Shown: positions 1 to 58,361, numbered from the stretch's first letter. The stretch is 58,361 nt of DNA from Pyrinomonadaceae bacterium (GCA_035601635.1 DATNNY010000654.1:1-58361), one strand, 5' to 3'. Made by a program: numbers and translations. Notes: a model not told the origin generated them from the letters alone.

Positions 1-747
1 CCGCAGCTCAATCGTTACTAAACCGCCGCTCTCTGACGACAACTTGCCGGCATGGACCGCCGCATTACAGATCGACGAATCGAGGGTGTAAATGTCGGTG
101 CCCCACACCGAGCTTTCTTTGCCACCAGGGGGACATTTGAATTTGTAGGTCTTGCCGGTTTCGACGCTGAGCGCTGAAGCCGACGTGTTCCAGAGCACAG
201 GTGTCTGGTCATCGGCTGCTCGCACTACCGCCTCAGTGTTTGGAGTTTTGAAAACGAAGCTGTGCTGATACGAACCGAAAGCGCTGGTGGTCACGCCGTT
301 TCTTTCGCTGGTGCCATAAATGGTCCGGCCCGGGCGCAATTCGATGGTGACCGCGCCGCCTTGCTGGTAGGTGATCAATCCGCTATGAACACCGGCCGTG
401 CAGATTGATGAATCAGCCGTATAGATGTCGCTGCCCCAAACCGCATGCGCTGCGCCTCCCGGCGCGCACATCAGCGTAAACGTCTCTCCGTCTTTGCCGT
501 TTAGCGACGCGGCGTTGGCTTCCCAGGTCGTTGGTGTGCCTGCACCGGCTGAAGATGGCGGCGCAGAAGGCGAAGTGTTTGAGTTGTCTGGTGAAGTACT
601 TGTGTGGCCACCGCCACTCGCGCTGTTTTCATTTCTCAGTTTTGAGCAACCGGCGCTGCCGAGCACGATTGCGGCCAGCAAGAGCCCAACCCAGCGGCCG
701 ACGATCCTTCGCTCGATGCGGAAGATTGATTGGTACGATGGTGTCAC
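1..747 (-). CDS. LCCL-domain lipoprotein (C-terminal end runs off window start)
   Basis: Absent from the ORF track. I translated the minus strand by hand: GTG at 747, frame open to base 1 (249 codons). N-terminus is VTPSYQSIFRIERRIVGRWVGLLLAAIVLGSAGC (signal peptide plus lipobox). Two LCCL-like signatures follow: WGSDIYTADSSICTAGVHSGL and WGTDIYTLDSSICNAAVHAGK. Confidence 0.7.
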   Translation of the reverse strand, partial: MTPSYQSIFRIERRIVGRWVGLLLAAIVLGSAGCSKLRNENSASGGGHTSTSPDNSNTSPSAPPSSAGAGTPTTWEANAASLNGKDGETFTLMCAPGGAAHAVWGSDIYTADSSICTAGVHSGLITYQQGGAVTIELRPGRTIYGTSERNGVTTSAFGSYQHSFVFKTPNTEAVVRAADDQTPVLWNTSASALSVETGKTYKFKCPPGGKESSVWGTDIYTLDSSICNAAVHAGKLSSESGGLVTIELR

Positions 748-1164
748 GTAGACGGATCCTTTCGTCTTGCCAGGTTTAATGAGCGGGGTGCAGTGAGTAT
801 ACCAGTCAGATGAATTGTGTGAAACGACCGCGTCGAATCGGTTGTCCGTCATGAGGCCCCAAGGGCCGTCACGCGATAGCCACGATCAGGGTCCGGAATG
901 TTGAAATCAACCGGAGGTCCGAATTAACGGCATTACTGTCGCGCATGTCGGCCCTTCGGGCCTTGTTGTTTTTGGACGGACGACCCCGACCTGACGGTTG
1001 GGGCTATTTCATGTCGGCGCTTCGCGCCTGATCAATACGAAAGCGAACCACGCCGGCCCGACCACCGTATTACCTGGCGTCAACAGGGTATTCACCGCCT
1101 TACAATATTTGCGGCCGCCGTACGTCTACAGTAATGGTTTGATGAGCTGTCGAGCACCCGCCAG

Positions 1165-1746
1165 ATGAACGAGCAAGGCTTCGACCAGGATCGGCAAATC
1201 TCTGAAGTCATCGCGGCAGAACGATCCCGGCTGCGCAATTTCATCCGCCGGCGCGTGGCCGATCCGCGCGACGCTGAGGACATTCTGCAGGACGTCTTCT
1301 ACAAGCTGGTGGAAGCGAACCGCCTGCTGATGCCGATCGACCACGTGACCGGCTGGCTGTTTCGCGTGGCGCGCAATCGCATCACGGACCTTTTCCGGAA
1401 GCAGAAGACAGAGAGCTTCAGCGACTCGAGCGTAGAGGACGAACAAGGCGAACTGCTTCGGCTCGAAGATCTTCTGCCATCGCCGGATGCGGGACCAGAA
1501 GCGCTCTATGTCCGCCGAGTACTGCTCGATGAGTTGGAACTTGCTCTCGAAGAACTGCCTAATAATCAACCGATGAGCCAGCGTGAAGTATTCATTGCTC
1601 ACGAACTCGAAGGGCGCAGCTTCAAAGAGTTGTCGGCGGAGAGCGGCGTTAACACTAACACGCTACTCGCGCGCAAGCGCCACGCGGTCCTGCATCTACG
1701 CCAGCGACTGCAGAGCATTTACGACGAGTTTACCAGTAATGGCTAA
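1165..1746 (+). CDS. ECF-type RNA polymerase sigma-70 family factor
   Basis: 193 aa. Region 2-like DAEDILQDVFYKLV and WLFRVARNRITDLFRK. Region 4 HTH is REVFIAHELEGRSFKELSAESGVNTNTLLARKRHAVLHLRQRL. Confidence 0.9.
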   Translation: MNEQGFDQDRQISEVIAAERSRLRNFIRRRVADPRDAEDILQDVFYKLVEANRLLMPIDHVTGWLFRVARNRITDLFRKQKTESFSDSSVEDEQGELLRLEDLLPSPDAGPEALYVRRVLLDELELALEELPNNQPMSQREVFIAHELEGRSFKELSAESGVNTNTLLARKRHAVLHLRQRLQSIYDEFTSNG

Positions 1747-1907
1747 GTTGAAACGCACTGCGTTCTCTGCGAAGACCTCGGCGCTCTCTGCGGTTGAGCG
1801 TTCTTGAAGGTGTTATTAACCGCACGGGCCACAGGGGATTTCGCAGAGGGACGCAGAGAAGAGCGAGATTAGATCACGAGCAGTTAAAACAGGTGAGGAA
1901 ACACAAC

Positions 1908-2246
1908 ATGAAAAAGAGAATGATTTGGATGGCTCCCGCGGCGATCCTGGGGATGGTGGTCTTCATCACGATTGGCGGCACAGTAGTGATGCTTTTGTGG
2001 AATTGGCTGGCGCCGGCGTTGTTCGGATTGCGGTTAATTACCCTCTGGCAGGCTATCGGATTGCTGGCTCTCTGCCGAATTCTGTTCGGAGGCTTTGGTC
2101 TTGGTAGTGGTCATCGCTCCAGTTCGCGAGGGCGAATGGGCGAACGCTGTAAGCCGATGACGCCGGAGGAACGGGAAAGAATCCGCCAGGGACTTCATGA
2201 TCGCTCGAGGCAGACGGCGCCGCTGGATTCGAATCCCCGCGACTGA
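1908..2246 (+). CDS. small membrane protein downstream of the ECF sigma (possible membrane partner/anti-sigma, unproven)
   Basis: ATG at 1908 is preceded by GAGGAA. MKKRMIWMAPAAILGMVVFITIGGTVVMLLWNWLAPALFGL gives two hydrophobic helices followed by a basic tail. The ORF-track start at 1794 is probably too far upstream. Confidence 0.45.
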   Translation: MKKRMIWMAPAAILGMVVFITIGGTVVMLLWNWLAPALFGLRLITLWQAIGLLALCRILFGGFGLGSGHRSSSRGRMGERCKPMTPEERERIRQGLHDRSRQTAPLDSNPRD

Positions 2247-2307
2247 TTGCGGACCGATCTGCTTTGCACGAACGCTTGATTCAATGCACGGACAGGGAGG
2301 AACGAGT

Positions 2308-3051
2308 ATGAGCACATCTATAACGCTGGAACGGATCGCAGAAGCATCGCCACGGCTGAAGGCCAGGATTGCCGGCGGTTTGTGGTTGCTCTGCATCATA
2401 GCAAGCGTCGGGGGCTTCATCGCTGCGGCTCCACTAATAGTGGCCAACGACGCAGCGGCTACGGCGAAGAACATTCTGGCGAACGAATCACTGTTTCGTC
2501 TCGGATTTGCCGTCGATTTGACTAGCGGCTTGTCCTATTTGGGGGTCACAGTCTTCCTCTATTACGTGCTGAAACCCGTCAGCAAAAGTCTCTCACTGCT
2601 GGCGGCGTTCTTCGGCCTGGCAGGCGTCGCGATCGGAGCCCTCGGGTGGGTCAGTCATCTCGCGCCTTTGGTTCTATTGCATGGTGATCAATACCTGAGT
2701 GCGTTCACATCGAGTCAGTTACAAGCGATGTCGATGGTCTCTCTCAAGCTGCAGATGCAGGTCTTTAGCATCGGCATGGTATTTTTCGGAATTCAGTGCA
2801 TCTTGATGGGATGCCTGGTTGCGCGATCGACGTTCCTGCCACGCATCCTGGGCGCACTCCTGGCAATCGGCGGCACAAGTTACGTAATCGCCTCTTTTGC
2901 GAACTTCTTATTACCACTGTTCGGCGCACGCCTAATACCTTTCATCATGCCCGTGGCGCTGATCGGCGAAGGATCGCTGAGCCTGTGGCTCCTCGTTAAG
3001 GGCGTGAACGAACAACGATGGTACGAGCAGGCCGGCGCAGCGGGGATTTGA
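2308..3051 (+). CDS. DUF4386-family integral membrane protein (paralog 1)
   Basis: ATG at 2308 follows GGGAGG. Motifs RIAGGLWLL, NDAAATAKNILANESLFRLG, FLPRILG and GEGSLSLWLLVKGV match the DUF4386 consensus as I remember it. Confidence 0.8.
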   Translation: MSTSITLERIAEASPRLKARIAGGLWLLCIIASVGGFIAAAPLIVANDAAATAKNILANESLFRLGFAVDLTSGLSYLGVTVFLYYVLKPVSKSLSLLAAFFGLAGVAIGALGWVSHLAPLVLLHGDQYLSAFTSSQLQAMSMVSLKLQMQVFSIGMVFFGIQCILMGCLVARSTFLPRILGALLAIGGTSYVIASFANFLLPLFGARLIPFIMPVALIGEGSLSLWLLVKGVNEQRWYEQAGAAGI

Positions 3052-3152
3052 CCGCAAGCGCAATGCATTCTTGATTCGATCAGTCGCTCAGGAAATGAAG
3101 AGCGTTCAACGCTGAAAGGCTTGTCGACCGCGAGATATAAGGAGACAGAGTC

Positions 3153-3851
3153 ATGCACCCCACCAAAAAGGCCGCACGCATAGCAGGAGCGCTATATCTA
3201 TCCATGGCTCTCTTTGCTCCCTTCAGCCTGATCTATATTCCCAGGACCATGATCGTGCGCGGGGACGCAACTGCGACCGCCGGCAGGATCCTCGATCACC
3301 AGACGGTTTTCCGCCTCGGCATCGTCGCTGAGCTGATGTCTTCCCTGATTTTCATCTTCCTGGTCCTGGCTCTCTACCGTTTGCTCAGCGGCGTCAATCA
3401 GACGCATGCTTCGTTGATGGTGGTCCTGGTCCTGATCGCGGTCGCCGTCGGGTTTGTGAATGTGTTGAATAACGTCGCGGCCCTGACGCTCTTCCGCGGC
3501 GAGAATTTCCTCGCGGTATTCGACAAACCGCAGCGGGACGCGCTGGGCATGTTGTTCCTCAGCTTGCATCGGCAGGGACTTCAGGTTGCCGAGATCTTTT
3601 GGGGCCTGTGGCTTTTCCCCTTCGGCGTACTGGTAATGAGATCGGGCTTCCTTCCCCGGATTCTGGGCGTCTGGCTGATCGTCAACTGCTTCCCTTATCT
3701 GGCCCTCAGCCTTACGGGCTTACTGTTCCCGCAATACCAGGAGATGGTTTATCGCATCGCCTTCCCCGTTCTGTTCGGAGAGTTGGCGATCGCGCTGTGG
3801 CTTCTGATTAGGGGCATAAAGGTGCAACCATTGGCCGCCGCGGCCTCTTAA
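3153..3851 (+). CDS. DUF4386-family integral membrane protein (paralog 2)
   Basis: 232 aa with ARIAGALYL, GDATATAGRILDHQTVFRLG, FLPRILG and GELAIALWLLIRG. Confidence 0.85.
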   Translation: MHPTKKAARIAGALYLSMALFAPFSLIYIPRTMIVRGDATATAGRILDHQTVFRLGIVAELMSSLIFIFLVLALYRLLSGVNQTHASLMVVLVLIAVAVGFVNVLNNVAALTLFRGENFLAVFDKPQRDALGMLFLSLHRQGLQVAEIFWGLWLFPFGVLVMRSGFLPRILGVWLIVNCFPYLALSLTGLLFPQYQEMVYRIAFPVLFGELAIALWLLIRGIKVQPLAAAAS

Positions 3852-3926
3852 TCGAGCGGTCGTGGCGTCATACTCACTTGATTGAGTCGCTACGCATTTT
3901 GATCTTTAGGCATAAGGAGAAGTCGG

Positions 3927-4601
3927 ATGACTCGCACCACGAACGCCAGGATCGCCGGCGCCACATTCCTGCTCTACATCGCGGTCGGCATAGCCGGTGT
4001 GATCCTGTTCGGCCGGGCGACCAGCGGAGACGGGATCGCGGTCAAGCTCGCGAGCATCGCGCAGCACACGACAGAGGTCCGCGTCGCGGTGGTGCTCTCG
4101 CTGCTCACTTGCTTTACGGCCCTCGTGCTGGCCGTGACGTTGTATGGGATCACGCGCGACCAGGATCCCGACCTCGCGATGCTGGCCCTGACCTGTCGCG
4201 TCGCCGAAGGCTTGCTCGGTGCGATCTTCCTGCTAGCGACGCTGGGACTGCTGTGGCTCGGGACGACCGCTGGAGCAAATGCCCCGGACGAGAGGGCGGC
4301 GCGGGCGCTCGGCGCGTTTCTTCTTAAGGTGCAGAGTTGGAGCACGATGATCGGGGCGATCTTCTTCGCCGTCGGCAGTATGCTCTTCTCCTACCTTTTG
4401 CTGCGCGGCCGAATGATTCCCGCGGCACTCGCATGGCTCGGGGTGATCGCGTCGGTGCTGCTCGTTGTGGGCCTTCCCGTTCAGCTCTCTGGATTCTTCA
4501 CCAGCCCGGTTTTCGGGCTGATGTGGTTACCGATGCTCGTGTTCGAGTTGACGCTCGCGCTGTGGTTGCTCATCAAGGGAGTAGCAAAAAGAGCGGTCTA
4601 G
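3927..4601 (+). CDS. DUF4386-family integral membrane protein (paralog 3)
   Basis: 224 aa with ARIAGATFLLYI, RMIPAALAWLG and FELTLALWLLIKGV. Same architecture as the two preceding ORFs. Confidence 0.8.
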   Translation: MTRTTNARIAGATFLLYIAVGIAGVILFGRATSGDGIAVKLASIAQHTTEVRVAVVLSLLTCFTALVLAVTLYGITRDQDPDLAMLALTCRVAEGLLGAIFLLATLGLLWLGTTAGANAPDERAARALGAFLLKVQSWSTMIGAIFFAVGSMLFSYLLLRGRMIPAALAWLGVIASVLLVVGLPVQLSGFFTSPVFGLMWLPMLVFELTLALWLLIKGVAKRAV

Positions 4602-4663
4602 GCAAACTGGCAAAGGCGCGGGAATGTGAAAGGAACAGTGTCCAGGTTGGTTTCGTCGTCCTA

Positions 4664-4785
4664 GGTTCTCATAGTTATTGAAATCTGGTCGATGAGATTA
4701 CAAGAACTTACAAGACTTTTCTCACAGTTAGTGAATCCCGATTCTCATTGTTAGTGATTTCCTGCTTACAAATTCTCGTTGTTCT
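4664..4785. repeat. Tn7-like left-end repeat block, copy A (three putative TnsB-binding sites)
   Basis: Sites are at 4664-4684 (GGTTCTCATAGTTATTGAAAT), 4717-4738 (TTTTCTCACAGTTAGTGAATCC) and 4740-4761 (GATTCTCATTGTTAGTGATTTC). The block aligns along about 125 bp with 11917-12040. Confidence 0.6.
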
Positions 4786-4838
4786 CGAGTTCAGTGTCAC
4801 CCAAGAGACAAACTAGGGACGTGGCCTACTGAGAATTA

Positions 4839-4929
4839 GATTTCAATAACTATAGTGCGGTCAATCTTCAACACTTTAGAAGAATTTTCTCACAGTTACT
4901 GAATCCGGATTCTCACCTGTTATTGATTC
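4839..4929. repeat. second, partial set of Tn7-like end sites (right-end-like site plus two left-end-like sites)
   Basis: ATTTCAATAACTATAGTGCGG (4839-4860) resembles the middle right-end site TCACTAACTATGGTGCGG. TTTTCTCACAGTTACTGAATCC (4886-4906) and GATTCTCACCTGTTATTGATTC (4908-4929) repeat the inner left-end sites. Confidence 0.5.
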
Positions 4930-5251
4930 TTATCGGCCCAACTACATCAGTTAATGCCGCTGGCTTCGCCCACCAATCTTCCGATCTAAATGGATTGCTC
5001 CTGTCACCAGGCGAGGCGCAACCGCTTTGGTATTCTTGCGCAGTTCTTTGCTATTGACAGATTTCTTCTGGGGCAGTAGAGTGTCGAAGCTATAAGCCAG
5101 CGGAGTTTTCGGCGGCGTTTTGAAGTTTGTCCCCGTTGACTGCGATCACCGCTTCAGCATCACACACTTCAGCTGCCCTCTCATCCTGCGACAGCCGCGA
5201 GTCCAACAAGGATAATATCGTCGATGGCGAGCAGGTCGCATTTACCAGCTT

Positions 5252-7483
5252 TTGACCTTGGCAATCGCTATGGCCTCACAGCATAACTTTCACGCTTCCC
5301 TAAAGAATCTTCTTCTGCCCGACCTTCGCGGCATGCGTAAGTGGGTGCTGATTCTGGGCTACATCGTTCTTGCAGCAGCCTTATTGGGAGTCGTCTACGT
5401 TCGTTTTTACGAACGGTTCAGCATGAACGAGTGTAAGAGCGATGGGCCGCAGAAGAATTGCCAGCAGCAACTTACTGCGGTTGAAGTTCCGCCGGTTAAG
5501 ACAGCAGCAAACCATTCAGGGATGTTCCCAGCGGGCGATCTGCTTACGGGAAGCTTCTTCCCGAATGTTCGACAGGCAACTGTCGCGAGTCAGCATTCTG
5601 TTCGTTACGCGCATCATCATACGCAACCAACTGGAAGCGAACAGATCAAAGCAGAAGACGGAACTGAGGAATCAAATTCAGCCAGTCTGTCGACGAATGT
5701 TCTACTTCCCGTTACGAGTGGCGTTGCGCAACCTGAAGCTTCGCCATCGCCCTCATTGCAGGCGCCACAAGATGCGACGCCAAAGTCGGCAAGTAAAAAT
5801 AAGAAACCTAACGCAATCAAACGGTTTGTCTTTTGGCTATGGAGTCTCTTCGCACCCAGGACGCAGTCTTTCATACCTGGCTTACCATCTCTGACATTTT
5901 CACCGTCAAGTTCCGCAAGCCCTTCAACCACGGTTCGGCTGCACTGTTTGCGCGGCAGCCCATGCGTTGTACAGTTTGGCGATTTGCGGGAATTCTACCG
6001 ACCTACATTCGAAGTAACCACGGGCGAAATACGGAAAGAACGTGGGGCGATGATTTGGGATCTTTCGGGAACGGAATCGGGTCTCTATGAGATGCGGATG
6101 CAGTTCGCAGGAAGTAGCAGAAAAGCTTTCGTAGCGATCGAGTGTCCGGATTGCGAGACTGGGCCGACGCCGACCCCAACACCACAGTCCACCCCTACAC
6201 CCCTGGCCACCCCGACGCCGATCCGGACGCCCACGCCAACGCCGACACCCACGCGGACACCAACGCCGCAACCGACGCCGACTCCAGTATGGACCCCAAC
6301 ACCATCGGCGACACCAACTGTGGCGCCGCCATCGCCAACGCCGGCGCGCACCCCGACGGCAGGACCAACGCCGGCCTGGACTACATCGCCAACGCCAACG
6401 CCTTTTGCAACCCCAAGCGGTTCGCCTGCAACTTCGGCAACGCCTCTACCTTTGCAGGAGACTGACTATGCGAATCAATCGTGGCCCGAAAAACTTCCCA
6501 AAGCCTGGGACAGTTACATTACGGTTGAGTTTCAGAGAACCTATGGACCGAAGGAACGACCAACCCCATCGCAATCCCCCGGTATTGTTTCAAGCTCGAC
6601 TCGCCTTCCCATCGTTCCCGGCGGGGAAGGAAATCCCGATAACGAGTTGTATGAAGCTTCTGCTTCAGTGGAGATAGCAAACACGAGCGACCTTGAAGCA
6701 CTACCGAATGGTGATAACGGAGACAAGTCGCTCGACGGGCGAAGACTCGTGCAGTGGACAATTCCGTTTAGATTGAAGAGCAATGTTACTCAACAGCGGG
6801 CTTTCGAGCTAATTTTCAACGTCAAGCTAACAAATAAGAAGACCGGCCAGTCGAAAACCACGTCGTACCATCTCGCGCCAGCATCAATCAAGGTGCACTG
6901 GATTCCGGGAACCAAGCTGCAAGCCTATGGTCTCTTTGGAACCCTTTTCCCGTTTTCATTCGCAATGATAATTTTTCCTGCAATAAAAGTTCAGTTCGGC
7001 GCCCTGGCGGGGCTCGGGCAAGAAGACGGCCAGTTGGCGAGCACGGGAGAATCCGTGATCGAGGAAGAAAACGTGCTCCACGCCAACCTTTGGCTTGAGG
7101 ACAAGGACAAGAGACCAATCCCGCCACCTCTCAGTCTCGAGTGGGGATCTGAGTATCGTCTGCTGTTTGCGATCGAGCCTGAGCTTAGAGAGTTCCTGAG
7201 CAGCAGCCAACTATTCATTGAGCCGCCTGAGCTTCAAAAAAGCCGGAGCACTGATGTCGAAATCCAGGTGATGAGTAGGTTGCTGAGAACCAAACTCGGA
7301 TGCGAGACGCGTAAGGTCGCATATTATTCAGGCAGGGGATTCGCACCTGAAGCTTTCGACATTGCGCCAGTTGCCGAGGGCTGGTACTCAATTACGGTTC
7401 GCCTCTTCTATCGAGAAACCATCATTTATCGCGAGAAAATAGAGGTGGAGGTAAAGGGCGCAACGAGAGCGGCGCGCGCTTGA
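5252..7483 (+). CDS. membrane-anchored protein with a long Pro/Thr linker and a C-terminal domain shared with the downstream kinase
   Basis: 743-aa ORF. The real start may be ATG at 5270 or 5333. N-terminal TM helix is WVLILGYIVLAAALLGVVYV. A (T/S)P-rich linker lies around 6160-6450. The C-terminal roughly 130 aa are homologous to residues encoded at 8430-8825. Confidence 0.7.
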   Translation: MTLAIAMASQHNFHASLKNLLLPDLRGMRKWVLILGYIVLAAALLGVVYVRFYERFSMNECKSDGPQKNCQQQLTAVEVPPVKTAANHSGMFPAGDLLTGSFFPNVRQATVASQHSVRYAHHHTQPTGSEQIKAEDGTEESNSASLSTNVLLPVTSGVAQPEASPSPSLQAPQDATPKSASKNKKPNAIKRFVFWLWSLFAPRTQSFIPGLPSLTFSPSSSASPSTTVRLHCLRGSPCVVQFGDLREFYRPTFEVTTGEIRKERGAMIWDLSGTESGLYEMRMQFAGSSRKAFVAIECPDCETGPTPTPTPQSTPTPLATPTPIRTPTPTPTPTRTPTPQPTPTPVWTPTPSATPTVAPPSPTPARTPTAGPTPAWTTSPTPTPFATPSGSPATSATPLPLQETDYANQSWPEKLPKAWDSYITVEFQRTYGPKERPTPSQSPGIVSSSTRLPIVPGGEGNPDNELYEASASVEIANTSDLEALPNGDNGDKSLDGRRLVQWTIPFRLKSNVTQQRAFELIFNVKLTNKKTGQSKTTSYHLAPASIKVHWIPGTKLQAYGLFGTLFPFSFAMIIFPAIKVQFGALAGLGQEDGQLASTGESVIEEENVLHANLWLEDKDKRPIPPPLSLEWGSEYRLLFAIEPELREFLSSSQLFIEPPELQKSRSTDVEIQVMSRLLRTKLGCETRKVAYYSGRGFAPEAFDIAPVAEGWYSITVRLFYRETIIYREKIEVEVKGATRAARA
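6163..6440. repeat. low-complexity Pro/Thr-coding repeat (TPTPTP...)
   Basis: Translated as TPTPTPQSTPTPLATPTPIRTPTPTPTPTRTPTPQPTPTPVWTPTPSATPT. This region generates several spurious alternate-frame ORFs. Confidence 0.9.
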
Positions 7484-10141
7484 AAGTTCTCCTGCTGACG
7501 AAGGCGAGGTATTCGCGTCTCTGCCTTTTTGGCTCATTCGTTCACGAAAGGTTAAAGGATATTCGTTCGAAAATAAGAGACTACCGGATCATAAGTGAGC
7601 TCGGGAGGGGCAGCATGGGTGTCGTCTATGTCGCCGAACACCTATCGCTCGGTCGCCTTGTGGCGATAAAGACTCTTAACCTGAAAGCTGCGAAGGAAGA
7701 ACCGAATTTCCGCAAACGCTTCTTGCGCGAAGTTCGCACAATTTCGGCTCTTTCCCATCCGCAAATCGCGGCAGTTTACGATTACGGAGAGACCGAGGAT
7801 GGAGAACCCTTCCTCGTCATGGAACTGGTCAGAGGCGAGACCCTCAGCGATCTCATCTCGACAGACTTTCTCACAATTCCGCGCTCCCTCGACATCACTA
7901 GACAGGTAACTGAAGCGCTGTCCGTAGCCCATCGCCATGGTGTCATCCATCGCGACAGGTGTCATCCATCGCGACATTAGACCCGCCAATGTGATGGTCA
8001 AACCGAGCGGAGAAGTGAAAGTTATGGATTTTGGTATCGCTAATCTGCGGAAGCCCGGGGAGACCCCACGTTACGGAAAGCAGTCGACCGACGTCCGCGC
8101 AGTTCGTAGCGCAATGAATTATGCGGCACCTGAGCAGGCATTGGGCGAGCCGCTCGACTCGCGCGTCGACGTTTTTTCGACCGGTGTTTTGCTCTACGAA
8201 ATGTTGACGGGCAGATTGCCTTTCCGGAACGCGCTCCTGAACGAGGAACCACCGCGTCTGACTGAGGTCAGCTCCGGACCGACGCCCGAAGGCTTGCAGC
8301 AAGTCTTGAACCGCGCTCTAGCAAAGGATCGTGGGGCACGCTATCACGATATTATGGAGTTCAAGGACGATCTGAACTCGGTCATGCGGCAACTCGAAAG
8401 GAGCTATGCGAGCAAGGCTGAAACATCAGACGAGAATATTCTGCACGCTAATCTATGGATCGAGGACGATTATCGTGAGCCGGTGTCGCAACCTCTGATT
8501 ATCAGCACTAGCGACGCGTACTTCTTATTGTTCGCTATTGAGAACAAAGTCAGAGAGCGCATTAGCAGTACCCAATTATTCGTTGAGCCGGAGTCGCTGC
8601 AAGAGAAGCCTATATCGGTCGTGGAAATTGTGGTTTCAACCGATCTCTTGAAGGAAGCGACCGGCCAGGAGACCCGTCAGGTTGAATACTATGCAGGGAC
8701 CGGCACTCTTCCTGAAGCTTTCGCGCTCTATCCTAGAGTCGAAGGGCGTCACCCGGTAACCATTAGACTCTTCTATCGACAGACCATTCTCTACAGAGAA
8801 CGATTCTGTGTGGACGTCATTGCCCGTCTCAATCAGGCTCATACAGAGACACTGATCATGCCACGAACTCAGGAGGTAGCTTATATGGCTAATTTCGATG
8901 AATTCATTCAGCCTAACTTGACGTTGACGCTGGACCTCGACGGCAATTCTCTTTATTTGAGTTATCGAACTCCTGGGAACGAAAGGAAGGATCGAATCCG
9001 CCTACCCGTGCCGCCGGATCAAATCACCGACCCGGTAATCCTGATGCGAGAGGAACTCTCAAATTGGGCTAAGAAATACGAAGAGGTTCTGGATAAGGAC
9101 AAGAAAGATAGGTTGAGTTGCGATCCTGTAAAAATCAAAGATATGTGGACGTACCTGGCTCAAGAAGGACAGAGACTATACAGATTAATTTTTGATCTCG
9201 ACGACCAAACCGATCTTAATCTGGTCAAGCTAGCTGAAAACATCAAGGAACGGCTCGAGCCGGAATCAACAATAGAGATTGACGCGAGTCAAGTGCCTAT
9301 CCCATGGTCGATGTTGTTCGATGATGAGATCCCTTCCGTTGACGACCCGCTTTATCTCGAAAAGTTGCTCCCCCATTTTTGGGGCATTCGCCATCAGCTC
9401 ACAGTCCACCCGCCTTTAGGCACCAACACGTTCAATAACAAGCCTTACCTCGCGAACACTGATGGCACGAGACTTACGATCGGGGTTAATAAACAGACCG
9501 ATCTGGAATATCAGACCGGCCAAATGACTTTCTTTCAAGGCATGGAAGAGAAATTCAAGCAACTAACGGATCCAGAAAAGAGGTACTTGTTAATGCTCGG
9601 CACCTCCAAGGAGCAGGTGATATCGAGCTTGACTAAACGGGAGGAGCCGCAACATCTCTACTATCTTTTTTGTCATCACGAAAAAGGCGAAGGCGAGATC
9701 ACGATCTACGGAATTTCTGACAAGCTTAAGAAGACCCAGATCATTATGGAAGGGCAGCAGCAAGGCGTAATTACTCTCCAGGAGTTATCTGACAACCGTG
9801 CGATCCGCCCGTTTCGTTCTCCGCCCGTAATTTTTCTAAACGCCTGCCAGTCCAGCAAATTAAAGATGGGCGATCCGACCTCGTTTATGACTTACTTTAT
9901 CAGGCGCTTGGGATCCTGGAACTTCGTGGGTACTGAAGCAGACATCCCAGCGCCGTTCGCCGATGCCTTTGGGCAGCGTTTCGTAAAGGAGTTTTTGAAG
10001 GGCAAACGAGTAGGTGAAATCCTATTCGATTTCAGGAAAGACTATGCGCGTCGGTATTTCAATCCTTTTGGTCTCTACTACACGCTGTTCGGGCGAGGTG
10101 AAATTCATCTGCAGAATCCGGTTGCGGGAGTAACGCCATGA
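7480..10141 (+). pseudogene. Ser/Thr protein kinase - CHAT (caspase-like) fusion, frameshifted by a 19-bp tandem duplication
   Basis: ORF 7480-7980 has GRGSMGVVYVAEH, AIK and HRHGVIHRD, then terminates. ORF 7937-10141 restarts at GVIHRDIRPANVMV, DFG and APE. The C-terminus has a CHAT-like His/Cys pair (YYLFCHHEKGEG and VIFLNACQSS). Removing one 19-bp copy restores a single frame. Confidence 0.8.
7939..7976. repeat. exact 19-bp tandem duplication GGTGTCATCCATCGCGACA x2
   Basis: Read directly: 7939-7957 equals 7958-7976. It lies on the HRD catalytic-loop codons. Confidence 0.95.
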
Positions 10142-11502
10142 CGCGCCACTACGTAATCAGTGATTTACACCTCGGCATGGGTCGAATAAATGAAACGGAA
10201 TGGCATCCGCTTGAAGATTTCAAGTCGGACGAAAGTTTTCACAAATACCTCGACTTCATCGACAAGGATGGAGGCGATGAACTGATTATCAACGGCGACT
10301 GGATCGATTTTATGCAGTTAGAGCCGTTAGCGTATGATCCCGATCACCTGCACTACTCGGAAGACGGTCACATTCTAGGATGGACCGAAAAGGATTCCCT
10401 GGCCAAGTTAGAGAGCTGCAGAGCTCAACTTGCACATAAAAACTTCTTTGACGACCTGCGGCATTTCCTTAGTTCTGGAAAGAAATTAACGATCATCATG
10501 GGAAACCATGATCCCGATCTGTTCTGGCCGGGTGTTCAGGCTGAAATTATCAGCTATCTGAATCCGCCGGAGAAGGATCGCCTCGAGTTTTCCCAAACTT
10601 TTGTCCGTCGGGGCACCGCTCATATCGAACATGGTAATCAATACTGTTCGCCTGAAAACAGATTCTACAATCCTCAGAACGTTTTTCATCGCAGCACTGA
10701 AGACAACCTCGAACGGCTCGAAATGGCGTGGGGCACCATCTTTGTGATGGAATTCTTTAACTCGATTGAGGAAGAGTTTCCTTTTGCCGACAACATCAAG
10801 ACGCAGGTACGAGCCATTTGGCTGGGGATTAAGAATGGCTGGGTTGGCGGTAAGATGGCCGCTAAGTTCGTAAAGTTTATGATCAGCGCCGGCATTCCCT
10901 GGAGCTCCATTACAGCGAATGTTTTAGGGCCGAAAAAAACAGCGCCTCATCAATTGATTCAAAATCTTGGCGAGCCCGCAATCACCGCCGAGCTGCTGAA
11001 AAATTACGGATCCAATCCTGCTTTTAAGAAAAGCTTTGACGATGAAATAGCTCGCACCACTAATGCTGAGTGGCGAACTCTCCAGCTGCAAAATGTCCGA
11101 AATGCAGAGCTATCCGGACCTGACAAAAGACCTGTTACAGCCGCTGAACTTACGCCGGATCCGGCTGGCAGTCCGGTGATGGGTGTCTTTCGCGATGAGC
11201 CTGAGTTTCGAGGCGCCACCGAATTGTTGAAGCGAAATCGAGGAGGTGAGGTGATTTTTGGTCACACGCACACGGAGATTGACGGCAAAGATCCTAAAGC
11301 CAAAGTGAAAAATTATTTTAATACGGGAACGTGGGTCGATAGTCTTGATCTTTCTCAACCGGGGAAACGCGAGATTCTCAAGAACATAAAAGGACCAGAC
11401 CTAAAGAACGATGCAATCTTCGATCTGCGGTTAAGACAAGTCATTATTGATCTCGACGACAACAATGCTACTCGAGTATCTTTGGAACCTATTAAGCCTT
11501 AG
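10138..11502 (+). CDS. calcineurin-like metallophosphoesterase
   Basis: 454 aa with ISDLHLG, NGDWIDF, GNHDPD and FGHTH motifs. The start overlaps the upstream stop (ATGA). Confidence 0.8.
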   Translation: MTRHYVISDLHLGMGRINETEWHPLEDFKSDESFHKYLDFIDKDGGDELIINGDWIDFMQLEPLAYDPDHLHYSEDGHILGWTEKDSLAKLESCRAQLAHKNFFDDLRHFLSSGKKLTIIMGNHDPDLFWPGVQAEIISYLNPPEKDRLEFSQTFVRRGTAHIEHGNQYCSPENRFYNPQNVFHRSTEDNLERLEMAWGTIFVMEFFNSIEEEFPFADNIKTQVRAIWLGIKNGWVGGKMAAKFVKFMISAGIPWSSITANVLGPKKTAPHQLIQNLGEPAITAELLKNYGSNPAFKKSFDDEIARTTNAEWRTLQLQNVRNAELSGPDKRPVTAAELTPDPAGSPVMGVFRDEPEFRGATELLKRNRGGEVIFGHTHTEIDGKDPKAKVKNYFNTGTWVDSLDLSQPGKREILKNIKGPDLKNDAIFDLRLRQVIIDLDDNNATRVSLEPIKP

Positions 11503-11862
11503 TCACTTAGTCTCACAGAACAAACCTAGAATCATTTGATCGCCTGGATAAGGCGCGCCAGAAGCAAGACGCCACTCTCGAGTGAACCAAGTGTCGGTTG
11601 CTATTCCGGCAGTCGATTTGTTGATTTCTTGTAATGATGGAATTAATGCCCGAAGTCTCTACTTATGGGTGGACATAAACGCGGGATACTTACAGTGTGT
11701 ACTGTCGGAAACGAGCAGTTCGTGCGCCTTGTCTTGATCGTGCAGCATGCGTGAACGTGTTTTCTGGTCGTTCATTATGTGAGGGAGATTATAGATCGGC
11801 TGCCAGCAATGCAGATATTGGCGGGACGGTACGAGAGAACAGATCGACGCGCCGTGGCGTGG

Positions 11863-11907
11863 AATCACTAACTATGGTGCGGATTTCACTAACTATGAGA
11901 ACCGACA
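11863..11907. repeat. Tn7-like right-end sites, copy B (end of element 1)
   Basis: AATCACTAACTATGGTGCGG then ATTTCACTAACTATGAGAACCGACA. Nearly identical to 49408-49452. Confidence 0.6.
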
Positions 11908-11916
11908 TCGTCTCTA

Positions 11917-12040
11917 GGTTCTCATACTTAATGAAATTTCGCTGGCTAAGATACAACAACTTACAGGAATCTTCTCAAAGTTAGCGCGTCCAGATTCTCG
12001 TAGTTATTGATTTTCTTCTGTTCAATTACCGTTGTTCATA
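11917..12040. repeat. Tn7-like left-end repeat block, copy B
   Basis: GGTTCTCATACTTAATGAAAT (11917-11937), CTTCTCAAAGTTAGCGCGTC (11971-11990) and GATTCTCGTAGTTATTGATTTT (11993-12014). Colinear with 4664-4785. Confidence 0.6.
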
Positions 12041-12162
12041 AAACCGCTAACCTAATAACCAAGTCTGAGGTTCAAGTCCCCACGCGCCTAACAATTCCCT
12101 TCAATAACAATCTCGCACTGCTTCGGCGGAAAACAATTTTACGCAGTTGCGCTGGTTTGCGG

Positions 12163-13323
12163 CTATTGTGATGTCTCCCAAGTTATTTTCCCTACTGATG
12201 TCTCAGGCCGCAGGAAGGCAATCCACTTAAGTAACGTGCTGTACTGCAAGTATCGTCTACCGAACCTTGGTTTTGCGTAGAGTCTGCGTGCCAAAAATCT
12301 TCTTCGACGCATTGTCCTACCAATTGCGCTCGAACGAATTCGCTTGTCATAGGTCGAGAAGGAGAAGTCATTCGACCTAATCGCGTTATTAGCCGACTGC
12401 GCAGCAATCATGCCAAGGGCAAGAGCAGACGTGATCCCCTCGCCAAACAAGGGGTCGACACCGGCAGCATCGCCAGTTAGGAGGACTCGGTCCAGGCTGC
12501 ATGGCGCCCGTGGTTCATAGCGCAGGAGAGGGTGTGATTTTTGTTCGAAACGATTTGCATCAATACCGTGTTCCCCGAGCCATTCGGCAAAGGAATCTCG
12601 CAGATGGAACGTTTCGTCTTTCCTGAATGGCGCAGCCATGATTCCCAAACTTACGACTGGAGGCTCTTCGGACACCGTTGGGAAGATCCAACAGTATCCG
12701 GGAACTCCCCGACTCGTTACACTAAGATCAAAAATGGCCATGTTTCTCGAAAAATCGGGAATGTCCGTTTCACCAAGCGAGGCAAAAGTCTCTATTGCAA
12801 TCATGAGCCGATCGTGACGAGGCAGGCCCACTAGCCTGCGCACTGTGCTGTTCGCTCCGTCGGCTCCAATGACAATCTTTGTTCGATATTCGTTCTTCGA
12901 GGTCCTAATAACGATATCCTGCGAAGTGCGGGTGATATTATCAACTGACTCTCCGTCCCTGGTAACAACGCCACGCCGACGTGCTGTTTGAAATAGAAGG
13001 TCATCGAATTGATCCCGACGAATCACCCGAAAATGATCAGGATGTCTAACTGTTAGACATCCGGTGGGTAGAACGAACTTCGAAATGTGGACCGGATGAG
13101 ATGGCAAATCAATTCTTAGACCCAACTGCCCCAGAATGACATCGGCGTCCTTGATCATCCCGCCAGCACATAGCTTAACGCGAGGAAAGACCGCCCTATC
13201 CAGAAGGAGCACGCGACTGGTGATATCGGGATCCAGCTTGGCTAACTCGAGGGCGGTCGCACAGCCGGATGGACCTGCTCCGACGATTATGATCTCAAAG
13301 TCATGCATGGACGAAACCTTCAA
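12163..13323 (-). CDS. FAD-dependent oxidoreductase, geranylgeranyl-reductase family
   Basis: 386 aa. N-terminal dinucleotide fold is IIIVGAGPSGCATALELAK. A second motif, LLTGDAAGVDPLFGEGITSAL, is typical of the GGR/FixC-like family. Confidence 0.75.
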   Translation of the reverse strand: MKVSSMHDFEIIIVGAGPSGCATALELAKLDPDITSRVLLLDRAVFPRVKLCAGGMIKDADVILGQLGLRIDLPSHPVHISKFVLPTGCLTVRHPDHFRVIRRDQFDDLLFQTARRRGVVTRDGESVDNITRTSQDIVIRTSKNEYRTKIVIGADGANSTVRRLVGLPRHDRLMIAIETFASLGETDIPDFSRNMAIFDLSVTSRGVPGYCWIFPTVSEEPPVVSLGIMAAPFRKDETFHLRDSFAEWLGEHGIDANRFEQKSHPLLRYEPRAPCSLDRVLLTGDAAGVDPLFGEGITSALALGMIAAQSANNAIRSNDFSFSTYDKRIRSSAIGRTMRRRRFLARRLYAKPRFGRRYLQYSTLLKWIAFLRPETSVGKITWETSQ

Positions 13324-13669
13324 ACTTCAAGGCCTATGTAATTGGGAAGGAACAATTGCACGCGCTGGGCATTTACGGTCCCAGTAAACGAACAGGTTTA
13401 GTTTCGATCATGAAGGCCTTGACCTCCGTTAATTCGCCATAATAGGCTCAGCCGGCTTCAGACGTAAATCAGTAGACCGTTAGAAGACGGATTCTTCGGC
13501 AATCTCGCGTCCTGAGCCAGGACAAACGAGAGCCGCATTCGATGGGTGCTTAAGTCTGGCGTGTCTGAGTATTCCGATGATAACCCTTTGAAACTGCATG
13601 AATCGCTGCTGGGTTTCACCGCGACCGCTTAACTCACACGTCACGCGTTAACCGGGACTGAGGAGAAAT

Positions 13670-14356
13670 ATGGCCTCCAAGACAATAGTTGAAAAAGTAA
13701 AAGAGTCTTTGGCGAGCGAGTCACCGGAGTATATAGACCAATACTACAAGGCATTGCTGGAGAATTTCCATCGCCTGGACCAGAAATTTCATCGCGCCCT
13801 CTTGCTCTTACTATTCGCGATAGCGTCGTTTGTGCTTTTAGCGCATACCTCAACAGTCGAAGTTGCGCTTGGCCCCTTTAAGCTAAAGGATGTTGGGATC
13901 CTTCTAAAGTATTTGCCACTGATAGTCGCCTACGCGTACTGCTCAACGAGCTCACTAGGCACCATGCGACAACATATGCGCGACCTTACGGCGGCTGTGG
14001 TAACGATCAATCATAAATCCATTGCTAAGAACTCAATGGACATCTTTCTACAGCCACATTCGTTATTCCATTCATCAGAAACAAGCCAAAAGTTCTCCTT
14101 TGGCATTCTTTCCAAGACGTTCCTCCATATTGAGGCAATCCTCGTGTTAGCTCTGATGATTGGCCCCATTATTTTCCTCGGGCACGCCTTCTATCACTGC
14201 TTCTTCGTGTTTGGTTTTAGAGATGTGAATCTCTGGGTGTCGTTGATCCTATCCTTCGTTTTCGTCTTTCAGGCAGTTTTGGTTTTCGTGCACTATTTTC
14301 GAGATATGTACATCATTGGATCGGAGCGCACACAGGACCACCAAGAGGCGAAATGA
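13670..14356 (+). CDS. hypothetical membrane protein
   Basis: 228-aa ORF with several hydrophobic helices. I recognise no motif. Confidence 0.5.
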   Translation: MASKTIVEKVKESLASESPEYIDQYYKALLENFHRLDQKFHRALLLLLFAIASFVLLAHTSTVEVALGPFKLKDVGILLKYLPLIVAYAYCSTSSLGTMRQHMRDLTAAVVTINHKSIAKNSMDIFLQPHSLFHSSETSQKFSFGILSKTFLHIEAILVLALMIGPIIFLGHAFYHCFFVFGFRDVNLWVSLILSFVFVFQAVLVFVHYFRDMYIIGSERTQDHQEAK

Positions 14357-14732
14357 GAAGCAAGGCTAATCTAAATTCGACGAAGCGGTGGACCGCCCTC
14401 TCGACTGTGGCTTACTATAGAATCAAAGAAAACTGGAAAGAAAACGAGCAAGCCGAGACAACGGGAAGCGGCTGATCTCGACTCTTTGCTCCGCACTTGG
14501 TCGGGCCAAAAGGTGAGCCGGTTAAATCGGTGGTCTATCTGCGTCATAGGATTTGCTGGCGATGTGTCGATAGAGGTCAAAGAAATAGCTGGGAAATGAA
14601 ACAAATTGAGAAATCTTATATAGACCATTCTCAGACTGAGTAGCTTTTATATTGTCTCGACACAATTTTGAAGGCATAATACGCCGACCTCAAACGAGCA
14701 AGTTTCTGAAGGTTTAGGCTTTACCCAGACTA

Positions 14733-15536
14733 TTGTATATAAGGATTATTGTGCTCCTTCTCCGCGCGATACTGCGACTTATTAGGTTTAGCACCTCGCT
14801 TCTTTGCGTTTTGGCAATATTCCTTCCGTTATTAGCCAGAACCAAGAATCTCGTTTTAAGCATTAGTGAAGCGATCCCTTTACTTTTCATTTGCATGTGC
14901 ACATTTATTGCGAATGACCTGGACGATATCGAAAAAGATCGCGTAAACCATCCCGAGCGGCCGCTGCCCGCCGGCGAGCTGACTTCAGAGTTTGCCGCGG
15001 TTCTTTACTTCCTTTCGCTTGGTTTGGCACTTTTTTTGACTAGGTACTTTGTCCCACAGGACATTGCCTTTTGGTACTACGGCCTAATTACATTAACCAT
15101 CAGTTACCGATATGTAGTTGAGTTTTTGCCAAGCGTCAAAACCGTCTACACAGCGATTGGGAGTTCGATTCCGCTTTTGCTAATCGCAACTTCATATCCT
15201 CATGAGCAGAAATTGAGAGTTGCCGCAGCTTCCGTTTTTCTTTTCATATTGGCGCGAGAAATATGCGGTGATCTCCAAGACAGATCGGGAGATGCGGTTT
15301 CGTTCATGCACCAGCTTAGTCCCTCATCGCTAGCCGTTACTGCATTTATCCTTCAAGTGTTGGGATTGGTGTTGCTGGCGCTCCAAACGACCAATCGAGG
15401 AGATGTCATTGCTCTGACTTCGATGACACTGTTGCTTACATTGTCGAGCGTCTATTGGTTCAAACTAGCGCACTACCGAAGAGCAACTCTTCTAATGAAG
15501 ATTCAGTTGTTTGTCGGGCTTTATTTCCTGATCTGA
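14733..15536 (+). CDS. UbiA-family prenyltransferase
   Basis: NDLDDIEKDRVNHPERPLPAGEL is the UbiA NDxxDxxxD...RP motif, and the protein is polytopic. The start is uncertain (TTG 14733 or GTG 14751). Confidence 0.75.
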   Translation: MYIRIIVLLLRAILRLIRFSTSLLCVLAIFLPLLARTKNLVLSISEAIPLLFICMCTFIANDLDDIEKDRVNHPERPLPAGELTSEFAAVLYFLSLGLALFLTRYFVPQDIAFWYYGLITLTISYRYVVEFLPSVKTVYTAIGSSIPLLLIATSYPHEQKLRVAAASVFLFILAREICGDLQDRSGDAVSFMHQLSPSSLAVTAFILQVLGLVLLALQTTNRGDVIALTSMTLLLTLSSVYWFKLAHYRRATLLMKIQLFVGLYFLI

Positions 15537-15620
15537 ACCATTGAAAAGAGACCGTTTGCTTCTCAGCCGCTGATTCTTATGACGGTTTAATGATAGCCCG
15601 TTGTCCAGGAGATTAACCTC

Positions 15621-16730
15621 ATGTCCACCCCCCAAGACACTGAAAATCTACTACCGTCCGAAGCATATAGACAAGCCACTAGCTCGCTTGTGTATAGGCT
15701 CTCAGAATTGATGTTCGGGAGTCTTTTGGCGGCCTATTGCCTTGGCTTCGTAGGAGCAATTGCTGCTGCTGAGGCTAGTCTACCTTCCGTATACCGGCCT
15801 TTGGGAATTTGGTTGCTCGCAACCCAATATATTTGCATTTCCTTAATGTTTACGTATCTTACAACCAGCTTCTACCTCACTTATCACGTGGGAATACTCA
15901 CTCAGCCCAGATTGCCTTTCGATAGTCTCGGACTAGATTTCACTATCGCGGTTCTACAGGCTGTCTTTTTCGGATTATCGCTGCTCCTTCCTGCACTATT
16001 CCCAGTCTTACTGGCGGTGAATGTTTTCATATCAGCGTGGCGTAAGAACCAGGAATACACGCGATTAGTGGACAATCTATTTGAAGATTGCAAAGGTCGT
16101 GAAAAATCTAAACCAATATTTCGTAATGAACTCGCGGATCTCTTGCGAGGCAAGCGTCACCTGACACTTTGGGCACCCATCGGGTCGGACATTCGAAGAA
16201 AGGGACTCTGGGCTTTCTTGATTGGTGTGTTTGTAGTCGGTCTCTATTCGAAATCGGATTCCATTACGCCGCACAACTTCCTAATCTGGTTACTTGATTG
16301 GTTGAACAACAGGTTGCCGCAGTTTCTGATTGAATGGATAGCACGGCCACTTCTGACTCCATGGGGGTTAAAGCAGCTCTTAATTACGGGTGAGATCCTA
16401 TTGGCTACATATTTTGTGTATCGCCATGCGCGAGGGGTTTTGGGAAAACGCGCCTCCTTCCGCGGGTTCCCAATTAAGAGTCTTGACTCTTGCAGGTACC
16501 CTGCCGACGTAGGAGTTGAAGATTTTTGCAGGTATCAAGCTGAGGCTGGAGATATTGGGAAGACACTAGACGGGAAAGCGCAATTAAGCAGTCCCGGTAA
16601 AAGTCAAGAAGGTGCAGGCGACGTTCACGGAGGCTCGAAAGCGAACTCTCCTCCCTCCATGGACGAAGAGTTCGAAAACTTACCAGTTGAGGTCAGGAAA
16701 TTATGCGAAAAACTGTTCCCTCAGAGTTAA
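15621..16730 (+). CDS. hypothetical polytopic membrane protein
   Basis: 369-aa ORF with multiple TM helices and an acidic or charged C-terminal tail. No motif recognised. Confidence 0.5.
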   Translation: MSTPQDTENLLPSEAYRQATSSLVYRLSELMFGSLLAAYCLGFVGAIAAAEASLPSVYRPLGIWLLATQYICISLMFTYLTTSFYLTYHVGILTQPRLPFDSLGLDFTIAVLQAVFFGLSLLLPALFPVLLAVNVFISAWRKNQEYTRLVDNLFEDCKGREKSKPIFRNELADLLRGKRHLTLWAPIGSDIRRKGLWAFLIGVFVVGLYSKSDSITPHNFLIWLLDWLNNRLPQFLIEWIARPLLTPWGLKQLLITGEILLATYFVYRHARGVLGKRASFRGFPIKSLDSCRYPADVGVEDFCRYQAEAGDIGKTLDGKAQLSSPGKSQEGAGDVHGGSKANSPPSMDEEFENLPVEVRKLCEKLFPQS

Positions 16731-16854
16731 ATGTGCGTCGGCTGAAGCCTCAAGATTGCACAGAGGTCGCGATGAGTATTACAAATGCATCGGTCGCTTT
16801 TCTTTAATGTCGAATCTTACAATTCTATTCGATTAGATTGTCTTAACTAGAACC

Positions 16855-17442
16855 ATGCCATTTAATACGAATGTAATCGAAGGCTTCACGGAATCAGCCG
16901 TCCGAACCCTCGCGGCAAGCACGCCCGAGGAAAGAGTGGTACTGGTAAACGAAGATGACGAAGCAATCGGAATAGAGGACAAAACCAAGGCCCACCGGTT
17001 GGGGAAGCTGCACCGGGCTTTTTCGGTTTTTGTTGTCAATTCCGCAGGCCAGCTACTGGTGCAAAAAAGAGCGGTGACGAAATATCATTCACGCAACCTG
17101 TGGTCGAACACGTGCTGCGGTCATCCCCGACCAGGTGAAACCATTGCGCAGGCTTCGCGACGACGACTTGGAGAGGAAATGGGATTCCAGTCGAATTTGA
17201 AAGAAGTCTTCAGTTTCATTTATCGCGCCAACCTTGAAGACGGATTGATCGAAAACGAATACGATCATGTTTTGGTTGGCTACTTCGAAGGCGTTCCCAC
17301 GCCTGATCCGGCCGAGATTTCTGAGTACAGGTGGGTAGATATCCCGGGCCTTAGCGTCGACCTTCAGAGAGACCCTGAGAATTATACGTGTTGGTTTCGG
17401 ATTTCTTTTGACCGCTTTCTTCGCGTCCTTCAACCTCTCTAG
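16855..17442 (+). CDS. idi: isopentenyl-diphosphate delta-isomerase, type 1 (Nudix)
   Basis: HRAFSVFVVNSAGQLLVQKRA, WSNTCCGHP and ENEYDHV are type-1 IDI signatures. Confidence 0.85.
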   Translation: MPFNTNVIEGFTESAVRTLAASTPEERVVLVNEDDEAIGIEDKTKAHRLGKLHRAFSVFVVNSAGQLLVQKRAVTKYHSRNLWSNTCCGHPRPGETIAQASRRRLGEEMGFQSNLKEVFSFIYRANLEDGLIENEYDHVLVGYFEGVPTPDPAEISEYRWVDIPGLSVDLQRDPENYTCWFRISFDRFLRVLQPL

Positions 17443-17476
17443 CGTCGATTTCACTTGCTCTAATTAGCCACGGTTT

Positions 17477-18160
17477 ATGATTCTTTCACACCTTGTTGCT
17501 GTACTCAGCGCCTTTGTACGGTCACTTCAGTATGCAGGAGTGCTTCGACTCTCTCGAGCCGAACGCCTTAGGTGTACAAAAAAATCTATACGTCTCGCGC
17601 TATGTTATGCGGGCTTCGGAACTCCTTGGAATTTGAAGCAAGCATGGAAAGCTGGCGAGGCAGCGTTTTTATCTTGCGCCTACGATGTCGTAACGGATTG
17701 GCGACATTTCGACAAGGGAGCTCGCAGCTCTTTTGAGAGGATTCTAACTAACTTGTCGAAAGTTGAGCTTCGAATATTGGCAATGAGGTTATACGACAAG
17801 GACTTGAACAATCAGCTATCCGGCGACGGCCTAGAACGCGGTGCCATAGCATTAGAATTCACTCTCAAGACGATGGGATGTGAAAAGCAGCGAGCAGCGA
17901 CGTGGGGCGATTTGATTCAACTCGGGGAACTTCTGCAGATTGTAGATGATGTGTTTGATTATGAAGACGATGCAGCCGTCGGCGATCAAAACTGTCTCGC
18001 GACGCCCAACCGGACTGCTCACCTTACACGACTCCTCGAAGATCTAAATCGCGAAACTTCTCGGCGATTATTCGGTAAACGTTCTGTGTTAATCTCTGCT
18101 ATTGCTCACGCAAGAAAGAAGGCCACTATATTGCTCTCAAAACCGTCAAGGAACCAATAG
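17477..18160 (+). CDS. small isoprenoid-synthase-like protein (DDxxD motif)
   Basis: 227 aa. LLQIVDDVFDYEDD resembles the Asp-rich motif of class I isoprenoid synthases. The assignment is weak. Confidence 0.4.
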   Translation: MILSHLVAVLSAFVRSLQYAGVLRLSRAERLRCTKKSIRLALCYAGFGTPWNLKQAWKAGEAAFLSCAYDVVTDWRHFDKGARSSFERILTNLSKVELRILAMRLYDKDLNNQLSGDGLERGAIALEFTLKTMGCEKQRAATWGDLIQLGELLQIVDDVFDYEDDAAVGDQNCLATPNRTAHLTRLLEDLNRETSRRLFGKRSVLISAIAHARKKATILLSKPSRNQ

Positions 18161-18279
18161 CAATGGCGTGGGTAAATGCCCGTTAGGATTTGTGAATTAT
18201 CGAGGGCAATGTAACCCTCCCTAACACTGTGCCATTGTAATGAGAGGGACCCTCTCCAATTTCGAAGCGAAACTAGTGT

Positions 18280-19182
18280 TCATTGGTAGAAGCTCGAGGT
18301 GTCAGCACTTGCCGATTCTAGATGAATGCCCGTAGCGTCAAAATACCCTGCAAATTCTCCGGGATATAGATCGTTTATTCCGCCTTCCGGGTCATGGGCT
18401 TGTAGCGTTACGTACAGATCGAGCGGTCCACGAAAATTAATTCGGTCGTTTGCCTTCGAAAAAGTAATGGAGGCGACTCTTAATTCGTCAATGACGGTCA
18501 CGAAGGAAATGGAGTCCAGATCATCTCCAAGGTCGTAAGCATGCGGATTGCCATCGAGCTTCTCTTCGACAAATTTAGAGATTCTGAAACCAAACATTTC
18601 CTCAATGGAATCTTCATCTTCTAAACCTGATGCCAGTTTGAAATAGCCCTCGCTCGGAATTGAGCCTCGATAGGTATCGATCGCAAATTGGATCGCGTTA
18701 TAGCGGAGATCAGGGTCGAGGTGATACTCAGCCAGCGCTAATATGTACAAGTAACATTCTTCTCGGTAGACCGCATACAAGCGCGCGAGCATTGACATGA
18801 AGGCATCGAACTCAATCTCTTCGGTTGAATGCGCAGCTTGGGCCGGGTTACCTTCGACTACTAAGATTCGGATTACTTCATCAATGGCTCGTGCTGACCG
18901 AGTGTCATATGGCCAAATTCGCGAACCCTTCAACTGAAATCCAGAATACGGCCTAACTAGGCGCATGACTTCATCCAAAACAGCGTCTGGAAGCTCGTCG
19001 CGAAAGCTTAAAACGGCTCCCTCAAGTGAGGTCAGACCCTTCACTCGCTTGTAGCTTTCTGGGAAGAACTGTTGGAGAAGATCATGATATTCAGGATGAA
19101 GAAGAGTTTTGGTCAGTTCGGATTTATCCCAGACCCACGTGTAAATGTCCCCGCCGTTGCTTTTATCCAGACTGTCTAACAT
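18280..19182 (-). CDS. N-terminally truncated paralog of the 20277-21548 protein (C-terminal module only)
   Basis: The 300 aa are about 85 percent identical by eye to residues 124-423 of ORF 20277-21548. Nucleotide homology breaks near 19200. Confidence 0.6.
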   Translation of the reverse strand: MLDSLDKSNGGDIYTWVWDKSELTKTLLHPEYHDLLQQFFPESYKRVKGLTSLEGAVLSFRDELPDAVLDEVMRLVRPYSGFQLKGSRIWPYDTRSARAIDEVIRILVVEGNPAQAAHSTEEIEFDAFMSMLARLYAVYREECYLYILALAEYHLDPDLRYNAIQFAIDTYRGSIPSEGYFKLASGLEDEDSIEEMFGFRISKFVEEKLDGNPHAYDLGDDLDSISFVTVIDELRVASITFSKANDRINFRGPLDLYVTLQAHDPEGGINDLYPGEFAGYFDATGIHLESASADTSSFYQ

Positions 19183-19290
19183 CTGCTTGGCGGCAACTGA
19201 CCTTCTCCCTAAAAACAGTACCAGATTAAAATATAGAAACCCGGATTTTGTTGAGATTCGTTGAAGAGCTTGGCTTGACTTAAAAACGCA

Positions 19291-20238
19291 CTAATGGGCT
19301 CCTTTTTCAAATCTACTTTGAGCTTTGATCACATAGGCAAGCTCCCGGCCTGTCGCCTTCAATTCGGCCTCCAGTAGCTCAATTTTCTTCTTTCGAAATC
19401 CAAACAATTTCTTCGCTAACTTACTCCACTTAAGCTTAACAAGGTCTTCGATGATCTCCGTTCCGGAAACGATCGCAGTTTGGAAGATGCCTGGTTGTGT
19501 TCTCATTTTGTGGAGTTTCATGTGTTGCTGGAACCGATCGATCAAATATTCGGCCTTCTGTTCGACCTCTATCTTAGACAATTTGTTGCGTGCAACTTCA
19601 TTCATCCAATCGCGCATGGCTAGAAACTTGCCCTGAGAATCGGGGTCCGACCTGAACTCAATAATCTCTTCCCAAGATGTTGTCTCACTTGGAATCGGCA
19701 GTTGAGGGATAATAACTTCCAGCACTTGTCTCGGCGATGCTTCGGAAAAATATTCGTGGCATGAATGAGAAAACGTCCAAGATGCATCCATGTGTTCGAC
19801 TTCGCGCAGATAAAGACAAAGCGCTCTTGTATCAAGCTGCGTTGCGACGACCACCATTTCGTAAAGCATTCTAAGTTGCTGATCACTCTTTCGTTGTGGC
19901 TCCAGCTCTGCAATCAAGTCGAGAAAATCATCAGCACCCTTTCGGTATTGCTTATATGACTTACTAAGGCCGGTTTTCTTGCGGTCTTTTGGCGCCGGCG
20001 GAATGTAAATAATCCCTTCGTCGCGAAGCCAAAGCAACTCATTGACTAAGTCTTCCGACACGCTTGAAGGCCTATCTTCAGTGATTAGTTCAAATCCGTG
20101 AAAAGCAATTTTATCAAGCAATAGCGCTTCACGTTTCAATGTGCTGCTGACGTCGTCAGTGGCGAGCATGATATCGAACGAATTCTTTACACCTACTAGA
20201 CCATTCATAAGATTTCCGTGAATTAGTACCCTTGACAC
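19291..20238 (-). CDS. hypothetical protein
   Basis: 315-aa ORF between the two paralogs. No motif recognised. Confidence 0.5.
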   Translation of the reverse strand: MSRVLIHGNLMNGLVGVKNSFDIMLATDDVSSTLKREALLLDKIAFHGFELITEDRPSSVSEDLVNELLWLRDEGIIYIPPAPKDRKKTGLSKSYKQYRKGADDFLDLIAELEPQRKSDQQLRMLYEMVVVATQLDTRALCLYLREVEHMDASWTFSHSCHEYFSEASPRQVLEVIIPQLPIPSETTSWEEIIEFRSDPDSQGKFLAMRDWMNEVARNKLSKIEVEQKAEYLIDRFQQHMKLHKMRTQPGIFQTAIVSGTEIIEDLVKLKWSKLAKKLFGFRKKKIELLEAELKATGRELAYVIKAQSRFEKGAH

Positions 20239-20276
20239 TTTATGCTAGCCCGGGTGACCCGATGCGAAATTAGTTT

Positions 20277-21548
20277 TCATTGGTAGAAGCTCGAGGTGTC
20301 CGCACTTGCAGATTCTAGATGAATGCCTGTGGAGTCAAAATACCCCGCAAACTTTCCTGGATATTGATCTCTTATTCCACCTTCGGGGTCATGCGCTTGT
20401 AACGTTACGTGTAGATCGAGCGTTCCACGAAAACTGATTCGGTTTTCGGCCTTTGAAAAGTTAATAGAGGAAACTATTACTTGGTCAATAACCGTTACAA
20501 AGGAAATGGAATCTAGGTCATCTCCAAGATCGTAATCATGCGGATCGTCGTCGAGCTTTTCTTCTACAAATTTAGAGATTTTGAAACCAAACATTTCCTC
20601 AATGGAATCTTCGTCTTCCAGACCGGAGGCTAGTTTGAAACAGTCTTCGAGTGGAATTGAGGCTCGGTAGGTATCGAGGGCAAACTGGATTGCGTTATAG
20701 CGAAGATCGGGGTCGAGGTGATGCTCAGCCAACGCTAATATGTACAAGTAACATTCTTCTCGATAGGCAGCGTACAATCGTGCGAGCATCGACATGAAAG
20801 CATCGAACTCAATTCCTTCAGTTGAGTTAGCAGCCTGGACGGGGTTACCTTCCATGATCAAGATTTGGATTACGTTATCGATAACTCGCGCCGAAGGAGC
20901 GTCATACGGCCAAATTCGCGAACCCTTCAACTGAAATCCAGAATACGGCCTGACAAGGCGAAGCACTTCATCCAAAACAGCCTCTGGAAGCTCGTCACGG
21001 AAGTTGAAAACGGCGCCTTCAAGTGAGGTCAGCCCCTTCACTCGCTTGTAGCTTTCGGGGAAGAACTGTTGGAGAAGGTCGTGATATTCAGGCTGAAGAA
21101 GAATCCTGGTCAGTTCGGATTTATCCCAAACCCACGTATAAATGTCTCCACCGTTGCTCTTATCCAAGTTGTCTAACATTTGCTTGGCAGCAACACCGGG
21201 AACTGTTGTGGTTACCAACAGAAAGCCATCAGCGCGATGTTGAGCGAGCTTATCCTTTATTGAAGGAAGATCAGATTCGGTCACAGATTTGCCGCTAGTT
21301 GCGTTGTCCTTACAACTGACCAGCCATCTGAGTCTTTGAGTGCTGAGGTTTCCGAGTAAAACTTCGGTAAATAGCAGGTCCTTTCCTCCATCCGGACCCC
21401 GGCCCGACCAGATAGGTGATAATTTCTTCTTAAACCCAATCTGGCGGGCCAAATCTTGCAGACCTTCGCCTGGAACCGATGATACCAACTCGCGGAAGTC
21501 AATCAGGTTAGAAGATCTAAGCATGATGAATGATGATCGGCGCGCCAA
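20277..21548 (-). CDS. Mrr-like restriction-endonuclease-domain protein with an unknown C-terminal module
   Basis: N-terminal GRGPDGGKDLLF...WLVSCKD...GFLLVTTT matches the Mrr_cat pattern (G-x-D-G-G-x-D ... Q/S-C-K). The C-terminal roughly 300 aa are uncharacterised. Confidence 0.65.
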   Translation of the reverse strand: MARRSSFIMLRSSNLIDFRELVSSVPGEGLQDLARQIGFKKKLSPIWSGRGPDGGKDLLFTEVLLGNLSTQRLRWLVSCKDNATSGKSVTESDLPSIKDKLAQHRADGFLLVTTTVPGVAAKQMLDNLDKSNGGDIYTWVWDKSELTRILLQPEYHDLLQQFFPESYKRVKGLTSLEGAVFNFRDELPEAVLDEVLRLVRPYSGFQLKGSRIWPYDAPSARVIDNVIQILIMEGNPVQAANSTEGIEFDAFMSMLARLYAAYREECYLYILALAEHHLDPDLRYNAIQFALDTYRASIPLEDCFKLASGLEDEDSIEEMFGFKISKFVEEKLDDDPHDYDLGDDLDSISFVTVIDQVIVSSINFSKAENRISFRGTLDLHVTLQAHDPEGGIRDQYPGKFAGYFDSTGIHLESASADTSSFYQ

Positions 21549-21807
21549 TGCGACTCAGGGAATTAACTGTCTATTCACTAGCCGTGAGAATGAGTATTCC
21601 TTAGAGCTTTCCACATAATATCTTCGACAAAGTATATATCGATATTACTGAAATCGTTACGCTCGGCAGTTACGAAGATAGACTGAATTGATGCCGACGC
21701 TGTAACCATCTCTCAGCAACTGAAGATGTAAGATTCCGCCCGACAATCGGCGTGCTTCAGCCTTGGTGTAACCCTTCCCCAATTTAGGGCCAGTTGGGTG
21801 GAGAAGG

Positions 21808-24291
21808 TCAGTGCTTCAATCTCAGCGAATCGCGAATTCTTTCCACGTCTGTTTTCAAATACCGGCTTCGACCGTATCCGTCGACATTCGGCCCTGATAC
21901 TCTTTCCAGTACTCCTTTTTTCACTAATCTGTTAAAGACGCCCTTGGTTAGCTGAAGAATCTCCGCAGCAGCTTTTGCTCCGACACGATTCCTATGTGTT
22001 TCAACGAACGCGTCAAGGTCTTCCTCTACGATATAAAAACAGTGAAGGTGTTTTTCAGATTGTATAGCTGGCAGTGCTCCGCGCAGAATTGCCTTTCTAA
22101 GTGTGCTCACAACTATTCCGACGCGTTTCGCGGCAATGTAGATAGACAGAAGTGATGCGAACGGGAGTTTTCTACGTCTGCACTCGCCGACTAATTCGGG
22201 CTGTAGAAAATATCGATTTCTGGTGGACGGCCGACGGTACCGAATCGAAGATCTTAAGAACCCGTTTTGGACCATGCGGTGAGCTGAATCTTCGTCGATG
22301 CTAAGCGCGCTGCAAACTTCTTTGAGGTCAAGGCTGCAGGTGGGCACCGTCGAGTGGTCCGTGGCTCGATAGTTTGAAATAAGCTCCCGTAAATCAAGGT
22401 TTGCCAAGTCGACTTGGCTAAAAATATATTGAAGGCCTCCGTCAATTGTCCGTCCTGAGATGGGATGGATATTCTTGTCCCGGAGAACCGCAACAATGTA
22501 ACCCGTATCGGTATCCAGTTTTTTCGCAATGGTCCTTGTAAGCACAACATACTTCACGCTGAACGCACTAACATCCTCGCTATTTATGAAACGGCCGAGG
22601 GATTCAAAACCCGGAATTAGTTTGGCGTTCAGCAAACCCTTGTTGGCAAGAAAATATACTTCCATTAGATTCGTTTTGAGCAACTGAGCAGTTTCTTCAA
22701 GCGAATGCACTTTGCCCGTGAATCCCTGCATCTTACCGCGAGCAAAATCTGCGATCTCGACCGCTGAGAAAAGGATACTAGATAGCACGGGTTTTCTGGT
22801 TTTGCTGCTGATATGTACTTCACCGTCAAAGACAGCTTTGATTAGGGTTCCGCAGTGACCGCCGGCTCGTCTTACGGTCTGAAGAGCATTGCGAAGGGTC
22901 TTTGTTTGATCAGACTTCTGGGTTCGCGCAACCACCGATTCAGCCAGACGAGTTAAGAACAAATCGATACTTGCAGAGCTAAATCGCCACTCGTGATTTC
23001 CCTCGATTACTGGACCGCGTATCGGGGTTAACAACTTGCTTTCGACAAGTTCAATCAACCGCTTCGCATGAGTTCCCAATTTGTGAGCTGTTTGATTAAG
23101 GCACATTGAGTCTTTCAATTCGTCTCGTAGGTTAATAACACTCTCTGCTTCAATTAGTAGTAATCGGGACTCGCCGGTTTTCTTAGCTTCCGTAAGTTTT
23201 CCAGCCGCGATTAGTTTCTTGATACTTCGAGGTGTAACGTTAAGGATCTGTTTTGCCTCCACTACGGTTAGATACTTCCTTTGAGCGGTATTGCTCAGAC
23301 GGGACAATGTCGTCGGGTAACCGCCGCGCCACTGAGTCGCAATATATTCTTCGAAACCCTCTCGTAAGAAGTCATAACAAGGGTCGGCTAACTGAACGTA
23401 GAGAGCAGATTTGTACTGACCGAAGTCTCTTCTTAACCCTCGTCCATGTCTGCTATCCGGATTGTTTTCGCGTTTCCAATCGAGAAATGAGAAAAAGTTG
23501 TTGGGCCAATTTTGGAATACTTTGTAGGCTTTGGCGATAAGTGAGTGAATCTCTTTGTTGCGAAATGAGTTTGAAATCCGCTTGCCTCTAGTATCCATTA
23601 ATCCTTGGAACTGGCCGACAATGAAAAACAGAGCGGATAACAATTGACTAAGACTCAAGGTTGTAAGAGGACATTCGGCGTCGACCTTGCTTTTGGATGG
23701 ATCTGCTTTTATTAGGTTGCATAATTGGTAAATTCTTTGTGCTACGTGCAGTTCGTCATTTGTAACTTGCTGGCCTTTCCACGATCTCCAATCGAATTCA
23801 CAGACACAAGTGGCAATTGCAGTTCGACGCCAACCGATTCTTTGGTTGCATCGCGGACATCTATCAAGGAGTACACGTCTATGTAAGGGACATGCAGTGA
23901 CAGCAGCGAATTCCCAGATTTTTCGCGCGTAAAGGCGTTCTCTTAAACACTCAGGACAGATTTTAGATTCACAAACTCGAATAGTGTATCGAGGAACGGG
24001 GTTACCGAATAACGAGTAGTCGTGCAGTGTTCCTGCGCGGTTAACCGGCTCGTACCAAAGGTCCCTCAGTGCAGATTCAGAGACGCCAGTCAATATCTGG
24101 AGTTGTTGCAGGTTCCACACGCTAATGGACGACAGTGAGAAGTCCCATCTATTGGTCGGAATCTTTGCGAGATCCAGAATCCATGTGATGACATCGTACT
24201 GGTTGAGTTCGGTCAGTCTAAGCACGAAACCAGGAAGACTCTCATCGGCATAGGGAGTTGCTGAGAAAACCAGCCTTTGATTGTTTGTCAT
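21808..24291 (-). CDS. tniQ: TniQ/TnsD-like target-selection protein with multiple C-terminal HTH modules
   Basis: 827 aa. N-terminal TniQ signature is PYADESLPGFVLRLTELNQY plus a Cys cluster (CPECL...CPLH...CPRCNQ). At least six HTH_17/MerR-like segments follow, for example YLTVVEAKQILNVTPRSIKKLIAAGKL and GAKAAAEILQLTKGVFNRLVKKGVL. Confidence 0.85.
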   Translation of the reverse strand: MTNNQRLVFSATPYADESLPGFVLRLTELNQYDVITWILDLAKIPTNRWDFSLSSISVWNLQQLQILTGVSESALRDLWYEPVNRAGTLHDYSLFGNPVPRYTIRVCESKICPECLRERLYARKIWEFAAVTACPLHRRVLLDRCPRCNQRIGWRRTAIATCVCEFDWRSWKGQQVTNDELHVAQRIYQLCNLIKADPSKSKVDAECPLTTLSLSQLLSALFFIVGQFQGLMDTRGKRISNSFRNKEIHSLIAKAYKVFQNWPNNFFSFLDWKRENNPDSRHGRGLRRDFGQYKSALYVQLADPCYDFLREGFEEYIATQWRGGYPTTLSRLSNTAQRKYLTVVEAKQILNVTPRSIKKLIAAGKLTEAKKTGESRLLLIEAESVINLRDELKDSMCLNQTAHKLGTHAKRLIELVESKLLTPIRGPVIEGNHEWRFSSASIDLFLTRLAESVVARTQKSDQTKTLRNALQTVRRAGGHCGTLIKAVFDGEVHISSKTRKPVLSSILFSAVEIADFARGKMQGFTGKVHSLEETAQLLKTNLMEVYFLANKGLLNAKLIPGFESLGRFINSEDVSAFSVKYVVLTRTIAKKLDTDTGYIVAVLRDKNIHPISGRTIDGGLQYIFSQVDLANLDLRELISNYRATDHSTVPTCSLDLKEVCSALSIDEDSAHRMVQNGFLRSSIRYRRPSTRNRYFLQPELVGECRRRKLPFASLLSIYIAAKRVGIVVSTLRKAILRGALPAIQSEKHLHCFYIVEEDLDAFVETHRNRVGAKAAAEILQLTKGVFNRLVKKGVLERVSGPNVDGYGRSRYLKTDVERIRDSLRLKH

Positions 24292-24328
24292 TTATTCCGA
24301 CGGAATTGCGGCAACCTCCAATAATGAC

Positions 24329-25393
24329 TCAGCGCTGCGAAAGCACATCGGACATCGAACGCTTATTCCTCCGCGGCTTTATTCTTTTGTTTGTTGCATT
24401 CGTCGAAGGAGTTGCGCGTTTCGCAGGTGTTCTAGGCTTAGCGCAATTACTCATTTGGCTAAAGGGATTCGGACGTTTGACAAAATCCTGCGCTACCCTT
24501 TCTTCATAGGCTCGAGCAAGGAGTGAGTGATCGATTTGTTCGGCACCGGTCTGAATAGCCAGCTTTGCCGCCCACCGAAGGAGCTTCATTACATAGTTGA
24601 TAACGCCATCCGTTGCCGAATAGATCAAAAACGCAGTCTCCTTATCTGCAAGATGCGAATTCTCCAAAAGCGGCAACCTATCATCAATTTCTTTTAGTAG
24701 TTGTCTAAACTCGGGGTCTTGAGCTTCAGCCTCCCAAGCAAACGGTGCGATCTCTTCTCGAGAGGAGAAGCGACGTTTGAGTTGTTCGTTTCCCTTGTTC
24801 TCTAAGACGCTTTCACAGCCAGGCATTCCGACAAGAACGATTGGCCGACATGTTTCATTAATCAGGTTCTTCAGCCAATCTGAAATGGTTTTTAGTATGT
24901 TCTTTGTTTGCCTGTCGTCGAAGTGCTGAAACTCATCGAGGATGATCAGTTCGACTTCGCAATCTCTTATGTATTTTCTCAGTCGCAACGTAATCGAACT
25001 AACGGTGCCTTTATCCGCGGCGGGATCTCCCAATGCTTCGAGCATTGCAGAACCAAGGCCTTTGACTGTTGCCGGTGAAGGTACAGTCACCACAAGGACG
25101 GGAACGATTCGTTTCTCAGGCGTCTCACGAGCCGGAAAATTGCTGGCGTACCATTTAATGAGTGTCGTTTTTCCGGCTCCTTTAGTCCCCGTGATCAACA
25201 TGCATTCAGGTTCAGCTGAGATCTTTGAAAACTCGCGGCAAAACTCGATCTTCCCGTAGAGATTTTTCAACCTGGGGTATCTGACGAACACTTGCTCGAT
25301 CATGACAAGCCGTTCAGCTGTGCTGAGCTTACCAAAACGGTCAGTCCGGTCGTTTCTTCCCTCATTTTTGCGATGCTTGATTTTCCGTTTCAT
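24329..25393 (-). CDS. tnsC: TniB/TnsC-like AAA+ ATPase
   Basis: Walker A is ITGTKGAGKTT and Walker B is LIILDEFQH. The gene sits between tnsB and tniQ and overlaps the tnsB stop. Confidence 0.85.
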   Translation of the reverse strand: MKRKIKHRKNEGRNDRTDRFGKLSTAERLVMIEQVFVRYPRLKNLYGKIEFCREFSKISAEPECMLITGTKGAGKTTLIKWYASNFPARETPEKRIVPVLVVTVPSPATVKGLGSAMLEALGDPAADKGTVSSITLRLRKYIRDCEVELIILDEFQHFDDRQTKNILKTISDWLKNLINETCRPIVLVGMPGCESVLENKGNEQLKRRFSSREEIAPFAWEAEAQDPEFRQLLKEIDDRLPLLENSHLADKETAFLIYSATDGVINYVMKLLRWAAKLAIQTGAEQIDHSLLARAYEERVAQDFVKRPNPFSQMSNCAKPRTPAKRATPSTNATNKRIKPRRNKRSMSDVLSQR

Positions 25394-27456
25394 GATTTCC
25401 TCCCGGGCAAGTTGTAATCGGACTCGAATTCATCCAAATCCAAGTCCTCCTCTTTCACGAGATCCATTTCAACCGGACTCACCGCGTCTTTCGTAAGCGG
25501 GTCTAGATCGCTTTGCTTTCTAGTCCGTTGGTTGTGAGATCGAGATGTCTTGTGCTTGTTGACGTAAGGTTCGACGACATTGGAGCTTGAGGTTGCACCG
25601 TTAACATTAGAAGTCTGAGTTTCATCAATTGCAATTGTCTTTGATTTGGAGACCACATCGAAAGCGTCGACGCCAATTTCAGAGTCGGCTCGCGTACCAT
25701 TGGAGGATTGGGTGTCCTTTTCTTGGGGAGGTGTTACGCTTACTTCGACTCGACCGGTCGACTTACCACTGCCGCCCTGCCAAAGCGCAGCTTTGACGCT
25801 AGAGCTACTCTTGCTACGCACATTCAATTCACTGTTTACAATCTTCTGGATACGCTCCTTAGCTAGGCTGAGCTGCTCTCCATCTACATAGTCCTCAGCC
25901 GTAAGGCGGGCCTCTCTTTTGATGACCTTGTGCTGCCACAGGGTCAAACCGGACGTGTAGTCTTGGTCTACAGCAGGCACAGGCAGATAAGAATTCGTCT
26001 CGCTGTCGTAGGCATGAATCAGCGATATGTCCATTGGATCATATTTGATCTTCACCTGATCGCCTTTCTTGTGACGACTCTTCAATGGACTCAGACAGGG
26101 ATGGTTGTAATAGAGCCCCCAGATTTCGATTCCTGAACTGGAGATGGAACGGTGCTCGATGTGGCCCAGTAGTATGTTCAATTCTTCAGCCTTGTAAGGA
26201 AGGGCTGGAGGAAACTCCTTAGTACCTTCTTCCCACCTTCTGGCGGGGACGTCACCGATTCCCCGATGGATACTGCGGTGGTACACATCGATGATCGAAG
26301 TGTGCAAAAGCTCATCGAGAGTTTGCATCGAGACCAACGCGTTCTTCTTTGGATCGTAGTCCCACTTCTCTGCAATATTTGAAAAAGTGGTGCCCGGAAT
26401 CTGGTGCAATAGTCTCTTGTTGAGAGTCCCGAACATTCGTTCAACCGATGGCTTATAGTAGGGGTGCCTTATCGGCGCGTACTGCGTGATGATTCCCAGT
26501 TGCAGACACGCTTCATCAAAACTCCTGCTGTAGTACTGTTTTGCATTGTCGACTACCAGCACTTCGGGAAGGCCATAGGCATCCCAGGAGTGAACAATTC
26601 CTGGGTAACGTTCTTTCACATAAGTTTTGGGCTTGATGCTATGTAGCAGAGTCTGCATAACCGAGAGATAGCTCGGCCGCACAAAGCTCAGGTAGTAACC
26701 CAGGATCATTTTCGTGAAGGCGCAAATTGCGATCATCAGCCATGGCCGCCCAATTGGGAGATTCGTTTTTTCGTCGATAACAAACAGGTCAAGTTTCGTG
26801 TCATCCATTTCGACTCGCTCTAGAGGACGAGTTGGGCGGACACCTTGCTTATTAACTTTATGTCGAAGGTCGGCGATGCGCTTGCTGTATCGAGCTTTGT
26901 CCTTTTCGTAAGGATCTAGTTTGTTGATCACGCGGTAAAGAGTGTTTCGGTGAGGAATCGGTAGCTTGTCTCCCTTGTCTCTAAATCTATTCTCTTCTCT
27001 AATCCGGGCTTCGATTAGGTCGTAGGTGGACTGCACCGTCGGACGCGTGCGTGACAAGTAATGCTCATTCACAACATCGTCGATAATTTTCTCGACCGCC
27101 TTGCATGTTTCGAGATCATCGCTGATACGTCTGCCATCGTTGTCGCTGACTTTGCCTCTAGCCTTAAACGCAGGCGCCAAAGCCCGAATATCATCGCCAG
27201 CCGCCGTGTAGGTTCTGTGCCAGCGAGAAACTGTTATGCAGGTTGGTGGGTTGAGGTCTTTGATGTCCTTGCTGACCTTATCAATAACCGGCTTCAAGTT
27301 CTCTGCGTTCTTGCCAAAGCTCGTTAGCGCTGATTTGCAAATGCCTTCGACGTACGCGAGGCGCCGCAGCGCTTCGATTTTTCTAGGATCGATGTCTTCG
27401 AGCGCTTCGAAATCATTGATGCTCGACCATTGTCGCCGCGCCTGGACATTTTCAAC
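25390..27456 (-). pseudogene. tnsB: tnsB (Mu/DDE transposase), 3' segment downstream of the IS insertion
   Basis: The ORF-track start (TTG 27297) is an artefact. The frame stays open upstream and encodes VENVQARRQWSSINDFEALEDIDPRKIEALRRLAYVEGI... with no start codon. It joins in frame to 30808-31010 once the IS is removed. A DDE/rve core is present (DDTKLDLFVID...). Confidence 0.85.
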
Positions 27457-27666
27457 CGGAAGTATGTACTTTACGCAAAGGGAAGGTCTGACGGTTTCAT
27501 GAGCCGCCGGAGCGGGAATTTTCAGAATCTTACTTCGGCCAGCCCTCTGCGGGTTTCTTCTTCTCTAGCGACTTCTTAACTGCATCTTTCCAGTCGCCTT
27601 CAAGTTTCAGTATATCCGCTTTAGGCCCCGGCTTGGCTCGTTTCTTTTTAGCGAGTTTCTTTTTCT

Positions 27667-27909
27667 TCACAGCTTCATCTTATCGTCAATCAGCGCATCT
27701 ACAATCACTCCGGCCAGTCGCGCGTACTTGAGCAAGACTGGCAACGATGGTTGCCGCTTGCCACTTTCAAACTGAGAAATAATCGCTCGATCCGTCACGC
27801 CTAATTCCTTTGCAATCTCGCTCTGAGACAATCCAGCTCTGATTCTCACTCGCCTCAGCTTTCGCGCCAGCTTGCGCGGATAGTCTCGCCCCCGCTTGGT
27901 AGTTCCCAT
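27667..27909 (-). CDS. XRE-family HTH regulator
   Basis: 80 aa containing LSQSEIAKELGVTDRAIISQFESGKRQPSLPVLLKYARLAG. Paralogous to ORF 35695-36165. Confidence 0.8.
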   Translation of the reverse strand: MGTTKRGRDYPRKLARKLRRVRIRAGLSQSEIAKELGVTDRAIISQFESGKRQPSLPVLLKYARLAGVIVDALIDDKMKL

Positions 27910-28074
27910 CAGGACTGACCTCCTGATGGATTTCCCTTGCAGCTAGGAGCGTTCGCTACTAGACTATGCGCCGTGCTAGAGGATGCCCGGACGATTTGAA
28001 GCGTCCGAGCGAGAGGCATTAGCCGCTTTGTCCTCTTGCTCTAATTTTCAAAATAACGATCTCTTTTCAAACAG

Positions 28075-28240
28075 CATATGGGAGCACAGTGCAAGTAAGC
28101 AAGAGTGAGCTTGCCGAAACCATGCTCCCATGTAGAGAGCGGGGCGACGTTGGGGTGAGGACAACCGTCGCCAGCTCTCACTAAGCGGGGAAGTCACTTG
28201 TGAGCGTAGTGGGACGCTCGCCGACTTCCCCGCTCTAACA
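28075..28240. ncRNA. candidate structured RNA (three or four consecutive strong hairpins); strand and function unknown
   Basis: Stems read by eye: ATGGGAGCA/TGCTCCCAT; GAGAGC..GGCGACG/CGTCGCC..GCTCTC; AGCGGGGAAGTC/GACTTCCCCGCT enclosing GAGCG/CGCTC. The segment is locally GC-rich inside an AT-richer IS. No convincing ORF covers it. Confidence 0.3.
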
Positions 28241-28449
28241 TCATGCAAAACATCTACGCCGCGACTCCCAAAGGTCTTATCTATCACCTGCTGGCCGAAT
28301 ACCATCGCACCCTTTGCGGCCTGTACATCGTCGGCGATCTTCACTTGTTCGCCGGGATACCAAAGGATCGGATTCTCTGTAAGCATTGCGAGACGATAGC
28401 TTCGCAAAACAAGTCTACTTCCGTCTCCTGAATTGCTGTACCCTTAGAC

Positions 28450-29436
28450 CTATAAAACGACAGGCCCCTTATACCTTAGCCGTTTTCCTTCAGCTTCGCG
28501 GATCGCCAAAGCCATTCGCTCGCCATCGTTCAATTCCCGGTTGTTCCACATGAAATCGAACTGCCAGATGTAGCGATGTAAATGCTTCTTGCTTACGTTG
28601 TGATAGATACCAACGATGCCGCGCTTGACTAGCGCGAATGAGCTTTCAACCGTGTTCGTGTTGACATCACCACGAGCATATTCCTTCGCGCTATGGCACA
28701 CTGTTTCATGGCCCGCATATTCAAGGTCGATCCCGTTGTATGACGGATTCTCGTCGGTGAGGATGAATGCTCGCTTGTCTACTACTTCGCGGATTGCATC
28801 TTTCAAGGTGTCGCCCGTCACGTCCGCAACCACTCGCCGTCTGATTCTACCGTTGCGTTCGACAGCCGCGAAAACTGGCTGTTTGTTGGTTCCGCGTCCG
28901 CGCTTACTGATGCCCTTGTATCGCGGTTTTCCGCCCACATACGTTTCGTCACATTCAACAATACCCGTAAGCTTTGGCGTGGCATCGTCTGGGGCCATCG
29001 CAAATCTGATTCGATTCATGAGGAATAACGCCGTGCGATAGCTGCATTGGGTGTGACGTTTAATCTCAAGCGCACTGACACCTTTTTTCGAGGTTGAGGC
29101 TCGCCAGAACGCATAGCACCAATGACGAAGGGGAAGCCGTGACTCTTCAAACACAGTTCCAAGACGAACGGTGTATTGTTGTTTGCAATCGTGACAACGC
29201 CACAGAAAACGCTTGCTCCGTTCACCCGTCTTCCGGTCAACCATTTTATAGACATCGACGCTACCACAGTGAACGCAACACGGCTCGTCGCCCCAACGCT
29301 GAGCCTCAAAAAATTCCACGGCGGTTAGTTCATCAGCGCACGCGAGCGGCATCTGCTTAATAACAGCGGAACTAGATAGGCGATGCTTGTTCTTGTTCAT
29401 GTTGCTAATTTTACACTTAACGCAATTCACTGTCAA
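28450..29436 (-). CDS. IS1595-family (ISXO2-like) DDE transposase
   Basis: N-terminal zinc ribbon is CCVHCGS...WRCHDCKQQYTVRLGTVFEESRLPLRHW. An ISXO2-like core follows (IVECDETYVGGK, ILTDENPSYNG). Confidence 0.85.
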   Translation of the reverse strand: MTVNCVKCKISNMNKNKHRLSSSAVIKQMPLACADELTAVEFFEAQRWGDEPCCVHCGSVDVYKMVDRKTGERSKRFLWRCHDCKQQYTVRLGTVFEESRLPLRHWCYAFWRASTSKKGVSALEIKRHTQCSYRTALFLMNRIRFAMAPDDATPKLTGIVECDETYVGGKPRYKGISKRGRGTNKQPVFAAVERNGRIRRRVVADVTGDTLKDAIREVVDKRAFILTDENPSYNGIDLEYAGHETVCHSAKEYARGDVNTNTVESSFALVKRGIVGIYHNVSKKHLHRYIWQFDFMWNNRELNDGERMALAIREAEGKRLRYKGPVVL

Positions 29437-29659
29437 GAGGAAAGTTGCGGCTCGGATTTCGACTTCCCGAAATAGTCCCTTGACTCCATAGAAAGGACGG
29501 GTTAGAGTGCAGAACGAAAAAGGGAGCGAGCCGCTACAAGCTCACTCCCCGGTTCACGGCCTAACTGGAATAGGCCCCCTAATTGATACCTACCATCTAC
29601 CAACAGACAGGGACATTCTAGCATCATATAAAGGTCTTTGACAACACATAAAATGGTTG

Positions 29660-29746
29660 TGGGGACGACAGGAATTGCACCCGCACGAGCCTTTCGGCTC
29701 ACCGTATCGACAGTACGGCGCGTCTGCTAATTTTCGCCACGTCCCC
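29660..29746 (-). tRNA. type II (long variable arm) tRNA-like gene with apparent GUC anticodon and a non-canonical T-loop
   Basis: Hand-folded. Acceptor GGGGACG/CGTCCCC is perfect. Anticodon stem CCGTA/TACGG has loop CTGTCGA. The variable arm is GAGCC-GAAA-GGCTC. T-stem GCGGG/CCTGT has two G:U pairs. T-loop is TGCAATT rather than TTCRANY. No CCA is encoded. Confidence 0.4.
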
Positions 29747-29774
29747 ATATCCACGGTCGGGCTTGAAAATGTAA

Positions 29775-29848
29775 TGGGGCGAACTCTGGGGATCGAACCC
29801 AGACCTTCGTAGTACTGGTACGACATGCTACCGTTACACCAAGCCCGC
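29775..29848 (-). tRNA. 74-nt tRNA gene with an atypical anticodon loop CCAGUAC (C33; nominal anticodon AGU)
   Basis: Hand-folded. Acceptor GCGGGCT/AGTTCGC has G4:U and G5:U pairs. D-loop is AACGGTA. Anticodon stem is TCGTA/TACGA. T-arm CTGGG-TTCGATC-CCCAG is canonical. Discriminator is C and CCA is encoded. Confidence 0.6.
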
Positions 29849-29988
29849 CACACGGCGGCGGAGAGGTTTTCATTTTTGCGAGTGAGCCTCTTCGCCGTTC
29901 TGGTTTTCAAACACCTTCACTAAATCACAGACAAGACCTTGCTGCAAGCACTATTTCATCGGTGAAACAATTTTTCAGAATGGTTCCC

Positions 29989-30651
29989 TCAGTCGTCATC
30001 AAGACTTAGGGCTACCGGTTCGGCTTTCTTATCAGACACCTCTGGTTCGTCTTCCAAACTGAGTCCGGCTGGCGCTCTCTTGTGGCCGTTACTACTCACG
30101 GCAGGTTCATCTTCATCTACTGTCTCGACGATCATGAATGGGCTGCTGTTACCTTTTTTGAACGCCTCTGCGGTAGTCCATTCCAACAGCCCAAACTCGT
30201 TCGGGCCAGTCTTAACAAAAATCTGATCCTTCCGGGCATAGAGCCCTAACTGACCAGCGAGCGATGCGCGGGTTTTCTTGTTGATCTCTTTCCCGATTGC
30301 GGTCAGCAAAGTATCTACGTGAAGCGGCTTGCGAACATCGCGCAACGCATCGCGTGCCTTGCTCGCTTCACTACCTCGACGAAGCGCAATCTCCGCGCGG
30401 CCTTCGTCGCCTTCTTCATCCGGCAAACTTTTTAGTACGGCCTGAAGTTCCTGCATCGCAAACTCATTGGCTTCGATATCGCCAAAAATCTCGCTCGCCT
30501 GACCGTGCAAATTTGCTAACGTCATCTGAATCTTGTCGATACGCTTTTGGATCGCGGCGCGTGCGCTGATGGGCATAACTAAAACCTTCCTTTCGGGCTT
30601 TTGGCTTGGAAATCCCGGCAGGCCTAAGGGGGAACCAACTGAGACTGGCAA
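29989..30651 (-). CDS. HARE-HTH-like winged-helix protein
   Basis: LHVDTLLTAIGKEINKKTRASLAGQLGLYARKDQIFVKTGPNEFGLLEW resembles the HARE-HTH motif. The tail is acidic. The likely start is MPISARAAIQ near 30576. Confidence 0.55.
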   Translation of the reverse strand: MPVSVGSPLGLPGFPSQKPERKVLVMPISARAAIQKRIDKIQMTLANLHGQASEIFGDIEANEFAMQELQAVLKSLPDEEGDEGRAEIALRRGSEASKARDALRDVRKPLHVDTLLTAIGKEINKKTRASLAGQLGLYARKDQIFVKTGPNEFGLLEWTTAEAFKKGNSSPFMIVETVDEDEPAVSSNGHKRAPAGLSLEDEPEVSDKKAEPVALSLDDD

Positions 30652-30807
30652 ACTGAGAGAATTTTAACCTCCGATTTTGCTGAGGTCAAGAGAAATGTTA
30701 AAAAGTGAGAGTGCGTGATGTTGGCGAGAGGGTAGGGCAGCCGTAAAGTCTAGCTTTTGTTAAACGTTTGGCGTTTTAAGGTTAATTGCGTAAAGTACAT
30801 ACTTCCG

Positions 30808-31010
30808 TTTTCAACTTCTCCGTTTGCGCCTAACAGCTCGGCGATTCCCTCAAATAGCGCCTTCAGGATTTCTGCCTCCGGTTTGGAGCACAAAGTTTCG
30901 GTAGCCAGGTGTTTGAGTTGGAGTTCGCCATTGGCCAAGCGTTTTTCAATCGAATAGCGTTGGCCGGAAAGTTTGATTTGCAGCCCTTGTCGCAGCCTTT
31001 GGCCTTTCAT
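30808..31010 (-). pseudogene. tnsB: tnsB, 5' segment upstream of the IS insertion
   Basis: MKGQRLRQGLQIKLSGQRYSIEKRLANGELQLKHL...GANGEVEN. The rest of ORF 30750-31010 (GSMYFTQLTLKRQTFNKS) is read-through into the IS inverted repeat. Confidence 0.8.
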
Positions 31011-31288
31011 ACTTTTCCTCCCTGGTTGCTTTCTGGCTGTGACAGGTAATAACTAACAATCAGCTTGGTGAGGGCGCAGATTTTAAGCGTCAGCCACGGT
31101 CGGCCAACGGGCAGTCTTGTCCTTTCACCTACGACGAACAGATCTAGTTGTGTATCGTCTATCTCGAGGTTCTCCAGCGGGCGGTAGTTATTGTCTCCTT
31201 GGTCTGCGTCACGCTGACTAGTCGCCGAACAGCGCAGGCTTTTTTGCGAAACGGAAACGTGGTCGTCAGTGTTGTCAAAGCGATTCAT
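31007..31288 (-). pseudogene. isolated fragment of a TnsB-like catalytic core between tnsA and tnsB
   Basis: LENLEIDDTQLDLFVVGERTRLPVGRPWLTLKICALTKLIVSYYLS parallels LERVEMDDTKLDLFVIDEKTNLPIGRPWLMIAICAFTKMILGYYLS in the main tnsB. It is only 93 aa. Start and stop overlap both neighbours. Confidence 0.6.
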
Positions 31289-31932
31289 CCTTCACCTCCA
31301 TCGTTGTTTTCAGAGTTAGTTGGAAGCCATATCGGGCTCTTCATACTGAGAGGAATTAAGTAATCGGTAACGATAAAATGGTGGTACATCAGCGCCAGGA
31401 CCACCGGCCTTTCAGCGCCTCGTGATTCAAAAAGCTCGAGAAGTTCCCCTAGCGTTGCTGTTTGGCGATGTAAGAAAAATTCATGGCATAAGAGATGGTG
31501 TTGTGGATGAATTGACGTCCGCGAGTAGTATCTCAATCTCTTGATCGTAGTTAAGAACGGTTCGACTAAAATCTCGCGTTCGGTTTTGACGAGAAAGTCA
31601 TAACCCGCACGATCACATATCGGCGTGACGATCCGAAACAATTGCTCGAACCAGGGTGTAATCAGTCGTTCATACTTAACCTCAACAATCAGCGGACGCT
31701 GTTGTTTCCGATAGACCAGAAAATCGGCCGTAAACGATCGGCGTTTTCCATTCAACTCGTAAAAGACTCTTATTGACTGTGTAGAGTAGGAAATGACGTT
31801 TCGATCGTGCTCGCACCGTAGGGCAAGGCACAGTTCAGCGATCGATTCGGTCCAAATGTTTCGACCGTTCTTCTGGCTCGGAAGCTTGCAGACATTTATA
31901 CGGCGTCCGCCGTTGTGGATTTTTCTGAGCAT
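31285..31932 (-). CDS. tnsA: TnsA-like endonuclease
   Basis: ESIAELCLALRCEHDRNVISYSTQ...FTADFLVYRKQQRPLIVEVKYERL shows a restriction-endonuclease-like D...E-x-K core typical of the TnsA N-terminal domain. Confidence 0.8.
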   Translation of the reverse strand: MLRKIHNGGRRINVCKLPSQKNGRNIWTESIAELCLALRCEHDRNVISYSTQSIRVFYELNGKRRSFTADFLVYRKQQRPLIVEVKYERLITPWFEQLFRIVTPICDRAGYDFLVKTEREILVEPFLTTIKRLRYYSRTSIHPQHHLLCHEFFLHRQTATLGELLELFESRGAERPVVLALMYHHFIVTDYLIPLSMKSPIWLPTNSENNDGGEG

Positions 31933-31947
31933 GGTGCCCCCTGAGCT

Positions 31948-33222
31948 TTATGGTTCTTGAGAATGCGAGCTGGGAGATGTTGCGCATTCGGAAGTGTTAT
32001 CGGCACGGCTATGACAGTGAGCGTTTATTCCTCGGGTGATTTTAAAGAGTGAGGAACGATCTAGCTTCAAACGTCTGGCAGCATGGCTCATATTTCCGTT
32101 ATAGCGACGCTTCACAGCCTCGATAGCTGCAGCTCGCACGCGTTGCGTAAAATCGTGAAAAGACTCACCCGCAAAAAGAGTGCGGCAGGAATCAGGCAGG
32201 TCGATCGTCTGCGAATCGAGATATTTGAACCGGGCCAATTCGGCGTGGACATTTGCAGCGGTGACGTTGGTACCGCCGGCGTAGCAAGCGAGCCGCGCTA
32301 TAACGTTTTGCAATTGCCGAATGTTGCCTGGCCAGTCATAAAGACAAAGTTCATTGAGAGCGGCTTCATCTAGTTGCACGGACTTAACTGAACTCAACTC
32401 AGATCGCTCTGCGGCAAACCTTCTGAAAACGAGTTCCGGAATATCCTGGCGACGTTGGCGCAATGGCGGAATGTCAAGTTGGAGTACTGCGAGGCGGTAA
32501 TAGAGATCGTCTCGAAAGCTGCCGACCGCGATCATTCGATGGAGGTTACGTGACGACGCAGCAACGAGCCGCACGTTGCAGTCAATGTCAGTGAGCCCCC
32601 CCAACCGTCGGATCTTTCGGCAATCAATCGCTTTAAGTAGTTTCGCTTGCAGTTCCGGTTTGAGTTCGCCAATCTCATCCAAAAACAGTGTGCCGTTGTG
32701 CGCAACTTCGAAGAGACCTTTCTTGCGCCCCGTGGCACCTGTAAAAGCTCCTCGCTCGAATCCAAAGAGTTCGCTTTCAAGAAGGTGTTCGGGCAGAGCG
32801 GCGCAATTGACGTCAACGAAACGCGCGGCAGAATGTTTGCTGCGCTCGTGAATGATCTGAGCCACAGTTGTTTTGCCTGTGCCGGATTCTCCCGTTAGCA
32901 GCACGGCGTGCTGTACTCGCGCCGCGTGAGATATTTGTTCGTCGAGACCGCGCATGCTCGGCGATTGACAGACCCATTGGGCGTTCCGCGAAGATTCGGA
33001 AACGGTGCGGCCTTCAGCCACTGCCGAAAAAGCTGCTCTGAGTGTGGTCGGTTTTTTTCCATCGACACGTACATCTCTCCTGAGAAGAGGTTTTTTGAGA
33101 ATGCGCAAGCTAACCATGGAGAATTCCCAAGACAGAATCTCCATTAGACATACTGAAAAAGCGTGAAAGTGTGACAGGGGTGAAGGCGGGGAACCGGGGA
33201 AATGCCCGGGATCTTCTAACAA
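31948..33222 (-). CDS. sigma-54-dependent transcriptional activator (bEBP) without a recognisable N-terminal sensor domain
   Basis: AAA+ Walker A is LTGESGTGKTT. The GAFTGA loop is FERGAFTGATG. WPGNIRQL is present, and the C-terminal Fis-type HTH is NMSHAARRLKLDRSSLFKI. The likely start is M at 33117, leaving only about 60 aa before the AAA+ core. Confidence 0.85.
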   Translation of the reverse strand: MLEDPGHFPGSPPSPLSHFHAFSVCLMEILSWEFSMVSLRILKKPLLRRDVRVDGKKPTTLRAAFSAVAEGRTVSESSRNAQWVCQSPSMRGLDEQISHAARVQHAVLLTGESGTGKTTVAQIIHERSKHSAARFVDVNCAALPEHLLESELFGFERGAFTGATGRKKGLFEVAHNGTLFLDEIGELKPELQAKLLKAIDCRKIRRLGGLTDIDCNVRLVAASSRNLHRMIAVGSFRDDLYYRLAVLQLDIPPLRQRRQDIPELVFRRFAAERSELSSVKSVQLDEAALNELCLYDWPGNIRQLQNVIARLACYAGGTNVTAANVHAELARFKYLDSQTIDLPDSCRTLFAGESFHDFTQRVRAAAIEAVKRRYNGNMSHAARRLKLDRSSLFKITRGINAHCHSRADNTSECATSPSSHSQEP

Positions 33223-33238
33223 ATAGTTAGCTTTAAAA

Positions 33239-33736
33239 TTAATCTAGCAGAGCACTTTCGTTCTGCCTTTCAAGTTCTGATTTGACTTGCGAGAGCCAGG
33301 TCAAGGCTAATTCCAATGCCTCACTTGGATCCGAGATCCTTGCTGAAACCCGCGCAATTTTATGAGAGTTTTCCGTCAAAAGCTTGACGGCTTCGACGTG
33401 AATCCGATAGGCAGCAAAAACTAGCGCGCTTGATCTCGGTGAGGTGGTCCATGGAAGACAATCGTTTGATTCCAAGCTTTGAAGGTCAAGTAATTTTATT
33501 TCCAAAGCATCTGCTAAGGCCATTGGTGCGACACCTAAACTTCTCCTGAATCGGCGAACAAAAGAAGAAAGAGTTGTTATTTCAACAGATCGAGTTACGG
33601 GCCGGTTACGAAGGAAGGAAAGTAAATCACTCGGAGTCTTAAATACGGGAGGCTCCACCTTGGGGATGTTTTCCTCTTCTTCCCTCTCACGACGAATCTG
33701 TTCCAACAGGTTGTTTATGTGATCTTCGTAGCTCAT
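33239..33736 (-). CDS. hypothetical protein between the sigma factor and the bEBP (possible sigma partner)
   Basis: 165-aa ORF with no TM helix and no motif recognised. It overlaps the upstream sigma ORF end by 50 nt. Confidence 0.45.
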   Translation of the reverse strand: MSYEDHINNLLEQIRREREEEENIPKVEPPVFKTPSDLLSFLRNRPVTRSVEITTLSSFVRRFRRSLGVAPMALADALEIKLLDLQSLESNDCLPWTTSPRSSALVFAAYRIHVEAVKLLTENSHKIARVSARISDPSEALELALTWLSQVKSELERQNESALLD

Positions 33737-34307
33737 CGTTTTCCAGCCTCAATATTTCTCGCTTCAGTTTGCGAAGTATGCGTGAGAGTCGCTGTCGGAT
33801 CGCAGTGTCGGTTGATCCTAACCTGCGCGCTATCTCGGGCGACTTTAGGCGTCGACGAAATCGAAGTCGGAGAACCTCGCAATCGATTTCCTTAAGTGAT
33901 CCGCTTTTTCTGAGCGATCTGATCGCCTGTTTCAGCCATTTATGCCTCTTCTGATTTCCGCCATTATTTTCTTCGTCGATTGTAGCTTCGATCGATGGTT
34001 CTAGAATGTCCTCGATGGATTCTGGCCAACGACGTCGTTCTTGCTCACGATTGCGTGCGAAGTTCTTTGCGACTGTTAGAAGCCATTTTGACAATTCTCC
34101 TTCGTCCGGATCGTACCCAGCGCATTTTGTTCTTTCTAAGATTAGCCACAAGTCCTGCCAGACATCTTCCTCTTCATGAAAGCCGGCCCAGCGAAGAAAT
34201 GGAACTACGTTTGCGATTCCTTCTTTCCACAGGAACTCAAACGCTTTAGGATTGCCCGCCTTAAGCTTCTTGATAAACTGTATACTGTCAATGATGGCCT
34301 CGAACAT
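33687..34307 (-). CDS. ECF-like sigma-70 family factor
   Basis: Region 2-like EEDVWQDLWLILE and WLLTVAKNFARNRE. Region 4 HTH is CEVLRLRFRRRLKSPEIARRLGSTDTAIRQRLSRILRKL. Confidence 0.7.
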   Translation of the reverse strand: MFEAIIDSIQFIKKLKAGNPKAFEFLWKEGIANVVPFLRWAGFHEEEDVWQDLWLILERTKCAGYDPDEGELSKWLLTVAKNFARNREQERRRWPESIEDILEPSIEATIDEENNGGNQKRHKWLKQAIRSLRKSGSLKEIDCEVLRLRFRRRLKSPEIARRLGSTDTAIRQRLSRILRKLKREILRLENDELRRSHKQPVGTDSS

Positions 34308-34466
34308 CTGTGTTGCTCAACTTTCCGGCACACCAGAATTAAGGCTTGCAAAACCGTCCTCCCTTTTTGTACACTGATGACGGTTCGCGCCTCTGGCGCC
34401 TATAAAGATTTTGATTTAGCGGCATAACTTTTCGAGGGTTGACGCCGCAGGATTTCTAAGCCGAGT

Positions 34467-34507
34467 GGGGTTGACGATCGCCAAATCGTCAACCCCGCTT
34501 CGTTTTT
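34467..34507 (+). terminator. 12-bp perfect hairpin followed by a T-run (terminator-like or operator)
   Basis: GGGGTTGACGAT-CGCCAA-ATCGTCAACCCC, then GCTTCGTTTTTA. It lies in the divergent intergenic region at 34308-34674. Confidence 0.35.
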
Positions 34508-34674
34508 ATAATCTCCGATTCCTACATCGTACGAATCTCCTTTTTATCAACATCCGATCGCGTCCATACTTCGCGCTTAACTGAGCAACGTGTGGCAGAT
34601 AAACTGAAGCTAAACGTCGAGCGGACTCCAAGACTGCGTCGGCTTCTTTTTCACTGACCGTCCAGGACTAGCTT

Positions 34675-35523
34675 TTGGATCGGCCGCTGCCTCACACTAG
34701 CAGAGTCAGTGTGACGACCCCTGTGACGGGGTTGGGCGGTTCGAGCGAAAGGGAGAGTGCGATAGCTTTGGAGATGGCGAACACACGGAAGAGAAATCGC
34801 AGAAAGACGAAGACCGAAGTCCAACCGCACAAGGATGACTCCGAATCATTCGGCGAATTCGTCGGACGCACGCGCGAACGGTTACGAAATCCAGAGCTAT
34901 CGCAAACGAAGGCTGCCGAGAAGGCGGGAATTAGCCGCGAGACGTGGAATCGAATTGAACGAGGCAAACAACTACCAGCTCCCGCGAATATCCCTGCCAT
35001 CGCTGAAACCCTTAAAACCGACGTCAGGAGACTTTTCATCCGCGCGGGTTACGAGGTACCCAGTGACATCGAGATTGACAGACGGAAAAGGCTTGTACGG
35101 GATTTCCTCGTCTACTGGGACGAGGCAAGTTCAACCGCGGGATTTATGTTGGGCATACTCGCGATCTGGTTAAGAGACAAGCAAGAGGGCGAGGAGCGAA
35201 CCCGAATTTACTTGGAACCTGCCTTCCTGCAACTTCTCATTGCGATTCAAGAAAACCTCTCTAGGAATCAACAACTTCGTCTTGCTGCTGAACTCATCGA
35301 AAGAATCCCAGTTACTGAATTGAGAAAGGATCGAATTGACTTCAATAACATGCTTGAAGAGATCGATTGTGAGTTGGAATGGAATAAGCGCGCATCAGTC
35401 AGAGCCGCCGGTGGTCTCTATGAAATTCGATCACTGCCTGGCATGGGGCATTATCGCCGTTTGCTTACTGACGAAGAGCTAACTAACCTTTTGGTATTCG
35501 CCAAGAGCCAAACCAAGGAATAG
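34675..35523 (+). CDS. XRE-HTH domain protein with a long C-terminal extension
   Basis: ELSQTKAAEKAGISRETWNRIERGKQLP. The likely start is MANTRKRNRRK near 34773. Confidence 0.65.
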   Translation: MDRPLPHTSRVSVTTPVTGLGGSSERESAIALEMANTRKRNRRKTKTEVQPHKDDSESFGEFVGRTRERLRNPELSQTKAAEKAGISRETWNRIERGKQLPAPANIPAIAETLKTDVRRLFIRAGYEVPSDIEIDRRKRLVRDFLVYWDEASSTAGFMLGILAIWLRDKQEGEERTRIYLEPAFLQLLIAIQENLSRNQQLRLAAELIERIPVTELRKDRIDFNNMLEEIDCELEWNKRASVRAAGGLYEIRSLPGMGHYRRLLTDEELTNLLVFAKSQTKE

Positions 35524-35694
35524 CCATCAGTGGAAACCTGCGGGAGTTGCCTCAAATTAGCTGGTAGTTCGACGTCGTTGCGGATGACAAGAACCGCCTC
35601 AGGAGTGGCTCTACTCTTGGCGGATCTTGAGCGAGCCGAGATTCTTCTGAATAGGACTGCGCCGTAATGACTTCTCAACAGGAGGGCAGTCCTG

Positions 35695-36165
35695 ATGGGA
35701 AGAGCGTCGCGTGAAACGCCCAAGCACTTAGGTGAAAACCTTCTCCAAATACGAACTGAGTTGGGTTTGTCTCAGGATGGAATGCTAAGGCGCTCAGGGC
35801 TCGCGCAGGAATACGGCCGGCACTACATCAGCGGTTTCGAGACTGGAGAACGCGAGCCCTCATTTCTGGTATTGTTAAAGTATTCTGAGGTGGCAAGGGT
35901 TTGGATCAACGCCCTCGTGGATGATGAGGTGAATCTTCCTCGCCGAATTTCCAACACTGAAATGCAGCCAGGAATTAAGCAAAAAAGGGCGAAGGACCCG
36001 CAAGCGACGCTGAATCTTAACGGACAAGTACTGGATGGCGCCGCAATGCAATCAACCTCTTACCGCCTCCGGCCCTTTCGCCCTTGTAGGAGATCGCTAA
36101 CTAGGGTGATTGCCACGAAGAGTCCCGCAAAGAGCCCTACAGCTTTTAGAACCTCAGCTGCCTGA
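35695..36165 (+). CDS. XRE-family HTH regulator (paralog of 27667-27909)
   Basis: LGLSQDGMLRRSGLAQEYGRHYISGFETGEREPSFLVLLKYSEVARVWINALVDDEVNL. The 3' end overlaps a convergent ORF. Confidence 0.7.
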   Translation: MGRASRETPKHLGENLLQIRTELGLSQDGMLRRSGLAQEYGRHYISGFETGEREPSFLVLLKYSEVARVWINALVDDEVNLPRRISNTEMQPGIKQKRAKDPQATLNLNGQVLDGAAMQSTSYRLRPFRPCRRSLTRVIATKSPAKSPTAFRTSAA

Positions 36166-36425
36166 GGATAAACTGGCTCGATTTCGACACCTAAATCGTA
36201 AACTTTCTTGCATTGGGGACAGACCACACCTACGCCCTCCATCACTAGCGGAAGCCACGTTGGAGATGTGAGCGGATTGCCATACGGACATGAATGCAGC
36301 ACACCGCCGTCCTTCTTACATGGGCAGAGCAGCTTCTGCGATCCATCGTCATAACATCCAGCGTGTTCCAGATAAGTTTGTTTGTTGCATTGCCGACAGT
36401 CGATTCGTCCATTGTATCCAATCAT
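36060..36425 (-). CDS. Cys-rich (zinc-ribbon-like) protein with a C-terminal TM anchor
   Basis: CRQCNK...CPCKK...CPYG...CPQCKK, then LKAVGLFAGLFVAITLVSDLL. Confidence 0.45.
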   Translation of the reverse strand: MIGYNGRIDCRQCNKQTYLEHAGCYDDGSQKLLCPCKKDGGVLHSCPYGNPLTSPTWLPLVMEGVGVVCPQCKKVYDLGVEIEPVYPQAAEVLKAVGLFAGLFVAITLVSDLLQGRKGRRR

Positions 36426-36553
36426 CTCGGACCTCTCTTCGTCTTATCGCGGCTAGAAGTTGCCTGCTAAGTTTTCGTCATCCTAGTCCCTTTTAACGCT
36501 TCTAAAAAGGATAAAATATGGGCCAAAATATTCCGGCTCCAAGCTCAATGATT

Positions 36554-37240
36554 TCAAGCAGTTTGGGACTTCGGGATGTCGAAGACAGCCTCAAGCAAAG
36601 AGTTGAAAGACTCGTTCGAAGCCAGGTCGGCGCGCTCCTTGTGCTTCAAGAACGTCTCAAACCTCTTCCTGGCATTTTCCTTCATGGTGCGGAGCCAATC
36701 GTTCAGGTGCACTTGACCCTTATCTTCAAGTTCTTTCCAATGAGGCGCACCTATTCTTGAGTTTTGCGCGATCCACAGGGCGATCTCCCAAATGCGCTTG
36801 CTTTCAGCTTTGGTCGGTTTGCGTTCTCTAACAAGCATGTACCTGGTCCCGATGTAGAATGCATAAACGACATTTTCGGCGGTCGGATCTTTTTCGAACA
36901 GGTAACGGTCAGCGATTTGAGCGAGCGTACTCATCTCCGCTCCCTTCTTAAGAAACGGTTCCACAAATTCTCTGATTTCCAACTGTGAAACTGGAACACT
37001 CGGCTCATTTTGCATAAGCGCGCTCACATTGACCCCTTGAGTTTCTAGAAGTGCCTTGAGTCCATGACTCAGAAATTCAGGACCCCGAAGAACCAACTTT
37101 AAGCCGCGGTCAATCGCCGTCGGATCCGAGCAGGCGTGAAGCAGTCCGAAGAAGAGAATTGTGGAATCAACGGAGATCGACTCCCTATGTCGATTCTTTG
37201 TATTATTCAGATCTGTCGACATCGAGGTTCTATTCGGCAC
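36554..37240 (-). CDS. hypothetical protein (operon with caspase-helicase)
   Basis: 228-aa ORF, co-directional, 43-bp gap to the upstream gene. No motif recognised. Confidence 0.55.
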   Translation of the reverse strand: MPNRTSMSTDLNNTKNRHRESISVDSTILFFGLLHACSDPTAIDRGLKLVLRGPEFLSHGLKALLETQGVNVSALMQNEPSVPVSQLEIREFVEPFLKKGAEMSTLAQIADRYLFEKDPTAENVVYAFYIGTRYMLVRERKPTKAESKRIWEIALWIAQNSRIGAPHWKELEDKGQVHLNDWLRTMKENARKRFETFLKHKERADLASNESFNSLLEAVFDIPKSQTA

Positions 37241-37283
37241 CGCAAACCGAAGTTTTTGCGAGTGCCTGGAGCGAATTCCCTTT

Positions 37284-37907
37284 CTACATTTTCGATCTTG
37301 CCGGAAAGCCGAGATTTGAAGCCAAGTCTCTGTCTTTCTCCAGTTTGTTCTTTCGCATCTCTATACGCGTGCGGGCTTTGCTGCGAACGCCACCATTGAA
37401 CATTTCGACATCGCTCCCAACGCAACTAAGCCACTGTCTAATCTGACCTAGCTCACGATCGAATTGGCTGCGAATGGCGGTAGCTTCTTGCTGACCCGCT
37501 GCGGTGTATATCAGCACCAGCTCACTTGCATTCACTTGGGCGTGGGGCGGATTAAAGTTGAAAGATGACGGACGACACTTGAACAGCTCCTTCTCTCCCA
37601 AATAGGGCACAAAGAATTTGTAGCGCGTACCGGAGACAAGGCCAGAGCCGCCGTGATAGAAGAATCGATTGGGCGTCCGTCTCACGTCGATTTTCGCGTC
37701 TTCGTGATCGACGGTGATGCTCTTTTCGTCTAACGCCGGGACGGCAATCGTGTATTCTCTTTCGAAATAGTCGCAGAGAGTCTCAAGGTCTTCATCGCGG
37801 ATGCGAGCTGGCGGAAAACTCTCAATTTCTTTGAACATCTTCTGCTCATGCCCATATAAAACGCTCGAAAGATCCACGTTCGAAAAAAGAATCGTTCTTT
37901 CACCCAT
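37284..37907 (-). CDS. hypothetical protein (operon with caspase-helicase)
   Basis: 207-aa ORF with a 35-bp gap to the upstream gene. No motif recognised. Confidence 0.55.
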   Translation of the reverse strand: MGERTILFSNVDLSSVLYGHEQKMFKEIESFPPARIRDEDLETLCDYFEREYTIAVPALDEKSITVDHEDAKIDVRRTPNRFFYHGGSGLVSGTRYKFFVPYLGEKELFKCRPSSFNFNPPHAQVNASELVLIYTAAGQQEATAIRSQFDRELGQIRQWLSCVGSDVEMFNGGVRSKARTRIEMRKNKLEKDRDLASNLGFPARSKM

Positions 37908-37942
37908 ATTCTTAGTGGCCTCCTCGTCAGAGCTTGTCTAAG

Positions 37943-39100
37943 CTAGGTCATTTTTAGCGCCATTAGCAGTCGCTCATTTTCGTCAATCAGAACCTCATGA
38001 GGCTCTCCTTTACCCGCCTTCATTTGTAGATCCTCGGCACTAGCATGTTCCAAACCGTCTTCACTCGTAAGGTCGCGAATCTGATGACCTTCGCCGAGTA
38101 ATCTAAAGTCAGGGTTGTCGACGTCGCGCTTGAATAGGTACGTGAAATCAAGGACGTGCGGAGTTATGTGAGCCGGTCTGGCAATGTCCGGTGCAAAGTA
38201 CTCCGACGGTAACGTGTAATCAGTATGATAATAACCTTTATATTCACAATAGTTCTTGTCACGAACCTTTTTTGAGAGCTTCACTGGACACTCCGGCATG
38301 CCGATCGGACTGGGCCATAGGTCAGTAGCCTTTCCTGAGACCGCGTTGGCAGCCATATCAATCGTTCGCATCGCTAACTCCAATGCTTTGCCTAACGAAT
38401 CAATTTTAGACTCAGGATAGCCTTCAAACGGTCCGCCAATTTGGCTGTCCATCTCTTTCATAGCGTTTGCGACGATGCCAGATTTTACTAAGTGACCAAC
38501 AGAATTGACGGAGAAGGCCATGCCGCCTGGTATACGGTGGTCGTGCCACCAGCGACCATCCCCTTGCGCGCAAAAATAATTTACTCCGGTAAGCCACTTC
38601 CACGTCGTCAGTGACGAGCCGGGCTTCTGAAGGTAGAGTTGGTCGAGATGAATCTTGTCGGTGAAGATGTCGGCTTGTAAATACAGAAAGCATAGCCTGC
38701 GAGCCAGTTCTAACATCGCGGGGCTCGGCACCGCGGATGCGAGTAGTGGAGATATCGCCAGCACAACAAATCCACTTTTACGACCTTCGAAACCGTGTCG
38801 TGTCCATTCCAACCTTTTTGACTGAATCTTGTTACTAATGAATTCATCGGATTCTCGAAGGTCATTCTCCGTGAGAAAACAATAGGTCAGAGCATCCGAC
38901 TTAGCTGCAATTCGGCCAAACAAACAAGGCTGCCATTTTTCCAGCCACCGTCCGAGAACTGCTGCCGCCTCTGCATCACTTCGCGTCTGAAAGAGACAGG
39001 TGTTGGCAGACTCGATCTCTGGAGAGAAACCAACATTGTCGCGCCAATCGTCGGGCTCCAATAACGAAAAATAGTGGGCAACAGAATTAGGTGTAACCAT
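37943..39100 (-). CDS. hypothetical protein (operon with caspase-helicase)
   Basis: 385-aa ORF with a 21-bp gap to the upstream gene. It contains WQPCLFGRIAAK, and I cannot place the family. Confidence 0.6.
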   Translation of the reverse strand: MVTPNSVAHYFSLLEPDDWRDNVGFSPEIESANTCLFQTRSDAEAAAVLGRWLEKWQPCLFGRIAAKSDALTYCFLTENDLRESDEFISNKIQSKRLEWTRHGFEGRKSGFVVLAISPLLASAVPSPAMLELARRLCFLYLQADIFTDKIHLDQLYLQKPGSSLTTWKWLTGVNYFCAQGDGRWWHDHRIPGGMAFSVNSVGHLVKSGIVANAMKEMDSQIGGPFEGYPESKIDSLGKALELAMRTIDMAANAVSGKATDLWPSPIGMPECPVKLSKKVRDKNYCEYKGYYHTDYTLPSEYFAPDIARPAHITPHVLDFTYLFKRDVDNPDFRLLGEGHQIRDLTSEDGLEHASAEDLQMKAGKGEPHEVLIDENERLLMALKMT

Positions 39101-39121
39101 ATTCCACAGACTCGCTACGAT

Positions 39122-42100
39122 CTAACTCACGTATAACGGTATGTTTTGTACCGACGAGGCTTCACCGTCGTGTTCTTTGTTGTGCGCCTCCACAGCCCTT
39201 CTTAAGACTAATAACTTCGATTCACTGCCAGATAGCACTTCGAGTAGTGCTTCATCAGAAGTTTCCATTAGCTCATCGATGGAACATTTGCCTGCCTGTA
39301 ACAGTCGGCGGTAGTCGCCGCGCGTAAGTCGTGTGCCTGCTAATGTTGCCAGTTCCACGGCGGTTGGTGGAACGCCAGTTTCGAGCCTGATTAGTAATCG
39401 ATCTACGCGACCATTTAAATCGAGGCTGGGATGCACGGCCGCGGCAACCCTGCTAACGGTATGCAACAGGTCGCACGTTCTCGACCTAGATCCCAACACA
39501 GGTCCTGAAGCTCCATCGAATCTACCGCCGTGCCTCGTAAGAATGTTTTCGATTTCCGACATCGGAAGATCTGAAATCCAAAGTAGACAAGCGGCGGCCT
39601 TCTTTGCTCGACGAGCCAATTGAGCTGTGTCTGAGACTCTCAAGCTAAGCGTCTGAATAAGACTTTCGGTTACACCTTGCCTACGGATTTCCGATGTCCA
39701 AGAGTTACTTTCTTTTGCAGCGCCCTTCTTATTAACTGGGAAATAAACTTCATCTAATTCGACCGTTATTTGCGCGGCCGTTATGAGCGCCGGATCGGTA
39801 ACCTGCTCGGGCCGCACACGTCGGAACGCATCCACTAAGCGAATAATCGACTCAACCTCAACGCCGGCTTCACCGGCGAATCGCCCTAAATCAGTAGGCA
39901 AATAACGCCCATCATGACCCACTTCGACGAGTCCGTGAGTCTTGAGCGATAACAAGGCCTCCAGCAGACGGGTCTTGTCCCACGACCAGTTCGGTTGCAT
40001 TTGCCTTTGCTGAAACGCGCCGAAACTCTCTTCCAAGAAACTGATTACCTGGTCCGAGGTAAGGCCGCCGGCTTTCTTAGGTGTGGCCGCGAGCACTCGT
40101 AGAATCAGTGAGCGCTGATCTGTTTGACCCGACAAGAATCGGGAAACGACATCCTCCGGCTGGCCTTTGATGTATCTCGTCCAAAGATACTCCTCCGCTC
40201 GCGCAGTTAAAGCTAAAAGAAAAGATGCTCCTCTTTGCGTGAAGGGTAATCTGCCGGCGCGACCAGCGATGTTCTTGTATTCGGCTATCGAGTAGGGCTG
40301 GGGAACATCTCCAGGGTGTTCAAGTCCCGCAATAATTACGGCTTCGGCCGGAGTATTGATACCCATTGCCAAAGTTGTCGTTGCGGCTATGACTCTGATG
40401 GATGACTGCGGCAATCTAAACTCATCTTCGATTACCTGCTTTTCTTCTGGGTCCAGGTCCGCGATATGGAAGGCAACACCTCCCTCAAGGCTTTGCTTGA
40501 GATTGCCGGACGCCAGTGAAGGATCTCCTATGGGCAGGAGGTCGATTGCTGACTTCGCAGGCGGTAACCGCAAGGCTTCGGCTAAATAGTGCGCACACCC
40601 CCTCGCTTCGCCTTTCGTCTCACGGAAAACGATTACGCTCTTATTCTCAGAAACCAATTTTCGGGTAAGAGGAATGATGTAGTTCTGGCTCGCGTTGGGG
40701 TTGGCGCTTCGATACTCAGGAACAATAACTCCCTCTAGAATTTTCTCCTCACCGGTATCCGATGATACAAAGCGGAAGCTGCCATCGCGCCTAATTACGC
40801 CTTCGTCAAGAGGCACAGGTCGTTCAGTACGCTTCAAGAGCCTCGCGCCGACCCATCTTTCCAATCCGTTCGTGTCCCCAATTACAGCTGACAAGGCAAT
40901 AAACTGAGGTTCGGCGCCTTGACGTCGGCTGATGCGGAGCAAAGTCAGCAGGAACTCAAGATTTGCGCCGCGTGATAGGTCGGCGATCATCTGAACTTCA
41001 TCGACTACGACAGTACCTACCTGTCCCATGAGATATGGACTTCCAAGTGCCAGCGCAGCGAATTTTTCGTAAGTCATCAAGCAGATGTCGTATTGACCGC
41101 GCATCAGTGGGCCAATATCATCAACTGTGCTGTTGCCGGTGGCCATGATTGTTCTTGCGCCGAAGTTGCCGTAGAGCTTTTCAAAATGTCGTAATTTGTC
41201 ATTCACCAATGCCTTTAGTGGCAGCAGGAAGAAGGCGCGCTGGCGATTCAGTATGCCGCGCAACGCCGCTAGCTCACCGATCATGGTCTTGCCGGAAGAG
41301 GTGGGAGCCGAAACAACTAAGTTTTCCCCTGAAAGTAATCCGTATTCGTTAACCGCGCTGATCTGTAATTCGTTAAGTGAAGGGATAACTCCGGCCCAAG
41401 CATCAATCAATTGCTGCGGGAAACCGTATGAGTTTAGACTTTGGACGTCTTTCGTAACCGGTTGGCGTTGCGAGTCAGGGAACAGGGCTGAGTACCGAGG
41501 GCCAGGGGTGAATATTGGCCAAGTAATGTCGCCGTCAATCTTACCCCTCACCGTCGGGTTCTGAATCTTACCCAGCTTAGCTGAGAAATCGGTGACTCCC
41601 TTTGTAACGTGTTCGAGGAGACGGTAGAGAGAGATTTTTCCCGCTTGAACAACTTCGTCAGCACCTTGCAAAGCCATAATCAGATGGTGGGTCAGTAGGC
41701 CATGTTTGAGCTTCGCATTTTCCCAAGCTTTTTCTGTCGCAGTTGATGCAGTCAGCACCAGCCTACCGGCACCAGACATCTGCTCTAGCAAATTCTCAAC
41801 GGAGGAAAGTTCACGCGCGGTGGTATCAACGTCCAATCCTTTTGCACCCATGCCGCCCGAGAAACAGCAATCCAAGATGCAAATGAGCCGCTTCGCCGGA
41901 ACTTGTGACAGTGAGCGCGCAAGTAGATCGAGAGAGATACAGCTGCCTTCTAGATCACGAAGGTCTGCGTCGTATGTAACAATTTGGTGAGTGGGGGAGC
42001 CGTGGCCTGAAAACGAGATGACAACTACATCGGCGGCGGAGCACGATTTCAGCTTCTCCAGATTGTCGATAATAGTCGCACGAGTAGCTTCTTCATCGAC

Positions 42101-42238
42101 AATGAGTTTTGTTGCACCACCGAGAGTGTCAGTAAACAGTGCGTGCAGAGCGGCAGCATCTCGAGCAGCGAAACTCAGTTCATTTATTAAAGTCGATGAA
42201 TGCCGATTGATTCCAATGAACAGACCATAAAATGCCAT
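39122..42238 (-). CDS. caspase-like (peptidase C14) domain fused to a Ski2/DExH-like superfamily-2 helicase
   Basis: The N-terminus has FIGINRH..., a His in VVVISFSGHGS and a Cys in LICILDCCFSGG. Helicase motifs are APTSSGKT (I), VVVDEVQ (II), LSAV (III), IAATTTLAMGINTPA (V) and IAGRAGR (VI). About 350 aa of extra C-terminal region follow. Confidence 0.85.
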   Translation of the reverse strand: MAFYGLFIGINRHSSTLINELSFAARDAAALHALFTDTLGGATKLIVDEEATRATIIDNLEKLKSCSAADVVVISFSGHGSPTHQIVTYDADLRDLEGSCISLDLLARSLSQVPAKRLICILDCCFSGGMGAKGLDVDTTARELSSVENLLEQMSGAGRLVLTASTATEKAWENAKLKHGLLTHHLIMALQGADEVVQAGKISLYRLLEHVTKGVTDFSAKLGKIQNPTVRGKIDGDITWPIFTPGPRYSALFPDSQRQPVTKDVQSLNSYGFPQQLIDAWAGVIPSLNELQISAVNEYGLLSGENLVVSAPTSSGKTMIGELAALRGILNRQRAFFLLPLKALVNDKLRHFEKLYGNFGARTIMATGNSTVDDIGPLMRGQYDICLMTYEKFAALALGSPYLMGQVGTVVVDEVQMIADLSRGANLEFLLTLLRISRRQGAEPQFIALSAVIGDTNGLERWVGARLLKRTERPVPLDEGVIRRDGSFRFVSSDTGEEKILEGVIVPEYRSANPNASQNYIIPLTRKLVSENKSVIVFRETKGEARGCAHYLAEALRLPPAKSAIDLLPIGDPSLASGNLKQSLEGGVAFHIADLDPEEKQVIEDEFRLPQSSIRVIAATTTLAMGINTPAEAVIIAGLEHPGDVPQPYSIAEYKNIAGRAGRLPFTQRGASFLLALTARAEEYLWTRYIKGQPEDVVSRFLSGQTDQRSLILRVLAATPKKAGGLTSDQVISFLEESFGAFQQRQMQPNWSWDKTRLLEALLSLKTHGLVEVGHDGRYLPTDLGRFAGEAGVEVESIIRLVDAFRRVRPEQVTDPALITAAQITVELDEVYFPVNKKGAAKESNSWTSEIRRQGVTESLIQTLSLRVSDTAQLARRAKKAAACLLWISDLPMSEIENILTRHGGRFDGASGPVLGSRSRTCDLLHTVSRVAAAVHPSLDLNGRVDRLLIRLETGVPPTAVELATLAGTRLTRGDYRRLLQAGKCSIDELMETSDEALLEVLSGSESKLLVLRRAVEAHNKEHDGEASSVQNIPLYVS

Positions 42239-42265
42239 TTCGTTCGTTGACCAGAAGTAGCACCC

Positions 42266-42502
42266 TCAGTGTTTCTTATCTTTGGGAGGATTCGGGTCGT
42301 TGCCATAACTGTCCTTGTCTTTGATTCTGTTTTCGCGATTATGAATAACCAATTCAGACCCACGTGTTTTAGCGAGCGGCGTTGCGGTCTTAATGGCTGC
42401 CTGCTGTGTGTCATGGAGACTAGATGCTCTTTTATCTCCTTCACTTATCACTGCCCAACTCTTATCCTTGCGATGTGTGACATGAACGTTCTTCTTTGCC
42501 AT
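42266..42502 (-). CDS. DUF2188-like small protein
   Basis: VHVTHRKDKSWAVISEGDKRASSLHDTQQAAIKTATPLAKTRGSELVIHNRENRI matches my memory of DUF2188. Confidence 0.6.
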   Translation of the reverse strand: MAKKNVHVTHRKDKSWAVISEGDKRASSLHDTQQAAIKTATPLAKTRGSELVIHNRENRIKDKDSYGNDPNPPKDKKH

Positions 42503-42633
42503 CGGAGCTACCTCCCTCGGAATGTTTCATTGATGTAGCTGAGTTTCTCAGATACAATGCGCCCATGAAATCACCTTTTGTTTCACTAGTCAAGCATTGT
42601 TCCACATAAAACACAGCTGGAAGGATTGGAATT

Positions 42634-43017
42634 ATGGCGACTAGAAAACTTAGCAGCTTGGGAGCACTAGTTAGGAAGAAGCGCGGCGAGCGAAAATTGC
42701 GCGAGACTGCTGGGCAAATTGGCATTGGTCCAGCAACGTTGATGCGAGTAGAGAACGGGCGCATTCCGGACATAGAGACTTTCGGCAAGCTGTGCAACTG
42801 GCTGAAGATTGATCCTGGTAGTTTCTTGGGATTTCAGCCAGATGTAAGTCAAGCCGCTCAGTTATCACCGAATGAGCCAGCGGTGTCCTTGTCCGCCCAC
42901 TTCAGGGCAGATCGAACACCAGAGCCGGCGACCGTGAATGCCCTTGCGAAAATGATTCTCTTAGCTGTTCACTCGCAGCGGGGGAGCGAAGTCTTAGAAG
43001 AAGATGACCACGCTTGA
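42634..43017 (+). CDS. XRE-family HTH regulator
   Basis: LRETAGQIGIGPATLMRVENGRIPDIETFGKLCNWL. It overlaps the downstream ImmA-like ORF. Confidence 0.75.
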   Translation: MATRKLSSLGALVRKKRGERKLRETAGQIGIGPATLMRVENGRIPDIETFGKLCNWLKIDPGSFLGFQPDVSQAAQLSPNEPAVSLSAHFRADRTPEPATVNALAKMILLAVHSQRGSEVLEEDDHA

Positions 43018-43582
43018 GCGAGGCTTCAAATCCTGGGCCGAACGCACCTCCCTTGCATTTCGAAAGGAATTGGGCGTTCCCATTGACGCTCCGCTTAAAC
43101 CTCAACAGGTAGCAGAGTATCTCGGCGTTGAATTATGGACGCCAAGCCAGGTCCCCGCGATAACGAGGGAAATAACGGATCAATTACTGAAGATCGATCC
43201 TTGGGGATGGTCTGCAGCGGGCATGCAACTTAACGATCGAGGAATTGTTGTTTACAACCCTCGCCATTCACGGGGTCGCCAAGTTTCTGACATTACCCAT
43301 GAACTTGCGCATTTCATATTGGATCACCAACCCGCAAAGATTATTCTGTCGGCCGACTTGGATGGTATGAGCATGCGATCTTTTAATCAGAAACAAGAGG
43401 ATGAAGCGAACTGCCTCGCTTGGACCCTTCTTCTTCCGCGAGAAGGATTAATGCGAGCGAAGCGGCGCCGTCTGACGGCGGACCAAATCGCTGAACAATA
43501 TGGCGTAACGAAATCGCTCGCAGTATATCGGTTGAATTCCACCGGGGTGGAAAAACAATTAAGAGCTCGACTCGCGCATTAG
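43004..43582 (+). CDS. ImmA/IrrE-family metallopeptidase
   Basis: HELAHFILDH (HExxH) with EDEANCLAWTLLLP downstream. This is the classic pairing with an upstream XRE gene. Confidence 0.75.
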   Translation: MTTLERGFKSWAERTSLAFRKELGVPIDAPLKPQQVAEYLGVELWTPSQVPAITREITDQLLKIDPWGWSAAGMQLNDRGIVVYNPRHSRGRQVSDITHELAHFILDHQPAKIILSADLDGMSMRSFNQKQEDEANCLAWTLLLPREGLMRAKRRRLTADQIAEQYGVTKSLAVYRLNSTGVEKQLRARLAH

Positions 43583-43627
43583 GGAAGAGGGTCTTTCAAA
43601 GGATTACCACCACTCCTTAAGCGAAAT

Positions 43628-46600
43628 GTGACAATGGATCTAACGACCTTTTTTGGCCGGCTCGGTTATCTGGAGTCGCCGCACTTCTTGCGACGTGGCA
43701 GTGCTGAACTGCGCGCGGCACCGGACTTTGGCCACATATTTCGAAAGGCGACAGCTAAACCGTGCCATCTAGAAGGTGTTTATACGCTACGGCGTACTCC
43801 CCAATCCAAGACTGAGCCTCTTGTCCCCGTCGTCTATGTCTGTACTGCGGAGTCCGAACAGGCTGCAGCCAAAATCCATGAACTGGTGTGGAACCAGGAT
43901 ATCGTTCCTTTCCTACTGGTGCATTCGCCGCGCGGAGTTTCCCTATATTCGGGTTTTAAGTGCCAACCGCTAAAGAACGGCTTAGAGCGAGGAGTCTTGA
44001 AGCCATTGATGCAATTCAATGAAGTGTCGGAACTCGCTGAGTCATTTCATGCCGACGCTATCGACAGCGGTAAGTTGTGGAGAGATTGGGGCCGACACGT
44101 CACACCGGAAACGCGGATCAACTGGAAGTTACTCGGTAACTTGCTGAAGCTCGATCGCTGGCTTCGAGACAATGGCGGCTTGGAGAAGGATGTTTCTCAT
44201 GCATTGATAGGTAAGTACGTTTACCTGCATTACCTGCGCGATCGAGACATTCTCTCAGATGCGCGACTGGCCGAGTGGCAGCTCGATGAATCGGCGATCT
44301 TTGGGGGTACTGCCACCCGCGCTGGATTGCAGGCCGTCACCGAAAGGCTGGATGAGTGGCTTAATGGTAGCGTGTTTCCGCTAAAGCTGCGCGGCCGCGG
44401 TGCGCCAGATGATGAGCTGATCTCACGCGTCGCAGCTACCTTTCATGGTGACGAGATAGTGGGTGAACGTGACTGGCAGTTGCATCTTGACTTCCGCGTC
44501 TACGACTTTTCCTACATTCCAATCGAGACCCTGTCGGTAATTTACGAACAGTTCTTACATATGCCCGAGGAGGACGGCGGAGCTACGAAGGGCGAAGAGG
44601 CCGCCGCTTACTATACGCCGATACCAGTCGTCAATTTCATGTTGTCGGAGATGGAGGAACGATTACCGCTTCAACGTGGAATGAAGGTTTTCGATCCGGC
44701 TTGCGGCTCTGGGGCTTTCCTTGTTCAAAGCTATCGTAGACTTATCGAGCGTGAGTTTCCGGTTACGAAACAGAGGCCTACGCCGCACGAACTTCGCGCT
44801 TTATTAGAAGATCATATCTTTGGAATCGACAACGACCCTGATGCATGCCAGGTGACAGAGTTGAGTCTCATTCTCACGCTACTCGATTACGTTCATCCGC
44901 CGGACCTATTGCCAACGTCGCCTGGGAAGCCTAACTCCGATTTCAAGCTCCCTGCCCTGGTTGGAACTAATATTTTTCAGACAAATTTTTTCAAGCTAAG
45001 TAATGCCGCGCGTCAGAACTTGGCCGAAATTAAGTTTCATTGGATCGTTGGAAATCCTCCCTGGAAAGATCTTAATCCCGCCAAACTGATCAAGCAAGAC
45101 GAGCCGGCTTGGGAATGGATGCGCGATAAGGAGAATGTGAAGCAGCGGCCGTGCGGTGACAACGAACTGGCTCAGGCGTTCGCGTGGCGATCAAGTGAGT
45201 TTCTGTTTGACGCTGGAGCGACTGCCCTACTACTGCCAGCGATGACGCTATTCGAAGATCCGTCGCGCAAATTTAGAAAGAGGTTCTTCAAAGCTCAACG
45301 AGTCACCGCAGTGGCTAACTTCTCGAACCTTGCGGAAGTCCTCTTTGCTAGCGGCAGATCCACCGTCAAGCGTCCTCGGATACCTGCAGCATCTTTCTTC
45401 TTTTGCAATCGCGACCAAGTTGAAGTTGATCCCGATGACTGTATTCGCGTGTTCTCACCAATGGTAGCGAATCAAGAACCAACTCGACCGAGCGTTCAGG
45501 GAGAACGGGTGCCTACTTGGAGTTTGGTCATTAGCGCTAATGAAATCCGCGATGTTTCAGTGGGAGAAGTCGCTAGGGGAGATGCTCTTCCTTGGAAACT
45601 TGCCATGTGGGGCTCGGCGTCCGACATAAAATTGTTAACCCGCACTGCGAGCCGCATGACGAGTATTGGAGAACTCGAAGCTGAAGGAGCGATTGTGGTA
45701 GCTGAAGGCCCCCCGCTAGTATCTTCACATGTCAAGAGCGGTAAAAACCGAACGAAATATGTTCCCGAAGTGGTCGGTCAACCGCTGCTAACGATGAACG
45801 CTGCCGCAAGACTCCGATATCTCTTTGACTTTCCGAACAATGCTTTTCTTGAGAACAAGAAATACTACGGTCACCTGCGTCGCGGGATCCGCGGTCTAGC
45901 TATTTGTAATGCCCCCCATGTTGTCGTAAGTGCCGCGCGCACGTTTGCGATCTTCAGCGACAAGTACTTTATTGTTCCGACCCGACAGATCGGCATAATA
46001 AGCACGACAGGCGATGATGCTTTTCTCAAAGCGCTCTCGCTTTATCTAAGTTCTGACTTTGCGTTCTATCACCAGTTTCTTACATCTCCTCAATTTGGCG
46101 TGAAACGTGATGTGGCAACCCTCAATGCTCTCCGACGCATTCCAGTACCGATTGCAAATCGAAGCCGTGAATATCTTGAACCGTGGTTACAACTGCATAA
46201 CCGGCTGGTCAAAACTACTCCCGTCGATGTACGCGACACCCGTATCGAGCAGCGCGGAGAAGGCCAAAAACAACTTCAATTCGGTATCCCTGATCGTGAC
46301 AACCTCGTTCCTCTGTTGAACGAGTTGAACAATCTCGTGTATGACACCCTTGGATTTGACGATCATGACCGCGCATTAGTCCATGACCTTGTACGCGTTC
46401 GATTACATCTGATTGACGGGAATATCGGAAGGCCAGCTATTCGTCCGCCGAAGCAGGCCGAGATGAAAACCTATGCCCGTCGATTAAAGGCTGATCTTGA
46501 TGCTTTCGTTGGCGACGAACTGGACAAGCGGCATCAGGTCGGTATTGTCTATGACAACGAGTCCGGTATGATCCAAATCGATCTAATTGCCGACAAAATG

Positions 46601-46849
46601 GCAGCTCGTAGTCTCACTGTTGTCGCGGCAGATCAATTGACCGCGCGACAGTTGGAAAAGACGCGGCGACGCCTCAGAAAACAGCAGAGCCAGTGGCTCT
46701 ACTTCGATCGTAATCTACGTGTCTACGAAGAATCGAAGACGTTCGTGTTGAAGCCTATGCAACGGTTCCATTGGACTGAAAGCCAAGCGATGTTAGATGC
46801 TCAAGAAATCATTGCAGGAACCCTACAACTCGGAGACCAAATCCAGTGA
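43628..46849 (+). CDS. large N6-adenine DNA methyltransferase (Eco57I/type IIG-like architecture)
   Basis: AAYYTPIPVVNFML, the SAM motif VFDPACGSGAFLV and the catalytic IVGNPPW. About 300 aa at the N-terminus and about 550 aa at the C-terminus are unknown. ATG at 43634 is a likely start. Confidence 0.8.
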   Translation: MTMDLTTFFGRLGYLESPHFLRRGSAELRAAPDFGHIFRKATAKPCHLEGVYTLRRTPQSKTEPLVPVVYVCTAESEQAAAKIHELVWNQDIVPFLLVHSPRGVSLYSGFKCQPLKNGLERGVLKPLMQFNEVSELAESFHADAIDSGKLWRDWGRHVTPETRINWKLLGNLLKLDRWLRDNGGLEKDVSHALIGKYVYLHYLRDRDILSDARLAEWQLDESAIFGGTATRAGLQAVTERLDEWLNGSVFPLKLRGRGAPDDELISRVAATFHGDEIVGERDWQLHLDFRVYDFSYIPIETLSVIYEQFLHMPEEDGGATKGEEAAAYYTPIPVVNFMLSEMEERLPLQRGMKVFDPACGSGAFLVQSYRRLIEREFPVTKQRPTPHELRALLEDHIFGIDNDPDACQVTELSLILTLLDYVHPPDLLPTSPGKPNSDFKLPALVGTNIFQTNFFKLSNAARQNLAEIKFHWIVGNPPWKDLNPAKLIKQDEPAWEWMRDKENVKQRPCGDNELAQAFAWRSSEFLFDAGATALLLPAMTLFEDPSRKFRKRFFKAQRVTAVANFSNLAEVLFASGRSTVKRPRIPAASFFFCNRDQVEVDPDDCIRVFSPMVANQEPTRPSVQGERVPTWSLVISANEIRDVSVGEVARGDALPWKLAMWGSASDIKLLTRTASRMTSIGELEAEGAIVVAEGPPLVSSHVKSGKNRTKYVPEVVGQPLLTMNAAARLRYLFDFPNNAFLENKKYYGHLRRGIRGLAICNAPHVVVSAARTFAIFSDKYFIVPTRQIGIISTTGDDAFLKALSLYLSSDFAFYHQFLTSPQFGVKRDVATLNALRRIPVPIANRSREYLEPWLQLHNRLVKTTPVDVRDTRIEQRGEGQKQLQFGIPDRDNLVPLLNELNNLVYDTLGFDDHDRALVHDLVRVRLHLIDGNIGRPAIRPPKQAEMKTYARRLKADLDAFVGDELDKRHQVGIVYDNESGMIQIDLIADKMAARSLTVVAADQLTARQLEKTRRRLRKQQSQWLYFDRNLRVYEESKTFVLKPMQRFHWTESQAMLDAQEIIAGTLQLGDQIQ

Positions 46850-47508
46850 TAAATGCATCGCGTCCTCGGCCCGGCGGCTTTTCAAGCAATTCTGTTTACC
46901 TACGAAGGGTGTTTGTTCGACGGGTCCATCAACTGGTGCTACTCGGCTATGACCGATTGACACCTTCTGCTTACGAAAAAGCGGAAGAGCCTTCGATCTC
47001 AGGCGATTTGGTTGAAGCAATTGACCATGTTTTGAGCGAGCGCGACGAACCATGGATGTCTATGTTCAGCGTACACGACGATCCCCCTATCAACGACGGT
47101 CGACGAAAAGGAAAACGCCGAAAACGCGTTGACCTGCGGATTGATTCGGGAGCGCTTCGCCCTCGTGCCCGTTTCCGATTTGAAAGTAAGCGGCTCGGTA
47201 GACGCCACACGGTAAAAATTTACCTTGGGACTGATGGTCTCGGATGTTTTCTGCGCGGTGATTACGCGCGAGAAGAGGACCAAGCCGGTATGCTCGGCTA
47301 CGTACAGCGTGGCAACCTAGGAGATTGGGGTAAGAAGATCGCGCAAGAATTCGCCAAGGCTCCGGCTCTTTATGCGGTGGACTCAGAAGCTCCGTTCTCC
47401 GTCGAATCAACACGTTCAACTGTCTCGCAGGCGTATCATTCGCGACACAATCGCAGCGCCGTGGGTCGACCAATTCTCATTGACCACATCTTGCTAATAT
47501 TCTACTGA
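46846..47508 (+). CDS. putative PD-(D/E)xK nuclease-fold protein
   Basis: It overlaps the methyltransferase stop. RVDLRID...FRFESKRL fits a D...E-x-K pattern. The motif-level call is weak. Confidence 0.45.
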   Translation: MINASRPRPGGFSSNSVYLRRVFVRRVHQLVLLGYDRLTPSAYEKAEEPSISGDLVEAIDHVLSERDEPWMSMFSVHDDPPINDGRRKGKRRKRVDLRIDSGALRPRARFRFESKRLGRRHTVKIYLGTDGLGCFLRGDYAREEDQAGMLGYVQRGNLGDWGKKIAQEFAKAPALYAVDSEAPFSVESTRSTVSQAYHSRHNRSAVGRPILIDHILLIFY

Positions 47509-47569
47509 GACTATGTGCGAGGCAGAGTACGGCAGGCGATAAGATCTAAAGCCACTCAGTTAATACCAC

Positions 47570-48481
47570 ATGTTTCAGGACTTCCAACCACCTTTCTATT
47601 GGCAACAGTTTGAAGATCTTACCGAGGCTGTTTTCCCGTATTTATATGGGGGAGCTCTCGCGCAAAAAATTGGTCGGGCTGGTCAAGCCCAACACGGGGT
47701 TGATGTGTACGGGCAATGGCTACCCAGTAAAAGCCGCATCGGAATTCAGTGTAAACGAATGGATGAGCTGGACGAGCAGAATCAACCGCGTCCCGGAGGA
47801 GCCGTTACAAAGAGATTACTTTACGATGAATACGAACAAGCTTTGAAGTTTAGACCTAAGTTGGATGAATGGATTCTCGCAACTACGGCGAAGCGAGATG
47901 AGAAAGCTCAACGTTTAGCTCGGCTGCTCGACAAAGAGTCTCAAGATCGTGGCGACTTTGCCGTTCGAATCTGGTTTTGGGATGACTATCGTTCCTACCT
48001 TAATAATTTTGGCGAGTTACAGCGACGGTACTATCGTCACGTCTTAAATGTGAGATCGTCTAAGGATATTGACAAACTGACACTCGAAGTCTACGCGCAC
48101 GCATTCTCTCGGCCCGCCTTCCAGGATCCCATCTACTCTGAAAATGCGGATGATTTTCTTCAAGCCATCCAGGACACGATGCGCGCGCTGAATACCGGTG
48201 AATTGGTGGACCGCGAAACAAGGAACATAATTAGAAGAGCGATTGGCGGCCGTCGCTCCATACAGGAAGATGTTTGGCGGCTCGCTTGTGACAAAGTCTA
48301 CCGTCGACTGTTGGAACTAAAAACGACATTCCAAAGCGGTCTCAAAGATGGGATGATAGTGATTAAACCTTATGACCTTCAAATTGAACGTGGCCTTAAA
48401 ATGCAACTCGAATATCTGAGGGAATCCGCCGTTGCAGAACTCAATTCCGTCCTTAAGATGGCAAGTCTTCGACCCATCTAG
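47570..48481 (+). CDS. Mrr-like restriction-endonuclease-domain protein with an unknown C-terminal module
   Basis: FEDLTEAVF...GRAGQAQHGVDVYG...IGIQCKR...WILATTAKRD fits the Mrr_cat-like pattern. Confidence 0.55.
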   Translation: MFQDFQPPFYWQQFEDLTEAVFPYLYGGALAQKIGRAGQAQHGVDVYGQWLPSKSRIGIQCKRMDELDEQNQPRPGGAVTKRLLYDEYEQALKFRPKLDEWILATTAKRDEKAQRLARLLDKESQDRGDFAVRIWFWDDYRSYLNNFGELQRRYYRHVLNVRSSKDIDKLTLEVYAHAFSRPAFQDPIYSENADDFLQAIQDTMRALNTGELVDRETRNIIRRAIGGRRSIQEDVWRLACDKVYRRLLELKTTFQSGLKDGMIVIKPYDLQIERGLKMQLEYLRESAVAELNSVLKMASLRPI

Positions 48482-48525
48482 AGGAAGATGCATTTACATT
48501 AGCCGCATATACCCCTTCGCCAGAC

Positions 48526-49338
48526 TCAGTCAAATAAGACTTCTTTTTGAATCTGAGAATACCCCACCTCTCCGGAGAAAATGGGGTTAAGTACGTCTGG
48601 ATACTTTCCGTGATAAACAAAATAAAGATATCGAATGGCCGCGCACAAGTGTTCCAATTTTGATTTATGATCTTCGAACTTAATAATTCGCGCTACAGTG
48701 CATTCTTGGAAGGCAGCCAGTAAATCAAAATTAAAATCTTCGCGGAAGTGCCCGCAGATATCTTCAATAATCTCAGGTGATGTCAGATAATGGGAGAACG
48801 TCTGAGAGCTAGTGTAATCGGCCATTGCCAGTGGCAGGATCAAGAATCCGTATGGTCCCCAATGGATGGCATCCTCGAGTTTTGAATTGTATTCATAGAT
48901 CCCGCTCAAACTTAGCCGAAATTGATCCCAATCTTCTCTTGAGACAATATGCTGGGCTAATTCAAATAGCGCTTCCCATAGCGAATCAAGCACTTTGGGA
49001 AGTGGCAGAATACCTTCAGTAAAGGTCGTGGATCTCAGAGTACGGGTAAGATGAAACCAAAACGTCGTGTCGAAGGGTTTGTCGGGGACTACGAGATTCT
49101 TAATCGGTCGTAGAAGAAACTCATCAGACGCTTCGTCGAGATGAGCCAACTCCGCACCCAATTCGTCAAACCATTCGTTTAGCGAACCCTCGTCGATTCC
49201 GAATGATTTATGAAGCGACTCATATATGGACGGCACACTCTCACAATCTAGAATTCTCTTGGATGCCGTTAACATCTCTTGTTGGTTCCTTAAGGGTTGT
49301 GTCAGGTGATTGTACAGTCTGCAAGCGAGAACCGACAC
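48526..49338 (-). CDS. hypothetical protein
   Basis: 270-aa ORF. It is the last gene before the right transposon end. No motif recognised. Confidence 0.5.
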   Translation of the reverse strand: MSVLACRLYNHLTQPLRNQQEMLTASKRILDCESVPSIYESLHKSFGIDEGSLNEWFDELGAELAHLDEASDEFLLRPIKNLVVPDKPFDTTFWFHLTRTLRSTTFTEGILPLPKVLDSLWEALFELAQHIVSREDWDQFRLSLSGIYEYNSKLEDAIHWGPYGFLILPLAMADYTSSQTFSHYLTSPEIIEDICGHFREDFNFDLLAAFQECTVARIIKFEDHKSKLEHLCAAIRYLYFVYHGKYPDVLNPIFSGEVGYSQIQKEVLFD

Positions 49339-49386
49339 GTGTCCCTTGTGACGTCGAGATCATTGAGACCAACTAATATCATTGGA

Positions 49387-49452
49387 ACCACTAACTATGA
49401 GAAAAGATATCACTAACTATGGTGCGGATTTCATTAACTATGAGAACCGACA
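49387..49452. repeat. Tn7-like right-end block, copy C (three contiguous putative TnsB sites)
   Basis: ACCACTAACTATGAGAAAAG / TATCACTAACTATGGTGCGG / ATTTCATTAACTATGAGAACCGACA. The spacing is about 21 bp. The terminal ...ACA is followed by TCGTC, which overlaps the dcd stop codon. Confidence 0.65.
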
Positions 49453-49455
49453 TCG

Positions 49456-50022
49456 TCAGAGGCGGGGCAGCGTCACCCCCCGCTGACCTTGGTACTTACC
49501 TCCTCTATCTTTATAAGAGGTTTCACAAATCTCGTCAGATTCGAAGAAGACCACTTGGGCGACTCCTTCATTCGCATATATCTTAGCCGGCAACGGTGTG
49601 GTGTTTGAAAACTCGAGAGTCACGAAGCCCTCCCATTCCGGTTCAAATGGTGTTACATTGACCAAAATTCCGCATCTCGCATACGTGCTCTTCCCGAGGC
49701 AGATTGTTAGCACATTTCTAGGAATTCGAAAGTATTCAACTGTGCGCGCGAGCGCGAAACTGTTTGGGGGAATGATTACGGAGTCGCCTCTCACCTCAAT
49801 AAAGTTCTTTTCATCGAAGTTTTTTGGATCGACGATGGTGCTGTTGATGTTTGTGAACAGCTTGAACTCATCTGAGCAGCGGATGTCATAGCCGTAGCTG
49901 GATGTTCCATACGAGACGATCGGTTTTCCATCTACTGCCTTCACCTGGCCCGGTTCGAACGGCTCAATCATGGCAAACTCCAGAGCCATGCGGCGGATCC
50001 ACTTGTCGGATTTTATGCTCAT
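49456..50022 (-). CDS. dcd: dCTP deaminase
   Basis: 188 aa. [28 protein letters not shown]...[23 protein letters not shown] is typical of the short Dcd family. Confidence 0.9.
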
Positions 50023-50169
50023 GCTCAGTGCTCTTTCGGGTCGACGCTGCGGTGAAATCTAATTTTTTCGGTCGCTCTAATGAATGCGCAAATTATTGCA
50101 TATTCTTAAGTCGTTGGTACTAGAGTCAAAGTCCGTCTAAATCCTCTCTTTTTCCGTGCACTCGGTTAA

Positions 50170-50524
50170 GAGAATCTCGCATAGGTGCTCTTTCCGAGAC
50201 AGATTGTCATGACGTTCCGAGGAATGCGAAAGTATTCCACCCTGCGCGCGAGCGCAAAACTATTCGGTGGAATGATGACGTGATCGGCCTGGATGTCGAC
50301 AAAACTCTCTTGGCATCGAACTTCTTTGGATCGACGATGGCGCTATACACGTTGGTGAATAACTTGAATTCATCTGCACAGCGCACGTCATAGCCGTAGC
50401 TGGAGGTGCCATATGAAACGACCCGCCGCCCATCTACCTCTTTTACCTGATGCGGCTCGAAAGGCTCAATCATGGCGCATTCCTGCACCATGCGCCGGAT
50501 CCACTTGTCGGATTTTATGCTCAT
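50170..50524 (-). pseudogene. dcd: second dcd copy, 3'-truncated and frameshifted
   Basis: The first roughly 70 codons parallel the intact copy ([28 protein letters not shown]...[22 protein letters not shown]). The frame is then lost. Nucleotide homology stops near 50174, corresponding to about 49674 in the intact copy, so about 215 nt of the 3' end are missing. Confidence 0.8.
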
Positions 50525-50584
50525 GTTCAGCGCTGATTTATTGAGTGCATCCAGGGTTTAAGATCGAAGCGCGTCAGAATACGC

Positions 50585-50761
50585 GATATGGAGTGCGGCG
50601 GCAAGCGAAGGTACAGAACCGCTTGCGGTCGCAAGCGGGTTAATAACTCAATCTTCGCAGGACGGTGAATTTCTTTTTGTGCGGGAGTCGTAGGTGGAAC
50701 TCGTGAACCGCTTGCTACTGCAAGCGGTTCTGTACCTTCGCTTGCCGGCGCGCTCCATATC
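50585..50761. repeat. imperfect palindrome (about 42-bp arms, about 93-bp spacer), REP/MITE-like
   Basis: GATATGGAGTGCGGCGGCAAGCGAAGGTACAGAACCGCTTGC (50585-50626) pairs with 50720-50761 with 2-3 mismatches. Inner hairpins are CCGCTTGC-GGTC-GCAAGCGG and GAACCGCTTGC-TACT-GCAAGCGGTTC. Confidence 0.8.
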
Positions 50762-50806
50762 CAACGCGTTGACCATCGACGATGCTCATTGTTAGCCTTG
50801 CCGATC

Positions 50807-51598
50807 ATGAAACTCATCGTTCTTGGATCCGGGACTTCGGTTCCGCATCCGCAAAGGGCCGCTGCTGCTTTCTGGTTGGAAACGCCGGCGGGTAGTGCCT
50901 TACTCGATTGCGGCGCAGACTCAGCTCACCGCATGGCTCAGGAAGATGTCGACTGGCCCAACCTCGATGTGATCTGGATTAGCCACCTGCATCTGGATCA
51001 CTGCGGCGGGCTGGCGTCGCTGCTGTTTGGATTGAAGTGGGCCCCGCAGACGCAGGCCCGTCAAAAGCCGCTGCGGATTTTCGGATGTGTGGGAATCGGA
51101 AAGCTCTTAAGAGCAATCGACGAATCGAACAACTACGCGTTGTTCGCCCAACCCTTTCCCATCGAGCTCCATGAAGCCTCAGCCGACAACGCCGGCTTTG
51201 AATTAATGCCGGGACTTGCCGCGCAAACTTTTTCGACCCCACACACTCGTGAAAGCCTGGCGATTCGGCTGACTGACAGTGACGAAACATCACTCGTCTA
51301 TACATCGGACACCGGATATTCTGAAGAGCTGGCAACATTCGCACGCGGCGCTGACCTGCTGCTGCTGGAATGCTCGTTCTGGCGTAACAAGCCGACGCCA
51401 AAACATCTCGAGCTTGACGAAGCTATGCGTCTCGCGCAACTGACACAGCCACGTAGACTAATCCTTACGCATCTTTACCCCGAATGGGACGGCGTTGATC
51501 TTGAAAGCAAAGCTGGAGAGCTGTGGCCGGGTAAGACGATCGCTGCCTACGACGGGCTATGCGTCGAAATCCAGCGCAAGTCAGTACCACCTGCGTAA
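50807..51598 (+). CDS. MBL-fold metallo-hydrolase (RNase Z/BN-like)
   Basis: MKLIVLGSGTSVP and ISHLHLDHCGG (the HxHxDH motif). The start is likely at 50807 rather than 50789. Confidence 0.8.
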   Translation: MKLIVLGSGTSVPHPQRAAAAFWLETPAGSALLDCGADSAHRMAQEDVDWPNLDVIWISHLHLDHCGGLASLLFGLKWAPQTQARQKPLRIFGCVGIGKLLRAIDESNNYALFAQPFPIELHEASADNAGFELMPGLAAQTFSTPHTRESLAIRLTDSDETSLVYTSDTGYSEELATFARGADLLLLECSFWRNKPTPKHLELDEAMRLAQLTQPRRLILTHLYPEWDGVDLESKAGELWPGKTIAAYDGLCVEIQRKSVPPA

Positions 51599-51671
51599 GC
51601 GGGCGGGTCAATCATTCAGGTTGGGCATTAAGTTGAGCTATGGATCCACCTGCTGACGCAGGTGGTACTGA
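51581..51671. repeat. inverted repeat plus hairpin between convergent genes (possible bidirectional terminator)
   Basis: TCAGTACCACCTGCGT (51581-51596) pairs with ACGCAGGTGGTACTGA (51656-51671). A local hairpin CCACCTGC-TGAC-GCAGGTGG lies at 51646-51665. There is no clear U-tract. Confidence 0.4.
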
Positions 51672-51681
51672 CCTCATCATC

Positions 51682-53628
51682 TCAGCGAACGCTCACGGTA
51701 ACATTATTGGCTCCCAGCGAATTTCCTGTCACGCGCTGTAGCTCAGCAATGGATTTGTTGAGATCAGTCTGCGCGCGCAACTCGTTGCCCCGCGCGGTGG
51801 CCAATGCGGTCTGCCGTTCGAGCACCAGAAAAACTGTTGACTGGCCGACGTCGAGTTTGCGTTTCTCGCTTTCGTATTGTTGCTCGGCGGTCGAGCGGGC
51901 AATCGCCGCCGATCGTAGACGGGCCGACGCGGTAGTCAGCGACTGCAGCGCGTTGCGCACCTCGACCTGAATCAGTTGTTCGAGCTGTTCACGTTGGGTC
52001 GCGATGCGCTTCCCTTCCACGAGCGAATGGCCGAGCTGGCCCGCGGCGGTGCGATTGCGCAGCGGCAAACTGATCGAAACTCCTACCCGAAAATTGTTAA
52101 ATTGATTCGAACCAAGATTGGAAAGGGACTGTGGGTAGCCGCCGAGCAAGTCAGGCGAAATGGTGGTTGCCGCCGGAGCCGGCAGCGCCGGCAAGCCCGA
52201 AAGCAACGACAACTGGTTCACTCGGGCCCGCACTTGATCACTGCTGGCCGAAAGAGGATTACTACCCGTCAAAGTGCCGGCGTTACCCACCATCCCGTAA
52301 CTTCCGACCAGATCGATCTCCGGCTTGGTCTGATCGCGATAGAGTCTCTGATCCAGAAGATTAATTTCGCGCGCCAGATCCGATTGACGTAATTCCTGTC
52401 GATTTTGGATCGCGGAACTCATCGCATCAGGCAGAGAGACCTGCGGCAGAGTCAGATCGGCCTGATCCGTGGGAATGATGGACAGGCCCCATAACTTAGC
52501 CTTCTGATCTTCGGCGATCATGTTTTTCAGACTATTCTCGGCTCGGTTAACGTCTTCGAGGGCGCTGAACTCGGCTTGTTCGAAATTCGCGACTTGCGTT
52601 TCGGCCGCGACTACATCAATGGGCGCGAGCGAACCTTCGGCCACCATGCGGCGGTTGTGCTCGAGTTGGCTGCGCGAGTCGTTGAGCGAATCACGTTGAA
52701 TCTGCAGATTGCGCAGCGCAAAAACCAGGTCCCAATACGATCGCTGCACGCTGGTAATTACTTCGATCGCCCGCTGGCGAAACTGCGCGTCGGTCAATGA
52801 AAGATTCTTTTTGGCCACTTCGATCTGACGCCGTGGCAAGTCAAAGCGCAGCCCGCGAACCAGCGGCTGGATATAGGTGAAAGTCAGCGCGGTTGGATAC
52901 TGCGGATTAAGCGCGGTGAACAAACTGTTACTGGTCGAGCGGACCGATGAAAAGTCCAGCCGATAGTTGCCGCCGTACTTTGGGGTCAAACCTTCCAGAC
53001 GAGTGGTCGCGGTAAAGTCCGTCGCCTCGACGGCGTTGCTGGCCCCGCTGAGAAAACTGGCGGCCGGGGTTTTGATTCTCTCGTAATAGCTCTGCGCGCT
53101 GAGCCTCGGATCATACGCTCCGTGCGTCGATAACAGATCGTATTCGGCGATCTTAACGCTGTCGCGCGCGACTTCGATGTCTTTATTGTTGACGAGCGCC
53201 AAAGCAATCGCTTCGCGCAGGGTCAGTGGTTGCTGATCGTTTGTCTCTACACCGACTCGGCTCAGCGAAGGCAGGGGCCGATTTGCGTCGGCGCGATAAT
53301 CGATCACTACCGAAGGGGCCTTTGGACTCTGCTGCGCCGAAACCATGGGCGAAGCCGTCGGGACTGGCGCGGGTTCCTGGGCAAAGGCGTTCGAATGTGC
53401 AAGCACAAATACCAACCCCATAAGCGAAGCGATCGTTAATATCGTCCGCGCAGCGGAGGGGCGGTAGCCCGACCGTGAGGGAGGGCGTTCACTCGTGAAT
53501 GCGAGAGCCGAAGCCATCTCTGACGGTCGGGCTGCTGCCCAGTCCGCTGACGCACGTCTCACGGATTCAGATTGATTCCGCCCGCTTCGCGGACGCGGTT
53601 GACTGGATGCTCGTTTTACTTCAATCAT
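51682..53628 (-). CDS. TolC-family outer-membrane efflux protein
   Basis: The repeat architecture is typical of OEP/TolC, with coiled segments such as LTLREAIALALVNNKDIEVARDSVKIAEYDL. The likely true start is MASALAF at 53517, giving a signal peptide ending AFAQE. Confidence 0.8.
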   Translation of the reverse strand: MIEVKRASSQPRPRSGRNQSESVRRASADWAAARPSEMASALAFTSERPPSRSGYRPSAARTILTIASLMGLVFVLAHSNAFAQEPAPVPTASPMVSAQQSPKAPSVVIDYRADANRPLPSLSRVGVETNDQQPLTLREAIALALVNNKDIEVARDSVKIAEYDLLSTHGAYDPRLSAQSYYERIKTPAASFLSGASNAVEATDFTATTRLEGLTPKYGGNYRLDFSSVRSTSNSLFTALNPQYPTALTFTYIQPLVRGLRFDLPRRQIEVAKKNLSLTDAQFRQRAIEVITSVQRSYWDLVFALRNLQIQRDSLNDSRSQLEHNRRMVAEGSLAPIDVVAAETQVANFEQAEFSALEDVNRAENSLKNMIAEDQKAKLWGLSIIPTDQADLTLPQVSLPDAMSSAIQNRQELRQSDLAREINLLDQRLYRDQTKPEIDLVGSYGMVGNAGTLTGSNPLSASSDQVRARVNQLSLLSGLPALPAPAATTISPDLLGGYPQSLSNLGSNQFNNFRVGVSISLPLRNRTAAGQLGHSLVEGKRIATQREQLEQLIQVEVRNALQSLTTASARLRSAAIARSTAEQQYESEKRKLDVGQSTVFLVLERQTALATARGNELRAQTDLNKSIAELQRVTGNSLGANNVTVSVR

Positions 53629-53814
53629 GACTTTCTTCCATCATTAGTTGACGATCCTAACAGGTGTTCGCGATCGAGTAACTTGCTTTGGCTTTTCATT
53701 TAGCCCGAACCACGAACGATCCACGAAATCACACCAACAAAACTTTCGCTTCGGATGTTTTCGTGGATCGTCTTATCTGCCAAGCGAAATTTCTCAAGAA
53801 AGGACACCACGCGT

Positions 53815-56800
53815 CTAGTGCCTCGACGTTATTCCCAAGAGCGAGGCCGCCGCTGTCGCCGCTCGCCGCCGCGCGCGCCCAAAGACGCCGGAGAACGTCG
53901 AGCTGATGCGGGACCAGATGTGGCTGCGCGCCAAATCATCAAACAGTGAATAGAACACCGGCACGGCCAGCAACGTCAGCAGCAGACACAAAGACTGTCC
54001 GCCAATCACCAGCACGCCAATCGATCTGTTGGTACCCGCGCCCGGTCCGCTGGAGAGGACCAACGGCGTCATGCCCGCGACCAGCGCGATCGTGGTCATT
54101 AAAATCGGGCGCAAGCGATCGCGATTCGCCTGGATGATCGCGTCATGGCGTTCCATGCCCTGCTTGCGCAAACCGTTCGTATGATCGATTTGCAGGATGG
54201 CGTTCTTTTTCACCACCCCGAACAGCAGCAACAAACCCAGACCCGAGAAAATATTCACCGTCTGTCCCGTCACCAGCAACGAAACGATGCCGAATGGAAT
54301 TGCGAGCGGCAGCGTCAAAAGAATCGTGACCGGATGAATGAATGATTCGAACTGCGCCGCCAGAACCATGTACATGAAGACAAACGACAAGACGATCGCC
54401 AGCAGGAAATACTGCCCGGTGCGAGCCAGCTCTCGCGTCCTCCCGGCCAGAAACGTTCGATAAGAGCTGTCCATATTTTCCGCTTTGGCATATTCGGTGA
54501 GCTTCGCGGTGACTGCTGTTTGCGATCCTCCCGGCTTGGTGTTCGCGACCAGCATCACCTGGCGTTGACGGTTGTAGCGATCGATTGAAGAGGGGCCAGT
54601 GCCTTCCTCGACCCGCACCAGATTATCGAGGCTGACCCAACCCAGCTTTTGTGAAGATACCAGCATTCGTTTCAAGCCATCGGCGCTGGCGCGAAACTCT
54701 CCCATCGCGCGCACCCGCACGTTGTATTGATCGGTGCCGGCGTTGAAAGTCGAAACCTTCTGACCAGCCACCAGAGTGTTGAGTGATTGAGCGATGTCGC
54801 CAACCCGCACTCCCAGATCGGCGGCACGGGCCCGATCGATTACCACGCGTAATTCAGGCTTGCCCGTGATCAGCGTCGAATCGACGTCGACGACATCCGG
54901 AATTGTCTTCAGTTTCTTGAGCAGGTCGTCAGCGTACTTGGTGAGCTTGTCCAGATCCGGGCCGCTCACCACAAAGTTGATGTCCGCGTTACGCTGCCCG
55001 CCGCCGGAAATAGCCGCCACCGGATTAACACTCGTGCGCAGCTGATCCGGAAATTCTTTCAGGTACTTGCTCACGATCTCGTTACGCACCCGAATCATCA
55101 AATCCTGTTGCGAGATGCTCCGCTCGTCAACCGCCGTCATCTTCACGTAGATGTTTGCCAGATTGACGATCTGTTGTTGCCCACTGCCAATGGTTACCAG
55201 CGTGTCGGTGACGCCGGGCAGCTTTCGAACATCAGCGGCAATGCGTTCCGCCAGACCCGAGGTCGAAGAGAGTGTCGAGCCTTCGGGCGCGCGCACATTG
55301 ATTTCGAACTGCGCCTGGTCGTCAACCGGCAAGAAGTTCTTCCCGACGAACATGAAAAGCGGCACGGTGCTGAGGATCACCAGGACCGACAACAACACAA
55401 TCGCCCAGCGATGATTCATAGACCACCTGAGCATCCAGGTATAGGTGCGATCGATGGGACGATAGAAGCGCGACTCTTTCGATTGCGCCTGGACGTACTT
55501 GTCCTTGAACTCAGCCAGCGAACTGCGCTTCTGGCCTTCCGGCGAAGTCGAGATTTCCGGGCTGGGTCCTTTTGCGGTCGGCGCGTGCTTGCGCTTGATC
55601 ATGCGCGCCGCCAGCATAGGCGTCAGCGTAAACGACACGATCAGCGAAACCGCAATCGCGAACGAAGAAGTAAATCCGAACGAAGACATGAAGCGGCCGA
55701 CGATGCCGGCCATGAATCCGACGGGCAGAAACACTGCGAGCAAGGACAAGGTCGTGGCCGTAACTGCCATGCCGATTTCGCGCGTGCCTTCAATGGCCGC
55801 CTGAAACGGCGGCATTCCTTTTTCTTCGATGAAGCGAAAAATATTTTCCAGCACCACCACCGCATCGTCGATCACAATTCCGACCATCAGTGTGAGCGCG
55901 AGCATCGTGATCTGGTTCAGAGTAAAGCCCATCGCCGCCATCAGTCCGAAGGTGGCCACGATCGAAGTAGGAATGGCTATGGAAGCGATGAAGGTGGCGC
56001 GGAAGTTCCAAAGAAAGACGAAAACGACGATGGCCGCCAGGATACTGCCCTCAATCAGGTGCAGATTGATCGAATGCAGGGCCGCTTTGATAAAGATCGT
56101 CTGGTCCCCAACGATTTGTGTTTTCACATCATGCGGCAAGTTCGGCGTCAGCTCGGCCAGACGCTCTTTAACCGCGTCGGCAACCGCCACGGTGTTTTGG
56201 CCCGACTGCTTCGACACGACCAGCGTTACGGCGGGCTGGCCATTCAAACGCGCTTCCGTGCGTTGCTCTTCGGCCCCGTCTTCGACATAACCAATGTCGC
56301 TTAGCTTGACCGCGTAAGCGCCGCGGCTTGCGACCACGATATTGTTGAATTGCGCCGGATCGGGAACGCGTCCCATCGTGCGCACAGTGAACTCGCGCTG
56401 CCCTGATTCAATGCGACCACCGGGCAGCTCCATGTTTTGTAGCTTGACCGCATTCGCGACGTCGGCAGCTGTAACATTAAAGGCCCGCATCTTGTCGGGA
56501 TCGACCCAGACTTCCACCTCACGCAGACGGCCGCCCACAATTTCAACGTTGCCGACCCCGTCGATCGATTCGATCAGGCGCTTGATCCCTTTGTCGGCGA
56601 TGTCGGTCACCTCGCGCAAGCTGCGCGGCGCCGATACCGCTATGCGCAAGACCGGCGTCGCATCAGTGTCGAGCTTCTGCACAATTGGGACTTCGGCCGT
56701 CTCAGGCAGCTGGTTAACGATCAAGTCAACTTTGTTGCGCACTTCCGAAGCGGCCACGTCGGCATTCTTCTCGAGCACGAAATTAACGAACACCTGCGAA

Positions 56801-57066
56801 ACGCCTTCGACGGAAGTCGACCGCAATTCATCGATGCCGCTGATGGTGTTAACCGCGCCTTCGACCTTGTCGGTGATTTCGGTTTCTATTTCCTGAGGCG
56901 AAGCGCCCGGATTGACGACCGTAATCGTGATCGTCGGCAAATCGATCTTAGGAAACAGATCGACGCCGAGCGATCTAAAGGAAAACAGGCCCACCACCGT
57001 AATGCTCAGAATGAGCATGGTCGCGAAGACCGGACGACGAACACAGATTTCAGCAAGTTTTTGCAT
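53815..57066 (-). CDS. RND efflux transporter permease (AcrB-like)
   Basis: About 1083 aa beginning MQKLAEICVRRPVFATMLILSITVVGLFSF, with 12-TM AcrB-like organisation. The ORF-track start at 57090 lies inside a REP-like hairpin and is probably not used. Confidence 0.9.
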   Translation of the reverse strand: MQKLAEICVRRPVFATMLILSITVVGLFSFRSLGVDLFPKIDLPTITITVVNPGASPQEIETEITDKVEGAVNTISGIDELRSTSVEGVSQVFVNFVLEKNADVAASEVRNKVDLIVNQLPETAEVPIVQKLDTDATPVLRIAVSAPRSLREVTDIADKGIKRLIESIDGVGNVEIVGGRLREVEVWVDPDKMRAFNVTAADVANAVKLQNMELPGGRIESGQREFTVRTMGRVPDPAQFNNIVVASRGAYAVKLSDIGYVEDGAEEQRTEARLNGQPAVTLVVSKQSGQNTVAVADAVKERLAELTPNLPHDVKTQIVGDQTIFIKAALHSINLHLIEGSILAAIVVFVFLWNFRATFIASIAIPTSIVATFGLMAAMGFTLNQITMLALTLMVGIVIDDAVVVLENIFRFIEEKGMPPFQAAIEGTREIGMAVTATTLSLLAVFLPVGFMAGIVGRFMSSFGFTSSFAIAVSLIVSFTLTPMLAARMIKRKHAPTAKGPSPEISTSPEGQKRSSLAEFKDKYVQAQSKESRFYRPIDRTYTWMLRWSMNHRWAIVLLSVLVILSTVPLFMFVGKNFLPVDDQAQFEINVRAPEGSTLSSTSGLAERIAADVRKLPGVTDTLVTIGSGQQQIVNLANIYVKMTAVDERSISQQDLMIRVRNEIVSKYLKEFPDQLRTSVNPVAAISGGGQRNADINFVVSGPDLDKLTKYADDLLKKLKTIPDVVDVDSTLITGKPELRVVIDRARAADLGVRVGDIAQSLNTLVAGQKVSTFNAGTDQYNVRVRAMGEFRASADGLKRMLVSSQKLGWVSLDNLVRVEEGTGPSSIDRYNRQRQVMLVANTKPGGSQTAVTAKLTEYAKAENMDSSYRTFLAGRTRELARTGQYFLLAIVLSFVFMYMVLAAQFESFIHPVTILLTLPLAIPFGIVSLLVTGQTVNIFSGLGLLLLFGVVKKNAILQIDHTNGLRKQGMERHDAIIQANRDRLRPILMTTIALVAGMTPLVLSSGPGAGTNRSIGVLVIGGQSLCLLLTLLAVPVFYSLFDDLARSHIWSRISSTFSGVFGRARRRAATAAASLLGITSRH

Positions 57067-57077
57067 CTTCACCCCGC

Positions 57078-57331
57078 GGAGCGCAGGCATCCTTGCCTGC
57101 GGAACGCCGGCATCCTGCCGGCCCCTCCCCTACCCACTCGCTACTGCGAGCGGTTTCGTACCTATTGCGTGACTGCCGCTCCATCACTCAATTGATCGAC
57201 TGGAGCGCAGGCATCTTGCCTGCGGAACGCCGGCATCCTGCCGGCCTTTCTTTTTGCGAAAAACCCGCTCGATACCGCGAGCGGGTTCCCATCTATTGCG
57301 TGACTGCCGCTCCATCACTCAATTGATCGAC
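57078..57331. repeat. about 131-bp tandem duplication containing REP-like hairpins and the last 39 nt of the MFP gene
   Basis: GGAGCGCAGGCATC(C)TTGCCTGCGGAACGCCGGCATCCTGCCGGCC occurs at 57078 and 57202. The exact 39-mer CTATTGCGTGACTGCCGCTCCATCACTCAATTGATCGAC occurs at 57162-57200 and 57293-57331. Confidence 0.85.
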
Positions 57332-58361
57332 ATTGCTGGTGGCCACTATTTCATCGGCCGCGACACCACTCTTGAGTTCAACCAGGTCACCCTCAGTCTG
57401 GCCGGACTGCACCAGGCGCTGCTCAGCATGGCCGTTCTTGATCACGAACACGTAGGTGGATCCCGAAATTGTGCGCAGTGCTCGCTGCGGCACGAGCACG
57501 GCTGGCGCGCTTTGCGGCAAAAGAATTCGCACAGTGGCGAACTGGCCTGGTTTCAACTCGGCTTTTGGATTCTCAACATCGGCCTCAACCGTCAGCGTCC
57601 TTGAAGCAGTGGTGACGTTAGGCGAAACCCGCGCTACGTGGCCGGCAAAATTACGATCGGGATAACCCGATACGCTGACAGAAACACTCTCGCCGGTACG
57701 CACCTGTGGAATCGCCTGTTCGGGAACATCTATGCGCACGCGCAAAGGGTTCAGGTTGACGACGGTGGCGACTTTCTGTTGCGGTGAAACATATTCGCCG
57801 ACGTCGGCGGGGCGATCGGAGACATATCCCGGCATCGGCGAGACCACCACGGTATACCCGAGACTGCGCTTCGCAAGTGCGACCTGAGTCACCGCGGCAT
57901 CGACCGCCGCTTGCGAGTTGGCAACGGTGGCGTAGTTTTGCTGGGCCTGATGAATCAGGGCCTGATATTGCTCAGCCAACTGATCGCGTTGTGATTTCTG
58001 CTGGTCGTAAGCCGAGCGCGAAATGTCGCCGGTCTCGACCAGTTTCTCGTAGCGCCGCAAATTCTTCTCAGCTAACTCCAGCGCTGAGCGCGCCCCTGCC
58101 ACCTCGGGAACATTCTCCGGATTGAACTTCTGCCCGGGCCGCAGACCGATCTTTGCCTCGTTCTGGCGCAGCGTGGCTTTCGCCTGGTCCAACTGGGCCT
58201 GCGCCTGTTGGACGCGAATACGAAAGTCCGCGTCATCAAGCTTGACGATCATCTGCCCGCGTCGCACTGAACTGCCCAGGTCGACCCCGACGGCGACGAC
58301 CTTGCCCGACGTTTCCGCCGCGATGTCAGTTTGCTCGTTCGCCGCCAGGCTGCCGTTGGCT
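57293..58361 (-). CDS. RND efflux periplasmic adaptor (HlyD/MFP family), 5' end beyond the window
   Basis: The frame stays open to the window end (ANGSLAANEQTDIAAETSGKVVAVGVDLGS...). It has coiled-coil and beta-barrel segments typical of MFPs, and sits upstream of the RND and TolC genes. Confidence 0.85.
   Translation of the reverse strand, partial: ANGSLAANEQTDIAAETSGKVVAVGVDLGSSVRRGQMIVKLDDADFRIRVQQAQAQLDQAKATLRQNEAKIGLRPGQKFNPENVPEVAGARSALELAEKNLRRYEKLVETGDISRSAYDQQKSQRDQLAEQYQALIHQAQQNYATVANSQAAVDAAVTQVALAKRSLGYTVVVSPMPGYVSDRPADVGEYVSPQQKVATVVNLNPLRVRIDVPEQAIPQVRTGESVSVSVSGYPDRNFAGHVARVSPNVTTASRTLTVEADVENPKAELKPGQFATVRILLPQSAPAVLVPQRALRTISGSTYVFVIKNGHAEQRLVQSGQTEGDLVELKSGVAADEIVATSNVDQLSDGAAVTQ

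Follow-up and report, generated by a model that had tools for sequence, protein, structure and literature searches.

A caspase–Hel308-type helicase fusion carried by bacterial mobile elements and its recurrent partner genes, a candidate sensor–protease module

In a 58,361-nucleotide stretch of DNA from a Pyrinomonadaceae bacterium (GCA_035601635.1 DATNNY010000654.1:1-58361; hereafter the window), we identified a protein, B, in which a caspase-like peptidase domain is fused to a Hel308-type helicase. B belongs to a widespread, conserved family that resides in transposons, plasmids and restriction-modification islands, and it probably represents a new version of the known anti-phage immunity in which a sensor switches on a protease. 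Sensor–protease–effector modules of this kind have lately come to be seen as a dominant principle of bacterial defence, clearly paralleling eukaryotic caspase signalling. B, relatives of which are encoded by no fewer than 529 species genomes, would couple the detection of DNA structure to activation of a caspase in a single polypeptide. The gene lies in a block of six, A to F (Table 1), which an original prediction made from the sequence of the window had treated as one system headed by the fusion. We favor a smaller, modular core, in which B is a helicase sensor that controls the caspase output and C is a protease-linked effector or substrate, and in which the six-gene block is not the unit; we hold this reading tentatively, as one that may well be right but that we would not yet call probable.

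Table 1. Genes, domains and candidate sites described in the text, with positions counted from the first nucleotide of the window.
Feature	Position	Strand	Size	Basis
Gene A, DUF2188 protein, first in the block	42266-42502	-	78 aa	
Gene B, caspase-Hel308 fusion	39122-42238	-	1038 aa	
B residues 1-245, peptidase C14 (caspase-like) domain, H79 and C124/C125	41504-42238	-		
B residues about 285-680, two RecA-like helicase domains	40199-41386	-		
B residues about 681-1038, Hel308 domains 3-5 (winged helix, ratchet, helix-hairpin-helix region)	39125-40198	-		
Gene C, recurrent partner of caspase-type proteases	37943-39100	-	385 aa	
C59 codon, invariant QPCxFG motif of C, candidate haem-thiolate ligand	38924-38926	-		Alignments
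C residues 328-342, DNPDFxxxGxGxxIR ending in R342, candidate protease recognition/cleavage site	38075-38119	-		
Gene D, second recurrent partner of B	37284-37907	-	207 aa	
Gene E	36554-37240	-	228 aa	
Gene F, Cys-rich, zinc-ribbon-like, tail-anchored	36060-36425	-	121 aa	
Terminator-like hairpin and T-run just past F, possible operon end	35989-36001	-		Terminator scan
XRE-family HTH gene, divergent from A-B	42634-43017	+		Pfam
ImmA/IrrE M78 metallopeptidase gene, divergent from A-B	43004-43582	+		Pfam

Pfam established the domain composition of B: Peptidase_C14 (PF00656) spans residues 6-231 (E = 8e-16; score 58.8 bits, cut-off 21.4 bits), followed by a DEAD domain (292-454, E = 2.5e-23) and Helicase_C (587-664). 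Both the SFSGHGS and the LDCCFSGG motifs were found, and an alignment of 26 sequences reaching down to 56% identity revealed that H79 and C124/C125 are invariant, as are Walker A G316-K317-T318, D413-E414-x-Q416 and R660/R663 of motif VI. These results bear out the predicted fusion of a caspase with an intact His/Cys dyad to a full set of helicase motifs, and the catalytic residues, whose lack of conservation had been named as grounds for rejecting it, are strictly kept. Judged by its Pfam match and its His-Cys dyad, B is a member of the C14 peptidases; the NCBIfam model "caspase, EACC1-associated type" (NF047832) scored 88 bits, under its cut-off of 140 bits.

The region of about 350 residues that follows, originally described as an additional C-terminal region, corresponds instead to ordinary Hel308 domains 3-5, whose names we borrowed from established Hel308 structures. 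Hel308-type NCBIfam models (PRK02362) cover residues 273-1024 of B (E = 2.5e-79), and Pyrococcus furiosus Hjm (PDB 2zj2) aligns with residues 298-1001 over chain residues 33-684 of 720 (E = 6.5e-48). At the level of sequence, B therefore has the Hel308/Hjm architecture, with two RecA domains, motifs I-VI, and winged-helix, ratchet and C-terminal domains. It shares this complete five-domain architecture and every helicase motif with the archaeal enzymes (PDB 2zj2, 2p6r), but it is bacterial, resides on mobile elements and carries an N-terminal caspase domain; moreover, its best score against the NCBIfam Hel308 equivalogs was 267 bits, below the orthology cut-off of 887, which by that measure makes B a distinct Hel308-like clade and not a Hel308 ortholog.

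Homologues of B of about 1030 residues number 1805, 19 plasmids carry one, and identity across many phyla is about 50-60% (about 57%). In the phage collection no B-type fusion was found; no record spanned more than 52% of B, and the matches were to the helicase only. B lies within Tn7-like cargo in L092, L094, L175 (a decayed copy) and the window, and its surroundings elsewhere include Type III restriction-modification genes that overlap its start by 4 nt (L004), Type ISP restriction-modification, Fic and integrase genes (L008), SLFN/AlbA_2 (L010) and ThiF/BilD_N (L176). Further neighbors were heterogeneous (alpha/beta-hydrolase, Mrr_cat, ThiF, a Tle1-like protein and Type III restriction-modification).

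Given that the helicase of B is nearer to the repair helicases Hel308/Hjm than to HamB (E = 6.5e-48 versus 8.5e-19) and that PHROGs labels it "Holliday junction branch migration helicase", we considered a role outside immunity. B would then be a replication-restart or repair helicase of the element, or a death factor triggered by DNA damage, C would be a small-molecule-modifying enzyme, and the genes would be metabolic or maintenance cargo, which agrees with the enzyme-like invariant residues of C and with the coupling of an Escherichia coli plasmid homologue of C to a DMT exporter (see below). However, no rationale in repair is known for a repair helicase that carries a strictly conserved caspase dyad, and the patchy, horizontally mobile distribution beside restriction-modification and other defence genes, including the decayed copy, is typical of defence and not of core repair. 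We consider this explanation very improbable, and a defence function for B is what we infer from its distribution and context.

The linkage of B with the other genes of the block was uneven. The six genes share one strand with short gaps (A-B, 27 nt; B-C, 21 nt; C-D, 35 nt; D-E, 43 nt), the longest of 128 nt preceding F, and a terminator-like site follows F only; the ORF coordinates and sizes previously reported were exact, and the gaps given upstream and downstream of B were reproduced from them. Together with the retention of the block and the XRE/ImmA genes in L092 and L094 despite a divergence of E and F to about 50%, this arrangement could indicate that A to F form one obligate multi-component defence system, as originally proposed. 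The complete block was nonetheless restricted to these two nearest relatives (95% and 86% B identity, respectively). Other genes replace E and F in L006 (83%), and A, E and F are missing in L008 and L176 (72-74%). Across 80 genome loci with B and 80 loci centred on C, E and F never appeared and A did so only in L096 (84%). An obligate six-gene system is thus improbable in our estimation: of that proposal, the recurrence of C and D beside B stands when neighborhoods are compared across genomes, whereas the membership of A, E and F does not extend past the closest relatives, and B is often solitary.

Among the 80 genome loci, C was adjacent to B in only about nine non-redundant cases and a D-like gene in two, and many carried B alone. 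Three arrangements of B and C were distinguished: C downstream with 60-88% identity (L092, L094, L006, L008, L010, L095-L099, L176), C upstream with 46-50% identity (L148, L149, L141), and a C-like gene of roughly 30% identity upstream, in Sorangium, Isosphaeraceae and others (L001, L016-18, L025, L070). In addition, contigs of equal size paired at least 12 of 24 B clusters (identity of at least 62%) with a C cluster. The order B-C-D was still maintained where the identity of D had fallen to 60% and to 48%, and in a second B-D arrangement a D-like gene lies directly upstream of B (L049, L055). The B-C and B-D linkages are therefore real and occur in independent gene orders; none was established for A, E or F. 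Most B loci lacked both C and D, and most genes of the C family were not beside B, so that C is optional for B and B only one among the partners of C.

These figures bear on another possibility, namely that B alone is a self-contained sensor-effector whose caspase, after triggering of the helicase, degrades many cellular proteins in the way reported for the protease of type IV Thoeris, with C and D being inhibitors or antitoxins, decoys or independent neighboring defence genes. In many genomes no gene on the same strand lies within 250 bp of B (Nostoc L021, L022 and L024; L019, L044, L045, L060, L067 and L068), its other neighbors are heterogeneous, and B, at about 57% identity across phyla, is far more conserved than any partner. 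In contrast, C and D recur beside B at short distances in several gene orders, and C also follows other caspase and CHAT genes, which makes chance co-residence hard to credit. We regard a solitary B as unlikely, though it deserves serious consideration.

The C family comprised 567 clusters at 50% identity in an exhaustive profile search of representatives, and among the matches listed (E ≤ 1e-51) there were no annotated relatives. C shared operons with ThsB-TIR genes and free-standing Peptidase_C14 genes in L101, L105, L106, L143, L147 and L165, lay near such genes in L141, and stood beside CHAT proteins in L116, L126, L129 and L149. The stand-alone caspase of L105 matched the same NCBIfam caspase model as the domain of B (97 versus 88 bits). 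The commonest neighbor of C was a convergently oriented protein of 516 residues, P516, which is a putative papain-like protease according to its Q...C...H...D motif pattern. C thus tracks caspase and CHAT genes in systems that have nothing else in common, which suggests a candidate new class of protease-linked effectors, enzyme-like and possibly dependent on haem chemistry; D and P516 are two further orphan families joined to the same protease network. C has an enterobacterial (E. coli) plasmid homologue that is paired with a DMT transporter and has no protease in its vicinity. This suggests a small-molecule enzymatic role in which proteolysis need have no part, and this relative, though distant, offers a tractable way in.

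The AlphaFold2 model of C (pLDDT 81, pTM 0.83) gave AglA as the top five Foldseek matches (E = 0.035, probability 0.8-0.9, TM 0.43-0.46). Taken over YqcI/YcgG, this structural resemblance is weak (E about 0.04, TM 0.3-0.46). PF08892 (YqcI_YcgG) matched 5 of 42 family members weakly over the region of the Cys motif, the best at E = 0.015 and about 12 bits against a cut-off of 27. The haem of AglA is ligated by Cys44 (PMC12866846); C59 of C, invariant in two alignments of the family (A2, A4) along with basic and aromatic residues, may be its equivalent. C may therefore be a remote relative of the YqcI/YcgG haem-thiolate oxygenases, with a similarity that lies under every curated threshold. It differs from AglA in being about 140 residues longer, with a C-terminal linker and tail, and in its genomic context, which consists of proteases, whereas YqcI/YcgG N-hydroxylases occur in biosynthetic clusters. 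Searches of PDB sequences with the profiles of C (A2, A4) and P516 (A5) returned nothing at E values up to 10, and a Foldseek comparison of the C model with the viral structures of BFVD returned nothing meaningful. A metallo-beta-lactamase (MBL) or alpha/beta-hydrolase identity for C was rejected, since there were no profile matches and the predicted fold differs.

Caspase-like proteases cut partner effectors after Arg, as in the LcCaspase/hydrolase pair (Evans et al., PMC12642450). In an alignment of 56 sequences, R342 of C was 100% conserved, while residues 343-360 were only 12-32% conserved and rich in indels, and pLDDT fell below 50 across residues 323-353, a disordered linker region. The R342 motif could thus be a site at which C is cleaved. 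C-like proteins in the L001 clade lack it, and in C it is retained irrespective of the neighboring protease, P516 included; its presence with any partner suggests that it may be structural or catalytic and not a caspase site. A bolder scheme, which we rate as a long shot, is that C is a haem-thiolate oxygenase like YqcI/YcgG, reminiscent of NOS, which has been recruited as an immune effector, is inhibited by its C-terminal tail and is freed by the adjacent protease at ...GxGxxIR. The freed enzyme would make reactive nitrogen species or an N-oxygenated metabolite that is toxic, and B would be the first helicase-gated caspase. If true, the scheme would add a "caspase-activated oxygenase" arm to bacterial immunity. 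The adjacent protease in this scheme would be the caspase-Hel308 fusion, a TIR-controlled caspase, CHAT or the putative papain-like P516.

Returning to the modular core, its operation can be outlined as follows. Hel308 loads on 3' tails or forks, and the related HamB does likewise in Hachiman. The helicase module of B would load on aberrant DNA, such as 3' tails or forks, arising from phage or plasmid invasion, and its ATP-dependent engagement would gather the caspase domains, leading to activation by proximity. The activated caspase would cleave targets and cause cell arrest or death. In the clade of the window, B would have gained two dedicated partners: C, a protease-associated effector or substrate that would be cut at the linear motif just before the disordered linker, and D, possibly an adaptor or regulator.

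As originally suspected, the gene set corresponds to no named defence system. PADLOC returned only generic HamB, SngC, BrxH and caspase models for B, the HamB models matching it in part and with at most 107 bits, while A and D each matched an unvalidated single-gene candidate (PDC-S16 and PDC-S54, respectively). Hachiman, Canu, type IV Thoeris and the Shango/BREX helicases were each rejected as identities for the block, given that the block lacks their defining partner genes and that what PADLOC matched in B was part of the helicase.

The protease-bearing Hachiman (HamM-HamA(trypsin)-HamB), in which DNA sensing activates a pro-nuclease (PMC12799240), resembles our system in coupling a Ski2/Hel308-like helicase to a protease output, in the separately encoded presumed proteolytic target, in the defence-island setting and in the abortive-infection logic. 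However, its protease is trypsin-like, whereas here a C14 caspase is fused directly to a helicase that resembles Hel308/Hjm more closely than it does HamB; Pfam and PADLOC detected no HamA/DUF1837 among A, C, D, E and F, and there is no MBL-fold pro-nuclease. A caspase-family protease beside a putative effector is likewise encoded by Canu (CanABC; PMC12799240), which combines a caspase with a nuclease, and by the caspase-effector modules that Evans et al. described, and it is the EACC1-associated model to which the caspase domain of B is nearest. In contrast to these, no Lactamase_B, MBL or Pepco match was detected and nothing was recognised as EACC1, with C to F showing no MBL match and the nearest folds of the C model not being MBL; the neighbors had no matches in Pfam, NCBIfam or PADLOC that would identify them as such, the sensor is a helicase and not a STAND, TPR or Ig-like module, and C is larger and of a different fold. 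With type IV Thoeris (ThsB-TIR plus a caspase-like protease; Rousset et al. 2025), the common ground is a caspase-like protease, there reported to degrade many cellular proteins, and the presence of C genes within TIR-caspase operons elsewhere. Yet no TIR match was found in the six operon proteins or in ten flanking ORFs scanned, and activation here would come via the fused helicase and not through a nucleotide signal made by TIR. Our literature search found no paper describing a caspase-Hel308 fusion; a 2012 census counts 12 metacaspases with helicase domains, and the conflict-system papers of the Aravind group mention helicases in other contexts only.

The proposed transposon-cargo and defence-island setting was upheld. 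The window contains Tn7-like genes (TnsA-like, TnsB, TniB and TniQ), a Type IIG restriction-modification enzyme at 43628-46849 and the XRE and ImmA/IrrE genes, and it has an island of low GC that spans about 9 to 50.5 kb. The XRE and ImmA/IrrE genes have the arrangement of the CapH/CapP type, an HTH repressor and an ImmA/IrrE metallopeptidase divergent from the operon, and by analogy with that pair they are likely regulators of the expression of the block. Upstream of B and divergent from it, L092, L094 and L006 likewise carry an M78 peptidase gene accompanied by an annotated HTH gene, and L008 carries the M78 gene. Scanning the region for promoters and terminators revealed no enrichment over shuffled sequences, and since the number of terminator-like sites is not above expectation, the hairpin past F points only weakly to an operon end.

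Regarding the remaining proteins, D matched only PDC-S54 (E = 2.5e-47, profile positions 1-204 of 410), for which no paper was found in the literature search. The proposal that E is the missing C-terminal half of this profile was discarded after a negative comparison. D is predicted to fold as an alpha/beta domain followed by a 55-residue C-terminal helix (pLDDT 84.5), and Foldseek found no fold match for it in the PDB. No profile of Pfam, NCBIfam, PADLOC or PHROGs matched C, E or F, the one exception being a zinc-ribbon profile that F matched below threshold (E = 0.0084).

A, E and F may be clade-specific accessories or mere co-resident cargo. A is the DUF2188 protein that had been recognised upstream of the fusion (Pfam E = 1.2e-19), and it matches PDC-S16 over its full length (E = 7e-30); it precedes B only in four loci in which B is at least 83% identical (L092, L094, L096 and L006). 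Homologues of E were found only in L092 (88%) and L094 (50%), and the gene in its position in L176 is unrelated. F, with homologues in the same two loci only, contains eight Cys, among which are two conserved CxxC pairs; a hydrophobic helix spans residues 92-110, near the C-terminus, and is followed by a basic tail, in agreement with its earlier description as a Cys-rich, membrane-anchored protein.

The six open reading frames proposed for the minus strand of the block (A to F) were confirmed, with intergenic gaps of 27, 21, 35, 43, and 128 nt in gene order. Searches of Pfam, NCBIfam, PADLOC, and PHROGs gave no above-threshold match for C, E, or F, and the sole match of D in these libraries was to the N-terminal half of an unvalidated PADLOC profile.

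Features of the block and its surroundings in the window
Feature	Positions	Strand	Description
A	42266-42502	-	78 aa; Pfam DUF2188 (E 1.2e-19); PADLOC candidate PDC-S16
B	39122-42238	-	1038 aa; Peptidase_C14 + DEAD + Helicase_C (Pfam)
C	37943-39100	-	385 aa
D	37284-37907	-	207 aa; PADLOC PDC-S54 match
E	36554-37240	-	228 aa
F	36060-36425	-	121 aa
XRE-type HTH gene and ImmA/IrrE M78 peptidase gene	42634-43582		divergent from A
Type IIG restriction-modification enzyme	43628-46849		beyond XRE/ImmA pair
Defence-type cargo	43628-50022		from the Type IIG enzyme onwards
Unannotated ORFs	46846-47508; 47570-48481
dCTP-deaminase-like gene	49456-50022	-
HTH ORF	35695-36165	+	156 aa
Sigma-factor group	31948-34307	-	sigma-54 activator (424 aa), 165-aa ORF, ECF-like sigma-70 (206 aa)
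Interrupted Tn7-like genes	25390-31932
TnsA-like	31285-31932
tRNA-Thr and tRNA-Asp	29659-29848
IS1595-family transposase	28450-29436
TnsB	25390-27297
ORF adjoining TniQ	20277-21548	-	423 aa

In protein B, Pfam assigns Peptidase_C14 to residues 6-231 (E = 8e-16), DEAD to 292-454 (E = 2.5e-23), and Helicase_C to 587-664. The C-terminal region, which the original prediction had set apart, is not unknown: Hel308-type NCBIfam models cover residues 273-1024 (E = 2.5e-79, far under their equivalog cut-offs) and Pyrococcus Hjm (PDB 2zj2) aligns with residues 298-1001 (E = 6.5e-48), both across the C-terminal third. B is thus a caspase joined to a Hel308-like helicase with all five domains. HamB of Hachiman matched only the first RecA domain of B (E = 8.5e-19). 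The catalytic residues of the fusion are conserved, as the original prediction requires; in an alignment of 26 sequences of the family, H79 and C124/C125 of the caspase dyad, the Walker A GKT (316-318), DExQ (413-416), and the motif VI arginines are invariant, which indicates that both activities are under selection.

A protein search retrieved 1805 relatives of B, the top matches all being of about 1030 aa with an identical architecture, and when one genome was scanned for each species, a relative, typically with 50-60% identity, was encoded in at least 529 genomes from Proteobacteria, Cyanobacteria, Bacteroidota, Actinomycetota, Acidobacteriota, Planctomycetota, Chloroflexota, CPR lineages, and others. 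The family is also present on 19 plasmids; in phage records, the matches were to the helicase only and covered at most 52% of B. In 15 genomes from different alphaproteobacterial genera (Bradyrhizobium, Sphingomonas, Bosea, Xanthobacter, Afipia, and Rhodopseudomonas; loci L026-L036, L039, L053, L064, and L086), B lies inside flanking genes that are 95-100% identical, indicating recent horizontal spread on a mobile element.

The conservation of the gene neighbourhood, proposed originally as the test of the operon, was borne out in part: B-C and B-D pairings recur in different orders, but the A-F block is found only in the two closest relatives. These loci, L092 (B 95% identical to the window protein) and L094 (86%, its E and F already at about 50%), are the only ones found that retain A-F together with the XRE/ImmA pair and the Tn7-like genes. 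At locus L006 (B 83%), A, B, a frameshifted C, and D are present, and unrelated genes stand in place of E and F; at L176 (72%), the order B-C-D is followed by an unrelated 231-aa gene; and at L008 (74%) and L010 (62%), B-C alone is left. E and F have no detectable relatives outside L092 and L094, and A was found ahead of B at four loci only, in all of which B is at least 83% identical (L092, L094, L096, and L006). At greater divergence, Sorangium, Isosphaeraceae, and other genomes have a C-like gene of about 30% identity directly upstream of B; C at 46-50% identity precedes B, or a B-like fusion of 36% identity, at L148, L149, and L141; and two alphaproteobacterial genomes that lack C have a D-like gene adjoining the upstream side of B (L049, hhalign probability 99.0; L055, tblastn identity 22%). 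C and D are therefore not next to B by chance: genes that recur together in changed order and at deep divergence are usually functionally coupled.

The main alternative is that B acts alone through broad proteolysis, C and D being regulators or unrelated neighbours. The majority of the best 80 genome loci with B have neither C nor D, and B is often solitary, for instance in Nostoc; weighed with the recurrent pairings, we regard this alternative as unlikely. Less likely than this, and indeed improbable, is that all six genes form one system, a reading in keeping with the two intact relatives and at odds with the narrow distribution of A, E, and F. Other neighbours of B include a Type III restriction enzyme whose gene overlaps the start of B, Mrr-type nucleases, an alpha/beta-hydrolase, a ThiF-family protein, and a Tle1-like phospholipase-fold protein. 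The B-C-D genes of L176 are directly preceded (positions 1-2200) by genes for a ThiF/BilD_N protein and a 307-aa protein, which together resemble a Bil-type ubiquitin-like defence system; a 517-aa ThiF-family gene also adjoins B in L058 and L063. A decayed copy was observed at L175 (2538-7630), with B in four frameshifted pieces, C split, and D intact, near a protein kinase, an Mrr-type nuclease, and a TnsA-like gene. The model of D (pLDDT 84.5) consists of an alpha/beta domain and a 55-residue C-terminal helix, with no structural relative in the PDB. F contains eight cysteines, among them two conserved CxxC pairs, and its C-terminal transmembrane helix leads into a basic tail.

For the reverse test, 80 metagenomic loci were taken around C-family genes. 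In 8 of them C had B or a B-like fusion as its neighbour, and in about 8 a stand-alone Peptidase_C14 protein (about 320 aa), accompanied in most cases by one or two TIR genes of the ThsB type and in some by a SLOG-like gene; CHAT-domain proteins lay within 4.5 kb in four loci (L149 being also among the B/B-like loci), and the gene of an unannotated protein of about 516 aa (P516) was adjacent and convergent in 35. The remainder were mostly contigs too short to judge. The stand-alone caspase of L105 and the caspase domain of B match the same NCBIfam caspase model (97 versus 88 bits). From these neighbours, C is best described as a protein that travels with caspase/CHAT-superfamily cysteine proteases in several otherwise different systems, a behaviour reported for protease-activated effectors (PMC12642450, PMC12799240). 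The TIR-caspase arrays that bear C, observed at L101 (5189-9177; order C, TIR, caspase, TIR, caspase), L143 (735-3351), and L105 (747-3750), and some of them with a SLOG-like gene of 157-200 aa, resemble operons of the type IV Thoeris kind that have one further, so far undescribed, component. In L172 (1927-3495, minus strand) and 34 further loci (e.g., L113, L115, L118, L123, L136, and L155), the P516 gene lies about 15 bp from the convergent C-family gene. The invariant motifs of P516, QQQD...C200...H298 (HAVxVxG)...D333 D334, follow the order of papain-like peptidases; since no match was obtained in Pfam, NCBIfam, PADLOC, or PDB sequences, a protease role is only hypothetical.

The C family comprises 567 clusters at 50% identity, the 150 listed representatives being all of 489 aa or less. 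The AlphaFold2 model of C (pLDDT 81, pTM 0.83) is confident apart from residues 323-353. Its top five PDB matches are all AglA, and are weak (E = 0.035-0.09, probability 0.7-0.9, target TM 0.40-0.46); faint matches to nitric-oxide-synthase oxygenase follow. AglA is the prototype YqcI/YcgG haem-thiolate arginine N-hydroxylase, with Cys44 as haem ligand (PMC12866846). Independently of the fold comparison, weak matches to PF08892 (YqcI_YcgG) were obtained in 5 of 42 divergent C-family members, and the two that can be localised span the region of the invariant QPCxFG cysteine. Further invariant residues (e.g., GDGRWWHDHRIPGG) also look catalytic. A C-family homologue of 355 aa, annotated as a hypothetical protein (E. 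coli plasmid NZ_CP053235.1, L178:5950-7876; hhalign probability 99.9), keeps QPCVFG and occurs on 138 enterobacterial plasmids, where its gene, near capU/virK/lpxM, overlaps the 5' end of a gene for a DMT-family transporter. The arrangement suggests an enzymatic role in small-molecule chemistry, and the homologue offers a tractable model.

At the C-terminal end of the C fold, a conserved linear motif, DNPDFxxxGxGxxIR, ends in R342, which is 100% conserved in 56 sequences and directly followed by a hypervariable, indel-rich, low-confidence linker and a small conserved tail. The motif is present with every partner type and absent from the C-like proteins of the L001 type. Because the prokaryotic caspase-like protease of one comparable pair cleaves after Arg (PMC12642450), R342 is a reasonable candidate cleavage site, albeit a low-confidence one.

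In mechanism, the block comes closest to the Hachiman variant that carries a protease (HamM-HamA(trypsin)-HamB), to Canu and other caspase-effector pairs, and to type IV Thoeris. It is none of these: it lacks the DUF1837/HamA of Hachiman, whose HamB also differs from the Hel308-like helicase of B, the MBL nuclease of Canu, and the TIR of type IV Thoeris. The view that it belongs to no named system thus holds. Our literature search found no paper describing a caspase-Hel308 fusion; a 2012 census merely counted 12 prokaryotic metacaspases with helicase domains. The logic is familiar; neither the fusion of sensor and protease nor the families of its partners have been characterised.

We tentatively favour a picture in which B is a helicase-gated caspase and, in the clade of the window, C its dedicated target or effector and D an accessory. 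B would be a sensor and effector in one polypeptide: its Hel308 module would engage abnormal DNA arising during invasion (3' tails, forks), as Hel308 and the related HamB do; ATP-driven engagement or oligomerisation would then bring the caspase domains together and activate them, and proteolysis of targets would halt the cell. A specific cleavage site in C and haem chemistry of C are each much more doubtful than the general picture. The XRE/ImmA pair probably provides damage-responsive transcriptional control, for which CapH/CapP is an analogue.

Transposon cargo within a defence island describes the block fairly. The Tn7-like genes (TnsA-like, TnsB, TniB, and TniQ) lie on the side opposite to the XRE/ImmA pair and the Type IIG enzyme, and GC from about 9 to 50.5 kb is below that of the flanks. 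A non-immune role in repair or metabolism, to which the Hel308 likeness of B and the plasmid relatives of C might point, sits poorly with this setting and is very unlikely, being less probable than B acting alone. The TnsA-like gene is separated from TnsB by a 220-aa ORF, two tRNA genes, and a transposase, an interruption that may stem from elements nested in or lying beside one another, or from a tRNA used as attachment site. Between the block and the TnsA-like gene, the ECF-like sigma-70 ORF overlaps the 165-aa ORF by 50 nt; L092 also retains a sigma-70 gene. The protein adjoining TniQ shows a sub-threshold C-terminal match to a predicted pPIWI-associating nuclease (Pfam E = 6e-5, 23.6 bits versus a cut-off of 25) and a weak match to PADLOC PDC-M58A. 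The HTH ORF convergent with F overlaps its 3' end by 106 nt; its HTH occupies residues 12-66 only, and the long remainder may thus result from an ORF called too far.
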